This document shows, one piece after another, positions 1 through 64,000 of a DNA stretch of 64,000 bases; positions within the stretch are counted from its first letter, which is position 1, and each line of letters opens with the position of its first letter. This DNA is from a virus (taxonomy: Duplodnaviria > Caudoviricetes), in the IMG/VR virus record IMGVR_UViG_3300021093_000004; one strand, given 5' to 3'. A program made the position numbers and the translations under genes. The notes beneath the pieces were generated by a model, which saw nothing but the letters and a program-made list of their open reading frames with translations, ran no database searches and was not told the DNA's origin.

Positions 1-48
1 ACACCAGGACCGTGGACGATTGCGTGGCCCACCGGCTGCAATGATGGA

Positions 49-282
49 GTGCGGATTGATTCGCCCGAGGGTCCGGTCGCATTTAACGTCATTGACTGCT
101 CTGCCAGCCTCATTGCGGCAGCACCGGAGCTTTTAAGTGCGGCTCGATCGGCTTTAGCCGATCTTGAAGGTATTGTGCCAGAGTTCGAGCCTAGCGGCGA
201 TCGTAGGCATCCAGCTTGGAATACCATAAGGGAACTCCAAGCTATTATTGCCAAAGCAGAAGGGTTTTATACGGGAACTTAA
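49..282 (+). CDS. Hypothetical protein
   Basis: 77-aa ORF whose TAA lies inside the next TTAATC motif. Confidence 0.6.
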   Translation: MRIDSPEGPVAFNVIDCSASLIAAAPELLSAARSALADLEGIVPEFEPSGDRRHPAWNTIRELQAIIAKAEGFYTGT

Positions 283-344
283 TCGGATCAATCCGCCTGC
301 CACAGTCAAGCTAATGAAGACATAACATCCTATGTGGAGACAGC

Positions 345-590
345 ATGACTAGCATCGTCATAACACCATTCGATAGCGAACACGCAGAGGAACTGAGTTC
401 ATTCATCAAGAATGAACTCGACAATGCAGACTTTGAGGGCGAGGAGATGCCCTCATCTGTACACATTGAGGATGTTGCGGCTCTCAAGCGGCAGCGCGAC
501 CTCTTGCTTGATTTCGTCGTTGCCTTACTTCACGAGTGGCAGCATCGCGGCAAGGCTGATCAGTACGACAAAGCGCAAAGGACCGCCTGA
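345..590 (+). CDS. Hypothetical acidic protein
   Basis: Motif at 279 and GGAGA RBS upstream. Confidence 0.7.
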   Translation: MTSIVITPFDSEHAEELSSFIKNELDNADFEGEEMPSSVHIEDVAALKRQRDLLLDFVVALLHEWQHRGKADQYDKAQRTA

Positions 591-671
591 CCGGAGAGCG
601 GGGGTCAGTTAACCTCCTCCCTCCCCCTGCCACAAAGAGGTATCGAGACACTTACCCCAGGAGACGATGAC

Positions 672-1166
672 ATGGCCCTTGACCCTGAGACTTCCCGATG
701 GCAAGCCCTGATGAATGGGGCGTACGAGTTGGCGATCCGCACCCAATGCTCGAAGCAGTGGTCGTATGACCAGTTCTTGGCGAACCTCGACGCGAAAGAG
801 CGTCAGGCGGTGCTGCTGGGCAACATGAACTACCAGATCGGCAACGGCGGCGTGCAGCAGTGGGTCGAAAACGGCTACGCCTGCAATGCGTCGGATCTGC
901 TGGTCGTCCTGTCCCTCATGGCCTCCCCGCGAGCGTCGGAGTGGGCCGAGAAGCTCGAAGAGTTCGTCGATGCGTTCGTGAACACTCAAGCCGAGAAGCG
1001 TGGCTTCGGCCAGAACTACTGGCAGGACGACGAGGAAGAGGACGACTACGACCGCGAGGACGAGAAACCGCACTGGCACGCGGCGGAGACCCTCACGGAC
1101 TTTTACTACAGCGAGCCATTCAACGCCGAGTTCTTGCGAGAAGTCGAGGACTTTTTGGCTAAGTAG
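672..1166 (+). CDS. DMP19/DUF4375-like acidic DNA-mimic protein
   Basis: GNMNYQIGNGGVQQWVENGY resembles the family QVxNGGFxQ(Y/W) motif; very Asp/Glu-rich; motif at 609 plus AGGAG RBS. Confidence 0.65.
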   Translation: MALDPETSRWQALMNGAYELAIRTQCSKQWSYDQFLANLDAKERQAVLLGNMNYQIGNGGVQQWVENGYACNASDLLVVLSLMASPRASEWAEKLEEFVDAFVNTQAEKRGFGQNYWQDDEEEDDYDREDEKPHWHAAETLTDFYYSEPFNAEFLREVEDFLAK

Positions 1167-1282
1167 TGCGTTGTCTCCTGGTTGGGGCGGGGGTGCTGGT
1201 CTCACCCCCGCCCATTTTAACCATCCCCTATCTAGCATCCACAAATGTGTATCAGGAAATTTGAAACCACGGAGAACCAATT

Positions 1283-1606
1283 ATGCACGTTGAAGTCAGC
1301 CAAGACGGATCGATTAGCAATTTTTCGTTGGATGCACCCACACCCTCTCCTACCATCAGGGTCAATGAGGCCGACATCGGAGGCCGTTGGGATATCGAGG
1401 CTTGCCGAATCGAGGTCGAGAAGGAGAACGGCGAGTTCTCACGGTTCTGGGTTAGCGTCCGGGTGGAGAATGGCCGACCCAAGGTCTACGTCACCACCAA
1501 AACCGGCAAGCTGTCCGAGTCGCGGACGCAAGTCCAGAAGAGCATCACCGGTACTTTCAATCAGGAACCATTACCCTCACGAATATTAACGATGCCGTGG
1601 CACTGA
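1283..1606 (+). CDS. Hypothetical protein
   Basis: Degenerate motif at 1217 and GGAGA RBS. Confidence 0.65.
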   Translation: MHVEVSQDGSISNFSLDAPTPSPTIRVNEADIGGRWDIEACRIEVEKENGEFSRFWVSVRVENGRPKVYVTTKTGKLSESRTQVQKSITGTFNQEPLPSRILTMPWH

Positions 1607-1673
1607 AACAAGCATGAATCGAATGTATTAGAGAGGTTTTGGAAGTCAAGAAAATACCCATAGAGTAACCAGG

Positions 1674-1895
1674 ATGGGCATTTTGGAGGACCAAAAAGTG
1701 ACAGTACAATCAGATTTGCAGCACTGGACAGTGGGCAGAGCGTTATCTCGGCATGTTGACATTCCGCGCACAACGCTGCAATCAGCAGTCACGCAGGGGC
1801 GGATACCGAGCCGGACGTTCGGTTGCGGTACTATGATTGTGCATATCCGCGACGTGCGACAGTGGGCAAAGAGTCACACGCCGAGGAGCAAATAG
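1674..1895 (+). CDS. Small excisionase/MerR-like HTH DNA-binding protein
   Basis: IPRTTLQSAVTQGRIPS...IVHIRDVRQW pattern. Confidence 0.5.
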   Translation: MGILEDQKVTVQSDLQHWTVGRALSRHVDIPRTTLQSAVTQGRIPSRTFGCGTMIVHIRDVRQWAKSHTPRSK

Positions 1896-1951
1896 CGTCA
1901 GATGGTCTGACGTTTGTGGTGGTTGGTGGCCCGACTAGGAGTGACAATGTT

Positions 1952-2293
1952 ATGAGTAAGGCAGTCGTTAAAGGCGCAGGTAGTACGATCAAGGCAATTT
2001 TGACCGTGAATGCGTGGTACCATGTTGCTGAGAACCGTAAGTTCGCAGAGACCAATACTCGCAGTGTCGTGTTGCGGGCAGTTCGGATTGCGCATCCTGA
2101 GATGCGCGTCGGGCCGTCTGTTCTGAAGCACGTCGAAGATGAAATCGGGTTGAAGCGATGTCGCGGCAATGCCCAGAATGCGGCTGCTCGCAAAGACCGC
2201 GCAGTTGTGATTGCTCAGGAACTGGGGCGTCTGTTAGAGAATTTAGGTATGAAAGTATCTGAGGAATTGACAGACATCATCAAACGCAAATGA
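1952..2293 (+). CDS. Hypothetical basic protein
   Basis: ORF 1823-2293; AGGAG precedes ATG 1952. Confidence 0.55.
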   Translation: MSKAVVKGAGSTIKAILTVNAWYHVAENRKFAETNTRSVVLRAVRIAHPEMRVGPSVLKHVEDEIGLKRCRGNAQNAAARKDRAVVIAQELGRLLENLGMKVSEELTDIIKRK

Positions 2294-2382
2294 CCATTAA
2301 TCCATCTTAGATGCTCAATTGATCTAGGGGATTAACCCATCTTATTTCTCTGCCACATGAAGGTATCAGGGAGACCAAGACC

Positions 2383-2646
2383 ATGCCAAAAAAACTTTAC
2401 CCAGTATACGACAGACTGAGCACCGCCGAATCGAAGGCGTTGGGCTTCAACTCAATCCCGGTGGTGCTCACGAGCGTCGGGATGCCAGCAAGAGACGTAC
2501 ACGCGGTGCGGACTGGCGAATTCCGAGAACCTAACAAGGATGAGTGGTATTTGTCCGGGGCGATCCCCGGTGCGTGGAAGGCTCCGAATAGCCTGTCCTG
2601 CAAGTTCCACATCTGCAAGCTGGTGCGGGCCAAACCCGAACAGTAA
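2383..2646 (+). CDS. Hypothetical protein
   Basis: Motif at 2332 and GGGAG RBS. Confidence 0.7.
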   Translation: MPKKLYPVYDRLSTAESKALGFNSIPVVLTSVGMPARDVHAVRTGEFREPNKDEWYLSGAIPGAWKAPNSLSCKFHICKLVRAKPEQ

Positions 2647-2861
2647 CGGCAAAAAGCAGATAACGCTCGGATTCTCGGTCGAGGACGCAAAAAGGCTGTT
2701 GCCTCCGACTGATTATTCTTACCTTCACATTTGGCGTCAAGAAGAATTGCCTGTGGCTTCAGAACAAGGAACCGAAGACTGGGGCGTCCCAGTCGGAGAA
2801 GCGAGCCGAGAGGTTTACGCCAGACTTTGATCGGCTGATAAATCACTTTGGGAGAAATAGC

Positions 2862-3104
2862 GTGTTTGCACAGGCCACGCCACAGATGCCACAGATCACC
2901 GAAGCTTTCATGATCTGGGCACTGGTATACGGGGCACTTTTCACTCTGGTTTTCTGGGGTCTGATCATCTGGGGAGCGGTGAAGCTCCTCAGCGGACGCG
3001 GGAAGAGTGCCGAGCTTGAGAAGGAGGTTGCATACCTGAAAGGCCGGTTGGATCGGAGGGAGCTAAGAACCCCGGAAGACAGGTCTGGCGGTACTAGCCC
3101 TTAA
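2862..3104 (+). CDS. Small membrane protein
   Basis: Hydrophobic stretch WALVYGALFTLVFWGLIIWGAV; stop inside TTAACC 3101. Confidence 0.65.
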   Translation: MFAQATPQMPQITEAFMIWALVYGALFTLVFWGLIIWGAVKLLSGRGKSAELEKEVAYLKGRLDRRELRTPEDRSGGTSP

Positions 3105-3173
3105 CCAATTCCCATCTCCTGCCACAGTGGAGTATCGGGGATCTTGACACTTCACACACAGGAGACTAGAGAC

Positions 3174-3890
3174 ATGCGATTCAAGCGTGGCGACATTGTG
3201 TTAAGTGCGCCGGGATATACGAATGGTTGTTACGTCATCATTGCGGTGGACTCCACTCGTCCGAAGAATGCCTACAACGGCATAAACCTCACGAGTCGGA
3301 AGAACTACCGCTTGAGCGATGATTCGCTTGGCGTCAAGGTGGGGACGGCTACCGAAGAGTTCTTGAACACCGACCCGAACCAGAGCACCGGCAATTCGGT
3401 CAGCGATGTGAACTTCGGACGGGGGAAGCGGCGAGCCGAGTACATGACTGGCTTCTCATTCCGGGCGGAAGATAAAGCTCGATGGGGACTGCTGGCGAAG
3501 TCGACCCCGAATCAGTTGCTCGACATTCTTCTGAATGACCGAGTCCAGCGGGTGCAGTTCAAGCACGTGATCGAGAAGGGCGAGAAGTACGTCTTCGCTG
3601 CTTCGAATGTGAACGGGACGACCTATCGCTATCCCCTCAACGTGTTGGTACTTCCGGAAGGGACTGTTGCGAAGCGTGATGCGGCGGCAATCTTGGAGGA
3701 CCTGCGACGAGTGGAATGCCAACTGGATCCAGATAACCTCACCTGCGACGGCGAATTGCCCATGAATCAGGTGCGGCAACGACAGCGGCAGTTGACGACC
3801 GAGCGAGCCAGCCTCGTGCGGGAGTTGGGACATGAGCCGACGCATGCTGAGTTGGATCATCCAGAGTTTAACCGATCTGTGGATGATTGA
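3174..3890 (+). CDS. Hypothetical protein with a C-terminal LDPDNLTCDGEL phage-type domain
   Basis: Motif at 3101 and AGGAG RBS before ATG 3174; C-terminus resembles a recurrent small phage protein family. Confidence 0.7.
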   Translation: MRFKRGDIVLSAPGYTNGCYVIIAVDSTRPKNAYNGINLTSRKNYRLSDDSLGVKVGTATEEFLNTDPNQSTGNSVSDVNFGRGKRRAEYMTGFSFRAEDKARWGLLAKSTPNQLLDILLNDRVQRVQFKHVIEKGEKYVFAASNVNGTTYRYPLNVLVLPEGTVAKRDAAAILEDLRRVECQLDPDNLTCDGELPMNQVRQRQRQLTTERASLVRELGHEPTHAELDHPEFNRSVDD

Positions 3891-4002
3891 TAACACCGAT
3901 ACTGTACTCACACACGATACGCAAACAACGTTGACAGCGACAACAGTTCTGCCGCATCGGGCGACGGGGCCTTTTTCTCTTTAAAATTGGTGGAGAACCA
4001 CG

Positions 4003-4086
4003 ATGATTACTAGCAAGCGGTTGGCTGAGGCCATGGTGGTGGTAGCTTATCTGTTCCTGGTGTTGTGGGCATGGTTCAAGAACTGA
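4003..4086 (+). CDS. 27-aa single-TM peptide
   Basis: GGAGA RBS; MITSKRLAEAMVVVAYLFLVLWAWFKN. Confidence 0.45.
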   Translation: MITSKRLAEAMVVVAYLFLVLWAWFKN

Positions 4087-4200
4087 CTCGTTGTGGTATT
4101 ATAAGAAGCCATAACTGTGCATCTTGTGTGAGCATGCCGGTCTGGGGTTATCCATCGGGCTTCGTTTAGTGCGACCATCCTTTATGGCTCCAATAATTTG

Positions 4201-4244
4201 GGAACGGGCGGGCCTCTCGATTTGGGAGACCCGCCCGTCCCTGT
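4201..4244 (+). terminator. GC hairpin, terminator-like
   Basis: GACGGGCGGG-like arm paired with CCCGCCCGTC, then TGTTT and TTAACC 4245. Confidence 0.55.
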
Positions 4245-4311
4245 TTAACCACCCTCTTCTTCCTGTTACACACCATCAGACAACGATTTCACCAACACGA
4301 GCGAGAAAAAC

Positions 4312-4620
4312 ATGCCGAAGGCAACGAGACTGAGTTTGCTGCCCAATCAACCGGGCAACATGCGAACCGCGACACGGGAAGCGATGGCTACGCTATGGAC
4401 CATCGAAGGTCACAAGGGATTGTTCTGGTACGTGCAGGGCTGCAAGGCTGGTCATATGGCGGGCGGTGACGAGATCGTGGCCGAGGCTGGCTCGACGGCT
4501 GATCGATCTGCTGAGCTTGCGGCGGCAACTTCATTTCCGCGATCGAGCTTCGCGGTCTTCAAGCGAGACGAAACGGTCGAATTCCTCGTGTGCCATGCCC
4601 TTGGAATTCAGGTCCCTTGA
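4312..4620 (+). CDS. Hypothetical protein
   Basis: Variant motif at 4245 upstream. Confidence 0.55.
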   Translation: MPKATRLSLLPNQPGNMRTATREAMATLWTIEGHKGLFWYVQGCKAGHMAGGDEIVAEAGSTADRSAELAAATSFPRSSFAVFKRDETVEFLVCHALGIQVP

Positions 4621-4641
4621 CCCCCGTCATATCCGACATGG

Positions 4642-4845
4642 TTGCATTCCTTTTTTCGCACGGAGATCTCGATGGATGAGTTACTGGCAAGCAAGGACTT
4701 TATCGCGGGCTGCATTTGCGGTGTTTTATTTGCTCTCGGCCTGTTGTGTCTCATTATAGCGATCGACGTCGCAGCTAGTGTTGTCACTAGCATTTGGGAG
4801 CAAAAGCGGCAGCGGGTGATTGACTGCCAGAATCAGAAGTGCTGA
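4642..4845 (+). CDS. Small membrane protein
   Basis: TM stretch FIAGCICGVLFALGLLCLIIAIDVAASVV. Confidence 0.5.
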   Translation: MHSFFRTEISMDELLASKDFIAGCICGVLFALGLLCLIIAIDVAASVVTSIWEQKRQRVIDCQNQKC

Positions 4846-5053
4846 GACAAATGAGACCTCGCGGTCTGGCGTTAGAGCCAGAGTTGGCTCTTGCAATCGG
4901 CGGGTTCGCCGTATTAGCACCGGACTCTTTTTCAAGCCGGAGTACAGGAACCCCAAGTGGGAACAAGGGGGCAGAGCTTACAAGACGCTTCCGGCAGCAA
5001 ACACAGCGGCCAGAAACGCAAGTGAACGAAACCAGTTGGTGGAACGTCGCTGA
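4820..5053 (+). CDS. Hypothetical protein, paralogue of 14438-14632
   Basis: Shares VRRISTGLxFKPEYRNPKWEQGGRAYKTLPAA with the 14438-14632 ORF; start uncertain. Confidence 0.5.
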   Translation: MTARIRSAETNETSRSGVRARVGSCNRRVRRISTGLFFKPEYRNPKWEQGGRAYKTLPAANTAARNASERNQLVERR

Positions 5054-5594
5054 TACCAAGAACTGACGTAGAAGTGGTTGAGTTCCATGTCGTTGAAACA
5101 GGAACGCTCCGGTGAGTTAACCAACGACCTTGGCGCAAGGAAGGCTAACCGGATTTAGAAGGCGGAACTAAAAGGCCGCTGAACTCTTTTCCCTTTCAGT
5201 TTTTCCAGCTTGGAAATGGCGGGCATGACACAAGCAGAAGTGGATAAGCTGAAGGCATGGCTTGAGAAGTGACCCTTTTCTGGTTCACTGTTGCACCCGC
5301 CGAAGCTCCGAACAACACCCGCGAGTTTCAGGTCGAATGGTCGCCCGAAAACGGGCTCAAACGAAACCAACAGCGAAAACACAGACGGAATCTGCACCGC
5401 CTTGTACTTCGACGAGCCAGACGACGAGTTCTTCGACTACAAGGAGCGGGCAACGCCTCTCTCCGCGAAAGCCAACTGCCACTACGGTTCGTGCTGAGTC
5501 AAACGACGGGAGGGTTGGATTAACCGACCGACCCGGCTCGCCACAAGGGAGTATCGGGAATTCAGGACCACAAGACACCAAAAGGACCAGAACC

Positions 5595-5825
5595 ATGCTC
5601 ACCGGATACGTGATCTACAAGGGCAAGCAGCCTCTCGCATGGCATGCCGACGAGGACCTCCGATACCGAATGGGCCAGTCGGCTCTCGCTCAGGGTCTGA
5701 TGGTCGGCCTGATCTTCTTCGACCTGTCCGAAGCCGAGAGAGCGATGGCCGAAGTGCCTGACCTCTTCGAGTTCGAAGACGGCGACGACCTGTCGATCCG
5801 CGAAATCAAGCTCCAGGCTCGTTAA
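5595..5825 (+). CDS. Hypothetical protein (76 aa)
   Basis: Motif at 5520 and AGGA RBS; stop inside TTAACC 5822. Confidence 0.7.
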   Translation: MLTGYVIYKGKQPLAWHADEDLRYRMGQSALAQGLMVGLIFFDLSEAERAMAEVPDLFEFEDGDDLSIREIKLQAR

Positions 5826-5888
5826 CCGGGGGCGGTCTGCCCGCCACAGGGAGGTATCGGGGATTCAGGACACAAGAGGACCAAGACC

Positions 5889-6029
5889 ATGTACAAGGCC
5901 GTGAAAGAGAACGACGGGACCTACTCAATCCGGTTCAGCCGATTCGGGCTGAACTGGGAGGTCATCCTGCTGGGGGTTCGTGGCTGCAACGTGAACCGAA
6001 CCATCAACAAGCTCTACCGGGAGGATTAA
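5889..6029 (+). CDS. Hypothetical 46-aa protein
   Basis: Motif at 5822, RBS, MYKAVKENDGTYSIRF...; stop inside TTAACC 6026. Confidence 0.6.
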   Translation: MYKAVKENDGTYSIRFSRFGLNWEVILLGVRGCNVNRTINKLYRED

Positions 6030-6075
6030 CCCTCCTCTTTCCCCTGCCACATGGTTGTACTGGAGGACCAAGAGA

Positions 6076-6447
6076 ATGAAGACCGACGACACAAACACAA
6101 TCCCGGAAACACTCGACGCACCATGGCTGAAACGCTTCTTCAAGCGGAAGTTCGGCATCCCGGTGCGGGTGGATAACGCGGGAAGCAGTGGGTGGGTTCA
6201 CATCTGGATCATGAGTGATCGAACCGTTCGCCACACTGACCCGCTCAAGTACAGCCACCGATTCCCGATCGAGCTTGGTCATCGTTGCATGGCCATCGTT
6301 TACAAGTCGAGCGAAACCCTCTCGAAGCAGGCGTGGGGTGGGAACATCGGAGCACACAGCATCGCGATGTACGGCCACCAACTCCGCGAGTTGCTGGTGG
6401 GAATCCTGGAGACCCCCATTAACCCGGAGCCTGTCGCTGCCACATAA
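6076..6447 (+). CDS. Hypothetical protein
   Basis: Motif at 6026 and GGAGG RBS; last codons (PINPEPVAAT) are read through motif 6419. Confidence 0.7.
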   Translation: MKTDDTNTIPETLDAPWLKRFFKRKFGIPVRVDNAGSSGWVHIWIMSDRTVRHTDPLKYSHRFPIELGHRCMAIVYKSSETLSKQAWGGNIGAHSIAMYGHQLRELLVGILETPINPEPVAAT

Positions 6448-6531
6448 GAGTACAAGAGGGGACGCGGCTGGTGACGACCGGTCGAGTCAGAGACTTGAAA
6501 GAGTCTCACCCTCGCGTGACCTTGGGACGGT

Positions 6532-6664
6532 CTAAAACTCATCCGGAGTCGTGGATCTCCTAAAACTCGTCCGGAGTTCGGGTCATCTCCTAAAACGGCG
6601 TCCGGAGTCGTGGATCTCCTAAAACTCGTCCGGAGTTCGGGTCATCTCCTAAAACGGCGTCCGG
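6532..6664. repeat. Five tandem 28-30 bp units CTAAAAC(TC/GGC)GTCCGGAGT..., forming a 59-bp higher-order repeat
   Basis: Units start at 6532, 6560, 6590, 6619, 6649; the first four contain palindromic TCCGGA, the fifth is truncated at TCCGG; intergenic. Confidence 0.9.
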
Positions 6665-6735
6665 CTTTGGGAACAGCCTCAATAGCATCCGGACTTACGC
6701 AGAGGAGTCCTTAAGGTCTCTGAAACGATTCCAGG

Positions 6736-6763
6736 CAAGGGGGAGGGGAAACCCTCCCCCTTG
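6736..6763 (+). terminator. GAAA-loop GC hairpin before motif 6769
   Basis: CAAGGGGGAGGG-GAAA-CCCTCCCCCTTG perfect stem. Confidence 0.6.
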
Positions 6764-6835
6764 TCGTATTAACCGGGGGTCTCCTCCTGCCACATCTGGG
6801 TATCGGGAATTCAGGACACAAGCCAAGGAGATACA

Positions 6836-7129
6836 ATGCGACCATCACCGACCATTCGCGGCATCGCTCGATCGATCATCCGGGGCGTTCAAGCGAATTT
6901 CAATCCAGAAAACCAGCAAACCGAACTCGAACGGATCGTCGAACTCTTTCAAGATATGGCGGTGAGTTGCGAAATGATCGACGAGTCAGCCCCCTGTCAT
7001 CACATTGGAAACCTCACAGCCAAACGAGACGCCGATATCCTCTGTCAACTCGCTACTTTGATCGAGGACGACGCTCCGCAGATCCTTCTGGACCTGCCCA
7101 ACCGGGCATTAACCACTGTTGGCTCCTAG
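6836..7129 (+). CDS. Hypothetical protein
   Basis: Motif at 6769 and AAGGAG RBS. Confidence 0.7.
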   Translation: MRPSPTIRGIARSIIRGVQANFNPENQQTELERIVELFQDMAVSCEMIDESAPCHHIGNLTAKRDADILCQLATLIEDDAPQILLDLPNRALTTVGS

Positions 7130-7246
7130 TCACAACAGGGTACCACCAATCGAATCGATCGAGTTAGTGAGACTTAGTTGAACGAGTGGATTTAACCGAC
7201 TACGACAACCTGCCACAACAGGGCATCACCAACCAGGAGACGACCA

Positions 7247-7513
7247 GTGAAGACAGAACACGCAAAAGAAATCGCCGAAGCCGCAACCGATATTGGTCTG
7301 AACGTGACCCACCGTGATGGATACTCAGGGCGGGGTATGTATGGAGAAGAAACCGATGGAGTCGTTGGGAGTATCGGCGACATCATCCAAGCCATCGCCT
7401 CAGCCGCTTATCAGTATGGGCAAGCCAAAAGCGAAAGCGAAGGGGAAGAATTCCTCGTCGCGATGGGCAATCTGAAATTCGACAGTATGGGGCGCGGCCA
7501 GATCGTTTACTGA
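7247..7513 (+). CDS. Hypothetical protein (YSGRGMYG motif)
   Basis: Motif at 7192 and AGGAG RBS; YSGRGMYG recurs in small phage proteins. Confidence 0.7.
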   Translation: MKTEHAKEIAEAATDIGLNVTHRDGYSGRGMYGEETDGVVGSIGDIIQAIASAAYQYGQAKSESEGEEFLVAMGNLKFDSMGRGQIVY

Positions 7514-7657
7514 GACTGTCTCCTGGTCCGGGCGGGGGTGCTGGTCCCACCCCCGCCCATTTTTTAAACCTTTACTCCTCATTTCATCAACGTGGCTTTT
7601 CTGCCACAAAACTATAGAGTAGTACTTTACCACTCTGCTACTTAAGGAAAAACAAAC

Positions 7658-7939
7658 ATGACATTTGCCGAAAAACTCAACCTTTACGGGGTAAGCTTTA
7701 ATTTCACCAAGAAAGGGGTTTAACTCGAAGCCAACCCAGAAGACGAATCCCTGTTTGACGGAGATGGGAACGTAACGGACCCAACTTTTTACGCTTTCTT
7801 GAACGTGCTCGAAGGTATCGTAAGCTACGTTGATTACGACCCTCGTGACAGCAGAGCTGGGCTTGTTGTTTTCGCAGAGACAAATGACGGAAGAGCTTGG
7901 TACGATTTCTCAGGTGAGTCTGCCTGGATCGACGTTTAG
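7658..7939 (+). pseudogene. Paralogue of 14847-15137 with an in-frame TAA at 7721-7723
   Basis: MTFAEKLNLYGVSFNFTKKGV*LEANPEDESLFD...YVDYDPRD...AWYD aligns collinearly with the intact copy. Confidence 0.8.
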
Positions 7940-8083
7940 ATTAACGACAGGGGGGTTAACCGCTGGCGGCTTGGAGCCGATCGGTTAACCCGGTCGGCTC
8001 CTTTAACCGGGTTTTGGTTCCTGCCACATCTGGGTATCGGGGACGGGTGATCCTCGAAGACCTCAGACCAAGGAGACCGACCA

Positions 8084-8272
8084 ATGAAGGCTGTACACTC
8101 TCTCGACCGTTTCGACATTGAGGCCATTAACGAAGGCAAGGCCATTCGCCGCTTCCGGTTCGATTTCGCGATCGAGCATCCCGTGACGCGGGCCAAGGCC
8201 AAGCGGGGGGTGGTTCGCGGCAAGATCGGAGCCGATCGCCGACGCGGGCTGGTGGCCGTTTCGAAGAGCTAA
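8084..8272 (+). CDS. Small basic protein, paralogue of 18778-18966
   Basis: Shared SLDxFDIEA..EGKAIRxFRxDF..TRAKAKR..KIGADR; motif at 8003 and RBS. Confidence 0.75.
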   Translation: MKAVHSLDRFDIEAINEGKAIRRFRFDFAIEHPVTRAKAKRGVVRGKIGADRRRGLVAVSKS

Positions 8273-8529
8273 CACTGTGGCGGCTTGGAGCCGATCGGTA
8301 AACCGATCGGCTCATTCGGGTTTTGGCTCATTTGACCGGGTTTTGGCTCCTGCCACATGAGTTCAGACCAGACCAATCACTGGGCATCGGGATACCACCC
8401 CACCCTCCCTCCTTCGGGAGGGGGCGGCGTCCCGCCCCGGTGTTAACGCGGGACGGGACGCTGCCACACAGAGGCAGAAACGAGTCCGGGAGTTACGGAC
8501 CGCGAGGACAACAACAGGGAGAAAACAGA

Positions 8530-8739
8530 ATGCAGAAAGTTCAATTTAACGAGCAAGATCTACGCCGAGGCAAGTCTTTCGAGGTCGGTAACTATCACGT
8601 TTGGTTTTTTAACAAATTTCGAGCAGACCAAGATTGGAGTAAAAACGAAAACGAGAGTGAGCGTCACTTTTCGACTTTCAGTAAGCTTCAAAGATTTTTG
8701 GAATCGTTGCCTGACGAGACAGACCCGGTGGCCGATTGA
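8530..8739 (+). CDS. Hypothetical protein
   Basis: Motif at 8443 and GGGAG RBS. Confidence 0.6.
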   Translation: MQKVQFNEQDLRRGKSFEVGNYHVWFFNKFRADQDWSKNENESERHFSTFSKLQRFLESLPDETDPVAD

Positions 8740-8986
8740 CGCTTGCCCCCGTCTTTGCTACAAGTGACAAGGAGAGAAGATGAATAATCTGACTCTTAAC
8801 CGACTGACCGCCGTTGCCACAATGTGGTAGGACTAACAAACTCAACGGGGGCTGATTCGAGAGATCAGCAGCGGCAGTCGTTAGTGGGGCCTGCCGCACC
8901 CCGTTTAGCCCCCTTGGGGTGCCGTGGCAATTGCTGCGGCACCCTTTGCTTTTGACGACACCCACTCAATTCACAGAGAAGAACAT

Positions 8987-9757
8987 ATGACCAAACAAGA
9001 GACCACCCTCGATCTGAAGCTGTCTGACGCCGACTCCTCGAAAAAACACATGCTCGACAAACGAGAGCAGCCCGTCACCTTCACCGTGACCCAGACCAAC
9101 TATGTGTCTCGACGCGGTGAGACGAACTTCATCGTCGCCTACACCGGGCCGATGGGTAGCGGCAAGATCACCGTCCCCGGCAAGCCCGACGCCGAGAGCG
9201 ATCTTAACCTCTTGCGCCAGATTGTCGCCGTGAAGAAGGACATCGGCAACAACAAGCTGTTCAGCACGCTGTTGTACATGGAAAACTGGCACTGTGGTTG
9301 CGTCATCCGCCAACGCAAGTGGTCGAACAACGAGGTCGCCCCGGCGTTGCGTGGCGAGGTCCGCCCCGACCCGAAGCCATTGCCCAACGTGGCCCACCGC
9401 CTGCTAAACCATCACGACGCCAAGATGCAAGGCTGGGCAGTATTCAACGGTGGCCCCCACCTGTGCGTCGAGGCACCCAACGGTAACTTCACCATCAGCG
9501 TAAACACGCTGGAAGGGAAGAAGATCACGTTCGCCTTCGTGCCGTATCATGAGAACGGCCCGGCGCAGTGCGTGGACGTTCAGCACCATACCAGCGGGGT
9601 CGATATGAAGAACGGCGACACCGACTGCCCGGTGCAGCAGGTCATCTGCTTTACCGTAGGGAGTGATCTGTACCGCTCCCCGTTGACCGAGGAGAAGGGC
9701 AAGGGCTGCACGCTCATGACCGTGCTACTCAAGCGCAAGGAAGAGGGGGAAGAATAA
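8987..9757 (+). CDS. Hypothetical protein (256 aa)
   Basis: Long ORF with GC3-biased codons; motif at 8796 upstream. Confidence 0.75.
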   Translation: MTKQETTLDLKLSDADSSKKHMLDKREQPVTFTVTQTNYVSRRGETNFIVAYTGPMGSGKITVPGKPDAESDLNLLRQIVAVKKDIGNNKLFSTLLYMENWHCGCVIRQRKWSNNEVAPALRGEVRPDPKPLPNVAHRLLNHHDAKMQGWAVFNGGPHLCVEAPNGNFTISVNTLEGKKITFAFVPYHENGPAQCVDVQHHTSGVDMKNGDTDCPVQQVICFTVGSDLYRSPLTEEKGKGCTLMTVLLKRKEEGEE

Positions 9758-9891
9758 CGAGACCATCCCCAAATTGGAGTGGGGGTGCTGGTCCCACCCC
9801 CCACCCATCCTTAACTGGATCAGACCGCTTGCCACATAGCAGTATCGGAGGAACCAAATGAGCGAATCACCAGTCCTGTGAGGATTTTCAA

Positions 9892-11019
9892 TTGGAACAC
9901 AAACTCAGGATCAAAACGCTCTACGTGCACGTCAAAGAAACGGCGTCTCCACTACTCAAGCACATGCAGCAGGCCCACCCAGACTGCGAAGTGATTCCAG
10001 TCAAAGCGAACACTTACACCTGGGACCCCAAGCACGGCAACGTCAGTGGTGATTACAAGGACCATTTCCGCGAGAAATACAACAAAGCTGCCCTGCTACA
10101 CCGCGCCGCCAAGTGGACACCGGACCCCAACGGCAACTCAACGGATTTTCTACCAGGTCTGATGATGACTCAGGGCTGTGGTTTCGGTTGCACCTACTGC
10201 TACACCGAACGTCATTACGTCAACAATTACCCGAAGCTCTTCGCAGACGTGTACAACATCGTTGGGATGATTCAGTACACGATGGACAACATCAGCAGCC
10301 TACGGGATAAGATGTTGTCGCTCACACACCGAGATTTCGAGAGGTACCGAGACCCTCAGCATGGGGATTGGATTACGTTCGACCTGGGCTGCGATTCAGA
10401 CTGTGTTCTGGACAACCAGTTAACGGCACACGCAGGTTGGCACGGACACGTGGTCGATATCATGAATCGAGTGTCTCAAATCAATGGGGCCAAAACTTCG
10501 TTCGCGACGAAGTCCGCCGCATTTGACGATATCATCGCTGGCACCGTTCGACCCAGCCATCATCGCATCCGCTTGTCACTCATGCCTGAACACCACCGCA
10601 GGGTGCTGGAGATCAGCACCGCACCCACGATAGATCGTTTGTACGCCGTCAACAAGTTGGTGGCACACGGTTTTGAAGTGCACATCAACCTATCGCCCAT
10701 CGTGGTGACCGATAACCACGTCGAAGAATACCGAGATCTTCTCACGTTGATCGACAACACACTGACACCCCAAGCCAAAGCCCAGATGGCTTATGAAGTG
10801 ATCTACCTGACCCACACGGAAAAGCAGCTTTCGATGGTCGAAGCCTACGCACCGAAGGCCAATAACATGATGGTCCATGGGTCACTTCCCTTAGTACCAA
10901 AGCCCAATAAAAAACACGTATTGAGCTACTCATCTCAGGATAAAAAGTGGCTCAAGTCAAAGCTTCGCGACATGGTGGCCGAGATCACCCCGTATTCACG
11001 GATTCGTTACTGCTACTAA
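9892..11019 (+). CDS. Spore photoproduct lyase-family radical SAM protein
   Basis: GCGFGCTYCY (CxxxCxxC), FDLGCDSD, TKS, RIRLSLMP, INLSPIV resemble SplB-family motifs; motif at 9811 upstream. Confidence 0.7.
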   Translation: MEHKLRIKTLYVHVKETASPLLKHMQQAHPDCEVIPVKANTYTWDPKHGNVSGDYKDHFREKYNKAALLHRAAKWTPDPNGNSTDFLPGLMMTQGCGFGCTYCYTERHYVNNYPKLFADVYNIVGMIQYTMDNISSLRDKMLSLTHRDFERYRDPQHGDWITFDLGCDSDCVLDNQLTAHAGWHGHVVDIMNRVSQINGAKTSFATKSAAFDDIIAGTVRPSHHRIRLSLMPEHHRRVLEISTAPTIDRLYAVNKLVAHGFEVHINLSPIVVTDNHVEEYRDLLTLIDNTLTPQAKAQMAYEVIYLTHTEKQLSMVEAYAPKANNMMVHGSLPLVPKPNKKHVLSYSSQDKKWLKSKLRDMVAEITPYSRIRYCY

Positions 11020-11435
11020 AGCTTTGCGACCCTAAAGAAGCGATGGACCAACTACGATTTCCCATCAGAGGGTCTCATATCAGCATTGTTGTTCCTGCAA
11101 TTATCTTGGATAAAACTGAAAGGTAATCTATTCAAAAAAAGTTCAGACACGGAGAGTTTGATTTTAAGTGGATAGTTAGCCCGTTTTAGGAAGTCCAATG
11201 TTAAACGAAGATGACTCGAACCTAGGTTTACGCATCATTACGTTAGACGACGGTGAACTACATTCCGTTTATAAGTTGTCACAAATTCAGAGGGTGAATA
11301 CTCAAACTTGCTCTCCTCCTCAATGGGAAGCAATCGCACAACGAGAGCAGCTTCAGGCATGTCTTGAGTATAAAAAGGAGAAAGACTTCCTTTGGGGAGA
11401 TTCAGTAATTTCTGTGTGATGGTTCCTCGCCATAG

Positions 11436-11519
11436 AGAGCAGAAGTGTGGGCTCCAACCTACGACGACCTACTCGCTAGCGACTGGGAGGTTTTCGTGAG
11501 CTGGGTGGTCAAGAGTTAA
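11436..11519 (+). pseudogene. DUF2829 (Tad2-like) C-terminal remnant
   Basis: EVWAPTYDDLLASDWEV matches WxPxxxDxLAxDW; in-frame TAG 11433 and TAA 11406 upstream; stop inside TTAACC 11516. Confidence 0.45.
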
Positions 11520-11590
11520 CCGGGTCTTTCCCACTGCCACACTGTGGTATCGGGACAATCTAAACCGCTCTGTTGTTTGTGTCATTTCGT

Positions 11591-11621
11591 AGCCCGCAGG
11601 ATTTCCTGCGGGCTTTTTTTT
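11591..11621 (+). terminator. Intrinsic terminator
   Basis: AGCCCGCAGG-ATTT-CCTGCGGGCT followed by a T-run. Confidence 0.85.
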
Positions 11622-11637
11622 GTTTAAGGGTTAAATC

Positions 11638-11853
11638 ATGGCTAAGTACAAGTACAACACTATGCTCGACGTTGCGTTCTCAGTCGAGCATAGTTTTTCA
11701 AACGCAGAATCCTTATTGGATTCGGCGCAAGGTCGTCAAATGGTTCTTGCTGCGGTACTAAAACGCATAGCATTTTTGGTTGAAGAACCAAATGAAGCCT
11801 CAGAAGCTTTTGGAATTTGCGACACATACGACATTCCGGAGGAAAAGTCTTGA
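11638..11853 (+). CDS. Hypothetical protein
   Basis: AAGGG RBS, 71 aa. Confidence 0.6.
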   Translation: MAKYKYNTMLDVAFSVEHSFSNAESLLDSAQGRQMVLAAVLKRIAFLVEEPNEASEAFGICDTYDIPEEKS

Positions 11854-12437
11854 GTAGCGAAAAACCAAGAGCAGTAACCAAGGAGACGACCATGAGTGGC
11901 TATGGGGACGTTTCCAGGCAGGAAATCGTGGGCATACGAGTGTGCTCCTGGAAGAGCAACTAACCGAGTCCCCCGATCCTGCCACAAACGGGCAGAGACG
12001 GACACCAACCACTAACTCCAGGAGAACTGATGGTGAATGCCATATTAATACCATTTATGCGCTACAAGAATGGGAGAAAAGCGGTAAAAAAGGTATTGAA
12101 CCATTCTCATTATTCCAGGATTATGGCTCTTGCGTAGATGCTTCCGCAGCAGAAGGTGCGTTGCTGGAGGCCGAAGACTGCCTCCGCAAGTTGAAAGCAG
12201 CAACTGCTTCGTCGAACGTTGCAGCGGAAACGCGGCAGGGACGGTGGAGCGGGTGCCCGCACACAGTGACCACCTGGCTCTCAGGACCAAAGAGATCACG
12301 AACGTGGACACGGACCATCACAGGCTGATGACGGTCGCGGGGGAGGGGGTGCTGGTCCCACCCCTCCCCCTTTGATTAACCGAATCCCCGATACTCGCCA
12401 CAGGTGGATATCGGGAAACCAATTCGGAGAACCAAGA

Positions 12438-12668
12438 ATGACGACCAGACACCACGTGCTCGCGAAATCGGGGCACAAGGAACAGGCTGCTGACGTGCTC
12501 GTCAGCGACGCCACAGAATTCGGCAAACAACTCGCGAATCTCGCGACTGGCGGATGTACCGTCAGCATCGAGCCAATCGCCAAAGCCACCAAGACCACCC
12601 AAAATGGCGATCCCATTGTCTGGATCACCGAACACGACATGGCCGATGTGTTCTGCTGGCTGCTCTGA
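12438..12668 (+). CDS. Hypothetical protein
   Basis: Motif at 12376 and GGAGA RBS. Confidence 0.7.
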   Translation: MTTRHHVLAKSGHKEQAADVLVSDATEFGKQLANLATGGCTVSIEPIAKATKTTQNGDPIVWITEHDMADVFCWLL

Positions 12669-12738
12669 TTAACCGAATTCCCGATCCTGCCACAAACGGG
12701 TATCGGGGATTTTCGGGACCAGACAGGAGATCAAGACC

Positions 12739-13008
12739 ATGACCACGGAATTCGCCATCGCTATCGCGGGCAAGCAAGACAAGTGGGTTCCGGCCAACGG
12801 CGGAACCGAGACACCCTTCAAGAGCCGATCCGGAATCCGGATGCTCTACTGCTACAACCCGGCACTCGGACGCCACGAATACCTGAATGTGGACACCGAC
12901 ATCATCATGACGGATAGTGAAGTTCGTGCCGCCATCTCTCCCGAAAGAAGACAGAGCGGGGGTAAGTACGAAGAGCCGACGAAATGGGAATCTCGCCAGA
13001 GTCCCTAG
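12739..13008 (+). CDS. Hypothetical protein (conserved small phage family)
   Basis: WVPANGGTETPFKSRSGIRMLYCYNPALGRHEYLNVDTDII; motif at 12669 and AGGAG RBS. Confidence 0.75.
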   Translation: MTTEFAIAIAGKQDKWVPANGGTETPFKSRSGIRMLYCYNPALGRHEYLNVDTDIIMTDSEVRAAISPERRQSGGKYEEPTKWESRQSP

Positions 13009-13083
13009 CCGAGCCCGCTTAACCGGGCTGGCTGGCCTGCCACAAGGAAGTACCGAACCACAAACCATCACGAGGACCACGCG

Positions 13084-13266
13084 ATGCACACTCCGACCCA
13101 ACGCAAGCCCGACCAGAACCGCATTGTCGTCAAGGTCGACCCCACGAAGGTCGCACGAGGCCACCAAGCGCACGTCACCGGGGCTGGCGTCCACCACGAC
13201 AAGCGACTCCGACGGAACCGCACTCGCGGAAACCAAAACCGAGCCGCAATCCACGAGTGGAATTAA
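13084..13266 (+). CDS. Small basic protein (GHQAH...HHDKR)
   Basis: Motif at 13019 and GAGG RBS; stop inside TTAACC 13263; truncated paralogue at 18557-18709. Confidence 0.7.
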   Translation: MHTPTQRKPDQNRIVVKVDPTKVARGHQAHVTGAGVHHDKRLRRNRTRGNQNRAAIHEWN

Positions 13267-13644
13267 CCGGCTCACGAATCCCGCCACAAATGAGTACCGG
13301 GGATTGGCCCCGGTGCGACACCCCAAGGAGACCCGACAGTGAAAAGCTTCCCGGAGTACGTCTACGAACACTACTACCATATAGGATGGGTCGTCAAATA
13401 CGCTTGACGCACTGCTCGTCAAATCTGAGTGCCAATCCCGAAATTTCCCACACCCCCTCTTCCTGCAGGCCAACAAGACGCTGGTCGGCTAGCCGATTTT
13501 CTCGAACCCCCGGTGCTTGCCACAAAAAGGATCGGGGATTTTCGAAACGGAAACCCGAGACCAGGAGAAGGGGCCGATTAACCGCCTCTTTCTCCCTGCC
13601 ACAAAAGGGCATCGGGGATAGGACCAAAACCAAGGAGACACGAG

Positions 13645-13881
13645 ATGGACAAGCTTAAAGTGCGTGTTGCTCTCACGAGCGGGATCGGCATTCTGATCGA
13701 AGTACACGGCAACGAAACCGCGTTGGTTCTAGTAGAAGGGCAACAGGACGAGCTGGCAGCACGGCGAGCAGCATACGAGGCGATGTTCGGAGAGCCAACG
13801 CACGAAGAGGAACGCGCAACCGACGCGACGATCCGCGAATTCACGACGATCCGCGATGTTCATCGCATCAGTGCGTCTTAG
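13645..13881 (+). CDS. Hypothetical protein
   Basis: Motif at 13578 and AAGGAG RBS. Confidence 0.7.
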   Translation: MDKLKVRVALTSGIGILIEVHGNETALVLVEGQQDELAARRAAYEAMFGEPTHEEERATDATIREFTTIRDVHRISAS

Positions 13882-14077
13882 ACGACGAAGCATCGGCGAG
13901 CCTACTTCGCTTAACCGAGTCCCTTAACCGAGCCCCCGATGCTTGTCAAGGCATCGGGCCTCTGATCGATGCGAGATTGACCAAACCCCGGTGTTAACAC
14001 CAAAGAGCGGTTTAACCTCAACGCCCAGGCTGCCACAGAGGGGCAGAGACGGGCCAAACACTCTTAGGAGAGAAGCG

Positions 14078-14356
14078 ATGACCTTTGCAGAAACAACCTT
14101 TGCAGAAACACTAAACCAAAACGACTGCTCTTGTGGAGTCGAGGACGGAGTGTACTTCTTCCTCAGCGAAGGAGGAGCCAAGTCACCGACCGAAGTCGGT
14201 GACTACCGCCTCGCAGCAAGCTCGAGCTGCCCACCACCGTGGTGCTGGTCAGTGACGGAGACACAGTGGGGCCTCGTCGGCTTCGAGAAAAACACAGACA
14301 AGCGTGTCTGTGCTGTCTACGACGCCCAGACACGGCTCTGGGTCGACCTGAACTAA
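14078..14356 (+). CDS. Hypothetical protein
   Basis: Motif at 14012 and AGGAG RBS; 15-nt duplication gives MTFAETTFAET. Confidence 0.65.
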   Translation: MTFAETTFAETLNQNDCSCGVEDGVYFFLSEGGAKSPTEVGDYRLAASSSCPPPWCWSVTETQWGLVGFEKNTDKRVCAVYDAQTRLWVDLN

Positions 14357-14387
14357 CGTCACACCACAGAGACTACCACAGAGACTA

Positions 14388-14418
14388 CCCCGCACTTCGA
14401 AAGGAGTGCGGGGTTTTT
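14388..14418 (+). terminator. Intrinsic terminator
   Basis: CCCCGCACT-TCGAAAGG-AGTGCGGGG-TTTTT. Confidence 0.8.
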
Positions 14419-14437
14419 AGTTTGTATGTGGTAACAA

Positions 14438-14632
14438 TCACACACTTCCATCTCGTTCTCTGGCACTTCCCGCCGCAGTACGTGCGGCTGGAAGTGTTTT
14501 GTACGCTCTGCCACCTTGTTCCCACTTAGGGTTACGATACTCCGGTTTGAAGTACAACCCAGTTGAAATTCGGCGAACCTTGAAAAGCGTGTCACCTTGA
14601 AACGTACCACCTTGTGTTCGACGCAGGTTCAT
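14438..14632 (-). CDS. Hypothetical protein, paralogue of 4820-5053
   Basis: Shared 30-aa block; motif at 14726 upstream. Confidence 0.6.
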   Translation of the reverse strand: MNLRRTQGGTFQGDTLFKVRRISTGLYFKPEYRNPKWEQGGRAYKTLPAARTAAGSARERDGSV

Positions 14633-14846
14633 GAGTTTTATTCCTTTTGGTGGTAAGCGGCGTACAGAAGACTCACGGGCGTTTTCCTTGTTTGGGTTTT
14701 TAGGGGTTGGTTCGTCCTACCACTTTGTGGCAGTGGCGGTTCGTCGGTTAAGAGGGACGAGGACGAAGAGTAAGGGTTAACGAACCCTTTTTGTCTGCCA
14801 CAGGTGGGTGTTGAGACAACCACCCACCTTAAAAGGGAGAGAGACC

Positions 14847-15137
14847 TTGAAACTTGCAGAAAAGCTGAACCTTTACGGAGTGTTCTTCAACCTCACTAAA
14901 GAGGAGGGGGTGAGCCTCGAGTCTTGCCCAGAAGACGACTCGCTTTTCGATTCGGAAGGAAACGTGGTAGACAAGGCTTTCGAAACCTTCTTGGACGAGC
15001 TTGACACCTACAAAGCTTACGTGGACTACGACCCAAGAGACAGAAGGTGTGGGCTTGTCGTCTACGTAGAGACGGCCACGGAAAGAGCTTGGTACGACGA
15101 GTCTGGTGCGAGTGCCTGGGACGAGTGCGGGCTGTAA
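14847..15137 (+). CDS. Acidic hypothetical protein, intact paralogue of 7658-7939
   Basis: Motif at 14777 and GGGAG RBS before TTG. Confidence 0.7.
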   Translation: MKLAEKLNLYGVFFNLTKEEGVSLESCPEDDSLFDSEGNVVDKAFETFLDELDTYKAYVDYDPRDRRCGLVVYVETATERAWYDESGASAWDECGL

Positions 15138-15547
15138 GACAGTGAGACGAACAGCTGTAACACTGACGGCAGCTGCACCGTACTGTACTTCACAGAACGA
15201 GCCAGTGACTAGACACGCGGGAACGAGCGGACCGGGCAACCCCCGGTCCGCCGATCACCGCCTTTAACCGGCTGATCGCCGCCGCCACACGGTGGTATAG
15301 ACGAGACACACTCGTATGCCCACGATTTCCTGCCTGGAAACGTCAAAACAGGCCAACGCTCGCGGAGCTACAAACACTAGGCGGCGAACTCACCGTCGGG
15401 CGGTGGGACATCATACACGAAGCTTTAGAGGAAGAGATCGTCCTTTTGCAGGTCAGTGATTGGAACAAAGTATCCAGTGGTGGGAGCTTGCGGGCTTGCT
15501 GCGGGAGGGGGGATGGCATACCCAATCCCCCCGCCACACGCCGCATG

Positions 15548-15967
15548 TCACATATCGTTTTCAGCGAACACCCACACCCCATCGGGCAGATCGGTGTCGC
15601 ACTCATCGCCACACAAATTCGCGAGCCCCCCGAGGCTTCGCAGAATGCTTTCCTCTGGCCAAAACCCAGAGGCGACACGGTAGTACGTGTCAAAATCGTA
15701 GCCTTCGACAGAATACCTTGGTAAGCCAAAAGAACGGCGGTTGGCGATGACGATACTGACAGCCAGACCGCTTTTCTCAGCAGCGAACAGGCGTAATGCC
15801 TGTTTTGCCAGTTCCTCGGTGGCGAAATTCGCCACGTTTGCGTTCTCCGGGGCATTTCCGTTGACGTCGAACACTACCGACCAGCATTGTGTCAAAACAA
15901 CCGTCTTTGTGCTTTCGTTGAGGCTGTGGCCACAACGAAGGTCGTCTGCGTCGAAAATCGGTGTCAT
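15548..15967 (-). CDS. Hypothetical protein
   Basis: Motif at 16024, leader hairpin and AGGAG RBS. Confidence 0.6.
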   Translation of the reverse strand: MTPIFDADDLRCGHSLNESTKTVVLTQCWSVVFDVNGNAPENANVANFATEELAKQALRLFAAEKSGLAVSIVIANRRSFGLPRYSVEGYDFDTYYRVASGFWPEESILRSLGGLANLCGDECDTDLPDGVWVFAENDM

Positions 15968-16143
15968 TGGTTCTCCTGGTTTGGGTTTTGGTCGTCTCGG
16001 GATCACTCGTCCCGATACGCACCTGTGGCAGGAGCTAACACTTGGTTAACGAAAGCCGACCGAGGATGGCGAGGATTAACCGAGACCGACGGGCTGCCAC
16101 AGAAGGGTGTGACCCAACCCAGCACCAACCAGGAGACCAACCG

Positions 16144-16425
16144 ATGCTCACGATCAGCCGAATAACACTCTGGGAGATTTTGTCCGGTGACGGCGACGCC
16201 GCCGATCAAGAGACGGTTAACGCGGTAGAAGCGCTCGACCTCAAGCTCGTCGTCGCGGACTTCGAGCTAAGCGCGCACCACATCGGCGGCGACTACGTCG
16301 TGGGTGTTGTCGATGATGTGCTCGTAGCCCAAAAAGCGGGCTACAGGATCGTCACGTGGTACGGGCCGAAGACCGAGGTTCTCGTTGTCGGGGTCCGAGA
16401 GGGCGACCTTAACCTCGTGGACTGA
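16144..16425 (+). CDS. Acidic hypothetical protein, paralogue of 22646-22939
   Basis: Shared MLTIS...HIGGDxVVG.VDxVL.AQKxGYxIVTWYGP..EVLV.GVREGDLNLV. Confidence 0.8.
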   Translation: MLTISRITLWEILSGDGDAADQETVNAVEALDLKLVVADFELSAHHIGGDYVVGVVDDVLVAQKAGYRIVTWYGPKTEVLVVGVREGDLNLVD

Positions 16426-16845
16426 ACTGCCACAAAGGATCATCGGGGGGTCAGCCACAAACGTAAAAGATGACGTTGTGTTGGCGATGCTGCGTTTGAT
16501 TTGGCTGACCCTCGCCTCACGACCGCAGACGGTATTTCCAGACAGGAAACACACCCCCTCTTCCTGCACGTACGTACGAGAGTCCGGGTCAAGTAATTCT
16601 TGGTGTATTAACTGATCGCCGACGGCACATGAAACAGCCGGACGAGGAGAACCCTTGCCCGGCTGTTTCTAGGAATTGACGGAAAGTTTTTTGACGCAGA
16701 TAGAGACGGTCAGCCGCATGTCCCCGAACAACTGATCCACTGCCCGGAGATTAACCGGACGATCCTACCTGCCACAAAGAGGTAGCACCGTATCTCTCCT
16801 GTGTGTGACAAAGGGACTGTGGCAAAAGGAGGGGGAGGGGTTAAC

Positions 16846-17163
16846 CTACTCCCGCCCCCAAAGGTATCGGTCGTAGAAATCTGCGAATTCGCCGAATGAC
16901 GAGAACGTCCAGTGCTCGTCGTAGCCCGCGTCTATTTCTTCATACAGCTGGCATTCGAAGTGGAGTTTGTCGTTCTCGACGTAGATCTTGCCGAGCACCC
17001 CGCTTCCGGGGTTTCGGTCCCCGTCGCTGGGCGCGTCATACGGTGCACTGCTGTTGACGGTGAACCGTCCACCGTGCTCTTCGTACCAATAACCATTATT
17101 CTCAAAGTATGCTTTCAGGTCTGCAGTCCAGCCGGTCTCGCGGTCCCAGTATTGCGTCGTCAT
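16846..17163 (-). CDS. Acidic aromatic-rich hypothetical protein
   Basis: Motif at 17228 and AGGAG RBS before ATG 17163. Confidence 0.7.
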   Translation of the reverse strand: MTTQYWDRETGWTADLKAYFENNGYWYEEHGGRFTVNSSAPYDAPSDGDRNPGSGVLGKIYVENDKLHFECQLYEEIDAGYDEHWTFSSFGEFADFYDRYLWGRE

Positions 17164-17568
17164 TTGCGGTTCTCCTGATTGTCTCGGGTTCGGTCCTGTC
17201 TCGGGATCACTCGTCCCGATACGCACCTGTGGCAGAAGGAAAAGGGCGGTTAACCGAACGAGCTAAACCGGTGTTCGCCGTGCAGGCCAGCCACCACAAC
17301 AGAGCCGTTGTCCAGCTTGACCGTAAGCCAGCCCCAAACACCGGCACTCTTTTCGACGTCAATGCCAGGACCTTCCCAGGGGACATAGTGGTCATCCAGC
17401 ATGTCGGCGATCTGAGCCCTCAGCACAGCGTGCTCAGACGCATGATCAACGGCAACCTTGTAGTAATCGTGTCCCATCTTGCGGTTCTCCTGATTGTCTC
17501 GGGTTCGGTCCTGTCTCGGGATCACTCGTCCCGATACGCACCTGTGGCAGAAGGAAAAGGGCGGTTAA
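17164..17568. repeat. Two identical 90-bp direct repeats (17164-17253, 17479-17568) flanking one gene
   Basis: RBS + leader + motif; both copies end at GGTTAA; period 315 bp. Confidence 0.9.
17250..17477 (-). CDS. Hypothetical protein between the 90-bp repeats
   Basis: Motif at 17543 and RBS; MGHDYYKVAVDH... Confidence 0.7.
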   Translation of the reverse strand: MGHDYYKVAVDHASEHAVLRAQIADMLDDHYVPWEGPGIDVEKSAGVWGWLTVKLDNGSVVVAGLHGEHRFSSFG

Positions 17569-17811
17569 TCCGCCCCCGCCCTCTTCGCTGCGGTTAACCG
17601 GGGGTCTTCCGCTGCCACATTTTGGTACGATGGGGCCAAGACACTCAGGAGACAAGACAATGCCACGAGTGACCACCGCAGCGGGCTTGACATTGTACTG
17701 CCCGCCACGGTCCTGCACCACGTACGAGGGCCGTTAGGAAAAGATATTACGATACACCCACAGGAGAAACAGAATTCACCCGTTTTATGGCCCTGCCACA
17801 GAAATTAACGA

Positions 17812-18189
17812 ATGGTTCGACATTTGACACTTTCGGAGAAAATAGTTATGGCCCGCAACCACGTGAATCCAAAAAGCATCGCGCAGATGATCACCGAGGA
17901 TCCCGACGTTCCAGGATCGCCAAGTGTGAATGAATTCAGTCGCCGAATGCCCGAACTCGTCCACGTGTCGTTGGAAATGAACACGCTCAACAAGGACGGC
18001 AACACCGTTACCCTATACTTCGACGGTGAGCCGACCCTCGAACAGGTCCGGGAAGCGTGCCAGACCGAACTCGGCAGCTTACCCCTTGGCGTGGACACCA
18101 AAGACCAGTACTTTGGTTTCGAAGAGCACCCGACACCCGTCAGCGAGCGGGCTGGGCTTCGCCGCTACGAGGTTTACCCGACTGTTTAG
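17812..18189 (+). CDS. Hypothetical protein
   Basis: Variant motif at 17775; start may be ATG 17848 after GGAGA. Confidence 0.6.
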   Translation: MVRHLTLSEKIVMARNHVNPKSIAQMITEDPDVPGSPSVNEFSRRMPELVHVSLEMNTLNKDGNTVTLYFDGEPTLEQVREACQTELGSLPLGVDTKDQYFGFEEHPTPVSERAGLRRYEVYPTV

Positions 18190-18410
18190 TTAAATGGATC
18201 ATTATCTAACACGCCACGAGCGAAGTCTAAGGCTTTCTGATCGTCATCTTCGCCACGGGCGTAGGGGTCATGGAGGATGATGACCACTGTCCCTCCCCAT
18301 ACTTCCATGTGGCTTCCGCTGAAAGCGCGACCACGAACTAGCTTCTTGTTCTCGACATACTCGTCGTAGAAGAGATGAAACCAGTCGTGTACCTGCTGCC
18401 AAGGAAGCAC
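18186..18410 (-). CDS. Hypothetical protein or gene fragment
   Basis: 74-aa ORF with no clear leader. Confidence 0.4.
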   Translation of the reverse strand: MLPWQQVHDWFHLFYDEYVENKKLVRGRAFSGSHMEVWGGTVVIILHDPYARGEDDDQKALDFARGVLDNDPFN

Positions 18411-18556
18411 GATTCGAGGCGCATGCCGGGCGATGGCTGTTGGCCGATAAATGGGCCATTCTTGCCATTGGCTTCAGTGCTGACGATATGGCCGAAGCAC
18501 GCGACGATATCAAAAGAAGGACCTAACCGGTGGTGGCTGACTGCCACATAAGAGTA

Positions 18557-18709
18557 CAAGACCGCATTGTCATCCGTGTGGCCGATATCAAGGTCGCACG
18601 GGGTCACCAAGCCCACATCACGGGGACGGGTGTCCACCACGACAAGCGGACCAAGCGGAACCGCACACGCGGAAACCAGAACCGAGCCGCCATCCGCGAG
18701 TGGTGTTAA
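18557..18709 (+). pseudogene. 5'-truncated paralogue of 13084-13266 fused directly to motif 18523
   Basis: RIVIRVADIKVARGHQAHITGTGVHHDKRTKRNRTRGNQNRAAIREWC; no ATG or RBS; stop inside TTAACC 18706. Confidence 0.7.
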
Positions 18710-18777
18710 CCGGCTGAGCGGCTTTGCCACATAGTGGTATCGGGGATTCAAGACCAATCAAGACTAGGAGACCAACA

Positions 18778-18966
18778 ATGAAAGCGAGCTACTCTCTCGA
18801 CCAGTTTGACATTGAGGCCGCTGCCGAAGGCAAGGCCATCCGCCAGTTTCGGCACGATTTTTCGGTGGCGCGCCCCACGACGCGGGCCAAGGCCAAGCGG
18901 CGAGTCGTTCGCAGCAAGATCGGGGCTGACCGCCATCGCGGGCTGACCCTCGTCAAAGCTGGCTAG
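18778..18966 (+). CDS. Small basic protein, paralogue of 8084-8272
   Basis: Motif at 18706 and AGGAG RBS. Confidence 0.75.
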   Translation: MKASYSLDQFDIEAAAEGKAIRQFRHDFSVARPTTRAKAKRRVVRSKIGADRHRGLTLVKAG

Positions 18967-18976
18967 GCAAACAAGC

Positions 18977-19007
18977 GGGCCGGTCGGAAGTCCCGACCGG
19001 CCCCTCT
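18977..19007 (+). terminator. GC hairpin, terminator-like
   Basis: GGGCCGGTCGG / CCGACCGGCCC then CTCTTT and TTAACC. Confidence 0.6.
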
Positions 19008-19049
19008 TTAACCGCGATCGCAGGGGGCAGCTTTTCCAGAGAGGAAAGC

Positions 19050-19349
19050 CTACTCCTCGTCACCGTAGTAGGAGTAGTCGGCTACGTCAGAGTAAACAGT
19101 TGCTGCTTTCAACTTGCGGAGGCAGTCTTCGGCCTCCAGCAACGCACGCCGTCGTTCGTTCACCAAAATCTCGACGAAATCCACAGCGTCGTCCTTGGTT
19201 GTCAAGCGAGCCAAGGTGAGTCCGAAGCTCTCGGGACGGTAGTGGGCTTTCCAATGTAGTTCGTAGTCGTGCTTGACCTCACCACCGTCAGAGAACTCGA
19301 AGACGTGTGTTTCCGGTGCGTACCCGCCCCTGTCACCATTTCAGCCCAT
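19050..19349 (-). pseudogene. Hypothetical gene with in-frame TGA at codon 3
   Basis: MG*NGDRGGYAPETHVFEF...ALLEAEDCLRKLKAATVYSDVADYSYYGDEE; shares 50 nt with 12157-12206. Confidence 0.55.
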
Positions 19350-19358
19350 GTCAGAATT

Positions 19359-19508
19359 TCAACCTGACACCATCTTTTCGAGCATGGCCACGATTGGTGC
19401 GAGCATCTCACCTAGACTGTCATCCTGCCCATCGATCAGACCGTTAAGAGTCTGGATATGTTCGATCAGCTCTTGTTTGGGTGCGTCGGACTCGACCTTA
19501 GTGCTCAT
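19359..19508 (-). CDS. Hypothetical 49-aa protein
   Basis: Motif at 19551 and GAGG RBS. Confidence 0.55.
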   Translation of the reverse strand: MSTKVESDAPKQELIEHIQTLNGLIDGQDDSLGEMLAPIVAMLEKMVSG

Positions 19509-19619
19509 GGGTATCCTCGCTGGTTGGTTGGTTGGTTCGTCCTACCACTTTGTGGCAACAGCGGTCAGTCGGTTAAGAGAGGGAGGGGTGAGACCAGCAC
19601 CCCTCCCAGGGCCAAGAGC

Positions 19620-19940
19620 TCACAGCGGTTCTGGCTGCTCTTCGAGTAGTTCACACTCGGTCACGAGTGCAAGCAGGTCACTCTCGTTGTTGACGCGGAC
19701 GCGGACGGCGTAGTCTTCGTGGCCTGGACCTACGTTCCGCAGGAAGCTGTCTAGGACCTTCGCGTGTCTTTCCACGAAGTCTAGGCCCCAGCCTCGTCCG
19801 TCTTGGGCGTCGCAGCAGTCGAGGAACACTTCCACCGGGTAGTTGGTGAACCGTTGTTCGTCTTCGGGGGTGTGGTTCGGGAAGTCAGGTCCGCACCACC
19901 AAACTTCGTTTCCGTGCGTGAACAGGCCGTAAGTTACCAC
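19620..19940 (-). CDS. Hypothetical acidic protein
   Basis: AGGAG RBS before GTG 19940. Confidence 0.65.
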   Translation of the reverse strand: MVTYGLFTHGNEVWWCGPDFPNHTPEDEQRFTNYPVEVFLDCCDAQDGRGWGLDFVERHAKVLDSFLRNVGPGHEDYAVRVRVNNESDLLALVTECELLEEQPEPL

Positions 19941-19966
19941 TGTTGGTCTCCTGAAAGGTGGTAGAG

Positions 19967-20038
19967 TGGCTTGCGGTTGTCGCTCGCCTTCTCTTTTTTG
20001 TGGCTTGCGGTTGTCGCTCGCCTTCTCTTTTTGTGGCA
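19967..20038. repeat. About 34-bp tandem duplication joined at TGTGGC
   Basis: TGGCTTGCGGTTGTCGCTCGCCTTCTCTTTTT(T)G x2. Confidence 0.85.
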
Positions 20039-20316
20039 AGCGTTTTTGTGTTGTGAACCAAGACCGACCGTCTGACACAGGGAGTTATCGGGAGTTGGTA
20101 GTACGGTGCCTAAAAGTGGCAACAATCTACTGTTAAACTCTGCTATCGCGTCCTAGACGACGGAGCATCGGGCGGCTGGTAGGTTGAGCCCCCTTTTTTT
20201 CCGACCGAGACCAAGACCGACCGAGACCGAGATTAACCAAGACCGACCGACTGACACAGGGAGTTATCGGGACGAGTGATCCCGAGACGACCAAAACCCA
20301 AACCAGGAGAGAGACC

Positions 20317-20502
20317 ATGGACAAGAAAGTGCTGATCGCCCTCGTTGAAGAAATCGTCACCGCTGTTGCCGCCAAGCACAGCCTCGAAGACGTCGAAGCC
20401 CGCGCGATGGTCGGCATCGCCCTCAAGAAGAACCGAACCGCCTTCGAGAACGCGGTGGTTCTCCCGACTCTCACGCTGGCCACGACGCCCGTTGTGGCCT
20501 AG
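20317..20502 (+). CDS. Hypothetical protein
   Basis: Motif at 20233, leader hairpin and AGGAG RBS. Confidence 0.7.
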   Translation: MDKKVLIALVEEIVTAVAAKHSLEDVEARAMVGIALKKNRTAFENAVVLPTLTLATTPVVA

Positions 20503-21015
20503 GATTCCTGGTTCGGGGGAGGGAGTGCTGGTCCCACCCCTCCCCCATTTTCTCTTGATTAACCGACCCCTCGATCCCGCCACAGGTGGGTATCGGGGAT
20601 CGCTTGCCACACAGTGGCATCGAGGATTTTTGGCCTGAAAATGCAGAGGTTTAATCACCGGAAGATACAGCCGTCAAATGGCTGCTTCGTGCTACAAACA
20701 ACTGCTGGCGGGCATGGTTGACACCAACACCTCCCAGATCTCTTGTAAACTAACTTCTTTTTTATATGGTTTGCCTCACGACCGCAGACGGTATTTCCAG
20801 ACAGGAAACACACCCCCTCTTCCTGCACGTACGTACGAGAGTCCGGCTGATCGCCGACGGCATACGAAAACAGCCGGACGAGGAGAACCCTTGCCCGGCT
20901 GTTTTCGTATGCGAACTGGATCTGTGGAGCCGTCTGCTGGTGAAATCGACGACGGCACACGAAGCAGCCGGACGAGGAGAACCCTTGCCCGGCTGCTTTC
21001 GGATCTGTGGCCTTT

Positions 21016-21414
21016 TCAGTTTCGTTCTTTGTCAATGATGATTCGGATTTCAGATTTTGTCGTGACGCCAAGCTCTTTGATGAGATCGGCAACGGTTGCG
21101 GTTTTGGCGTCGTCGTGCCGGATTTTCACAACGAAGGCAAAATCGACTATTTCTCCGTCGAGAATGATGGCTTCGAATGGGATTTCGTGAATGTCCGTGT
21201 CGGCATTGATTGCCGCAATTGTTTTGATGTGTTCTTCAAGTGTTTCGAAAAGTTCCTGGGCGACTTCTTCGAGTGGATGATCTTCTGGATTGCATCGTCC
21301 GTTGATCCAGAGTTCGTGGCTGTTCCACGAATACTCAATCCGTCTCCCATTGATTTTGCCAGCGATTCTTCCCGATTCACTGTGCCGTCGTGAAATGTCA
21401 ACGCGATTTTTCAT
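21016..21414 (-). CDS. Hypothetical protein
   Basis: Motif at 21471 and AGGAG RBS before ATG 21414. Confidence 0.7.
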   Translation of the reverse strand: MKNRVDISRRHSESGRIAGKINGRRIEYSWNSHELWINGRCNPEDHPLEEVAQELFETLEEHIKTIAAINADTDIHEIPFEAIILDGEIVDFAFVVKIRHDDAKTATVADLIKELGVTTKSEIRIIIDKERN

Positions 21415-21436
21415 TTCGTCTCCTGGTTTGGGTGTC

Positions 21437-21568
21437 GGTCGTCTCGGGATCACTCGTCCCGATAACTCCCTGTGTCAGAAGGAAAAAGGCGGTTAATTTT
21501 CCGGTCGTCTCGGGATCACTCGTCCCGATAACTCCCTGTGTCAGAAGGAAAAAGGCGGTTAATTTTCC
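21437..21568. repeat. Perfect 66-bp tandem duplication of a complete motif plus leader hairpin
   Basis: 21437-21502 = 21503-21568. Confidence 0.9.
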
Positions 21569-22332
21569 GGTTCACAGTCTCGAAGCCATCGCAGAAAAGC
21601 TTTGCGACATCTGCTTCTGGCCGTGGTCTGGGAAATGGCGTTCCCATTCTGTTTACCGACTGTTCTTTGTTGCCACAAAATGGCAGAGAGAAACCAAACC
21701 CAGGAGAATGCTCCCGTGCAAAAAGCAGAACTGGAAAACGGAGTAGCTCTGGCAAAGTCGCTCGTCCCGGAGGCCAAAGCCCTCATCGAAGCGGTGGTGA
21801 ACCTGCCACCGGAGACCAAGTATGAGCAAGCCAAACCACACCTAGCCAGGTTAGAGCGATTCGGCAGCAAGGCTGGCGAGCTGCCCACCACCATTCTCAG
21901 AGAGTACATCGAGCGGGACGTCTGGTTGTTAGAACACGGCATGCACCGACTGCAGGACTCTCACCAACGAGACGTCGAGTCGAGGAGTAGCTCTTGGTCC
22001 GGGGAGGGGTGTTGGTCCCGCCCCCGCCCTCTTCGCTGCGGTTAACCGGGGAATCGCCAGTTAGCGGAGATTGACTGATGCTCTCATTGCACTGTATGTG
22101 GTAACACGCTCTTTCTCAAGATCAAGCAAACGCTTGCAAAATGGGAGATCGACCATCACTGGAACGTCGGGATCTATCTTTATCTCCTTGACTTATTGTG
22201 TTGTTCATCCCTTCCTGCTGTTTGTTACAGCGGCTAGCCCTCGCGTTAATATCGGGAGGGCTGGCCGCTGCCCCCTCTCGCGAGGGGGCAGCTTTTCCAG
22301 AAAGGAAAGCCTAGGCGGGGGAAAGAGGAGGG

Positions 22333-22596
22333 TTAACTCTCCTCGTCGTAATCCGCCCAAGGAGCGAAAGCCCCCTCGTCATCGGAGGCAACCCAGCCGT
22401 CAATCCGAACGTGAGTCGATTCGCCGTTCTCGGAACCCAACCGCACCCGCACATCGCGAGTGTAGGCGGTGTCCTTTGGGTTGGCGATGGAGAGTTGGAC
22501 CGGCAAATCCGGTCCGTTCAACAGTTCTCGTGCGAGTTCGTGGCTGGTCATGCTTCCCCCCGGTAAAGCTTGTTGATGGTTCGGTTCACGTTGCAT
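22333..22596 (-). CDS. Hypothetical protein
   Basis: Motif at 22637 and AGGA RBS. Confidence 0.6.
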   Translation of the reverse strand: MQREPNHQQALPGGSMTSHELARELLNGPDLPVQLSIANPKDTAYTRDVRVRLGSENGESTHVRIDGWVASDDEGAFAPWADYDEES

Positions 22597-22645
22597 GGTC
22601 TTGGTCCTCTTGTGTCCTGAATGCCCGGTACTCCCTTGTGGCAGT

Positions 22646-22939
22646 TCACGCCACGAGGTTAAGGTCGCCCTCTCGAACCCCAAGGACGAGGACTTCGGCA
22701 GCCGGACCGTACCACGTGACGATGCTGTAGCCCTCTTTTTGGGCTGCGAGCACTTGATCGACGATCCCCACAACGTCGTCACCGCCAATGTGGTTCTGGG
22801 TCATGAATCCGAAGACAATGGCCTTGATGTCGAGGGCATTCACCGCGTCCATCGTGGCTTGATCGACGCCCACGTCGTCGTCGTCGTCGTCAACGCCACT
22901 CAACACCGCCCAGAGTTTCTTTTGGCTGATCGTGAGCAT
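22646..22939 (-). CDS. Acidic hypothetical protein, paralogue of 16144-16425
   Basis: Motif at 22999 and AGGAG RBS; sequence similarity. Confidence 0.8.
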   Translation of the reverse strand: MLTISQKKLWAVLSGVDDDDDDVGVDQATMDAVNALDIKAIVFGFMTQNHIGGDDVVGIVDQVLAAQKEGYSIVTWYGPAAEVLVLGVREGDLNLVA

Positions 22940-23299
22940 TGGTCTCTCCTGGTTTGGGTTTCGGTCCTGTCTCGGGATCACTCGTCCCGATACGCACCTG
23001 TGGCAGAAGGAAAAGGGCGGTTAACTGGCGATTCCCCGGTTAACCGGCGAACAGCCGCCGCCACATCGCCGATGCACGAAGCAGAACGAGCAACCGACGA
23101 GACAATTAACCAATACACCACAGTCCGCCGAGTCCGCTGCATCGGCTGGTAATCGTCTCTCCTGGTCCGGGGAGGGGTGCTGGTCCCACCCCTCCCCCTC
23201 TGTTAACTATGGAGAGTCGTTTGCCACATTTGTCCTGCTCGGACATTGACTTCATCGATGTTATAAACTCGATAGCCGCCCTTTGTGGGAGTTAAAGCG

Positions 23300-23641
23300 A
23301 TGGCAAAGCGAACGATTGAACTCGATAAGGCTGAATGGCGAGCAGCCTGCATGCGTGACGCGGACAAGTGCAGCGAGCTGTCCGAGGCAATGGATATGTC
23401 ACGCGAGGACGGCGACGACCCCAGCGATTGGAACGTTACAAAGTTGCTGCGGACGGCGTGCGAGTGTTTGGAGTTTTTTAACAGTGGCACTGCAGCCGAT
23501 GGACTGCGACGCGGCTGCAAGTCTACCATTCGCCAGCACCGCGAACTGATCGCGTTCATTCGCAAGTGGACAGCACTACTCAACGAACGCAAGCAATGGC
23601 TGCATCGCTCACCATCAATTAGCCGGGAACCAAAATGGTGA
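23300..23641 (+). CDS. Hypothetical protein
   Basis: Motif at 23203 and GGGAG RBS. Confidence 0.6.
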   Translation: MAKRTIELDKAEWRAACMRDADKCSELSEAMDMSREDGDDPSDWNVTKLLRTACECLEFFNSGTAADGLRRGCKSTIRQHRELIAFIRKWTALLNERKQWLHRSPSISREPKW

Positions 23642-23735
23642 CGACCGCAGACGGCATTTCCAGACAGGAAACACACCCGAAAGCAGCCGGGCAAGGGTTC
23701 TCCTCGTCCGGCTGCTTCGTGTGCCGTCGTCGATT

Positions 23736-24077
23736 TCACCAGAAATCGGCTTTGTGTTCGTTCCAGTCGTCGACGGTCGCGATGATGATGGGCGTCGGGA
23801 TCGGAAAGCCCTCTTTGTCGAAATCGATCAGCGGTTGCGGCTCATCGCTGAACACCGTGTCTCGTGGCACAACTCGCAGCTTGGCAACGCAGTTTTTCCA
23901 TGAGTCAGGGTCTGTGAGCCAGACAGCAGCGTTTTCGTCTTCCCAGTCGTCGACGTCGGCAACGTCAATCTCGACGGCTTGTCCTTCTTGTGCTTCCGGG
24001 ATGCTGTCACAGCATCCTTCAAGAAACAAATAAGCGGTGTCGCGGTCTTCAACGAGCAGTTTTCCGGCGTGTCGCAT
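23736..24077 (-). CDS. Acidic hypothetical protein
   Basis: Motif at 24122 and AGGAG RBS. Confidence 0.7.
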   Translation of the reverse strand: MRHAGKLLVEDRDTAYLFLEGCCDSIPEAQEGQAVEIDVADVDDWEDENAAVWLTDPDSWKNCVAKLRVVPRDTVFSDEPQPLIDFDKEGFPIPTPIIIATVDDWNEHKADFW

Positions 24078-24158
24078 TGCGGTCTCCTGGTTTTGGTTTC
24101 GAAATCTCCCCGATTCCCTGTTGTGGCAGGGAATCGGGGGGCGGTCAAATCGGGTGCG

Positions 24159-24356
24159 TCACCATTTCATGAAGATGGTCACGAGCTTTTCATCGTTTTC
24201 GGTCAGAGCATCGGAGTCAATGTCTTCGAGATTGGTTCCCGGTGGCTCGATGACAAATCGCTCTGCACTGCCGGAGCAGCCATTCACGACGAGGACTTCC
24301 GCGTCCCCGGCTGGCGGAAGTGAGGCAAAGTGTTGTGCGGCTTCTGCGTTGGTCAT
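24159..24356 (-). CDS. Acidic hypothetical protein
   Basis: Motif at 24412 and AAGGAG RBS. Confidence 0.7.
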   Translation of the reverse strand: MTNAEAAQHFASLPPAGDAEVLVVNGCSGSAERFVIEPPGTNLEDIDSDALTENDEKLVTIFMKW

Positions 24357-24490
24357 TCTGGTCTTTCTCCTTGAGGTTTTCTTCGAGGATCACCCGTCCC
24401 CGATGCCCTTTTGTGGCAGGCACCGGGGGTTCGGTCAATTCTGAACTTCGCCGCGTCTCGCGTCGGTTCTGCTCCACGCTCGGCGAGGAT

Positions 24491-24524
<34 letters not shown>

Positions 24525-24607
24525 AAGAGGGTCGTATTAACCGGGGGTCTCCTCCTGCCACATCTGGGTATCGGGAAGACCATTCAAAACCGAAAGGACC
24601 AGGACCA

Positions 24608-25075
24608 ATGATCACACGCGACTTCATCACCGCTGGCAAGGCCAGCTTCACCGTGTCGAATGGCAAAGGCGAGCGTTACACGTTCCGCGTGACCCACAAA
24701 GAGGCCAGCGGAACCTACCCCGCGACGTGGTTCGTCGCCCTCCTCACCGGACCAGATAACACCAGCGACTACACCTACATGGGCATGCTCAACCCGACCG
24801 AAGGGACGGTACGACTCACCCGCAACAGCAAGTTCGCAGAGGACAGCACCCCGGTTCGCGTCATCCGATGGGCTTTGGGCATCGTCTGGAACAGCAAGGA
24901 ATTCCCCTCCGGCTACAAGCTCCAGCACGAAGGGAAATGCGGACGATGCGGACGGATGCTCACCGTCCCAGAGTCGATCGAGAGCGGCATCGGTCCGGAA
25001 TGTGCCAAACTGATGAAAGCCAAGCAACAGCGCACTCAGCGGCAACACACTCTGACGCCCGTTGGTGCGGAGTGA
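24608..25075 (+). CDS. DUF6011-like protein with C-terminal Zn motif
   Basis: FITAGKASFTV, LTGPDNTSDYTYMG, CGRCGRMLTVPESIESGIGPEC; motif at 24537. Confidence 0.7.
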   Translation: MITRDFITAGKASFTVSNGKGERYTFRVTHKEASGTYPATWFVALLTGPDNTSDYTYMGMLNPTEGTVRLTRNSKFAEDSTPVRVIRWALGIVWNSKEFPSGYKLQHEGKCGRCGRMLTVPESIESGIGPECAKLMKAKQQRTQRQHTLTPVGAE

Positions 25076-25178
25076 CAACCCTCACGGGGCGGTTGGGGTT
25101 AACCCAACCGCCTGGATGGCCATCTCGGACGAGGCGAAAGCCCACTACCGCAACCAACGCGAAATTTCACATATTTCT

Positions 25179-26849
25179 TTATAAATAGCTGTGGATTTTT
25201 ATTTCAATGTCAAATTCTCGTAATATACTAAAAAAACTCTTAGAAATAAATTCAAAATTAATATTGATCTCATCTTCAATCCACTCAGCAATTCGATCGG
25301 CTGGCAATTTGCTAGGTCCATAACGAATGCTCGAAATATCTTTCATTTTGTCCCAATCAAAATAATGATTTGGTACTAACTGTCGAATTAATTTTATTGA
25401 TTTACTAAGATCCTCAATCCAAATTATTCTATATTCAGAATCAGGTAATCGTTTTAAATCTCTTAAAACATATCTTAAAGTATTAACAATTTCCCAAACA
25501 TGCATTTCAATAGGAGACATATCACAATTTGGACAAATTCTATAATGATTCTGCTCATAAGAACCGTCACCAAAATCTCGATGTAATGTATAAGCACTAA
25601 GTTGATAATGCACTGGAAATTTATGCAATTGATTACCCCAGCATGAAAAATTACGAAGTCTTGATCTAATCAAATCAAATGGATTTCGTAACAATAAAAC
25701 AAATTTGGAATTCCTAACTTTTTCCTTAATTTCTGGGACAAAAAAGCTTAATCTATGATTAACCTCACAAATAAATTGAACATCTAATCTATTATAGATA
25801 TCACAACATGCTTCAATAAACCCATCAGACGATTCACCCAACCATTTAGCTAAAGCTGCTTTTGACATCCCATGACTATACTCATGTCTTACCCAACAAC
25901 TATGCCTACACGAATTCCGAAATATCTCCGCAAGAGTGTGTGTACCAGCTCTTTCTAAACCTACTCCAAAAATATGTGCTGGTTCATCATTTTTATGAAC
26001 ATTATGTCTAAATTGTTTTGCTGGTTGACTATCGACTTTTGTTAAATGCGACAACTTTGGCAGACCGGCAAAATGTGCGATAACCACACCTTGATTATCA
26101 TAGGCTACTTGATCAATTGTATCTCCGCCCATGCTTTTTGGTCCATATGGCCACCTATATTGTTTATACGCATCATACGCATTTCGTTTGGGATTATGGT
26201 TCCATTGTGGTTTTTTTATAATCTTATTCAATATATCTAGATCTCGCATAGCCCACAACAAAGCACCTTGATCATATAATTTCACTTTTTCTCTTAAATC
26301 TGACCTATTCGATATTATTTCAACTTTATATTTCCACATATCAACAATAAACTTATCACGTGGTAACATCATACCAACTACGCCAGAATTTAATGATAAT
26401 TCATTTTCTTCTTTAGTAAATTCTCTATGTGGTATAAATTCAGCATAAAGAGATTCATCATTCAAGCATGTTTCTGGCGCAAAATAATCTCTAACCACAA
26501 AGAAATCGTCAACTATTTTTTCGAGCATTGGGTGCGGATCGCCAACTATCACTATATCAGAATCTAACCATAAAATCACGTTAGCATTAAAATGATCTGC
26601 AGCCATCTGTATCAAATTAGGCTTATACCATTGTACCCACCTATTTCCGAATTTTTCGGCAATGGCTTTTTGCTCATCGCTAGGTATATGAAAGATTAAT
26701 ATATCTTGTGGTAATTGCGGTTCAGCGTCGAATCCCAATGGTATTGCTATAAGCTTCACACTACTGAATCTTCGGATAGATTTATATAGCAAAGTAAAAT
26801 CAGTGATAAAATCCGGTGTAAATGCTGTAATTATAGCTAAATGGTTCAT
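25179..26849 (-). CDS. Glycosyltransferase (GT-A, GT8-like) fused to a sulfotransferase-like P-loop domain
   Basis: LWLDSDIVIVGD, NSGVV, DQGAL, HFAG; C-terminal IFGVGLERAGTHTL; AT-rich. Confidence 0.65.
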   Translation of the reverse strand: MNHLAIITAFTPDFITDFTLLYKSIRRFSSVKLIAIPLGFDAEPQLPQDILIFHIPSDEQKAIAEKFGNRWVQWYKPNLIQMAADHFNANVILWLDSDIVIVGDPHPMLEKIVDDFFVVRDYFAPETCLNDESLYAEFIPHREFTKEENELSLNSGVVGMMLPRDKFIVDMWKYKVEIISNRSDLREKVKLYDQGALLWAMRDLDILNKIIKKPQWNHNPKRNAYDAYKQYRWPYGPKSMGGDTIDQVAYDNQGVVIAHFAGLPKLSHLTKVDSQPAKQFRHNVHKNDEPAHIFGVGLERAGTHTLAEIFRNSCRHSCWVRHEYSHGMSKAALAKWLGESSDGFIEACCDIYNRLDVQFICEVNHRLSFFVPEIKEKVRNSKFVLLLRNPFDLIRSRLRNFSCWGNQLHKFPVHYQLSAYTLHRDFGDGSYEQNHYRICPNCDMSPIEMHVWEIVNTLRYVLRDLKRLPDSEYRIIWIEDLSKSIKLIRQLVPNHYFDWDKMKDISSIRYGPSKLPADRIAEWIEDEININFEFISKSFFSILREFDIEIKIHSYL

Positions 26850-27658
26850 TGCCAGCCTCCCTTTCTGGCGATGATAATATCGTGCCCAGTTAGTGCCAGT
26901 TTAGAATCACACCATTGACCATATCGAATTGGCTCCTTTATCATCAACGAACTACGGATGAAAACTCGTCGTAATGCCTGTTCTGGCAGTGCGACATTCA
27001 GTAACGGTCGGTCTTCATATTCAAACCAACCGTCATCGTGATGATATTGAAATCGAAATGGTCGTTTGGCCTTTCCAGATTCAAGAAATGTCATAGATTG
27101 TTGGTTTAATAGAACGAATGTGCCAAAGAAGATTCCTTTAGGTCTCAATATTCTCGATACTTGCCTAATATATTGTGCGGCCCATTTGAATTGGAAATGA
27201 TTGAACAATCCTAACGCAACAACCAAATCAAATTGGCGATTGGCATACGGAAGTTCGACCGTTACCGGGTCAATTACGCCAGATGGGTTGAATTCATCAT
27301 GTTGAACGTCAAATTGGTCGAATGTAAATGATTTTGGATATGTTTCTCGACAATAATCAATGTAACCTTTATTATTGTCAAGGCCGGTGTATCGACCCTT
27401 ATCAAGAAAGTCGATTAACTGTTTGGCTAGTCGCCCGGTTCCGCAACCGATATCGAGAATTTTAGAGCCAGAATGAAGACCGGCATGCTCGATCAGCAGA
27501 CGATGATATTGCTTCCCAATAACATCAAAAACTGGATTATAAGGATTTATCCCGCCAAGAGGCTTGGTATTAGACGAGTCGAATTTTAGTTCGCCCAGCC
27601 GAACTGCTGGCGGTTGGCCTACAACCGCTGTTGCTTCCTTGATCGGATTGTCTTCCAT
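26846..27658 (-). CDS. Class I SAM-dependent methyltransferase
   Basis: KILDIGCGTGRLA, FDLVVALGLFNH. Confidence 0.9.
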   Translation of the reverse strand: MEDNPIKEATAVVGQPPAVRLGELKFDSSNTKPLGGINPYNPVFDVIGKQYHRLLIEHAGLHSGSKILDIGCGTGRLAKQLIDFLDKGRYTGLDNNKGYIDYCRETYPKSFTFDQFDVQHDEFNPSGVIDPVTVELPYANRQFDLVVALGLFNHFQFKWAAQYIRQVSRILRPKGIFFGTFVLLNQQSMTFLESGKAKRPFRFQYHHDDGWFEYEDRPLLNVALPEQALRRVFIRSSLMIKEPIRYGQWCDSKLALTGHDIIIARKGGWQ

Positions 27659-27963
27659 TCGCCTTCTCGCAATTCACGGATTTCAAGGGATGCAGAATGT
27701 GAAGCCATTTCCTGATCAAAGCGTTTTTGCATATCCGACAATGAGCCTTCAACTAGCTTCTTGCCAGAAACAAATAATGCCGCTGATCGTTCTGCGTCGG
27801 TCTTAATAGGAGGGTCGAGACGAATGGTGTCCAAAGTTTTTAGAATCAAGTCATTGTCCGCATACGCTGGAACAATCGATCCGGTGGCTAATCCCCTGAC
27901 TTGAAACAAAAACTTATCTCGCAAGAGATCATTTTCAAATGTAAATAGAATGGTCTTCGGCAT
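27619..27963 (-). CDS. Hypothetical protein
   Basis: 114-aa ORF, operon-like spacing. Confidence 0.6.
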   Translation of the reverse strand: MPKTILFTFENDLLRDKFLFQVRGLATGSIVPAYADNDLILKTLDTIRLDPPIKTDAERSAALFVSGKKLVEGSLSDMQKRFDQEMASHSASLEIRELREGEWKTIRSRKQQRL

Positions 27964-28007
27964 TATAAGCTCCTTGTTGAGACGAATGTATCTACTGAAG
28001 GAAGAAT

Positions 28008-28385
28008 ATGAAGCAACAACAAGTCAATAAGAAAAGTGCTAAGCCTGGCCCTCAAATTATTGATAATCGACAAAGGGCCATTCCAGAAATTCAAATTGAC
28101 CCCTCTGTAGCCAATCTGCCCCTTAGAGCCGTGTTCTATGTCGAAGTCGGCGACATGGAAACATTGCGGATTCAGTTGTTGGTTAAGGAGATTAACAGAC
28201 AATACACCGGAGCACGCGGAGGCGTTCATTACGTTGTACCAATTAGACACGGCAAGATTGGTACGGATATTGTATTTGAACAAGAATTCCTTGATGTCGT
28301 AAATAAAATGTGCGAAGTCAAGGATGGGCAAATTGTTCTCAAGGATGGTGCCACCGAAGTGAACGTCGTTCGTGAAACGATCTAA
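28008..28385 (+). CDS. Hypothetical protein
   Basis: 125-aa ORF with RBS. Confidence 0.7.
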   Translation: MKQQQVNKKSAKPGPQIIDNRQRAIPEIQIDPSVANLPLRAVFYVEVGDMETLRIQLLVKEINRQYTGARGGVHYVVPIRHGKIGTDIVFEQEFLDVVNKMCEVKDGQIVLKDGATEVNVVRETI

Positions 28386-28396
28386 TTGGGGATCAC

Positions 28397-28717
28397 ATGG
28401 CAAAAAGCAACATTAGCACAGGTATTGAACAATTGGTAGGTGCTCGTTCCACACCCAGCGAAAAGCAGATAGAACAACATGAACGTGCTTGGAGAGATAT
28501 ACGAAATAAGCTCGATTCTATGTTGATCGGCACCAATGTCATCAAAGGTGACACAGTGCGAAAGCAATGCCAAGAATTAGACAGCCTCGACCAAGAAGGC
28601 AGATACAATCATATCGTCGCCCGCTGGGGAAAGCAGTACGCCGAACGTTCCCGGCCTTTGCTGCATCAGCTTGACTCTGTAGAGCGAGAAATTGCCAGAT
28701 TTAAGTCTGAAGACTAG
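28397..28717 (+). CDS. Hypothetical protein
   Basis: 106-aa ORF. Confidence 0.65.
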   Translation: MAKSNISTGIEQLVGARSTPSEKQIEQHERAWRDIRNKLDSMLIGTNVIKGDTVRKQCQELDSLDQEGRYNHIVARWGKQYAERSRPLLHQLDSVEREIARFKSED

Positions 28718-29681
28718 GCGGGATCTCTAAAGATTGCCGTTTTAATGCATTGATAGTATTATCATATGCAATCTGCCGCATAAATTCACATTGCCATTCG
28801 GTAATCCCGAATGATTTGGCATATTCAAATTCTTTAGCCAGCGTAGTTCCACATTGAACCGGATCGTCGCTACCCAATGTAGTTCGTAATCCGGCTTGCA
28901 ACATTTTAGTAATTGGATGAAATGCTGGATGCGGCCAGACGCCTGTTACATAATTACTGGTCAACGATAGATCAAATGTAATTCCTCGCTCGATTGCAGC
29001 TTGGACAAATTCCGGATAATCAACAATCTTGATGCCATGGGCAATATTTGATACCCCTAACTCCATTATCGAATGGAAAATATTCGCTGCTGATTGTGAT
29101 TCGCCAACATGTGCTCGTGTGATTTTTCCGGCAGCATGCCAATCATGAAATAACGGCTTATAAAACTTACTATCGAAGTAAGCCTCATCCCCTACAAGAT
29201 CGATTCCCAATAAACATTCAGCTACTTCAGCGTTCTCGATGAGTTTAGCGTATTGCTTTTGGCTAGCCCGCGTGCTTTCGTATTTGATGGACAGAATTAG
29301 TCCAACACCACCGGGTCGATGGCGTTCGAATGATTCGTGAATAAAATGGATGGCTTGATGTTTATGCCATCCTATGTTCATGTACTTGTTAATCGAGAAA
29401 TCGATCCAAGCATAACCAACGCCTTGTGCGTCGAGAAATCTACAGACGGCTGCGATGGACTGATCGATTAATGCCTCAGTCCATCGCAGTTCATCCAAAA
29501 TCCTGAATTTATCGAGAAACCGGTGAAAATCACGCGGTTCTCCATCAGTGAACATCATCTGACTGCATACATCCTCATAGGATTCTGCCAAATGTTTCAA
29601 ATTGAGATCTTGAATCACTTGCCAGACAAATTCTGGTGGGATACAACCGCCAAGATGTAAATGAGGATCTATAACAACCAC
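28701..29681 (-). CDS. Adenosine deaminase-family amidohydrolase
   Basis: DPHLHLGG (HxH), GIDLVGDE, AHVGES, AHG, LGSDDP. Confidence 0.9.
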   Translation of the reverse strand: MVVIDPHLHLGGCIPPEFVWQVIQDLNLKHLAESYEDVCSQMMFTDGEPRDFHRFLDKFRILDELRWTEALIDQSIAAVCRFLDAQGVGYAWIDFSINKYMNIGWHKHQAIHFIHESFERHRPGGVGLILSIKYESTRASQKQYAKLIENAEVAECLLGIDLVGDEAYFDSKFYKPLFHDWHAAGKITRAHVGESQSAANIFHSIMELGVSNIAHGIKIVDYPEFVQAAIERGITFDLSLTSNYVTGVWPHPAFHPITKMLQAGLRTTLGSDDPVQCGTTLAKEFEYAKSFGITEWQCEFMRQIAYDNTINALKRQSLEIPPSLQT

Positions 29682-29735
29682 TGATTAATTCCTAAAGAAT
29701 TGTTACGTCCAATAACTCGGTAATGCCGTTATCTT

Positions 29736-30050
29736 CTATGTTTCGGTACTGGGAAAATCAGCAAACCACTTCGCTATCCGTTCTGCCCACGATTGCAGTT
29801 CTTCTTTACGAATCACGTAATCGAGTGGGATTGAGTACGCAACTAACCCGTCTTTACCCAGACCAAGATCACACACAATACCATCGATAGGACCCGTTGG
29901 GCTTTGGAGAATCTTTCTCCCGATAGTGATAACTGTGCTTTTGATAAATGGCTCAGGCGGTGAAACATCCAAATATTCAAGCACAATCCAAAATGGAACA
30001 TAAACCGTTGTGCCGGGGGTGATATCAGTTAAAATCATAGAATTCATCAA
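29736..30050 (-). CDS. Hypothetical protein
   Basis: 104-aa ORF. Confidence 0.55.
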   Translation of the reverse strand: MMNSMILTDITPGTTVYVPFWIVLEYLDVSPPEPFIKSTVITIGRKILQSPTGPIDGIVCDLGLGKDGLVAYSIPLDYVIRKEELQSWAERIAKWFADFPSTET

Positions 30051-30378
30051 CGCTTGTTAGCGATACAGCCGCTTTTAGTTGTTGGCAGACCTTATGTAAA
30101 GGGCTGTCCGGTGTTGGCATCGTGCAGATCTCCAATACTTCGCTAACCATGATTTCGTTCGCTTGCCGATTTAGGCGGTATCCACCGCCAGATGACTGTA
30201 ATAAGCAAACTTTAACCATACGTGGGAGGATTTTTTGGACGTAGCTTACCGTGGCCTGAATTCTATTATCTGCTTGGATAAGGTTTGCAATTTCCTTTGA
30301 ATCATATCTGCCCGGATTGCGATGGAGAACTCGCAATATCTCGAAAACATATTCTAGGCCACGCCATTCAGCTAACAT
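30025..30378 (-). CDS. Rrf2-like winged-helix regulator
   Basis: YVQKILPRMVKVCLLQSSGGGYRLNRQANEIMVSEVLE. Confidence 0.7.
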   Translation of the reverse strand: MLAEWRGLEYVFEILRVLHRNPGRYDSKEIANLIQADNRIQATVSYVQKILPRMVKVCLLQSSGGGYRLNRQANEIMVSEVLEICTMPTPDSPLHKVCQQLKAAVSLTSVDEFYDFN

Positions 30379-30458
30379 ATATTACTCCGATGTTCATATT
30401 TATCGATGGAAATGATTTTATGGCATTAAAATAACGTGGAAAGCACAACGGAAACAAT

Positions 30459-30983
30459 ATGCATCACTCAGCTTATGTAAATTGCGAAAAATTTGTTAAT
30501 AAGTATTGCCATTGTTTAGTAGGTAAAAAAGTTCTAGATGTCGGATCTTATAATGTCAATGGAACTCTTAAACCACTATTCGAAACCTCAGAATACATAG
30601 GTTTAGATGTAGCTCCTGGGCCAAATGTTGATATACTCTTACGAGCACACAAAATACCATTCACAGATAATTATTTTGACATAGTAATCTCATCATCTTG
30701 CTTTGAACATGATGATATGTTTTGGGAGACGTTTTTAGAAATGTGTAGGGTTACTAAGCCCGATGGATTGATATACATACAAGTACCATCAAACGGACCA
30801 TACCATGGTTACCCGGTTGATAATTGGAGGTTTTACCTCGACAGTTGGAAAGCTTTAGAAAAATGGGGCAGACATAAAACATATGATATTACCCTAATTG
30901 AACATTATATCGATGCTACTACGTGTGAATTTTGGAATGATTCTATCGGGATTTATAGAAAGAATTCAGCACCGTTCATTTAA
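30459..30983 (+). CDS. Class I SAM-dependent methyltransferase
   Basis: VLDVGSYNVNG, YIGLDVAPGPNVD, FDIVISSSCFEHD. Confidence 0.9.
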   Translation: MHHSAYVNCEKFVNKYCHCLVGKKVLDVGSYNVNGTLKPLFETSEYIGLDVAPGPNVDILLRAHKIPFTDNYFDIVISSSCFEHDDMFWETFLEMCRVTKPDGLIYIQVPSNGPYHGYPVDNWRFYLDSWKALEKWGRHKTYDITLIEHYIDATTCEFWNDSIGIYRKNSAPFI

Positions 30984-31300
30984 CCCCCACCCCTCCCGCC
31001 ACACTCAATCGCCGGGCCAACTGAGACCCCGGCGACCATTGGACGTACACCACCGACCAGGGTGATCCTACTGAACCGGGTATACCCCCCCAACCCCTAA
31101 GTATTGGTAGGGGGATTATAGGGGGGACCCATCCTATATGGCCAGGTGACTCTCCCCCTCGAATATATTTTTCCGTGTGACGCGACTATATGGAGGAATT
31201 ATTACTCGTCAAAGAACAGACGTTCGGAGGTGGGGGATTTCGGGGCATCGGGTGTGCTTTCCATTGGTTTCAATGCCCCTTCGACATTCGCACATGTTCT

Positions 31301-31459
31301 TCATGTTGTGCTTTTGATCTGTGCCAGCATTTCCCGATTGAGGGCCTTTGCTTCTTCCATGCGTTTCGTGGGGATCTTCCCCACTAGAACTAGGCCAATG
31401 AGGTTGAGTTCCTCTTGGGTCAGGTTCAGGTGCCATTGGGCTTTGATTTTGATTTGCAT
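31301..31459 (-). CDS. Hypothetical 52-aa protein
   Basis: Starts 2 nt after the upstream stop (TAATAATG). Confidence 0.55.
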   Translation of the reverse strand: MQIKIKAQWHLNLTQEELNLIGLVLVGKIPTKRMEEAKALNREMLAQIKSTT

Positions 31460-31461
31460 TA

Positions 31462-31779
31462 TTACCACATGAACTGTAGGTCGATTGCACAGTGACCCCA
31501 GCCGACGCTCAGGGTGTAGGCGGTGCGTCCGTGGGGTTTGTGGCCTACGGTTACGATGAGGTTGACGGCGAAAGTGACCAGTATTTCGTGCAATACGTCT
31601 TGTGATTTTCCCGCTTCTTCGACCCATGGGATTGCTATTAGGTCGAGGTCACGGGCCAGACTCCCGTGGACGGCCAGTGTCTAGCCGTGGGAACGGGCAA
31701 TTTGGGCCAGTTCGGGGTACATGGCGGTGGCATAGGTGGGTGCATTATTAGGGGCTGGTTTCTTTTCTAGGTCGCTCAT
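31462..31779 (-). pseudogene. Conserved phage protein with in-frame TAG at 31681-31683
   Basis: YPELAQIARSHG*TLAVHGSLARDLDLIAIPWVE; frame open on both sides, 106 codons. Confidence 0.75.
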
Positions 31780-31782
31780 TTG

Positions 31783-31875
31783 ATTGGGTCCCCCCGGAAT
31801 TTTATTGGGTCCCCCCGGAATTTGATTGGGTCCCCCGGTGATCTCGATGGGTCCCTCCGGTTAATTTTGGGTCCT
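31783..31875. repeat. Phased direct repeats, GGGTCC core at 31786, 31807, 31828, 31849, 31869
   Basis: Spacing 21, 21, 21, 20 bp in a divergent intergenic region. Confidence 0.85.
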
Positions 31876-32041
31876 CCTGCATGGGTCGATTTACCGTATT
31901 GACTTTTTATGTAACAGGAGCGTGGGACTATTTTGTTCTTTACTCTTGAGGAGTGATATATGAGTACCGATGGCGTTCGGGATTGGCGGGATGAGCCTGC
32001 GACTGAGCAGTGGGGTCATCGATTTGGGAGTGGATGGTTAA

Positions 32042-32336
32042 TATGATGTTGTTGCCACCGGGGAAGGACGTGTGTCCGGTATGTGCGGTGAAGCATGATC
32101 CGAATTTGCCGCATAATGCGGAGTCGCTATATTATCAGCAGCGGTTCTTTGCGTTGCGGGGGCGGTGGCCGCATTGGGCTGATGCTATGGCCCATTGTGT
32201 AGAGGAGGTCCGGGATCTTTGGGCTCTGCAATTACGGCAGTTAGGCCGGTGGACTGATCCGGTTAATGAGCCGATTGCCGATCCGCCTGCTGAGTCGTTT
32301 AGTCAGGTGGTGGAGTTTGGTGGGCCTGAATTGTGA
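32042..32336 (+). CDS. Conserved phage hypothetical protein (CPVCAVKH Zn motif)
   Basis: LLPPGKDVCPVCAVKHDPNLPHNAESLYYQ...GRWPHWADAMAHC; frame from ORF 32010, start approximate. Confidence 0.7.
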
Positions 32337-32346
32337 GGGTGCACCA

Positions 32347-32478
32347 TTATCCTCTGTAGCTGGGGCTGACGAGTAGTCGGTGTTCGTAGTCGTTGAGGAG
32401 TTTGAGGCTCTTGGCTTGGCTTCGGATAGATTCTAGAATTTCTTTCGGATAGCTGAAGTCCGTGATCAATATATCCAT
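32347..32478 (-). CDS. Hypothetical 43-aa protein
   Basis: MDILITDFSYPKEILES... Confidence 0.35.
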   Translation of the reverse strand: MDILITDFSYPKEILESIRSQAKSLKLLNDYEHRLLVSPSYRG

Positions 32479-32633
32479 ATTTAAAAAATATGTGTCATCA
32501 GGTAGGTCTGGTCCATATTGGACAGGAATAGATGAAGCACTGGGGAAAGTGGCAATGCACTAACCATGCAGCACCCAAGCCGTCAAATCAGTTGGCATGG
32601 TACAGAACAGTGTCGATGTTGCCGTTCATGGTT

Positions 32634-33164
32634 TTATCCCTTCAACCAGAAAGGAATCATACCGCCTAAAATAATGATACACACAACGGTGATAATCCAG
32701 CCAAAAAATATGAGTCGATGGCTAGGATATTGGGCGATATAGTCAGGGGCAGTGATCACACCGCCCTCTTTCGTGTGATCAATGAGGGTTTCGCGGAGTT
32801 TTATAAGGGTGTTCGCCTTGTCGGTTTCAGTCAGCCCGGACGGTAAGTGCTTGAGGTTCTCGTGGCTATACTTGAGTTTTTTGTGCCATTCACAAACGTC
32901 ATTGGTAGGTGTGGCCCAGAAGATGCCGGTGTTGCCGGTGGTGAGTTGATGCTCTTCAATATAGTCGATGGCTTTACCTAGCCGTTCTTGGGCTAATTCG
33001 ATGCTGTTCGCGTCAGCGGCCAGTTTGAGGTATCCGCCGCATTGTTGATTGAATCGGACATTGTTGACATAATACCATGATATTTGGACTATCGGGAAGC
33101 CGATGGAAAAGAGGATGGCGATAGTGGTGAAGATCTTCGTGGAATTGGACCTAGACTGTCTCAT
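32634..33164 (-). CDS. Two-TM membrane protein
   Basis: N- and C-terminal hydrophobic helices. Confidence 0.7.
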   Translation of the reverse strand: MRQSRSNSTKIFTTIAILFSIGFPIVQISWYYVNNVRFNQQCGGYLKLAADANSIELAQERLGKAIDYIEEHQLTTGNTGIFWATPTNDVCEWHKKLKYSHENLKHLPSGLTETDKANTLIKLRETLIDHTKEGGVITAPDYIAQYPSHRLIFFGWIITVVCIIILGGMIPFWLKG

Positions 33165-33282
33165 CAATTTTCTCCAGTGTACGTCGGGCGGAGCGTTTGG
33201 TGTGTTTTGAGCATGGTGGCGGTGTACATCATGTGTGAGGTGGTAGCGTGGTTGGCAGTCAAACGCAAATGGCACAAACAGC

Positions 33283-33685
33283 ATGGCTACAAGAATGGTA
33301 ACCAAAGTCCCCGGCTGCCCAGTTGCGTAACCGCGACACAAAATATCGACGCGGCGGATTCGCGTGAGCGTGACTGCCTAGCAATCACCCTGTGCTTGCC
33401 TTTAAGGCCGAGATTGCCAGGCAAGCTGCGATGCACAAATCGTTTAGGGGTTCGGTCGGGGTAATGATTATGGCGTGGTTTCCAATGCCGAAGAGTTTGA
33501 GCAAACAAAAGGCAGAAAAGATGGCTGGCGAATATCACACGTCTAAGCCGGACCTAGACAACACTGCCAAAGCCGTGCTAGACGCCTTGTGTGTTTCCTT
33601 GGGTGACGATTGCAAAGTAGTTGATTTAAGGGTGCGTAAACGATGGGCGGCTACTATGCACCGGGGACCACAGTTATTTACATAG
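33283..33685 (+). pseudogene. rusA: RusA-family Holliday junction resolvase with decayed N-terminus
   Basis: KPDLDNTAKAVLDAL...GDD intact; VPGCPVA*PR (TAA 33328), a frameshift, and TGA at 33365 and 33371. Confidence 0.7.
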
Positions 33686-33692
33686 AAGATCT

Positions 33693-34127
33693 TCATTTAA
33701 TGCGATCAATAAGCTGTCGCACATTGTGATATAATTTTAGCCCCTTCATATCGGCTAATTTAAACCATCCGAGAGCCGCAAATTCGTGGTTATTTTCCAA
33801 TCGTTGATTAGACGATGTAACCTTACAATGAATGAACGCGACCCCTTTTTTAGTCGATAGTTGTATGGGCTTTCCGACTGCCCTGCAACGGATATTAGTT
33901 TCTTCTCGCACTTCCCGAACCACCGCTTCTTCTGGTGATTCTCCACGTTTGAGGTGTCCGCCGGGAAACACCCATTTGCCTGCTCGGTCATCATCAGTGT
34001 TGCGAGCTAACCCCAATAACCATTTATCGTGCCATCGGACTATACCAACTGCCGCCTTGAAGTCCTCTTTAAAGGCTTCAGTAAGTACAGAATCGAGAAT
34101 GCCGTCAAATTCTAAAAGTAAAGCCAT
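33693..34127 (-). CDS. Nudix hydrolase
   Basis: PGGHLKRGESPEEAVVREVREETNI Nudix box. Confidence 0.9.
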   Translation of the reverse strand: MALLLEFDGILDSVLTEAFKEDFKAAVGIVRWHDKWLLGLARNTDDDRAGKWVFPGGHLKRGESPEEAVVREVREETNIRCRAVGKPIQLSTKKGVAFIHCKVTSSNQRLENNHEFAALGWFKLADMKGLKLYHNVRQLIDRIK

Positions 34128-34234
34128 ATCGCTATATTTGTCAAAGATACTGTAATTCTTAACAGCCTGACAATGCACCGCAACGGAAATGTATTGGGGA
34201 TTTGGACCTAATAAACCAAACCAGGACATTCAGA

Positions 34235-36079
34235 ATGAAATCAATGTATACGACTGATGAAATCGCGAAGTTGTTCAATGTTGACCCGAGCACAGTATTG
34301 AAATGGTTCAACTCCGGAGCACTCAGGGGTTATCGAATCCCCGGAACACAGAACCGTCGAACTGCGCGTGAGTACTTGGTTCAATTCTGTAAACAACACG
34401 GAATTAATCTTCCGGAGCCACTCATCGGCCCCGAACGGTCCAGCCTGCTGACCGGTCGCCGCCCTGAATCTGAGGTACAAAGGGGTATTGGGGAATCAAC
34501 TATGAAGTCGATGACATTGGCACAAAAGCTCAATCAGAAATTCGCTGACGATCCAATTCTTTCTGAATTTGATGCATTATACGAAACTTCAATATCGAGC
34601 CACCGCTTCATCAATCAGGATGATCTTCGACAACATCTCGTCGAAGGTGCCCTCTTGAATGTCGGCGTTCTTGCGTCAAAGGCTCTGTCCATTCCACGCG
34701 GCGATTACATGGTTTGGATGACGGATGCCGGGCATACTATGCTGGTCCCGGTATCTGAGAATCAAAAGCCGCGAGAAGTCTTTGAACATTCAAACGACCA
34801 ATATGATATATTCACTAATACCTTGCTCCAGAATTGGAAGAAGCTGGAACGCACACTATCTGAAGACGATGAAGGCGAAAACGAAGAAAAAGAAGAAAAA
34901 GAAGAAAAATCGAAAAACGAAATCCTTACACACATCAACGTCGATACAGTTGACCGTATGCCGATCTTGCGAGCAATGCAAGATCGCGGCCACACGGTAA
35001 CAAGCCTCGCCAATGAGGTTGGGGTCGACCCACCAGCGATCTCTCGAATTCTCCGAACACCAAAAGACGTTCAAGGAGATCCCAAAGGTCGAAATCCGAG
35101 CATGGGGATGGCATCCCAAATCTGTGCTGAACTGCGATTAGACCCAACCGCCGCGTTTCCGGACATTTTCGGAAGCAGCAGTCGATACGAGCCACGCAAA
35201 ACACCGGGAAACCGTGGCAGTGGAATGAGCGGAGCCGCTTCTGGCTCCAAAAGAAAAGGCCGTGGCACCGAAAAATATACGCAAGGCAATACTTCAGAAG
35301 GATTCACGCGACGTTCTGATACCCTTTCCGAAAGTATGATAGAAGCTGCAAAACGAGACATTGATGAGCTTGAAGATGAGCTTGAAATGGAAAGTGGTGC
35401 GATGGCCCGCACCACCGCTGAAGAATTCGCACAACGTTTTGATGTTCTCTGCGAAGCAATTGCCCTGTCTGGCTTGCCGTTCAATACTTATTGGGAATCT
35501 TACGCTCGTCCAACATTGACAGAAGGAAATTGTCGAACTGTCGATGAATTACTAAACGAATTCTGGTGGCCATTCGGAAGTAATCAGTCTTCACCAGCCG
35601 CAAAGACAGCCCCAAAGACAACCCCAAAGACAACCGCACCGCCATTAGATCCACAATCAGCAGCAGCCAATAAACTGTACGCCGATCGTTTGGCAGCCAG
35701 AAAGCAAGCTGGCATTAAACCGGGATTGATTCCCGGCCATGAGCTGCGTGCGGATCGATTTGAAGCTCAAAAGCAAGCTATGAATGAGCGAATTGTCGCT
35801 CCGATCAAAAAAGCTTTCGCCTCTGCGATGAACTTATTCTTGCGGCAGATGCAAGAATTGCAATACAACAAGAATATTGGAGATAAGGACGCGCCGCACG
35901 CTTGGAAGTTGGCCCAGAACTTCTATAACGCAATGATGCAACGAGCGGCTGAATTCCAACCCAATTGGCGTCGGATGAAACCCGGCGAGACGCTCGGTTA
36001 TCGCGGAGCTTATGACCAAGCTCGCGGAGCATATCAGAGCAACGAGTTACCCCGTAACTGGAGGCTGAAACAAGGGTGA
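34235..36079 (+). CDS. Multidomain protein: N-terminal excisionase-type HTH, central XRE HTH, acidic linkers
   Basis: YTTDEIAKLFNVDPSTVLKWFNSGALRGYRIPGTQNRR; RGHTVTSLANEVGVDPPAISRIL. Confidence 0.75.
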   Translation: MKSMYTTDEIAKLFNVDPSTVLKWFNSGALRGYRIPGTQNRRTAREYLVQFCKQHGINLPEPLIGPERSSLLTGRRPESEVQRGIGESTMKSMTLAQKLNQKFADDPILSEFDALYETSISSHRFINQDDLRQHLVEGALLNVGVLASKALSIPRGDYMVWMTDAGHTMLVPVSENQKPREVFEHSNDQYDIFTNTLLQNWKKLERTLSEDDEGENEEKEEKEEKSKNEILTHINVDTVDRMPILRAMQDRGHTVTSLANEVGVDPPAISRILRTPKDVQGDPKGRNPSMGMASQICAELRLDPTAAFPDIFGSSSRYEPRKTPGNRGSGMSGAASGSKRKGRGTEKYTQGNTSEGFTRRSDTLSESMIEAAKRDIDELEDELEMESGAMARTTAEEFAQRFDVLCEAIALSGLPFNTYWESYARPTLTEGNCRTVDELLNEFWWPFGSNQSSPAAKTAPKTTPKTTAPPLDPQSAAANKLYADRLAARKQAGIKPGLIPGHELRADRFEAQKQAMNERIVAPIKKAFASAMNLFLRQMQELQYNKNIGDKDAPHAWKLAQNFYNAMMQRAAEFQPNWRRMKPGETLGYRGAYDQARGAYQSNELPRNWRLKQG

Positions 36080-36132
36080 CTTTCGGAGGTGTCGAAATGC
36101 AGCGAATCAGGTTCTCAAGAAAGTCTAGGTGG

Positions 36133-36579
36133 AGCATGAATATCGTCGAATTCGTAGCCTCCGCAATCACAGATGATCCAGACATTCTTAATGAAGAAGC
36201 TCTAAGTACATCCGGTATAGCACCCGGCATGGCATCTGGCGAAACACCCGGTGGTGCTCCTGCGGGTGCCGATAAACCGATGAATGCTACGGAAATAAGC
36301 CAAGAAGCCGAAGAAGTAGCCGGTAACAAGGATTCATCCAAACAAGCCGAAGAGCTACTGAAAGCTCAAGAAGAGGCGAAAAAGGCGGAAAAATTAGAGC
36401 GGCAACGAATAATTAAGCCGCAAATGGAAAAATTGAATTCATCGCTCGACAAATTGCGCACCGGAGTCACACAAAGTACTGCAAATACTCAAAATGCTGG
36501 AGAAAAGCTTGGTAATCTTGATACCGAGATGACCACTATCCGCACATTGATCGGTAATCTCGAAAAGACCTTCATGTAA
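36133..36579 (+). CDS. Hypothetical coiled-coil protein
   Basis: ORF 36076-36579; probable start MNIVEF. Confidence 0.65.
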   Translation, partial: SMNIVEFVASAITDDPDILNEEALSTSGIAPGMASGETPGGAPAGADKPMNATEISQEAEEVAGNKDSSKQAEELLKAQEEAKKAEKLERQRIIKPQMEKLNSSLDKLRTGVTQSTANTQNAGEKLGNLDTEMTTIRTLIGNLEKTFM

Positions 36580-36675
36580 TCACATGGCGGCAACCCGCCT
36601 AATTTGACATTAGCGAATTCAGTCTAACTTGGTGGGGGACCAGATGACAAGTTCGATCTGAAATTTAAATAGGTT

Positions 36676-37986
36676 ATGTTGCACCACCATGTAGTTCGAA
36701 ATTCGAAACCAAATGTGATTATTATAATCACCGACCAGCAGCGTTTCGATGCTGTTGGCTATGTTAATCCAAATATTATTACTCCGAATCTTAATAAATT
36801 AGCCAGCGAATCCGTGATTTGTGCAGAAGCATTTGTACAAAGCCCCCAATGTCAGCCGAGCAGAGCATCAATATTGACTGGTCGTTATCCCACCGCTCAT
36901 CGAGTGTGGTGGAATGAAACCAAACTGGCTCCAACTGAATTGACTATTGGGAACTATTTCGAGGCGGCTGGATATTCAACTGGATATTTTGGTAAATTGC
37001 ATATTGATGGAGATTCAGATTATACATCGGTTGCGAAGCACTTTGGATTCCGACATACGTTTCTGTCCGAAGATTGGCAGCTAATGGCTACCGGCAAACT
37101 ATTGCAGACCGGAAAATCGATTCCTAACAGAATCAGAGAAGAATTCTTCGGGCCGATGGCGACCAAAACGTGGGTTGGTCAGTTAAGTAATCGATCTCTG
37201 CATCATGAAGATATGATTACAACAAAGGCCGTGGAATTTATCCAGTCTCAAACTGAGCCGTACTTAGCAGTCATTAGTTATAATGGGCCACATCCTCCAT
37301 ATGCGGCTCCGACAGAATTTAGTCAACTCTACGATCCATCGACTCTTTCGGTACCAAAAGAGCGGGTCCCAAATTTAATGGGCCATGTATTATCGTCATC
37401 CGAATGGCGTGAATTAAAACGCCAATATTATGGAGCCGTGTCTTGGATTGATGATAATGTTGGACGTATCTTGAGCATTGACCAGTCAGCGATTGTGGTC
37501 TTTCTATCGGATCATGGTGATATTTTAGGTGATCATGGCCTATTTTCTAAGGGGATCTTTGCTTACGATGGTAATATTAGAATTCCATTATTATTTAAAA
37601 TCCCTGGCGTAAACCCGTCTGATTACCGGCATTTGGTACAGACTATTGATATACTTCCAACATTACTACATGCTGTCGGGGTCGGAGGAACACCCGGAAT
37701 TCAAGGAAAATCGTTATTGGAGCATTTTAAGTCAGATACGGCTGCTAATAATTATGTGATTAGTATGTTATGCCATAGTCAGCGGTTACGAATGATCCGC
37801 ACTAAATCTTGGAAATATTGGGTTCATGGGGCTAGAGAGTTCCTCTATGATCTACAGAACGATCCGTCTGAGGAGCGGAACATAGCCCATTCAGGGAAAC
37901 ATGCTTTACATGCAGCTAGGTATGGTTTGCTGCAAGCACTCATACACTGTGAAGATCCGTTGCCGCTTCCGCGACCGGTTTATTGA
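36676..37986 (+). CDS. Type I (formylglycine-dependent) sulfatase
   Basis: IITDQQR, CQPSRASILTGRY (CxPxR), GKLH, GPHPP, SDHGD. Confidence 0.95.
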   Translation: MLHHHVVRNSKPNVIIIITDQQRFDAVGYVNPNIITPNLNKLASESVICAEAFVQSPQCQPSRASILTGRYPTAHRVWWNETKLAPTELTIGNYFEAAGYSTGYFGKLHIDGDSDYTSVAKHFGFRHTFLSEDWQLMATGKLLQTGKSIPNRIREEFFGPMATKTWVGQLSNRSLHHEDMITTKAVEFIQSQTEPYLAVISYNGPHPPYAAPTEFSQLYDPSTLSVPKERVPNLMGHVLSSSEWRELKRQYYGAVSWIDDNVGRILSIDQSAIVVFLSDHGDILGDHGLFSKGIFAYDGNIRIPLLFKIPGVNPSDYRHLVQTIDILPTLLHAVGVGGTPGIQGKSLLEHFKSDTAANNYVISMLCHSQRLRMIRTKSWKYWVHGAREFLYDLQNDPSEERNIAHSGKHALHAARYGLLQALIHCEDPLPLPRPVY

Positions 37987-38549
37987 CCGGTCGAACCAAA
38001 ACCACCTTCTCCGCGTTTGGTTTCGCTGACTTTGGCTTCTTTTACGATTGCTTGATAACAGGGTGCTAGTACACCCTGCACGATCCGTTGACCATGTTCG
38101 ATGGTGATTGGTTCAATATTTCGATTAAACACACATGCGAACACTTCACCACGGTAGTCAGAATCAATGATTCCGACTGAGTTTGCGAGCATAAGACCTC
38201 TGGCTCCCATGGATGATCGCATAAAAAGTTGGAGTACAAAGCCGGGGTTGAACTCGCATTTGTACCCAAGGGATATCATTACTGTTTCATTGCATGTCAA
38301 GATCAACTTGGGTTTAGATTGTCCCGGTTCACTACGGTGTGAGACACCTGCGTGTTGTGACGGAGCTTTGGAAACCCGCGATCCGGCGTCGGTGGCATAG
38401 AAATGAGCTTTGTCACCATGTGAGTCTACGTGCATACATGGACGAGTAAGGCACGCTGAAAAATCGATCCCGGCAGAATGTTCTGTCCCGTATGTGGGAG
38501 TGTTTAAATCGTTCTCCGGAAACGGTTCCAATATTAACCACACTGTCAT
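37980..38549 (-). CDS. dut: Trimeric dUTPase with an insertion
   Basis: SAGIDF, RSSMG, GIIDSDYRGE, RIVQ, RGEGGFGSTG. Confidence 0.95.
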   Translation of the reverse strand: MTVWLILEPFPENDLNTPTYGTEHSAGIDFSACLTRPCMHVDSHGDKAHFYATDAGSRVSKAPSQHAGVSHRSEPGQSKPKLILTCNETVMISLGYKCEFNPGFVLQLFMRSSMGARGLMLANSVGIIDSDYRGEVFACVFNRNIEPITIEHGQRIVQGVLAPCYQAIVKEAKVSETKRGEGGFGSTGQ

Positions 38550-38599
38550 ATCACCCTCTTTAGGAGAGCATTTTGATACACATACCATAATTAGGCGAC

Positions 38600-39472
38600 C
38601 TATGATTTTTTACGTACTAGTTCAGCTTCAAGTTGTTCTACCGAGAGTTCGCTGAGCATCACGTCGGCGGTCTTTTCGTATGGCTGCATTCGCATATCAC
38701 TGACTTCGATGATGCCATCAACGACCGTTTCGACGGCTCCGTGAAAAATCGTTGGGTATTTCTCTTTGAGGATCAAATAAATCTGCTCAAAGACGAGCCT
38801 GATTTCCCATTCTGAATGGCGACCGGTCCGTATCATGACCGTATGACGCAGGGTTCGCAAGTTAGTTGAAAACCCGATTTCGTTTGTTTGACCGTTGGGG
38901 GTGATTCTTCGAAGAGCGGATGTGATCTTTTTCTTGGTGGTGAAATCGCTCATTTGGTCCAATTGCATTTTTTGGACCATGCTGGTATACTTCCCTTCGA
39001 GATAATACTGGATCTCTCGGAAATCTTCTCTGACTGCTTCAAGAATAGGATCGAAAACAATATCGATCTCGTCCAGTCGAATATAGCGGCCACTATTCTG
39101 AGAGAATGCGGTGCCGATACGGTGGCGGACCAACTCGTGGGTAAAGACGCGGCTACAGTCGGCGATGAGAAAATTGAATCCGACGTGCTCGAAGATCGAC
39201 CCATGTCCTACGTCGAAGCAACCTTTGAGATTGTCGGAAATGTCGCGGACGCGAGTGATATTAGCGTTTTTGCCGAGCGTGAGGCTCTTGTAGCACAATT
39301 TGGCGAACATGCTACAGAGGATTTCGGCGTTGGAGACACCAGCTTCTCTTGCTTCAATAACTGATTGCCAGAAATCCTCGTTGCCGCTGTCTTTCAGGTA
39401 CCGTTGAATTTCGCTGTCATTGGTTTCTGTATACCCGACCCAATAGACCTTTGGCGTTACAAGTTTACCCAT
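38600..39472 (-). CDS. thyX: FAD-dependent thymidylate synthase
   Basis: GHGSIFEH, THELVRHR...SQNSGRY, NLR...EWEIR. Confidence 0.95.
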   Translation of the reverse strand: MGKLVTPKVYWVGYTETNDSEIQRYLKDSGNEDFWQSVIEAREAGVSNAEILCSMFAKLCYKSLTLGKNANITRVRDISDNLKGCFDVGHGSIFEHVGFNFLIADCSRVFTHELVRHRIGTAFSQNSGRYIRLDEIDIVFDPILEAVREDFREIQYYLEGKYTSMVQKMQLDQMSDFTTKKKITSALRRITPNGQTNEIGFSTNLRTLRHTVMIRTGRHSEWEIRLVFEQIYLILKEKYPTIFHGAVETVVDGIIEVSDMRMQPYEKTADVMLSELSVEQLEAELVRKKS

Positions 39473-39707
39473 TGTCGATGCCGATTACAGTTAGTGTTCG
39501 TGTGTGGTTACTGTCTTGATGAGTGACCTTAATTACGCACGACTCAGATATGCAGTCTAATTCAATGGAGACAAATGTAATGCCTGTGACTTCTTGGTCT
39601 AGGTCACTGTATACCTTGACTGTGTTCTCTGACACCTGCCCCGGATTCATTTTCACTGAGTATGTTCGGGGGCTGGGAAGGTTGTAATCTGTTGCCCATA
39701 TGACCAT
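39465..39707 (-). CDS. Hypothetical protein
   Basis: 80-aa ORF coupled to its neighbours. Confidence 0.55.
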   Translation of the reverse strand: MVIWATDYNLPSPRTYSVKMNPGQVSENTVKVYSDLDQEVTGITFVSIELDCISESCVIKVTHQDSNHTRTLTVIGIDNG

Positions 39708-40203
39708 TTCGGATCAATCTCCTCGCTTCTACGGCAAGTATGTCGCATCGTTCGTTCAATTCATGTCCGGAATGGCCACGAATCCATCGCATCTTTATAC
39801 TCTTTTGAATTCTGACTAGTTCGTCGATCTCTTGCCATAAATCGATGTTTTGGAGTTCGCCTTCTTTCCTTCTCCACCCTTTTTGTTTCCATCCAACCAT
39901 CCAACCGTAATTGCCAAATCGAGGTTCGCCGCCTAGCCATTCTCCGATGCTGTTGACAACATACTTGCTGTCTGAGTAAACTGTAACATCGCAGGGACGT
40001 TTGAGTAATTTAAGAGCTTCGATGACCCCGGTTAGCTCCATACGATTATTGGTAGTTGAGAGATGCCCTCCTGACATTTCTATCTCATGAATTCTATCTG
40101 GTAGCTGATATTGTAATATAGCTCCCCAACCTCCCGGTCCGGGATTCGGCTCGCAGGCCCCATCAGTATAAATCACGACTTCAGAGATAAGAGCATGCCT
40201 CAT
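39604..40203 (-). CDS. rnhA: Ribonuclease HI
   Basis: YTDGACEPNPGPGGWG, TTNNRMEL, SDSKYV, WIRGHSGHELNERCD. Confidence 0.95.
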   Translation of the reverse strand: MRHALISEVVIYTDGACEPNPGPGGWGAILQYQLPDRIHEIEMSGGHLSTTNNRMELTGVIEALKLLKRPCDVTVYSDSKYVVNSIGEWLGGEPRFGNYGWMVGWKQKGWRRKEGELQNIDLWQEIDELVRIQKSIKMRWIRGHSGHELNERCDILAVEARRLIRNGHMGNRLQPSQPPNILSENESGAGVREHSQGIQ

Positions 40204-40218
40204 TTATTCATAACCAAA

Positions 40219-40263
40219 CCACCATGCAAATTTCCACCATGCAAATTTCCACCATGCAAATTT
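40219..40263. repeat. Three perfect 15-bp tandem repeats CCACCATGCAAATTT
   Basis: Seen directly, upstream of rnhA. Confidence 0.95.
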
Positions 40264-40362
40264 AATAAAATACAGGTGGATTCGTGACCAAATGACTTCA
40301 TCGCAAGAAATGATTGATAACACTACTACGGTCTTTCAATCTCGTTAACGGTGTAGATTCTT

Positions 40363-40617
40363 ATGCGTGCAATAGAAGCAATTAATTTAGATGATGGTTA
40401 TTCTAGTATCATTATATTTGATAATAATCAAGTAATTTATGTTGATGGAAACAAAATGTTGACTCCGAGCGGACGTCGGGTTAGTTTTCATCTCACATTT
40501 AGTGATAATTTTAAAATTAGACAAGCCCATCCTAATGATATTGCTAAGATACCTGATAATATTATGACGGCGTTCGGTTGGGATGAAAGATTTGGAGCTA
40601 TAGATCAGAACATCTAA
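40363..40617 (+). CDS. Hypothetical protein
   Basis: 84-aa AT-rich ORF. Confidence 0.55.
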   Translation: MRAIEAINLDDGYSSIIIFDNNQVIYVDGNKMLTPSGRRVSFHLTFSDNFKIRQAHPNDIAKIPDNIMTAFGWDERFGAIDQNI

Positions 40618-40732
40618 TCTTTATTGATGTCGTTAGAAGTCGTTATCCATACCGATAGATATGCTATTGTACGACTTCAGAGATAAGTCTACTCACAATA
40701 TTCTCCCAGTGCTCTTCTGGTAAAAATACGTT

Positions 40733-41212
40733 ATGAAATTGAGAACAATATCAGAAAACAGCAACCGATCGGACCATGATATTGCCGGTTTTGAATTGGC
40801 TTTTGTTGGACCTAAAAGTCCAAAGTCATCTAGGAAACTTGGCGCATATTTGCTACCGCATAATCTGGCAACCATCAACTGGGAATTAATTGATAATTTA
40901 GAATACTTTGAACGTTGCGTTGTTTACGACTTAACGCACGATCAAATAGCAATACCAGAAATACAATTATTAAAGAATGAATTTGTGAAACAAAGGGTTG
41001 ATTCAGCGGAATTAATTATAGAATATAAAATCGATTTTATAGATGAAATACAGAATCCTCATTGGAAAGGCTCTGTTGTCCCTGGCGTAAAGCATTCTGT
41101 TTCTAGTAGACAATCTAATTATTATAATTCATATTTACTTATAAACGGAAAAAAATTAAGGATTCCTAGCGAATATGGTTATGCTATTTTCTTAAAACAC
41201 TTAGATAATTAA
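40733..41212 (+). CDS. Hypothetical protein
   Basis: 159-aa AT-rich ORF. Confidence 0.65.
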   Translation: MKLRTISENSNRSDHDIAGFELAFVGPKSPKSSRKLGAYLLPHNLATINWELIDNLEYFERCVVYDLTHDQIAIPEIQLLKNEFVKQRVDSAELIIEYKIDFIDEIQNPHWKGSVVPGVKHSVSSRQSNYYNSYLLINGKKLRIPSEYGYAIFLKHLDN

Positions 41213-41491
41213 TCATTGTTGACGATATACATCATCTATCAGTTCTGTACATGCGGCTTTTGGTTTAGGGGGAACGTTCTCTGCGATTTTTACTATTTCG
41301 CAAAGCACGCCCTTTTTATCTGTCCAAGTTCCGATAATAGCAATTAGCCCATCTCCGACCTCAACTGTAATTGAAAGTGATTCCGCTTTCTAAGCTACTT
41401 CGTCATCAACTTCCAAATACAGATGTCGAGTGATCAGATTCTTTCTAAGTTTACGTGAGATTTCTTGTTGGGTTACTGTGATGTATGGCAT
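41213..41491 (-). pseudogene. Hypothetical gene with in-frame TAG at 41390-41392
   Basis: ATG abuts the upstream TAA; MPYITV...DDEVA*KAESLSITVEVG...YRQQ, 93 codons. Confidence 0.6.
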
Positions 41492-41953
41492 TTAAGACTC
41501 CATTCTTTGATATTCACGCATTATGTCGGCCTGAACTTCAAGATCACGTTCGCAGCGACGTATACGTTCGACTGGCCCGGCTGTTGAATCGTTGACGAAT
41601 TTATCGTGATGGATGAGTTTCGTGAATAATTCGATGGCCAAATACAATTTATCAATCGATCGTGGGTCGAATATATCAAAATGCTTAGTAGTGAATGATC
41701 CACGAGTATATTGAACTCTCCATCGCCAACCCAATGGTGCCAAGACCGTTGAGCATTCAATTCGCCCGTTCACAACGCACAGGACAATGGTATACTCTGT
41801 GGATATTCTGATATTACATTCTGATCTTAAATTAGGATTATATGCTTCTTGCTTTGTCACCGGGCTGAGGCGTACATTGTAGCCTTTTTCACGAAGATCC
41901 TGAGCGATACTGCTCAATATTAGATAATTTCCATTTTCCTGTTCTTGTACCAT
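41492..41953 (-). CDS. Hypothetical protein
   Basis: ORF 41492-42016; probable start MVQEQ. Confidence 0.6.
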   Translation of the reverse strand: MVQEQENGNYLILSSIAQDLREKGYNVRLSPVTKQEAYNPNLRSECNIRISTEYTIVLCVVNGRIECSTVLAPLGWRWRVQYTRGSFTTKHFDIFDPRSIDKLYLAIELFTKLIHHDKFVNDSTAGPVERIRRCERDLEVQADIMREYQRMES

Positions 41954-42240
41954 TCTTCGATGACTCGTTTCAACTCTTCGGGAGACACCAATTGCTTGTC
42001 TCCACACAATTGGCATGTTGGCTTTAAATTGCCAGTTAATAGACCTAAACGATACGATTTCGCTTCTGCGTTGTTTAATACTTCGTCGAGAGACTTGTCA
42101 TTTATTGATCCGACTGGTGTGGGGTAGCAGCAGAGATGAACTTCACCACTGGCTCGAATAAAGGCTTTGGCCCATGGGTCGATACACAACCGGGTTTGGC
42201 CTTCTTGCGGTTTTTGTGAATAGATGCGTAGTGCAGTCAT
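41920..42240 (-). CDS. Stand-alone SPASM (Fe-S) domain protein
   Basis: CIDPW...SGEVHLCC...VGSINDKSLDEV...CQLC. Confidence 0.8.
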   Translation of the reverse strand: MTALRIYSQKPQEGQTRLCIDPWAKAFIRASGEVHLCCYPTPVGSINDKSLDEVLNNAEAKSYRLGLLTGNLKPTCQLCGDKQLVSPEELKRVIEEWYKNRKMEII

Positions 42241-43031
42241 GATACGTGTACCGGAATGGCCCAGTGAGCTTGCCCTGTTTGAATCTTATGATTCAAACTA
42301 TCTAGAATTCCTTGTTTAATATCGCAAACAATTCCATTTTGAAGACAGTGTGCTTCAATTTCAGTGAATATTTCTAACGCCCGTTTGCAATCATCGACGG
42401 GCATTTCAGCCACATGTTGAACTTCCAATGCTCCCTTCGGTGTCGGTCCGACCCCAAGGTTACAAAAGGTCATCGCATGGATACCAAGTCCAATTCCACA
42501 ATGGACCAAATCAAGTAGGCCCATCATGCTTTTGTCACAAACCACAATGCTCCATGAGATCTTTGGATCTCTGCCCATCACTCTCGCCCGCGTCGCCACA
42601 CGAATGAGATTGTATAGCACGTTTCGAATATCCCCTCCACGGCGTAGCTTACTGAATAGTTCGACATCGATGGTATCCAAACTGACAGTCACGCCTGTCA
42701 TGCGGCTAAGAAAGTCAATCTCGCGATCATCGTATGTCTTTGAGAGGTTTGTGCAGATTGAGACTCCGATACCAGCGTCGAATAGTTTATCAGCATAATC
42801 ACACCAACCGTCGATCATGGTGGTTTCACCGTGACCATGAATATGGACTACGAACGGTTCTAGTGCTTTGATCTCATCGATAAGTCGATGGGCCAATCCG
42901 GAATTCAGTGTAAGAAACTGCCATGACGGTTGGCTAACAAGACAGTATGAACATCTCATGTTACAATCGGTCGTTATCTCGATCATAACGTGATATAAGT
43001 TCTTAACTTCCAGCATTTCGTCTATGTTCAT
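42237..43031 (-). CDS. Radical SAM protein
   Basis: EITTDCNMRCSYC, GHGETT, VSLDT. Confidence 0.9.
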   Translation of the reverse strand: MNIDEMLEVKNLYHVMIEITTDCNMRCSYCLVSQPSWQFLTLNSGLAHRLIDEIKALEPFVVHIHGHGETTMIDGWCDYADKLFDAGIGVSICTNLSKTYDDREIDFLSRMTGVTVSLDTIDVELFSKLRRGGDIRNVLYNLIRVATRARVMGRDPKISWSIVVCDKSMMGLLDLVHCGIGLGIHAMTFCNLGVGPTPKGALEVQHVAEMPVDDCKRALEIFTEIEAHCLQNGIVCDIKQGILDSLNHKIQTGQAHWAIPVHVS

Positions 43032-44095
43032 GATCGTGAAACCATTGTCCCAGGAAAGATCTGGTTTTTGGCAATATAGGCTCTAACTGTTTCGATTTGA
43101 TTCATTTGCTGCGGGGGCAGGACCGATGAATCAAAGGCACCGCAAGCCGTGATAACGAAATCAAGCTCGTCGATACCTAATTCCTTGGCTATTCGTTGAG
43201 CTTCATTCAGTTGTTCAATCGATTCTGTTGTGTTGAACAGAATATATTTCCAGCGGATCGTGCATTTCGCTCCGAGTTGTCGTTTGCGGCTTGCGGCGAC
43301 GCCCATAAACGCGACCGCTTTGTCCCAATTGCCTTTGCGTCGGTATGTTGCATACGCTTCTTTTGATGAGCCGTCGATAGAGCAATTTAATCTGTCGAAT
43401 AACAAGTATGCGTCATTGAATTCTTGATTGGCATTGGTATCCATTGATTGGGCTATAAAATGCTCATGTGCGTACCGGATCATATCCGGCAGCGATTTGT
43501 TTAGAGTTGGCTCACCTTTGCCACAATATTGGATTCGCTTAATTTCGACACTGTGCTTCTTCGCACAATCGAGCATATGTCTAAACCATTCGACAGGAAA
43601 CAAATATGGCGGTTTTTCAGTCGTGAGGGAAGATTTATGGATTCCGTGGACACAACCGGGGCATCGAAGGCTGCATGGAAACGATGGCTCTAACTGGATT
43701 TCGCTGATTTTGTCTATGCTGCCCAAAGCCCAATCGCGTGACACGCTGGTCTTCTTCAGTGATTTGTAGGCCGCACTCGATTGATGTTGAACATTATTGG
43801 CTGGTTCTGAATCTTTATATCGTTGAAAACGCCGTTCCCCGGCAGTAAGCAGGCAACAACAACCGGCACATTCAGGGATATAATATTGACTTGATTCTAG
43901 AACATCAAGCCGCATTTTCCTCATTTCTTCCGAATTAACAATGTCTGTGATAAAATCGGAATTGATGAAATCTTGTTGGACTACAGTATGTGTCTCACCT
44001 CCGTCACACCAGCATGGGACGCGACCATTTGCTTTGACATAAACTCGATTCCACGCCCAACAATGGAGTCGATGTTCAAGGATTGGTAATAGCAT
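43028..44095 (-). CDS. Radical SAM protein with N-terminal SPASM-like domain
   Basis: CWAWNRVYVKANGRVPCWCD...CAGC precedes EPSFPCSLRCPGC, GKGEPTL, SIDG. Confidence 0.85.
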   Translation of the reverse strand: MLLPILEHRLHCWAWNRVYVKANGRVPCWCDGGETHTVVQQDFINSDFITDIVNSEEMRKMRLDVLESSQYYIPECAGCCCLLTAGERRFQRYKDSEPANNVQHQSSAAYKSLKKTSVSRDWALGSIDKISEIQLEPSFPCSLRCPGCVHGIHKSSLTTEKPPYLFPVEWFRHMLDCAKKHSVEIKRIQYCGKGEPTLNKSLPDMIRYAHEHFIAQSMDTNANQEFNDAYLLFDRLNCSIDGSSKEAYATYRRKGNWDKAVAFMGVAASRKRQLGAKCTIRWKYILFNTTESIEQLNEAQRIAKELGIDELDFVITACGAFDSSVLPPQQMNQIETVRAYIAKNQIFPGTMVSRS

Positions 44096-45053
44096 AGCAC
44101 CTCTGTAGTTCGTCCCATATCGTACTACAGAAACGATCCCATGTGTAATGAGTTTCGATCTTTTTTCTAGCCACAATCGAGCGTGCTCGCAAGACATCAG
44201 ACGGCACGTGCAGCAAGTCAGTGATAATTTTGACAGTTTCATCTACGCTGTTGAGCGTCAATGAAGTGAACATGGAATCGTTATAATATCCAGATTGTGG
44301 AGTGCATGCTGGGATGAGACCCCAAGCAGTTGACTCTAACAACGTTGTGGGGTTAGCATCTGAGATACTGGTATTGATAAAAATATCGCATTCATTCACG
44401 ATCGTCTGTGCCAAGGTTCGGTCTAATACGACCCACCCAACTGTTTTTACATTAGGCAGCCTGGCTAGCGGTGATTCGCCATCGCCCCCATACCAGTGTA
44501 GTTGCACTGTCGGTAATCGCTTCATTACTTCATACATGAACCCAAGATTCTTCTGTGGCATATTGCTGCCGATATAGACCAATCTCCGATGTCCCACTTC
44601 GTTGAAATGCGTCTTAAGATATGGATAAATATTAGTATCAACAGCCATATCGACCCGCGTGATCTTCGGCTTCCAATGGACGAACGGTGTTCGTTCGATG
44701 GTGTCGTACCAGTATGGGCCGCAAATTGAAAACACTTTATCAGCCGCTTGCGTTAGATGATCAAACGGCATATTATCTTGGACGCGGACTGTATGCAGTG
44801 GATGAATTGTGCATCTTAAACGGCATTTCTTGCCCGAAGCGAAGAATCGCTGCACTGTGGTGCTTGGATCGTAATGGGGGTGTCCAATGAAAATGTCGTC
44901 TGGTTCCACATCGACATCGACATGGCTGTCCCATGTGTAGTATTGCACGTCTGCTCGTGCTTTCATGTAATAATATAGATGATGTGTAATTGAATATGGA
45001 GATTGAATTCGTGGATCATCTGGCGATCCGGCATAAACAAAATGAACTCTCAT
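44076..45053 (-). CDS. GT-B (GT4-like) glycosyltransferase
   Basis: CDIFINTSISDANPTTLLESTAWG. Confidence 0.8.
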   Translation of the reverse strand: MRVHFVYAGSPDDPRIQSPYSITHHLYYYMKARADVQYYTWDSHVDVDVEPDDIFIGHPHYDPSTTVQRFFASGKKCRLRCTIHPLHTVRVQDNMPFDHLTQAADKVFSICGPYWYDTIERTPFVHWKPKITRVDMAVDTNIYPYLKTHFNEVGHRRLVYIGSNMPQKNLGFMYEVMKRLPTVQLHWYGGDGESPLARLPNVKTVGWVVLDRTLAQTIVNECDIFINTSISDANPTTLLESTAWGLIPACTPQSGYYNDSMFTSLTLNSVDETVKIITDLLHVPSDVLRARSIVARKKIETHYTWDRFCSTIWDELQRCYAITNP

Positions 45054-45197
45054 GGTTGCTTCTCGATTGGGCAGTGTTCTGGGTACGGCCTTATTGCGTG
45101 TCTGATGAATCGTTAGCCACGCATCACAGATACGATATTGAATCCGAATTTTCTCAAAATCGGATTCAATAAGATTTTAGGATGGTACGATGATTTT

Positions 45198-46217
45198 TCA
45201 TGCCTGATGCTCCTTCAGCATGTTGATATATGCATCTATGTTGTCATCATGCCAAAAGATCTTTCCTGTTGCCCTGATTGGAGCACTTGTCACTGCTGGG
45301 CTGTTGGTGACTTCGAACCATCTGATGTCTTTTTTGCACCAATTAGTGTTACAAGCATTGGATAGACCGCTCGAAACACTGAAGAATGCCTGACAATGAT
45401 TGAACAATTCGGCGCATTCTCTGAGTGTCAGATTACCGACAAAAAAGACATTATCAGGAGCTAGTCGCTTTAGTTCTTGCACGTCGTAATTGTCATTCTT
45501 ACGACTAATGAACAAGTTAGTAGCTCCGTCGAGCAGATGCTTAGCAACCCGCATTGTCCATTCTGGCGTCCAAAAGCTTTGCCCAGACTCTCCGTGCACT
45601 TCCATTAGGATATTTCGGCAATTGGCCATGTTTGGAATGCGACTTCTAAAATCTCTCACCTTCGCGATTTCTTCTTGGGTTAACTTCAATATTGATTCGA
45701 TTGGCCATTCATATGGGATGTTGGCGTGTTCTAGTGCCCGCATCCACGCACAGATTAGATTATCGCCTAATTCTGGGTGCTTCAGGCTGTTCCAATTTCC
45801 GTGGTTAAACATCGGATGTGGCGAAAATGTTTGATCATATCCTCTTCCGACTAGATGGTCTGGAATCACCAATGCGAGGTGCAGAGCCGTGTCTTTGGTG
45901 TCGGCTGGATATTGAATCACATTTGTAATATGTGGGTTGTTATGAAATGCCGAACCATATAATGTAGATGTGTGAACATCAATAATACAATCTGGATATG
46001 CCTGTTTGATAGGTCGAAGCATCAATGTACTATTGATATTGTCTCCCCACGACCCGGTTTGAATAATCGCGATCTTTGATCGTTTTTCCGATGCGGAATA
46101 TATCGGAACCACCTGTGAAACGGTTGACTTAGGAAGAATTACTTTTTTCTTGCCAATCGATTTCTGAATGATCGGTTGTCGTTTGTTTGATACCGTTGGA
46201 TTAGTCTGGTGTCGCAA
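45198..46217 (-). CDS. GT9 (heptosyltransferase-like) glycosyltransferase
   Basis: GSWGDNINSTLMLRPIKQAYPDCIIDV, SVSSGL. Confidence 0.7.
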   Translation of the reverse strand: MRHQTNPTVSNKRQPIIQKSIGKKKVILPKSTVSQVVPIYSASEKRSKIAIIQTGSWGDNINSTLMLRPIKQAYPDCIIDVHTSTLYGSAFHNNPHITNVIQYPADTKDTALHLALVIPDHLVGRGYDQTFSPHPMFNHGNWNSLKHPELGDNLICAWMRALEHANIPYEWPIESILKLTQEEIAKVRDFRSRIPNMANCRNILMEVHGESGQSFWTPEWTMRVAKHLLDGATNLFISRKNDNYDVQELKRLAPDNVFFVGNLTLRECAELFNHCQAFFSVSSGLSNACNTNWCKKDIRWFEVTNSPAVTSAPIRATGKIFWHDDNIDAYINMLKEHQA

Positions 46218-46932
46218 GGTCGATATCTCTCAATAGTTGTCCGGTTGATGGATCGTGTCTACGTTCTAATGATTCGGCAGAAAGGTAATATAATGCCAAA
46301 TCATCAGAAATAAGCCCAAATTGTTCTCCGCCAGCATGAAATTTTTCCCACAATCTGGCATCGCCAATCACACGATAATTACCAAAGTACCCATATTTTT
46401 TATGCAATTCTCGCCTCCATATCGGGCACGGTCCGGCAGTCGATAGTGGATATGGATGGGCCGGGATTTTGTCGTGCGGTGTCCAATCAGGCCAAAGCTG
46501 ATTCGGAGTGTGTGTCATGAGGATTCCGGTTGACACAATTCCTACATCGGGATGCTGGTCGAGATAGTCACAGCATCTTTCAAGATATGTCGGATGCCAT
46601 TGATCGTCGGCGTTATAATTGGTAATATATCGCGATTTTGTCCGCTTGATACCAACGTTCCAACTTGGATATAGTAAGATAGGCTCGTCGAATACTATGT
46701 TGATGACGTTTGAGCGTTCAGCCGCAAATGCGTCGCACAACGCAGATTCATTCTCATGATTTTGGCAATTCAGGAAAACCACTAATGAATCGTCGATTAT
46801 CGTTTGCAGTTTAAGCGATTCAATCTTGGATTTTATGAATTTCCCAGATTTGTAGAGAGCGACTAATACTACGACTCTAGGCTCTTTTTCAATTCTTGAT
46901 GATTGTGAACCCATACGATATCCTTGTGCCAT
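46201..46932 (-). CDS. GT2 glycosyltransferase
   Basis: VLVALYKS, WNVGIK, YNADDQW, GDARLW. Confidence 0.85.
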   Translation of the reverse strand: MAQGYRMGSQSSRIEKEPRVVVLVALYKSGKFIKSKIESLKLQTIIDDSLVVFLNCQNHENESALCDAFAAERSNVINIVFDEPILLYPSWNVGIKRTKSRYITNYNADDQWHPTYLERCCDYLDQHPDVGIVSTGILMTHTPNQLWPDWTPHDKIPAHPYPLSTAGPCPIWRRELHKKYGYFGNYRVIGDARLWEKFHAGGEQFGLISDDLALYYLSAESLERRHDPSTGQLLRDIDLATPD

Positions 46933-47679
46933 TGCACTTGAGCCAGTCTATATTCATATTTGTAAAGATCATCCACCCACAAACATATGACCTTCTTTGC
47001 CTGATATTCGTTTGGCAGTGCGAGGTTTGCACAGAAGAATCCAGACCCGACTGAGAAGAATATACTACAGTGGCGTAATAGCATTATTATTTGTCTGCGG
47101 GTATACCTTAAAAGATCATCTACATTCGGATGATTTGGGGCACCCTGGTTGCTAAGCCACAGAATTTTATGGGTGCAGGCGAATCTATCAACAATCATTT
47201 GAATTGCTTCTTGGTCAGCCCAACTCTGAGCAGATTTTGCTACGCATTCTACGGCGATGGTTGGATGTCCATTCAATAATTGCCCATAATCATGCCCAAA
47301 TCGCAATTCGTCTTGTGTTGGCAAGAACATTGGCCTCTGTTCGAAATCCGGTAGCCCTAGTTCTCGTCCAACACATAGTGCTGTGTCGATCAGTGAATGG
47401 TTTTGATCATGTTGCTGGTAGGCAGGAAATTTTGCATTTTGAGTGATCTGATAAATATGCCGATATTTCAGTCTTTCCAGTGCTTCCAGCCCGTGATACA
47501 TGCTCGGAATGTGGATAATTTCGCCGATCCACGGAACGTTAATAAATGCGTCTGCACAGTGCGGTGTTACAGCAACAGTGACTTCGCGTCCATGCTTTTC
47601 ACTTATTGACTTGATGAGTGGAACATTGAATAGGCAATCACCGAAGCCATGAGATGATTCAACACCAACAACATTCATA
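46869..47679 (-). CDS. GT9-like glycosyltransferase
   Basis: HGFGDCLFNVPLIKSI, SVGSGF; probable start MNVVGVE. Confidence 0.65.
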
Positions 47680-47697
47680 CGTGCTCCTCTTTTGATT

Positions 47698-48378
47698 TTA
47701 GTTAGCATGTGCTTCTCTGCGTAGGAATGTTTTGAGATGTGTTATACTGTGAAATCCGAACGATGTTTCTAATTTATCATGATCGTCCCACGCGGTTTCA
47801 ATTGCAAATCGCTTTCCGATATCAAGCTTGGGAAATTTAAACCCTTTGCTAAGAAAATATTGGCGATATATTAAAGAAATGGTTACATCTTCGTTTATTT
47901 TCTTGTCGATTTGCAGATCGGAACATTCCTGTAATAATTTAAAACTTCTCAGAGAGAATCCGCCATTACCAACGATCCCATTCTCTCTACATGGATAACC
48001 TCTTAACCATCCATCAAGAGGCCAAGGAGCACCAATATAATCATAGTCCAAAAATTCATTACTCCATAGGTGTGGGTTGGCTATACATCCGTCCCACTGA
48101 AACAGCAAGCAAAATTTCGAGTCGATATGCTTATGTAACTCTTTGATACAGAAATTATTATAATCTTGGAGTGAGCCAATTGGATCTATACTAATGAATT
48201 GTACTAGGTCGTGCCGAATATGATTTTGCGGCGGGGTCAATATTACGATTTTATGAAACTTGAAATAGCGTGCCGCAAATTCAGCGTGACGGATGAGCAT
48301 TTTAATTGCAAATTCACTGATCCGACCATCAATACCACAATAAGTTATGTCTGGCAAATAGGTTGTGTGGTTTAGCAT
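47698..48378 (-). CDS. DUF5672-like glycosyltransferase-associated protein
   Basis: QWDG...DYDYIGAPW, VGNGGFSLRS, NED. Confidence 0.8.
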   Translation of the reverse strand: MLNHTTYLPDITYCGIDGRISEFAIKMLIRHAEFAARYFKFHKIVILTPPQNHIRHDLVQFISIDPIGSLQDYNNFCIKELHKHIDSKFCLLFQWDGCIANPHLWSNEFLDYDYIGAPWPLDGWLRGYPCRENGIVGNGGFSLRSFKLLQECSDLQIDKKINEDVTISLIYRQYFLSKGFKFPKLDIGKRFAIETAWDDHDKLETSFGFHSITHLKTFLRREAHAN

Positions 48379-49079
48379 CCACGATATTCTTGTACTTTAG
48401 TATGGAATTTTTGCCATTCCTCTGATGTAATTTCGCGTTGCCATAGATTCTGACCATTTCTCCAAAGATAGCACGCAAGGAGTTCGTTTATCCAGAGAAA
48501 TCTCGAATTGGCCTGGTAATAAGACCGCATCCACCATTCCGCATCGCCTGCGGCTTTAAACGATTCATCAAATAATCCGATTTTATCGTGAACCGACCGC
48601 CTCCAGAGTGGGAAATGCCCGACCCCGGCTCTGTCGATGTCTCCAGTGAAATTCCCAGGTAGACCACCAACAGCATCAACATTGGTTAATTGGTGCCAAT
48701 TTTGGTTTGGGACATCTGTCGTGTACCAGCTTGGATAGGCGAAATCATAGGCCGAATCACTATCCAATTCTGCCATTAGTCTCGCATAACAAGTCGGTGC
48801 TACTAGGTCATCGGTGTTAGCGTTTGTAATATATTGGCCTGATGATTGTTGAATTATATAATTCCACGCTGCATAGACACTAATTCTTTCCTCTAATTTC
48901 ACATACTTCACTGGATATTGTTGCGGAATATCGTGATCACGCGGGTCTGGGCTGTTTGCATTGACACACCAAATCTCGCTTTGAGGCAAGACGGTGATTT
49001 GCATAAGATTGTCGAGGCGATTCTTTATCCATTCGCCGGAATTATACAGCGACACCATTATGACGAGTTTGGGGTGCAT
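48372..49079 (-). CDS. GT2 glycosyltransferase
   Basis: VSLYNS, AWNY, NANTDD, GDAEWW. Confidence 0.85.
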   Translation of the reverse strand: MHPKLVIMVSLYNSGEWIKNRLDNLMQITVLPQSEIWCVNANSPDPRDHDIPQQYPVKYVKLEERISVYAAWNYIIQQSSGQYITNANTDDLVAPTCYARLMAELDSDSAYDFAYPSWYTTDVPNQNWHQLTNVDAVGGLPGNFTGDIDRAGVGHFPLWRRSVHDKIGLFDESFKAAGDAEWWMRSYYQANSRFLWINELLACYLWRNGQNLWQREITSEEWQKFHTKVQEYRGC

Positions 49080-49080
49080 G

Positions 49081-49464
49081 CTATCGGTATTCCGTGTACG
49101 ACTTCTCCTCGACGATATTCGAGTGAAGTAGGTCGTTGATTTGTCTTTTGATCTTCGATCTCTCATCGTTGTTCAGATATACTCCACGTGCGAATTGCAC
49201 GAACTCATCTGAAAAATCTTTTCGCCTTTCACAATCCCTGATGCCATCTTCAATATCCCAGATGGTCTCGTTTATAATCTTCAATTGTGCCCGCAATTGA
49301 ATCAACTCATCTGACATCAGCAATGTAGCATATTTGGCCGATAGCAATTCTAATTCCGTCTGAACATTTTTCAGTTTCGCGGGGTCAGATATACGCTCTG
49401 CCTTTATTGCCAGGATAGTCAATTTATCGACGAGTTCGCCATACGAGACTGGAGCGTCAATCAT
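49081..49464 (-). CDS. DUF6165-like protein
   Basis: [17 protein letters not shown]...WDIED...NDERSKIK...EEKSY. Confidence 0.8.
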
Positions 49465-50384
49465 TTGTCATACCAATCTATAGTTTTTAGGAGGCCGCTT
49501 TCAAGTGATGTTTTGGCTTTAAAACCAAATAATGCTTCTGCACGAGTGGTGTCTAGGCACCGGCGTGGCTGTCCGTCTGGGTAATTCGAATCCCAAATAA
49601 TCTTGCCATTGAATTTTGTGCGTTTGGCGATCATTTCGACGAGGGCTTTAATTGAGATTTCTGATTGTGTTCCCAGATTCACTGGTTCGTTGCCGTCATA
49701 CAATTCAGTGGCAGCAACAATGCCTTCAGCGGCATCTTCGACATAGAGAAATTCACGAGTCGCAGAACCGGTCCCCCAACAAGTGATCGATGGTGCCTTG
49801 GCGTCACGGGCTTCGATGCATTTTTTGATTAATGCTGGGATCACATGAGACGAATTGGGGTTGAAATTGTCTTTCGGTCCGTACAGGTTGACGGGTAGCA
49901 GATAAATGCTGTTGAATCCGAATTCTTGTCGGTATGCTTGCGATTGGACTAACATCATTTTCTTAGCTAACCCGTATGGTGCGTTTGTTTCCTCTGGATA
50001 TCCGTTCCAAAGATCCTCTTCCTTGAAGGGAACCGGTGTGTGCTTGGGATATGCGCAAATAGTACCGATTGCGACGAATTTCTCAATTGCTCGCCGTTTA
50101 GCGTGCTCCATCAGTAGAGCACCCATCATCAGATTCTTATAATAGAATGTGCCTGGCTTTTCTCGATTGATTCCGATGCCGCCCACAACGGCGGCTAGGT
50201 GGATCACGATTTCTGGTTTGAAGTCATCGTACATTCTTTCAACGTCGGCTTCTTGAGTCAGGTCGTAATTCGAAGACCTGATTACGATTGGGGATACGCC
50301 TTTTAGCTGCAACAAATCGCAAACATGTGATCCGAGGAATCCTGCTCCACCGGTAACTGCTATTCGTTTTCCGGCAAGATTCAT
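49461..50384 (-). CDS. fcl: GDP-L-fucose synthase
   Basis: [42 protein letters not shown]. Confidence 0.92.
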
Positions 50385-50526
50385 GTGCGTCCCTCCGAGA
50401 ATATAATTGTCCGCGATTGTGATTATTTATATACGGTTTTTCCTTGCGTTGCTTTTGGCTATTGTTGAACGAGAGGCCCGAAGGCCGATATGACATAAAC
50501 GAGTGCCACGGAAGCGAAAGGAGAGC

Positions 50527-50820
50527 CTACGACAGGCCATCGAGACGGTCTTGAAGATCGTCGCGTTCTCTTTTGGTAGCTTCCAAATCGAATTCGATAT
50601 ATTTCAAATCCACTCCAAGGGTGGTCAATTCGTCTTTGACTTTAGCCCAAAATTTCACTACCTGCTGGTTTTGTTTGTCAATCGCGGCCAGTAAATGATT
50701 GAATTGGTCAGATATAGAGGTACGCATCCCTGGAGGTAATTCGTTGATCATCAGCCAGAGTATATGGATATGATATGCGGGATCGTCTAGATCGTCATGT
50801 TCGCTGTGGCTGCTTTGGCT
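50527..50820 (-). CDS. Hypothetical coiled-coil protein
   Basis: Part of ORF 50527-50916; probable start MDSQSS, approximate. Confidence 0.55.
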
Positions 50821-50986
50821 GTCCATTTTTGATTGCGTTGAATACCTCTTGACGATGGACCGATACATCTCTCGGTGCTTCGACACCGATACGCACCTTG
50901 TCTCCCCGGATATCAACGATCGTTATCGTGACTGTGCCGTTACCGATAACGATCGATTCATTTTTCATGCGACTTAGTACTAACAT
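50795..50986 (-). CDS. csrA: Carbon storage regulator (RNA-binding)
   Basis: MLVLSR...ESIVIG...[28 protein letters not shown]. Confidence 0.95.
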
Positions 50987-51092
50987 ATCTGTCCATCCTT
51001 GAGTAGGGTGAAAAACGCTGACGCCGGATCAACACGTCTTGACCCGGCGTCAGGCAATCTGGCATTCCGAATGTCGTGACCGGGAAGCACGA

Positions 51093-51923
51093 TTATTTCC
51101 TGCGTTGCTCGTAGCCGTCTTTCTGAAGCTTGGCACGAGCTTTTTCGAGATCGGCCACGGCGAACCACGGCTTCTCTTTCTTCGCACCCTTGACCGCCCG
51201 ATCGTGAAGAAATTCTTCGATGGGAAGCTGTTCGGAACTCTTGCCGAGCGTGCCGTTGTAGGTATTGAAGCAGAACTTCCGGGGGTGGGTACCGGTGAAT
51301 AAGATGGTATGGGCTTGGACATTGATTCGCTCGTGGTCGAATTTGATGTCCTTTCGGGTCCAAAGTTCGCAATGGTCGGATGCCGCAAGTGCGTCCAGAT
51401 CCACTGTGATCGGCTGACGGGCGACCTTCGGTGCCTTCTCAGCCTTGGGTTTCTCGTCGGCTGCGGGTTTTTCTTTCTTTTCCTTTTCAGCCTTCTTCTC
51501 AACAGCTTCTGCCATGGGTTTAACTCCTAACCAGTAAAGCTTGAACTGACCGTGTGACGGACACGTCAGATGTCCACTGACCGCAGTGACCATCTCGACA
51601 TAGTTACAATTTGGACAAACTGCACGGTACTTGCCTCCAGACTCAATTACCACTGCTTGTCCGCCGACGTTGACCGGAATGATTCGACGGAATTGGACCT
51701 TGACCTGCCGGGTCGTGCCCTTCTCTTTAAGGGTCACGTGACCCTTTCGATCGCTTCTTTCCGAATCAACTTCGTAGACCTCCTGCGAGATTCTACCATC
51801 AGAGCACAAAATACGTACTTCTGAATTCGGTTGAAAAGTAACTCGTCCACCGGTGTTAACAATCATTGGTTCGTGCTCCTTGGAGATGTGATATTCGACA
51901 ATCTCATGTGGCACGTGTTCCAA
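51093..51923 (-). CDS. Hypothetical protein with Zn ribbon and Lys/Glu-rich linker
   Basis: CPNC...CPSHG. Confidence 0.7.
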   Translation of the reverse strand: MEHVPHEIVEYHISKEHEPMIVNTGGRVTFQPNSEVRILCSDGRISQEVYEVDSERSDRKGHVTLKEKGTTRQVKVQFRRIIPVNVGGQAVVIESGGKYRAVCPNCNYVEMVTAVSGHLTCPSHGQFKLYWLGVKPMAEAVEKKAEKEKKEKPAADEKPKAEKAPKVARQPITVDLDALAASDHCELWTRKDIKFDHERINVQAHTILFTGTHPRKFCFNTYNGTLGKSSEQLPIEEFLHDRAVKGAKKEKPWFAVADLEKARAKLQKDGYEQRRK

Positions 51924-51990
51924 TGTCCGTTAACCCAAGAGGACTAATTTGTCACGAATTACAATACATGCGATGAACTCGTGACAATTG

Positions 51991-52266
51991 TTATTCATCG
52001 GAAAGCCGCAGGCCCTCCCTTAAGGCGGGATCGAAACGGTGCTGAAGCACAACGTCGGTCTTCTCAATATTGGGCATCCCTTTCTGCAAGCGACTCAGTG
52101 CCGCTTCCAGTTGATCCTGAATTACGGCCAATTCAGTGCTGCTCAATACCCCATGGCTCAATAATTCGACGACCATGCATGTTCGAGCATACCCACCGGT
52201 TTGCTGTACTGATCGATAATTTGGGGGGAATCCAGGGTATGGTAATTTACTCATCAGCATCTCCAC
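51991..52266 (-). CDS. Hypothetical protein
   Basis: 91-aa ORF. Confidence 0.55.
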   Translation of the reverse strand: MEMLMSKLPYPGFPPNYRSVQQTGGYARTCMVVELLSHGVLSSTELAVIQDQLEAALSRLQKGMPNIEKTDVVLQHRFDPALREGLRLSDE

Positions 52267-52645
52267 TGTGTCCGGTCAATCTCCGAACATATTCCTTGAT
52301 GATATTACCACCACGTTTAGAGAATAGCTGCCCCAAAAGCTTGAGATAACGTTCTTCTGTGATAATCCCCAACGTGAACATGCCAATCAAGTCATGATTT
52401 TTCTTACGTTGTTTGCATGCTTTGCAGACCGGAACTACATTGGCTGGAATATTTGGAGCATGATCTTTAAGGGGGAACGGGTGATCTAACGTATCTGGGT
52501 CGTTGCATTGGCAATACGCACATTTGTTCTCTTGCTCGGCAAGGATCTCGACGATGTCCTGAATCTCAAGATCGCTGTAAATATCTTGTCGCTTAGCACG
52601 ATAACGTGCTTGGCGAATCCAACTGCTGATTGTCTTATTATCCAT
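52247..52645 (-). CDS. HNH endonuclease-like protein
   Basis: CAYC...LDH.FP...NVVPVCKAC. Confidence 0.8.
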   Translation of the reverse strand: MDNKTISSWIRQARYRAKRQDIYSDLEIQDIVEILAEQENKCAYCQCNDPDTLDHPFPLKDHAPNIPANVVPVCKACKQRKKNHDLIGMFTLGIITEERYLKLLGQLFSKRGGNIIKEYVRRLTGHSGDADE

Positions 52646-52686
52646 GAGGAACTCCAATTGCGGAGTAAAAACGACAACGGATTCAG

Positions 52687-53685
52687 ATGATTGAGACAAC
52701 TGAAATTTTCGCGGCGTCGTTTAATCATTGTTCCACCGTCTGTCCACACCAAAATGGTGCCCTAATCGCGTGGTACTCTGGAATTAGCGAGTGTCACGAC
52801 GATCAAAGCGTACATCTTATATTTATTGGTCAAAATGGCTCCTCCGATATTGTACGGATTGGTGATAAAACTGGAAATCCGGTCCTTTGGAGATCCGGAG
52901 ACGACATATTTATATTGTGGTCGCGATTTGAAGACGATGGAGAAATTGTAAGATTGGCCGATAGGTGGAAATATTGTAGTTTATGGGTACAAAAAATCGA
53001 GATTGAAGACAAACCAGTATTGGTGGGAAAGCCTGAATGCATTGTCGGTAGTAATCATAATTTATTAGGCAGATGCCCGGTATTACATCGTAATAATCAA
53101 ATCTTATTACCATTATATGATGAAGTTGAGGGTACATGTGTCATATTAGATGGGACACGATTTACCGAACTATCAAGATTTGGTTCTGGACTGATTCAGC
53201 CAACGTTATGGACGAAATATAATAAGTTACACGCATTAAGCCGTAATTTCAGAACCCGCAAAATAAGAGCGCAGCATATTCAATCGAGCGATGGCAAGAA
53301 TTGGTTTCCATCCACCGATACAGAAATATTCAATGTAAACAATTCTTTGTGCGTTGTAAATGTGAGAAACTCAGAGGCAATTGTCTGGAATGATACCACT
53401 TCACGGTATCGAGACAAGCTGACATTGGGACTATTGAAGAATTACGGCTGTTTAGAGGCTATACCGGTTAGCGTGCTTGGCCCTAAATATGGGTCATATC
53501 CATTTTGTGCAGTAAGTGATGACCGATTACATATAACGTTCACCAATGTTCGCAAAAGGATCGAATATCATGTCTGGAAATGGGAAGATGTCACAGAAGC
53601 CTGTCGAAGAAATCTCGTTAGAGCTTCCGCCGACAGACGCAATCACGCACATTCCAGATCAAAAGCAGACGCCGAAATTCTTTGA
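52687..53685 (+). CDS. BNR-repeat / exo-alpha-sialidase family protein
   Basis: HCSTV..IAWYSG.SE, NPVL, QPTL, SSDGKNW, YGSYP. Confidence 0.75.
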   Translation: MIETTEIFAASFNHCSTVCPHQNGALIAWYSGISECHDDQSVHLIFIGQNGSSDIVRIGDKTGNPVLWRSGDDIFILWSRFEDDGEIVRLADRWKYCSLWVQKIEIEDKPVLVGKPECIVGSNHNLLGRCPVLHRNNQILLPLYDEVEGTCVILDGTRFTELSRFGSGLIQPTLWTKYNKLHALSRNFRTRKIRAQHIQSSDGKNWFPSTDTEIFNVNNSLCVVNVRNSEAIVWNDTTSRYRDKLTLGLLKNYGCLEAIPVSVLGPKYGSYPFCAVSDDRLHITFTNVRKRIEYHVWKWEDVTEACRRNLVRASADRRNHAHSRSKADAEIL

Positions 53686-53700
53686 AGACACGGTTGATTA

Positions 53701-54132
53701 TCATGTTTTCGAATCGTCTGACGAATATCCATCATCTGGACCCTCTTCTGGACCTTCTGCGGAAGACACACTCTCAGAAGATAAACCTTCCTGAAGTTGG
53801 TCTATAGCGTCTCCGAAATCTAACTGCTGACTATCAGCAACTTCTCCGTCCACGATGGTCGGATCTATTGCAATTGTGTGTAATTCTGGGCTGATCGCAG
53901 AAATGACTTGAAGCATGTCACATGCTTTTCGCGGACTATCGCAAATTTGAGTTAGCAAGTGTCGTCGGTCGCCGAATTCTCGCAATTTCACTTCCATAAA
54001 TTTGGCGAATTTCAATGATAATTCTGCATCGTAAAATATTGGCATTGTTGGAATACCATGATTCTCGTAACTAAAGAGTTTTTTAGTCACTGAGAATTCG
54101 CCGTAAGACAGCACGATTATTGGCAGTTTCAT
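53701..54132 (-). CDS. Hypothetical protein with acidic tail
   Basis: ORF 53701-54168; probable start MKLPII. Confidence 0.6.
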   Translation of the reverse strand: MKLPIIVLSYGEFSVTKKLFSYENHGIPTMPIFYDAELSLKFAKFMEVKLREFGDRRHLLTQICDSPRKACDMLQVISAISPELHTIAIDPTIVDGEVADSQQLDFGDAIDQLQEGLSSESVSSAEGPEEGPDDGYSSDDSKT

Positions 54133-54154
54133 GATTCGTATCCAAAAATAGTGT

Positions 54155-55495
54155 ATGAAGCTCCACACTATACATACCGACTCGTGCTCCAGACTACCGG
54201 CAGAGTTACGTACTCTTTTGAGGGAAGCCGTATCTCCGGCATCATTCGATTCTATCGATTTATCGGCACGTACGACGGCCTATCCATATTCATTATACTT
54301 CATCGATGCTGTAATCAAATCGCAAGTTTTAGGTGAAGCTGGTTCCAACCGTCTAGGATCATTATTAGGAGCCGGATTATCGAAGTTGCAATCGATGACA
54401 ACTCCGAATATTTCCAATGATACTGCGCCAATGTTGGCGATAATGGCACCCCAATCAAGCGTTGACTCTGTTCGACAACTGGTGGCAAACGCCGCACGTG
54501 TACCTAATATCCTCGACGACCAGAACTGGTTGTCTGAATTTTTTGCTGCCTTTGGGATTGATGATCCACAAGATCAAGATAATATTATCAACCAATTAGA
54601 GGCTGACGCTGGTGTAACGCCGAATGAACCCCAACCAGCACGACCAACCGCTACACAACCAACCGCTACACAACCAGCGGCAGCACAACCAGCGGCAGCA
54701 CAACCAGCGGCTACACAACCAGCGGCAGCACAACCAGCCGGGCTGCAGCAATTAAGTGGTGCAATAGGAGCCGAGAAAACTGCGACACAAAATTCTATTA
54801 ATAATATTAAGGCAACATTGGATTTAATTGCCACAAATCGTGTCAATGCTCAACAAGAACTCGCGAAAATAAACGCCAAAATCAAAGCACTTATGGCACG
54901 GATGGCTACACAGACACCACCTTCTGTAGCTACCGCGACCGAATCAATATTGAATCATATCGCTGGGCAACTGTTCGATGAATCGGTGGTGCAGCGAAAT
55001 CTCTACGTCATAATTCCAGAATCATTGCGGCAATTCGGGCAAGCTCATGGCGTTACTGTTGTCATAACAGAAGCCAATTGGGGACAGTTGGGCCAAAAAA
55101 TCGGCGGTTTCTTCAAGAAGATCCCCGGCATGGTCGGCAATGCGATTCGCGGTGGAGCGAGTGCTCTCAGAGGTATGCGGCATCTCGCAGCGAATCCACA
55201 ATATTCGACTCGAAAATTGGGCCAATGGCAATCTCAAAGCGACAGTACACGCCTCGCGAAATATGCGGTTCAATTGGCAGTTGACCATATCCAACAGAAA
55301 TTCACAACAACGTTACAGCAAGCTGGTTTAGATCCAGCAGAGACGTTGGCATTATATCCACAATGGCAGAAATTGAAACAGCAAAACGACGCATCTCCAC
55401 AATTCGTTGAGATGAGTCAAAAATTGGATGCTGCATATAAACTATTTAATCGGGATCAATCGCCATTTTTAAATTGGACTACCCAAGAAGTCTGA
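54155..55495 (+). CDS. Low-complexity Ala/Gln-rich protein, possibly virion-internal
   Basis: 446 aa with an (A/T)A(A/T)QP repeat tract. Confidence 0.7.
   Translation: MKLHTIHTDSCSRLPAELRTLLREAVSPASFDSIDLSARTTAYPYSLYFIDAVIKSQVLGEAGSNRLGSLLGAGLSKLQSMTTPNISNDTAPMLAIMAPQSSVDSVRQLVANAARVPNILDDQNWLSEFFAAFGIDDPQDQDNIINQLEADAGVTPNEPQPARPTATQPTATQPAAAQPAAAQPAATQPAAAQPAGLQQLSGAIGAEKTATQNSINNIKATLDLIATNRVNAQQELAKINAKIKALMARMATQTPPSVATATESILNHIAGQLFDESVVQRNLYVIIPESLRQFGQAHGVTVVITEANWGQLGQKIGGFFKKIPGMVGNAIRGGASALRGMRHLAANPQYSTRKLGQWQSQSDSTRLAKYAVQLAVDHIQQKFTTTLQQAGLDPAETLALYPQWQKLKQQNDASPQFVEMSQKLDAAYKLFNRDQSPFLNWTTQEV
54631..54740 (+). repeat. 15-nt coding repeats (AAAQP/TATQP pentapeptides)
   Basis: CAACC(AGCGG/AACCG)..ACA units, about 7 copies. 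Confidence 0.85.
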
Positions 55496-55706
55496 ATCTT
55501 CACAGCCACAGCAATCTGAATAGAGCCGTCTAAGGATTTTCATCACAGTAATGGGGCATTGATCGTTTTTACTGCTAGATCGACTGTAGCATCTACGAAT
55601 GTTACAAAGGCTATTGGATTCGATGAAAATAAGGAGCCAACGGTGTTATTTTATACGCAATCTGATTTGGCTGCAATGAGCCAACAGAGTGTCTTATAAG
55701 AGATTA

Positions 55707-56336
55707 TTAAAAATCGATTTTTATCCAATAGCAACCATGCTTTTGCAAATAAGCCATTGCATTATTACTAATTTTTGGTGATGCGATATATCCAATTGTT
55801 TTTATTTTATTCCCCTGAAATGATTCTAAATATCGCTGTAATTGAGAACAATGATTAAGAACAGCAGTCGTACGCTTTGCTTCTACAATATGGTACACAT
55901 TGTTTGTGTCGATTCCTAAGAAATCGATAGGCCCTAAATTACTTTGATATTCTGTATAAATGAGTTCCAATTCAACATCAAAATAATCATACCAATTGTC
56001 AAATAATTTTTGAACAAGATCTTTTTCTGTTTTTGTAATTGACACAGAATTATCTGACCAATTTAATAATGGTGTATATGATAATATGTTGTGAATGATA
56101 ATTGTTATAGTTTCAGACTTACGCCTTGATATCAGGCTGTTTCCATTGTATTCAAGCTTCGCACCTGGCCCCTGATAATTGCAGGGCGGATTTTTGGTTG
56201 AACTATGAATTAATAATGTTCCATCTGATTTATGAATGATCAGATATTGACCGCGTTCGAGCGAGGAATCGGCTCGCCCCGAATAATATACTTCACATTC
56301 TGCATATAATACCAACGCTGATTTTGGGTCGATCAT
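55707..56336 (-). CDS. nucS: NucS/EndoMS mismatch endonuclease
   Basis: YSGRADSSL..IIHKSDGTLLIH..P.NYQ N-domain; EY...GPIDFLGID, IVEAKR, QLQRY. Confidence 0.85.
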   Translation of the reverse strand: MIDPKSALVLYAECEVYYSGRADSSLERGQYLIIHKSDGTLLIHSSTKNPPCNYQGPGAKLEYNGNSLISRRKSETITIIIHNILSYTPLLNWSDNSVSITKTEKDLVQKLFDNWYDYFDVELELIYTEYQSNLGPIDFLGIDTNNVYHIVEAKRTTAVLNHCSQLQRYLESFQGNKIKTIGYIASPKISNNAMAYLQKHGCYWIKIDF

Positions 56337-56340
56337 GACC

Positions 56341-56769
56341 TTATTTATGTTCTTGATTCTGTGGGTTGACCGTAGCTTGGAATCTGCTTAAGATGTGTCC
56401 CACACCTTCAGAACCAGCACCCACAACAAACATCCACACGATTGTCTGGCCTTCGGTTTTATCAAAGTGACTAGCATTGAGCCATAAAATAAAGCACAGC
56501 GTCACCATGTAAATCCCTAACCGCAGCATATTCCACATTGGATGTACTGGCGTTGCCGTTTCTTTTTTGCGAGCGGTATTGAATAATTGTCCAATTCCTT
56601 CTGCACTTCCACCAGCCAGAAACATTAAAACAATAGTGCGTATCTCAGTCTCATCGAAGCTAGAGGCATTGAGCCACAATACAAAGCTCAATGCCATCAT
56701 ATAAATGCACAGCCTGATTAATGACCACAACGGGTGAAGTGGGTCTTTGGCATGCTCGATGAAACTCAT
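56341..56769 (-). CDS. Membrane protein made of two tandem two-TM modules (holin-like candidate)
   Basis: HPLWSLIRLCIYM...WLNASSFD.TE..TIV.MF appears twice. Confidence 0.7.
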   Translation of the reverse strand: MSFIEHAKDPLHPLWSLIRLCIYMMALSFVLWLNASSFDETEIRTIVLMFLAGGSAEGIGQLFNTARKKETATPVHPMWNMLRLGIYMVTLCFILWLNASHFDKTEGQTIVWMFVVGAGSEGVGHILSRFQATVNPQNQEHK

Positions 56770-56776
56770 GCAACAC

Positions 56777-57046
56777 TTATACCTCAGCCACGCTTTCGAC
56801 CGGGTTGGTTGTATACCAACCGTCAGCATTTACCGGTGGCAATCGTAAGAACTCTTGCTGGCCATGCTTTGATCCGGTGGCCCGACCAGAACCGAGAGAT
56901 AGTTGAGCGGCTTCCGAACCCGGAATCAGCGACAAAGCTTCATCCACTGTGACTCGTGTCTTGTCCGCTGGCTTGTTATGTGGAACTTGGACGAATCCGT
57001 TAATGACAGGCCAGGAACGATAAATTCTAATGTCAGTGAGTGCCAT
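56777..57046 (-). CDS. Hypothetical protein
   Basis: GAGG RBS, 89 aa. Confidence 0.6.
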   Translation of the reverse strand: MALTDIRIYRSWPVINGFVQVPHNKPADKTRVTVDEALSLIPGSEAAQLSLGSGRATGSKHGQQEFLRLPPVNADGWYTTNPVESVAEV

Positions 57047-57053
57047 GGTTTCC

Positions 57054-60000
57054 TCAGTTTAAAGTGGCGATTATACCGTCTGGCCAGACCATTCTCGTTG
57101 GGAGAATTTCTCGATGCGATGCAAAGTAACTCGTAATTCTTGATCGGCCACGAGTCGTATCGAGATGCTTCTCAATAAGAATGATGCTTAAACCAGTCAT
57201 CAACTCCTTCGAGTACGTCGTTTCGGTCAATCGCCCGGTTGTGAAATTTCTCAAGTACGGGGTGAATTTGGCCGGATCAAGTCCTTTGATCCTCGTAATA
57301 TCTTTGATAGTCATTTTTCGTGAGGTACCGTTCCTCGGCGATGTCTTTTGGTTTGGATCAAAAAGATCGCGTTGGATCAGGAATCCTACTGCAACATTGG
57401 CCGATTCGCGGACAGTCAATTCATCACAGCAGAGTTCGTCTGGTAGTGGGTCATCACCGGGGCATGGTCTGCTTAATAACGGTCCGGATTGACATGACAA
57501 ATCTTCGATTTCACATTCTGGCTCAATTGGATATGGATATGGTGGCGGTGGTACCGGCACTAACACAATCGGATCACACAGCAGACTTCTTTCGAAGCTC
57601 GGGATCATCATTGGTATATCACCGAATCGTTTGAACGTAACTGTAAATCTTGAAGTGACATCTGGATCAGGACCATTGGCGTTTTGGACGACTCTAATAT
57701 CTCCTGGGTTTATTTCCGGATGCTGCTCCAAAATTTGTTGCATCCCAGCGGCAGTGGTGTTCCAAGTGATCTTGCTGCTTGTTTGAATGATATCGTTGAT
57801 GTTTAGTTTAAGTCTAAAATACCCACCGTTGGCTCTTTTGATGGTGACTCTTTGCTTTTCAAACGATGATCCGCCATCTGTAACACCGGTAATTGCGATT
57901 GGTCCACCTCTCAATTGAGATGAGTCAACTTCCATTTGTCGAATGCCGGTAGCCGCTCGCGATCCTACGAACTCGACGGTCCATTCGTTTAATAACGGCT
58001 CTAATGGGTCGGCTGGCGATTTGGTAACGGTTACGTCGGAATTGGTTACGAAACCAGAGGCGACCAACCCGGCTTTCACTTGAGCATCGCTGGCGTTGTA
58101 TGGAAGAGGTGCGGTGATGAAAAATGTAGCACCAGAAAGATCATCTGGGCTATAGAATTTAATCGTGAATGTACCGCTTGCCGCCATTACTCGGATACGT
58201 TGCTTTTCATTGACTCCAGTTCCGCCCTGCCAATTGGTAGCCACAGAATAATTTGGTGTGGGCTGTACGGTCATTTCGGGAACATTGTTATTAGCTAATG
58301 TCCCAACGAAATCAACGGCTAAATCACCGGTGTATGGAGAGTCTCTATCGGATGTCCCGCCAGTTACTGACACATTGCCGTCACCAATTGTTGAAATACC
58401 CCAAAACGCTCCTTGCTTCTGGTTCAATGACCAATTATACGTAATTGGAATTGATGTAACACCATTGAATTCGACGATAAGGTCAAATAATGTTCCAGGG
58501 GTTACAGTGATTGTCTGTCGTTCATTCTTTGTGCCATTGGTGATTGTTTCTACGACCCCGGACGAAGTTCCAGTTAAAAAACTCCCATCGGCGGCCATAA
58601 GTGGAATATCGGTGCCACCAAGATCACCAACGAATTCAACAACGAATGGGTCAGATTGTGTTCCAGTACCGGTGACTGCGACATTACCATGTCCTACGTT
58701 GCTGAGCCTTCCGATTCGGATTTGTACAACATCTGCCCCGGCGTTCCACGGAATAGTAGCGGTTTTCGAATCGCCAGCAATAGTCACGGTTAGATCCCAT
58801 GTACCACCGCTTGGGACCGGGAGAACAATGGACTGAATTTCGTTGTCTTTGACGCCTTTAACTATTTCTTCAATTATAACTTCAGCATCGCATGGATCAA
58901 AGAATGTTGCCGAACTAACAATGTCGAATTTACTAAATATTAAATTACCATTTCCAGTGGCGATGAAATTGAGCGAATCTGTGCATTGGTCCAACCCAGT
59001 GCCAGCGGTATTATCTAATTCAAATTTAACCGATTCCCAACGAGCGGACATTCCACACAGACCGTTACCCAGGGTTGAAATTGTGTCCCATGGTGTTCCG
59101 GCAAAACTCACTTCTTGCGGGTATAGGCTATTGCGTGCTACAGTGACACGATATTCGCGATTCAAGCCCAAACTGTTTTGGTATGTGATAACAACATCAA
59201 ATTCGTCTGCTGGATCGGGTCCACACAAGAATGGTCCTGGGCACACTGAAGACGGCGGGATATCAGCGGGTGTAATCTGATTGGCCAGATAGAAAATTTC
59301 AACGCTTTCTACCACATTGCCTACTGACTCTGGCGGGAACGTAGTGATTAAAGCATCCTGCAACGTTCCTACACTGTTGGCTGGAATAGACCATAACCAA
59401 TTGTCACGTGTGGCGACTGATGCGAAATTACCAGAATTTATGGCTCTGATATTCGACGGCGTTAGATTGGTGTCGGTAATCGAAAGTTCCGCCGATCCGC
59501 CATTGCCTTGCTGTTTCCAAAAGTCACATGTAGAGCCGGTTCCACATGATGTTGGGGCTACCGCCCCTAAATGCCCATCGGCGGTTGGTATTAAGTTGAC
59601 GACCGTTCGAACTAACGGATCGCTTGGATCACGCAATGTGATTCTTGCGAACATGTTGAATATATTGACCGGGCGTCTTGGGATTCCTTTCCATTCGATT
59701 TTGGTAGTCAGTTTAGTGATGCTGCCATCGCATACAGGTGGGTCTGATTTACAGACCAAAATGTTATCAACCACTGTCCCGTCACCGCTTGCAGCCTGAG
59801 ATTTAATGGTGACATGGACCAGACCAGTATCTTGAACAACACAAGAATGTGTATACAATCCGGGGGCTAATGGAGAAGTGAATTGATCGGTTGCAGTGCC
59901 CGATGCTAACTCTATTATGACACCCTTATTATCCAAGACTTCAATAGTAATTTGAAAGGCAGAAGCTGGTTTTATAGCTGAATATGTCCGTGTCAATCCT

Positions 60001-62015
60001 GGACCGCTCGGAATATAAACCTTTCCATCAGTCCAGACTCCACCACTCCATGCACCAACGTTTTCATCGAATGAATCAAACGACAGGCGGTCAAAACCCA
60101 ACTGACAAACACCAGTCAAATCACACAGCAAAACACTGCGAATACGAGCGGCACCAGAAAGTGCCCCGGATTTGAAGAAAACAGTAACACTTGTGGTTGG
60201 AACGGTGAATGATTGAAAGACATTGTGTGGGAATTCTATTGCACTGTTTGTGAGTGTTCCTGTTAATATTATATTACCAACAGCATCTCGAATACCATAA
60301 ACGAGTTCCAGTTCACCGATAGTGTCTGGTTCATGAGATAATAGTGTAAATCCAAATGTCATCGACCGTCCGACAATCAATCCACTTACTGATTGACGAG
60401 CCTCGGATGCTCCCGACAGACTGACGATTAAAGCATCGTTACCGCTGTCCCACCACTTTGGATCATTTGGTGGAATAAGTGCGTTTCCGGACGCATCAGA
60501 CCAAAATTCGACGCCTTCGGCGAACTGCGGGTTCTGAATTGAGTTGCGAGTTCCCGGACCACAATCTGTGACAGGAATCAGACACAATCTCACGTTGTCG
60601 ATAAAAGTATGAGATGTTGATTCAAATGATACTGTAATAATCCCACTACTTGGGACATTCATGTTGATACTTAGTCTGACAGCATCTGAATTTGCTGGTA
60701 CAGAATAAGTCTCACTTGCGCCATCCACGAACCCATAGGTTAACACACCAGCCACTGTTCCGCCGAGAACATCAAAAAACATCGTGATAAAATCACCAGG
60801 AGTCAGCCCGGACACGGTTTGCCGGGCAATCGGGTTTGGTCCACCCTCATTGATTTGTAATTCTAACGCCTTCTTCACACTATCCCACGAGACTGCCGGT
60901 TGGTGCTCGGTCCAACCAGCGATATCGGTATTAAATTCGCCGTTGAGAATAATGTCTTCGCCGCCCAAACATTCCGGCGGCGGTGCGACCGTGCCACATA
61001 ATGCGAAAATGTATGAATATACTAATTCTGCTAACCCTAGACCGCTATTGGGAGTTGCAACATAAATGCCACCAGTTCTACGGGCAATTTCTTGCAGATT
61101 CGAGGCAACGTCCGGAGTACTAGGTGGTGTTGCGGCGGCTATAATCTTGATGCCGCAAGATGCGGCAGCCGATGCAGCGTCGAATAGTCGCTGTCGGTCT
61201 TCTGCATCATACCTATCATTACACCCCGCAACACTAGCGTCTGTAATGAATAGTATGACCTTCACGGCTGCGGGATCGTCTCTCCATGGACCAAACCCAG
61301 TCCCATCGACGGCTTGCACCATTGCAACATCGCCTGCCTCTGGCATTCCCCTCCCACCACCGGCCCTAACTGTGGACAAAGATGCTTTAAATGCAGCAAT
61401 ATTTCCACACGCAGCAGATCCTCCTGGACCTGCGGCTGGAAACTTTACTAATGATTGGATTCCTGGTATACCATCACAGTCACCGAATGTTATTAGCCCC
61501 ATTCGATAATTGCCACCACTAATCGTCTCGAAATATCCGGCTATTGTGTCTACGGCGGCTCTTACCGCTTCGATCGCTCCGCCCATACTACCAGTTATAT
61601 CGAGTACAACTCCGAAATCAATCAGACAGTCGGTGACTGGTTCCTCGCACACCACATCACCGATTGCACATCCGATCGTACTCGAACCCGCAAATGGGTT
61701 TAGTAATAATGATCTGAATTCTGCTGAGATACGTTCAGCTTTGTAGGAATCTGCTGACTTTTGTGGACCGGTCAGGTCATACTTCTGTGGTATTCCGGAC
61801 CTTCTGATCGGAGTTATGACCCCTTGTTTTCTGGCTGGTGGAACATATCGTGGTTCTCTACCGAAAGCCAACGAACTGAGAGCTTGTTCGACATTTGGTG
61901 TCGGACCAAGAATCGCTATTTCTTTTCGTTCTTGAATGGATATAAGCTCGACATAGGTCGGTTGCCCGACCTCTGCACTGAGCCTTTTGACATTACTGAA
62001 TGGGTCTGTGGTCAT
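57054..62015 (-). CDS. Large structural/adhesin-like protein: vWA + CBM-like domains + four tail-type repeats
   Basis: VLDITGSMG (MIDAS-like), ILFITDA; ILNGEF...GW-type modules; NEIQ/NERQ/NEKQ/FEKQ...GG(T/Y)(F/W) repeats. Confidence 0.8.
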   Translation of the reverse strand: MTTDPFSNVKRLSAEVGQPTYVELISIQERKEIAILGPTPNVEQALSSLAFGREPRYVPPARKQGVITPIRRSGIPQKYDLTGPQKSADSYKAERISAEFRSLLLNPFAGSSTIGCAIGDVVCEEPVTDCLIDFGVVLDITGSMGGAIEAVRAAVDTIAGYFETISGGNYRMGLITFGDCDGIPGIQSLVKFPAAGPGGSAACGNIAAFKASLSTVRAGGGRGMPEAGDVAMVQAVDGTGFGPWRDDPAAVKVILFITDASVAGCNDRYDAEDRQRLFDAASAAASCGIKIIAAATPPSTPDVASNLQEIARRTGGIYVATPNSGLGLAELVYSYIFALCGTVAPPPECLGGEDIILNGEFNTDIAGWTEHQPAVSWDSVKKALELQINEGGPNPIARQTVSGLTPGDFITMFFDVLGGTVAGVLTYGFVDGASETYSVPANSDAVRLSINMNVPSSGIITVSFESTSHTFIDNVRLCLIPVTDCGPGTRNSIQNPQFAEGVEFWSDASGNALIPPNDPKWWDSGNDALIVSLSGASEARQSVSGLIVGRSMTFGFTLLSHEPDTIGELELVYGIRDAVGNIILTGTLTNSAIEFPHNVFQSFTVPTTSVTVFFKSGALSGAARIRSVLLCDLTGVCQLGFDRLSFDSFDENVGAWSGGVWTDGKVYIPSGPGLTRTYSAIKPASAFQITIEVLDNKGVIIELASGTATDQFTSPLAPGLYTHSCVVQDTGLVHVTIKSQAASGDGTVVDNILVCKSDPPVCDGSITKLTTKIEWKGIPRRPVNIFNMFARITLRDPSDPLVRTVVNLIPTADGHLGAVAPTSCGTGSTCDFWKQQGNGGSAELSITDTNLTPSNIRAINSGNFASVATRDNWLWSIPANSVGTLQDALITTFPPESVGNVVESVEIFYLANQITPADIPPSSVCPGPFLCGPDPADEFDVVITYQNSLGLNREYRVTVARNSLYPQEVSFAGTPWDTISTLGNGLCGMSARWESVKFELDNTAGTGLDQCTDSLNFIATGNGNLIFSKFDIVSSATFFDPCDAEVIIEEIVKGVKDNEIQSIVLPVPSGGTWDLTVTIAGDSKTATIPWNAGADVVQIRIGRLSNVGHGNVAVTGTGTQSDPFVVEFVGDLGGTDIPLMAADGSFLTGTSSGVVETITNGTKNERQTITVTPGTLFDLIVEFNGVTSIPITYNWSLNQKQGAFWGISTIGDGNVSVTGGTSDRDSPYTGDLAVDFVGTLANNNVPEMTVQPTPNYSVATNWQGGTGVNEKQRIRVMAASGTFTIKFYSPDDLSGATFFITAPLPYNASDAQVKAGLVASGFVTNSDVTVTKSPADPLEPLLNEWTVEFVGSRAATGIRQMEVDSSQLRGGPIAITGVTDGGSSFEKQRVTIKRANGGYFRLKLNINDIIQTSSKITWNTTAAGMQQILEQHPEINPGDIRVVQNANGPDPDVTSRFTVTFKRFGDIPMMIPSFERSLLCDPIVLVPVPPPPYPYPIEPECEIEDLSCQSGPLLSRPCPGDDPLPDELCCDELTVRESANVAVGFLIQRDLFDPNQKTSPRNGTSRKMTIKDITRIKGLDPAKFTPYLRNFTTGRLTETTYSKELMTGLSIILIEKHLDTTRGRSRITSYFASHREILPTRMVWPDGIIATLN

Positions 62016-62047
62016 GCAATCTCTCTTAACCTACAATAGGTTTGATA

Positions 62048-62479
62048 CTAGAGATCGGATACTATCGTATTCAACGCTCCACGTTGTTGTAGCTTCATTT
62101 CTTCTACAAGAGTTTTAACTTCGGCGGCTCCTGAATTTATCTTGTCTGTATATTTCTTCTTGATATCATCGACATTCCATTTCATGACCAACATTGGATC
62201 GAGATTTCGCATTCTGGAGACAGCGATATCTAATTGAAGCCTGAACCAATCATCATCTTTGGTCCATTTCTCATTCAGAATCGGAAATGCCACCGATTTC
62301 AGGCATTCGAGAAATATTTGGTATTTGATAGTTTCTTCGACAATCGATTCCCATTCATTGGGTAGTATGCTTGAATACAGTTGAAGCATACTCCCATCTG
62401 CGTAGTGTCTGATGGAACCATCGAACACGAATATAGTTGGGTTATCTTCTTTCTTCGACTTCTTTTTCTTCTTGCTCAT
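62048..62479 (-). CDS. Hypothetical protein
   Basis: ORF 62048-62527; probable start MSKKKK after AGGA. Confidence 0.65.
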   Translation of the reverse strand: MSKKKKKSKKEDNPTIFVFDGSIRHYADGSMLQLYSSILPNEWESIVEETIKYQIFLECLKSVAFPILNEKWTKDDDWFRLQLDIAVSRMRNLDPMLVMKWNVDDIKKKYTDKINSGAAEVKTLVEEMKLQQRGALNTIVSDL

Positions 62480-62536
62480 AAAGTCCTCCTGCGAATATAT
62501 ACGAATTCCTAACCGAAATACTAACAAGATTTGTAT

Positions 62537-62974
62537 TTAGGCTTGATTTAACCACTTCTTGAGCATGCGGAGTAGCCGTAACTGCTCACGCCGAGCGGCG
62601 ACATTGGTATCGAAGAGACAGGATTCCGGCATCCATTCATTATCAGAATTTGAATAGAAAAATTCGCCGGTGTCTTTACTTCGAATAAGATCACAAACCA
62701 CGAATGGTTCAATCACTAATCGAGATGTGATGAGGCTAGTGAGTAATGTGAAGTCTGCGTGATGAACGCGGGGAAGCAGAGCCGTTGAACTTGATTTCCA
62801 AACTAATCTATATGGGCCACGCTCATATAAAACTTTTGGATGATGGTCAGTCATCCATTTGTCATCCTCTTCGATTTCAGGAACTGCTTCCTTTGGACGT
62901 AGAACCACCCACCACGCGGTATCTCCTACCTTGTAGCGTGCTAATTCTAGTACACTCTGTATTCTGCCACGCAT
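62537..62974 (-). CDS. Hypothetical protein
   Basis: 145-aa ORF. Confidence 0.7.
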   Translation of the reverse strand: MRGRIQSVLELARYKVGDTAWWVVLRPKEAVPEIEEDDKWMTDHHPKVLYERGPYRLVWKSSSTALLPRVHHADFTLLTSLITSRLVIEPFVVCDLIRSKDTGEFFYSNSDNEWMPESCLFDTNVAARREQLRLLRMLKKWLNQA

Positions 62975-62980
62975 GTGATC

Positions 62981-63205
62981 TCATCCACAGATCACCCTAT
63001 TCAGTGCCTGGCTGACTATCTGCTCCGCTATCGTTCGCTTAACGCCAGTCACAATAGGAGACCATGTTCCGTTTTGGTTAATCTCGATCTGGTGATCCCC
63101 CTCCATCACGCTCTGTCCGGACATCGGAGTTATCCGGACATTCGTTGCACCCACTTCCTTTATTTGTCTGGTTGCAGTGTTTACATCAACGGCCATAATT
63201 TTCAC
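62981..63205 (-). CDS. Hypothetical protein
   Basis: 74-aa ORF with GAGG RBS. Confidence 0.7.
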   Translation of the reverse strand: MKIMAVDVNTATRQIKEVGATNVRITPMSGQSVMEGDHQIEINQNGTWSPIVTGVKRTIAEQIVSQALNRVICG

Positions 63206-63229
63206 CTCACATTAGGTTTGAGACCGACT

Positions 63230-64000
63230 TTAGATAGCGTCAAGGGCTTCGAAAGCCGTCTTGAACGTTTCGGATCTAGTTAAAGCACTTCCGTGCTTTC
63301 TTCCAAGTGCTGGCTCAAGGAAATACCAACCACCGAAATTCGTGGTGTTGGCATCATTCAAAGTAGCCTGAATTTTGGTATCACCAAACCCTATCGGCTT
63401 ATGCCCATGACCAATCTTAAAATCGTGAATATCTATCGCTCCGACATATTGTTTCAATAATGTCCAATATCTGATGAATGGGTCTTGCGATTGTCTAATG
63501 ATTAACTGGGCTGGGTCATATAATAATTTCCATCGCTTGAATTTGTTCAACCATTGAACAACATCCACTGGCCTATAAATAGAACTAGCGTGGGAAATCT
63601 CAAGCAGGGGTGTGATATTAGCAGAAATCGATCGTTCTGTGATCATATGAAGCCAATCGCGAACATGCTTGTCCGCGTCTGGAGCTTCTAACCCGGTATA
63701 GATTCTAATATAGGATGCCCCAAAGTACGAAGCAACATCAAATACTCGGTCGATTGACTCTTTCGGAATCGATGACAACGTGTTTGCGGGAACCTGTCCA
63801 AGTTCCGACGCAACCATAATGACGGTAAGCTCGTGCGACTTGAATAATGCCTTCAACGTCTGACACGATTGATCTGTAGCCGCACAAACATTGCTGGTCC
63901 ATACGTGTCGAAGAGCGAGGTACGGAATCCCAAGCGATTTTAATGTAGCACAGCCGGTTTCTGGATCTTCACCGGCCTCATCAAGATATGCTGCTAATTT
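63230..64000 (-). CDS. Sugar-phosphate isomerase/epimerase TIM-barrel protein (5' partial)
   Basis: Frame is open to the window edge: KLAAYLDEAGED...ALRHVWTSNV, IRIYT, LLYDPA, IHD, GFGD, LEP. Confidence 0.8.
   Translation of the reverse strand, partial: KLAAYLDEAGEDPETGCATLKSLGIPYLALRHVWTSNVCAATDQSCQTLKALFKSHELTVIMVASELGQVPANTLSSIPKESIDRVFDVASYFGASYIRIYTGLEAPDADKHVRDWLHMITERSISANITPLLEISHASSIYRPVDVVQWLNKFKRWKLLYDPAQLIIRQSQDPFIRYWTLLKQYVGAIDIHDFKIGHGHKPIGFGDTKIQATLNDANTTNFGGWYFLEPALGRKHGSALTRSETFKTAFEALDAI

Follow-up and report, generated by a model that had tools for sequence, protein, structure and literature searches.

Repeats of a predicted promoter-leader module as probable recombination handles in the small-gene array of a lake-water jumbo phage

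Introduction

T4-type phages carry, in their hyperplastic regions, promoter-early stem-loop (PeSL) cassettes, intergenic repeats that combine a promoter with a neighbouring stem-loop terminator (Arbiol et al. 2010, PMC2839356; Comeau et al. 2014, PMC4122927). Their promoter is an early one that follows the host σ70 consensus, the cassettes flank non-essential orphan genes, and recombination between copies gives rise to indels, replacements and mini-circles, for which a dedicated recombinase is not needed (PMC2839356, PMC4122927). [quoted passage not shown]

The DNA analysed here is a stretch of 64,000 nucleotides (referred to as the window) from an uncultivated lake-water jumbo phage of ~350 kb. 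A first-pass annotation of the window proposed that TTAA, at which identical leader copies cease to be homologous, is a preferred crossover point. This idea is replaced here by a testable one, in which turnover in a 25-kb accessory block proceeds via promoter-leader modules, a model supported by a population variant from a lake metagenome.

The small-gene array

The left part of the window carries an array of promoter-leader-small-gene cassettes (Table 1), in which the genes are mostly small orphans on either strand. Pfam matches for the array proteins (n=35) are restricted to five families with one protein each, and the two radical-SAM families among the five are probably matched by the same protein. 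The GC content of the array is 55% and its GC3 is 67%, against a GC3 of 40% elsewhere in the genome; this gap in codon composition may bear on the origin of the accessory genes. Elsewhere in the window, a NucS-like nuclease is located at 55707–56336.

A diverged contig, WBZN01000308.1, contains the same architecture 13 times, with TTAAC or TTGAC as box 1 (see below), and is the one true relative from the scan of a single metagenome, whose 40 matches arose mostly by chance. Cassette proteins common to this contig and the window are 57–67% identical, and paralogous cassettes have different neighbours in the two. Scanning viral_contigs with the motif and with a cassette protein family returned no relatives, and a phage collection contained no nucleotide match to the window.

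Table 1. Coordinates of the array, its repeats and associated features (window numbering).
Feature	Coordinates	Strand	Remarks
Array of ~45 promoter-leader-small-gene cassettes	609..24600	both	extends past left window edge
47-nt promoter copy	6763..6809	+	identical to 24531–24577
Same-family leader with different spacer	15968..16049	−	
AT-rich 24-nt insert, non-coding element	16588..16611	+	relative to twin at 20846
Gene A	16846..17163	−	105 aa, unrelated to gene B
Repeat R1, predicted promoter-leader copy	17164..17253	−	box 1 TTAACC 17253–17248, box 2, box 3, 5' hairpin, SD AGGAGA
Gene B	17250..17477	−	75-aa orphan
315-bp unit, gene B and one repeat copy	17254..17568	−	absent from contig L050
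Repeat R2, predicted promoter-leader copy	17479..17568	−	100% identical to R1
Same-family leader, inverted orientation, core type 2 (CTGACACA)	20233..20316	+	
Same-family promoter copies, 2 x 66 nt in tandem	21415..21571	−	
Third copy	22940..23024	−	first 66 nt as in R1/R2, then leader variant of 16049, 20233, 21496
47-nt promoter copy, twin of 6763–6809	24531..24577	+	
Sigma-like protein	5–6.5 kb beyond right window end		437 aa

A tripartite motif and its predicted promoter function

At the repeats the minus strand is the coding strand, on which GGTTAA reads TTAACC. In this orientation the hexamer represents the first box (box 1) of a tripartite motif, TTAACC-N13-CTGCCACA-N5-GTATCGGGGA, which is followed by a leader of 25–65 nt, the ribosome-binding site AGGAGA (SD) and a start codon. 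Around 45 copies are present in positions 1–24600, and strict matches number 40 in total, 39 of them within this interval, against 0.18 expected. The motif is found on both strands, always pointing at a gene start and upstream of the SD; 36 of 49 relaxed sites are followed inside 150 nt by an SD and a same-strand ORF with a minimum length of 30 aa. Its core, TTAACC-N15-CCACA, has a fixed spacer resembling that of ECF-type promoters, with 15 nt from AACC to CCAC in 40 of the 49 sites. Information content reaches 1.2–2.2 bits in the boxes, including at positions that were not set by the search pattern, and drops to ~0 bits in the 25 nt preceding box 1, a stretch taken up by a terminator or by the tail of an unrelated gene. 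In five window copies box 1 reads TTGACC or TTTACC and does not contain TTAA.

We infer that the motif forms, with its leader and SD, a promoter and 5' leader module, of which almost all small genes in the array would have a copy of their own. The promoter does not appear to be of the housekeeping type, with no TATAAT-like hexamer in the motif consensus, and looks like those of ECF sigma factors. It is unlikely that a phage regulator instead uses the repeated motif as its operator, or that the motif acts in RNA processing or stability, although in either case the edges of the repeats would still set the limits of homology: box 3 does contribute the 5' arm of a hairpin in two families of leaders, but the stability of the leader hairpin does not exceed that of shuffled sequence (z −0.4) and an Rfam search of 1–25500 gave zero matches, whilst the fixed AACC-CCAC spacing is that of sigma-70-family promoters (PMC6647874), genes on each strand have their own motif copy, and other promoter types are not enriched in the array (six canonical σ70 promoters found versus 7.3 expected). 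A hairpin with TTAA in its loop is present in 7 of 49 copies compared with 3.5 in controls (P 0.04) and is not a general feature.

A candidate for recognition of the predicted promoter is encoded to the right of the window (Table 1). In VIA-align, approximately half of the top 50 structural matches of this 437-aa protein are sigma factors with middling scores (Z 6–8, below 8), and the matches span σ2-like and σ4-like parts, including σE region 4, SigL, AlgU and SigH. The protein is conserved and occurs on phage contigs of 300–400 kb, its orthologues in related phages are 73–80% identical to it, and a TTGACC-N14-TTGCCACA motif is located upstream of its gene. Comparison with Pfam, PHROGs, PDB (sequence and profile searches) and Atlas identified a Zn ribbon only, Foldseek returned nothing with E below 0.1, and the divergent 262-aa neighbour protein had no family match. 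The 437-aa protein may read the TTAACC promoter, and promoter and protein are thereby candidates for a matched pair serving a large clade of giant phages.

Identical repeats around gene B and the leader family

Repeats R1 and R2 are 90 nt long, 100% identical and spaced 315 nt apart, as the first-pass annotation had described; R1 is placed before gene A and R2 before gene B. The TAA stop codon of gene B falls within the TTAACC box of R1, and box 1 of R2 forms the loop of a terminator-like hairpin (17557–17577). A 23-nt core of the repeat block has five matches against 0.00 expected. Gene A has a second allele in lake samples, with a SNP cluster at 16896–17092, and gene B has no relatives among the 5.8 billion clusters searched. 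A tandem gene duplication as the origin of the 315-bp unit was ruled out, as genes A and B are unrelated (E 0.35).

The repeat block belongs to a seven-member leader family of mosaic structure, in which variants of the spacer, the core and the leader are combined. The third copy, previously placed at 22960–23024, is identical to R1 and R2 over 65–66 nt and precedes a 97-aa gene (22646–22939); judged from the composition of its two parts, it is a chimera. All three copies diverge directly past TTAA (CCGAAC, TCCGCC and CTGGCG respectively), again in agreement with the earlier description.

Other repeats show a range of edges. The 24-nt insert is real and has no counterpart in its twin; TTAA is found at its right end only, its left side is GTCCGG, and terminal inverted repeats are absent. 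In the 47-nt pair, homology reaches 6 nt upstream of TTAACC, and the junction of the 66-nt tandem duplication is located 9 nt upstream of TTAA. A 25-nt inverted copy (22039–22063 and 23022–23046) ends within TTAA, between TTA and A.

Position of repeat ends relative to TTAA

The proposal that TTAA is a preferred crossover point does not hold: TTAA is the start of box 1 of the promoter motif present ~45 times, and the other junctions noted previously also belong to this promoter, GCCACA as its box 2 and ATCGGG as its box 3. Because the sequence upstream of box 1 shares no information, homology between promoters must end at this box. Only 3 of 138 exact-repeat ends are flush with TTAA and these stem from two repeat families only. 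The three flush ends exceed a random-position null (0.5 expected, P ~0.016), which leaves room for a slight preference for the box edge. Among promoter-associated repeat ends, only 3 of 85 are at box 1, and exact-repeat ends are concentrated more in the second and third boxes and in the hairpin of the leader. The closely related promoter pairs form seven lineages, two of which stop flush at TTAA and five of which run 1 to 13 or more nt beyond it; the caveat attached to the original proposal, recombination driven by shared sequence, is the better reading.

A dedicated site-specific recombinase or a TTAA-targeting transposase, with TTAA or TTAACC as its core site and integron- or piggyBac-like cut-and-paste as its mode of action, could account for the three copies flush at TTAA, the nominally significant excess over random positions and the inverted copy ending within TTAA; cutting at T-TAA-CC, which contains the stop codons of six genes, would also move complete reading frames. 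This explanation is nevertheless highly improbable. No integrase, serine recombinase, transposase or other site-specific recombinase was found among the ~65 window ORFs scanned, precomputed Pfam results included, in line with the initial observation that the window encodes no recombinase. Furthermore, the motif is present on both strands and always aimed at a gene start, five of the seven lineages pass TTAA, the tandem-duplication junction lies upstream of it, and the 24-nt insert has neither a left TTAA nor terminal inverted repeats. Box 1 also occurs without TTAA, both in the five window copies and as TTGAC in the relative, and the flush ends are confined to two repeat families.

There is similarly very little chance that TTAACC acts both as the −35 element of a phage-specific, ECF-like promoter and as the site at which cassettes are preferentially exchanged when mobilised, whether by a dedicated enzyme or by mini-circle integration. 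If it did, whole promoter-leader-ORF units would move precisely, with the stop codon provided by the next box, and jumbo phages would possess a promoter-borne, integron-like gene-capture system; high recombination might then explain the GC3 of 67% versus 40% via GC-biased gene conversion.

Population variants

The view that the 90-nt repeats bracket a removable unit is borne out by L050, a JGI contig from another lake sample, which corresponds to window positions 13572–20076 minus exactly 315 bp, consisting of one repeat and gene B. Any 315-bp frame from 17164–17478 through 17254–17568 describes the deletion equally well. L050 otherwise differs from the window by one SNP and two 4-nt indels and, because of these differences, represents a distinct haplotype; the contig is short and ends at other short repeats. 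Two further variants were identified: the ENA assembly L064, in which one 66-nt promoter copy is missing, and L054, in which one copy of a 59-nt tandem repeat is missing. All three variants have one copy fewer, a form that an assembler can also yield at low coverage. Among the joints listed for the Logan contigs of four lake runs, none skipped 315 bp, a result without weight in either direction because these contigs break at the repeats. The low-depth run X24 gave joints that skip 4259 and 94 nt at repeats; these possibly reflect chimeric paths and were left out of the evidence.

An origin of the repeats, or of the 315-bp variant, in faulty assembly is scarcely credible, since, even though Logan contigs (k = 31; four lake runs) break at the repeats and every variant seen is the collapsed form, all fetched JGI/ENA loci spanning 17164–17568 except L050 carry the two-copy form at 100% identity to the window, gene B is present on 18 contigs in the index with no short separate gene-B contig among them, and the SNP and indels of L050 mark another haplotype.

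The three variants and the mosaic leader family support the conclusion that the repeats serve as recombination substrates, with the pathway itself being a matter for the model below.

A model for cassette turnover

The explanation that we consider probable is that the array consists of repeated promoter-leader modules whose homology ends at box 1, and whose copies act as recombination handles in the manner of PeSL cassettes. The three identical copies would have arisen by recent duplication or by gene conversion among neighbouring members of the family, with the conversion tract limited to existing homology, which spans box 1 through the last base ahead of the start codon. Being long enough (90 nt) and identical, the modules could be substrates for homologous recombination or replication slippage, by which cassettes would be gained, lost and reshuffled.

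Comparison with known systems

The array resembles integrons in that its cassettes are short, are orphans for the most part and are bounded by a repeated element, which sometimes provides a stop codon. Integron cassettes are promoterless, share one orientation and end in an attC imperfect inverted repeat, and the IntI tyrosine recombinase and attI adjoin the array. In contrast to integrons, the cassettes here have their own predicted promoters and are present in both orientations, the repeat element is located upstream of the gene, an attC-like imperfect palindrome is absent (with a stem around TTAA in only 7 of 49 copies), and no IntI-type integrase beside the array was found among the window ORFs scanned.

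piggyBac-type transposons move by TTAA-specific cut-and-paste. The likeness is confined to TTAA at the edge of a mobile-looking unit; the 24-nt insert is not flanked by a TTAA duplication, neither terminal inverted repeats nor a transposase were found, and TTAA is not conserved in every copy of box 1.

In both the hrp box and the phage motif, a 15-nt spacer separates an AACC core at −35 from a CCAC core at −10, a resemblance at the level of sequence only. They differ in that the motif described here is from a phage, begins with TT rather than GG, and contains a conserved CTG before CCAC and the third box, GTATCGGGGA, after it. Promoters of the HrpL type require a group-4 sigma factor of their own, and the 437-aa protein is the candidate for that role here.

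Of the known systems, PeSL cassettes come closest to the array. Its predicted promoter, TTAACC-N13-CTGCCACA-N5-GTATCGGGGA, differs from the σ70 consensus of PeSL promoters, the repeated module carries a complete 5' leader and SD, and the array is at least 25 kb in length, with ~45 copies and a GC3 of 67% versus 40% in the rest of the genome. In common with PeSL cassettes, numerous small orphan genes are each preceded by a copy of one conserved promoter, to which a stem-loop terminator of the polyG/polyC type is frequently joined. Of ten such stem-loops, at least 7 are located 3–12 nt upstream of a box 1, whilst many motif copies, R1 among them, are without a hairpin. The 315-bp unit with its 90-nt flanking repeats is the type of substrate that yields PeSL mini-circles, and the deletion in L050, the mosaic leader family and the differing neighbours of paralogous cassettes are signs of the copy-to-copy recombination seen in PeSL regions.

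Repeat anatomy and the tripartite motif

The 90-nt block preceding gene A (R1, 17164-17253) is identical over its whole length to the block preceding gene B (R2, 17479-17568), with a start-to-start spacing of 315 nt, and a third copy, at 22960-23024, matches both without a difference over 65-66 nt. As the first-pass annotation had reported, all three diverge immediately after TTAA (into CCGAAC, TCCGCC and CTGGCG). The local genes lie on the minus strand and, in that direction, each copy begins with TTAACC, followed by 13 nt, CTGCCACA, 5 nt, GTATCGGGA, a short hairpin, AGGAGA, 6-7 nt and the start codon. The repeat has exact limits: it opens with the first base of TTAACC and closes with the base just before the start codon.

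This block is one variant of a tripartite motif found throughout the left 25 kb of the window (the array). The strict pattern TTAAC-N14-18-GCCACA is matched 40 times, with 39 matches within 1-24600 (0.18 expected). When the pattern is relaxed, 49 sites are found across both strands; 36 are followed within 150 nt by an SD and a co-oriented ORF of 30 aa or more, and 40 have a constant spacer length. Conservation extends beyond the imposed pattern to C and G after TTAAC, CTG before CCACA and GTATCGGG downstream, with about 0 bits of information in the 25 nt upstream of TTAACC. Canonical σ70 promoters show no enrichment across the array (6 sites against 7.3 expected). The diverged metagenome contig WBZN01000308.1 (loci L038 and L040) carries 13 copies of the same architecture, preceding small genes and a helicase-like gene, with box 1 as TTAAC or TTGAC; cassette proteins common to it and the window are only 57-67% identical. 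This shared architecture argues that the motif is old and under constraint rather than a recently spread repeat, and it is interpreted here as a putative promoter.

In four intact promoters (5822, 6026, 13263 and 17253) the TAA of box 1 (T-TAA-CC) is the stop codon of the upstream gene. Two more genes end inside degenerate boxes, at 22041 and 22336, and TGA precedes several other boxes, read as TGATTAACC.

Two array promoters, 16409 and 20559, have no ORF downstream, and each is followed by a 74-nt segment, 100% identical in both, and then a strong terminator hairpin. These elements are candidate phage small RNAs; they have no match in Rfam. The 24-nt insert at 16588-16611, described earlier as ending in TTAA, is present and sits between the two structured parts of its element.

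Coordinates of features in the window and to its right
Feature	Coordinates	Strand	Remarks
DMP19-like protein	672-1166		family match
Spore-photoproduct-lyase-like radical SAM enzyme	9892-11019		family match
ORF-less promoter elements (candidate small RNAs)	16450-16672; 20709-20908
Partial copy of ORF-less element	23641-23751	-
Gene A	16846-17163	-	105 aa, downstream of R1
Gene B	17250-17477	-	75 aa, downstream of R2
Leader family, seven members	16049-, 17253-, 17568-, 20233+, 21496-, 21562-, 23024-	as marked
DUF6011 protein	24608-25075		family match
CsrA-like protein	about 50795-50986		63 aa; low-GC part; precomputed Pfam on L041
NucS/EndoMS-like nuclease	55707-56336		low-GC part; precomputed Pfam on L041
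437-aa protein (candidate sigma factor)	L041:1463-2776	-	about 5-6.5 kb past the window's right end; conserved

Why homology ends at TTAA

No conserved element of the motif lies further out than TTAACC. The sequence upstream of it varies by copy, being the end of the gene B coding sequence (with its TAA stop codon inside the R1 box), half a terminator hairpin or an unrelated spacer. Because nothing upstream is shared, a homology-dependent process, either unequal exchange or gene conversion, would give identity only as far as that edge.

The first-pass annotation had instead proposed TTAA as a preferred crossover point, to be judged by mapping breakpoints. Exact repeats of 18 nt or longer in the array have 138 ends, of which three are flush with TTAA against 0.5 expected at random positions (P ~0.016); these three come from two repeat families. 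The ends near promoters (n = 85) peak where box 2 starts (12), at box 3 (14) and where the leader hairpin ends (12), not at box 1; GCCACA and ATCGGG, previously listed as other junction words, correspond to boxes 2 and 3 of this putative promoter. Promoter pairs with near-identical spacers form seven lineages, and homology stops flush at TTAACC in two, continuing for 1, 3, 3, 6 and 13 or more nt in the other five. The pair 6763-6809 and 24531-24577 is a 47-nt twin, as reported. In the 66-nt tandem duplication of a promoter at 21436-21571, the two units join at an ACCG microhomology that lies 9 nt upstream of TTAA, and the 24-nt insert lacks TTAA on its left. Finally, box 1 is TTGACC or TTTACC, lacking TTAA, in five window copies and five copies on WBZN01000308.1. 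Together, these observations do not support TTAA as a demonstrated crossover signal.

Recombination between copies and population variants

The leader family is a mosaic built from four types of spacer, two of core and two or three of leader; copy 23024, for example, matches R1 and R2 for 66 nt and then carries the leader variant of the other members. The strongest sign of recombination is a JGI contig from another lake sample, Ga0194120_10022865 (L050), which equals window 13572-20076 minus exactly 315 bp, with a single repeat copy and gene B absent. It differs further by one SNP and two 4-nt indels, and is thus a separate haplotype. No short stray contig with gene B is on record in the index. 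An ENA assembly is a copy short at two tandem repeats, the 66-nt promoter (L064) and a 59-nt repeat at 6542-6659 (L054). All three variants have one copy fewer, a form that assemblers can also make at low coverage; the 315-bp variant is nevertheless probably real, as either a deletion or a pre-insertion state. This natural variant supports the earlier suggestion that the repeats act as handles for cassette gain and loss. The repeats themselves are not an assembly artefact, since all spanning JGI and ENA loci fetched, bar L050, match the window base for base and 18 index contigs carry gene B.

The L050 haplotype also has a 4-nt deletion at 19549-19552 that destroys the CCACA box of promoter 19576 (-), and a 4-nt TGGT expansion 28 nt from it. 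In Logan contigs of four lake runs, gene A contains 19 clustered SNPs at 16896-17092; X3 and X20 have them as a minority variant, X22 and X24 as the sole form. Elsewhere the array is nearly invariant. The cluster represents either a second allele or a gene-conversion patch. X3 and X22 contigs join the leader of promoter 24537 (at 24591) to 13683, in the body of gene 13645-13881, via 35 other letters that comprise an SD, an ATG and a new N-terminus. The join is explained either by a recombinant or by a paralogous cassette that lies elsewhere in the genome or population.

Composition and other features

Array genes (window 1-25200) have 56% GC and 67% GC3, and the large genes in 25201-64000 have 45% GC and 40% GC3; WBZN01000308.1 is at 50-53% GC. 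The shift could reflect a foreign origin of the cassettes or a recombination-linked GC bias. Few cassette genes have family matches (Table), among them one for DMP19, a DNA-mimic protein; the radical SAM gene has five clustered SNPs at 10834-10852 and is split into two gene calls in one sample (L055). The non-coding stretch 31757-31860 contains four to five tandem 21-nt repeats (ATTTGATTGGGTCCCCCCGGA), which are iteron-like and could be binding sites for a regulator or replication initiator. Six to seven tandem 15-nt repeats at 54621-54740, within the 446-aa ORF 54155-55495, encode a pentapeptide repeat.

A sigma-like protein to the right of the window

A 437-aa protein, conserved on many 300-400-kb contigs, shows only a Zn ribbon by sequence methods. 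In its AlphaFold model (pLDDT 77), the N-terminal helices and the C-terminal 80 residues align with sigma factors. The protein has a sigma2-like part, a Zn-ribbon and α/β insert, and a sigma4-like part. Structural matches include σE region 4 on −35 DNA and full-length SigL, AlgU, SigH, WhiG and σ28; about half of the 50 best matches are sigma factors, with only middling alignment scores (Z 6-8). The 115-bp region upstream of the gene contains an array-type motif, TTGACC-N14-TTGCCACA. These alignments and the motif make the protein a reasonable candidate for a phage-encoded sigma factor with a −35-reading domain, and nothing more.

Comparison with PeSL cassettes

The closest described system is the promoter-early stem-loop (PeSL) cassette of T4-type phages. 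PeSLs flank orphan genes in hyperplastic regions, and recombination between them, which needs no dedicated recombinase, yields indels, swaps and mini-circles (PMC2839356, PMC4122927). Only five Pfam families are matched by the 35 array cassette proteins that were scanned, and a search of 5.8 billion protein clusters gave no relative of gene B. As in PeSLs, polyG/polyC stem-loops lie directly next to a box 1, here in at least 7 of 10 cases. The array differs in that its putative promoter departs from the σ70 consensus, its module carries a full leader, it is unusually large and its genes have a GC3 of 67%, compared to 40% in the rest of the window.
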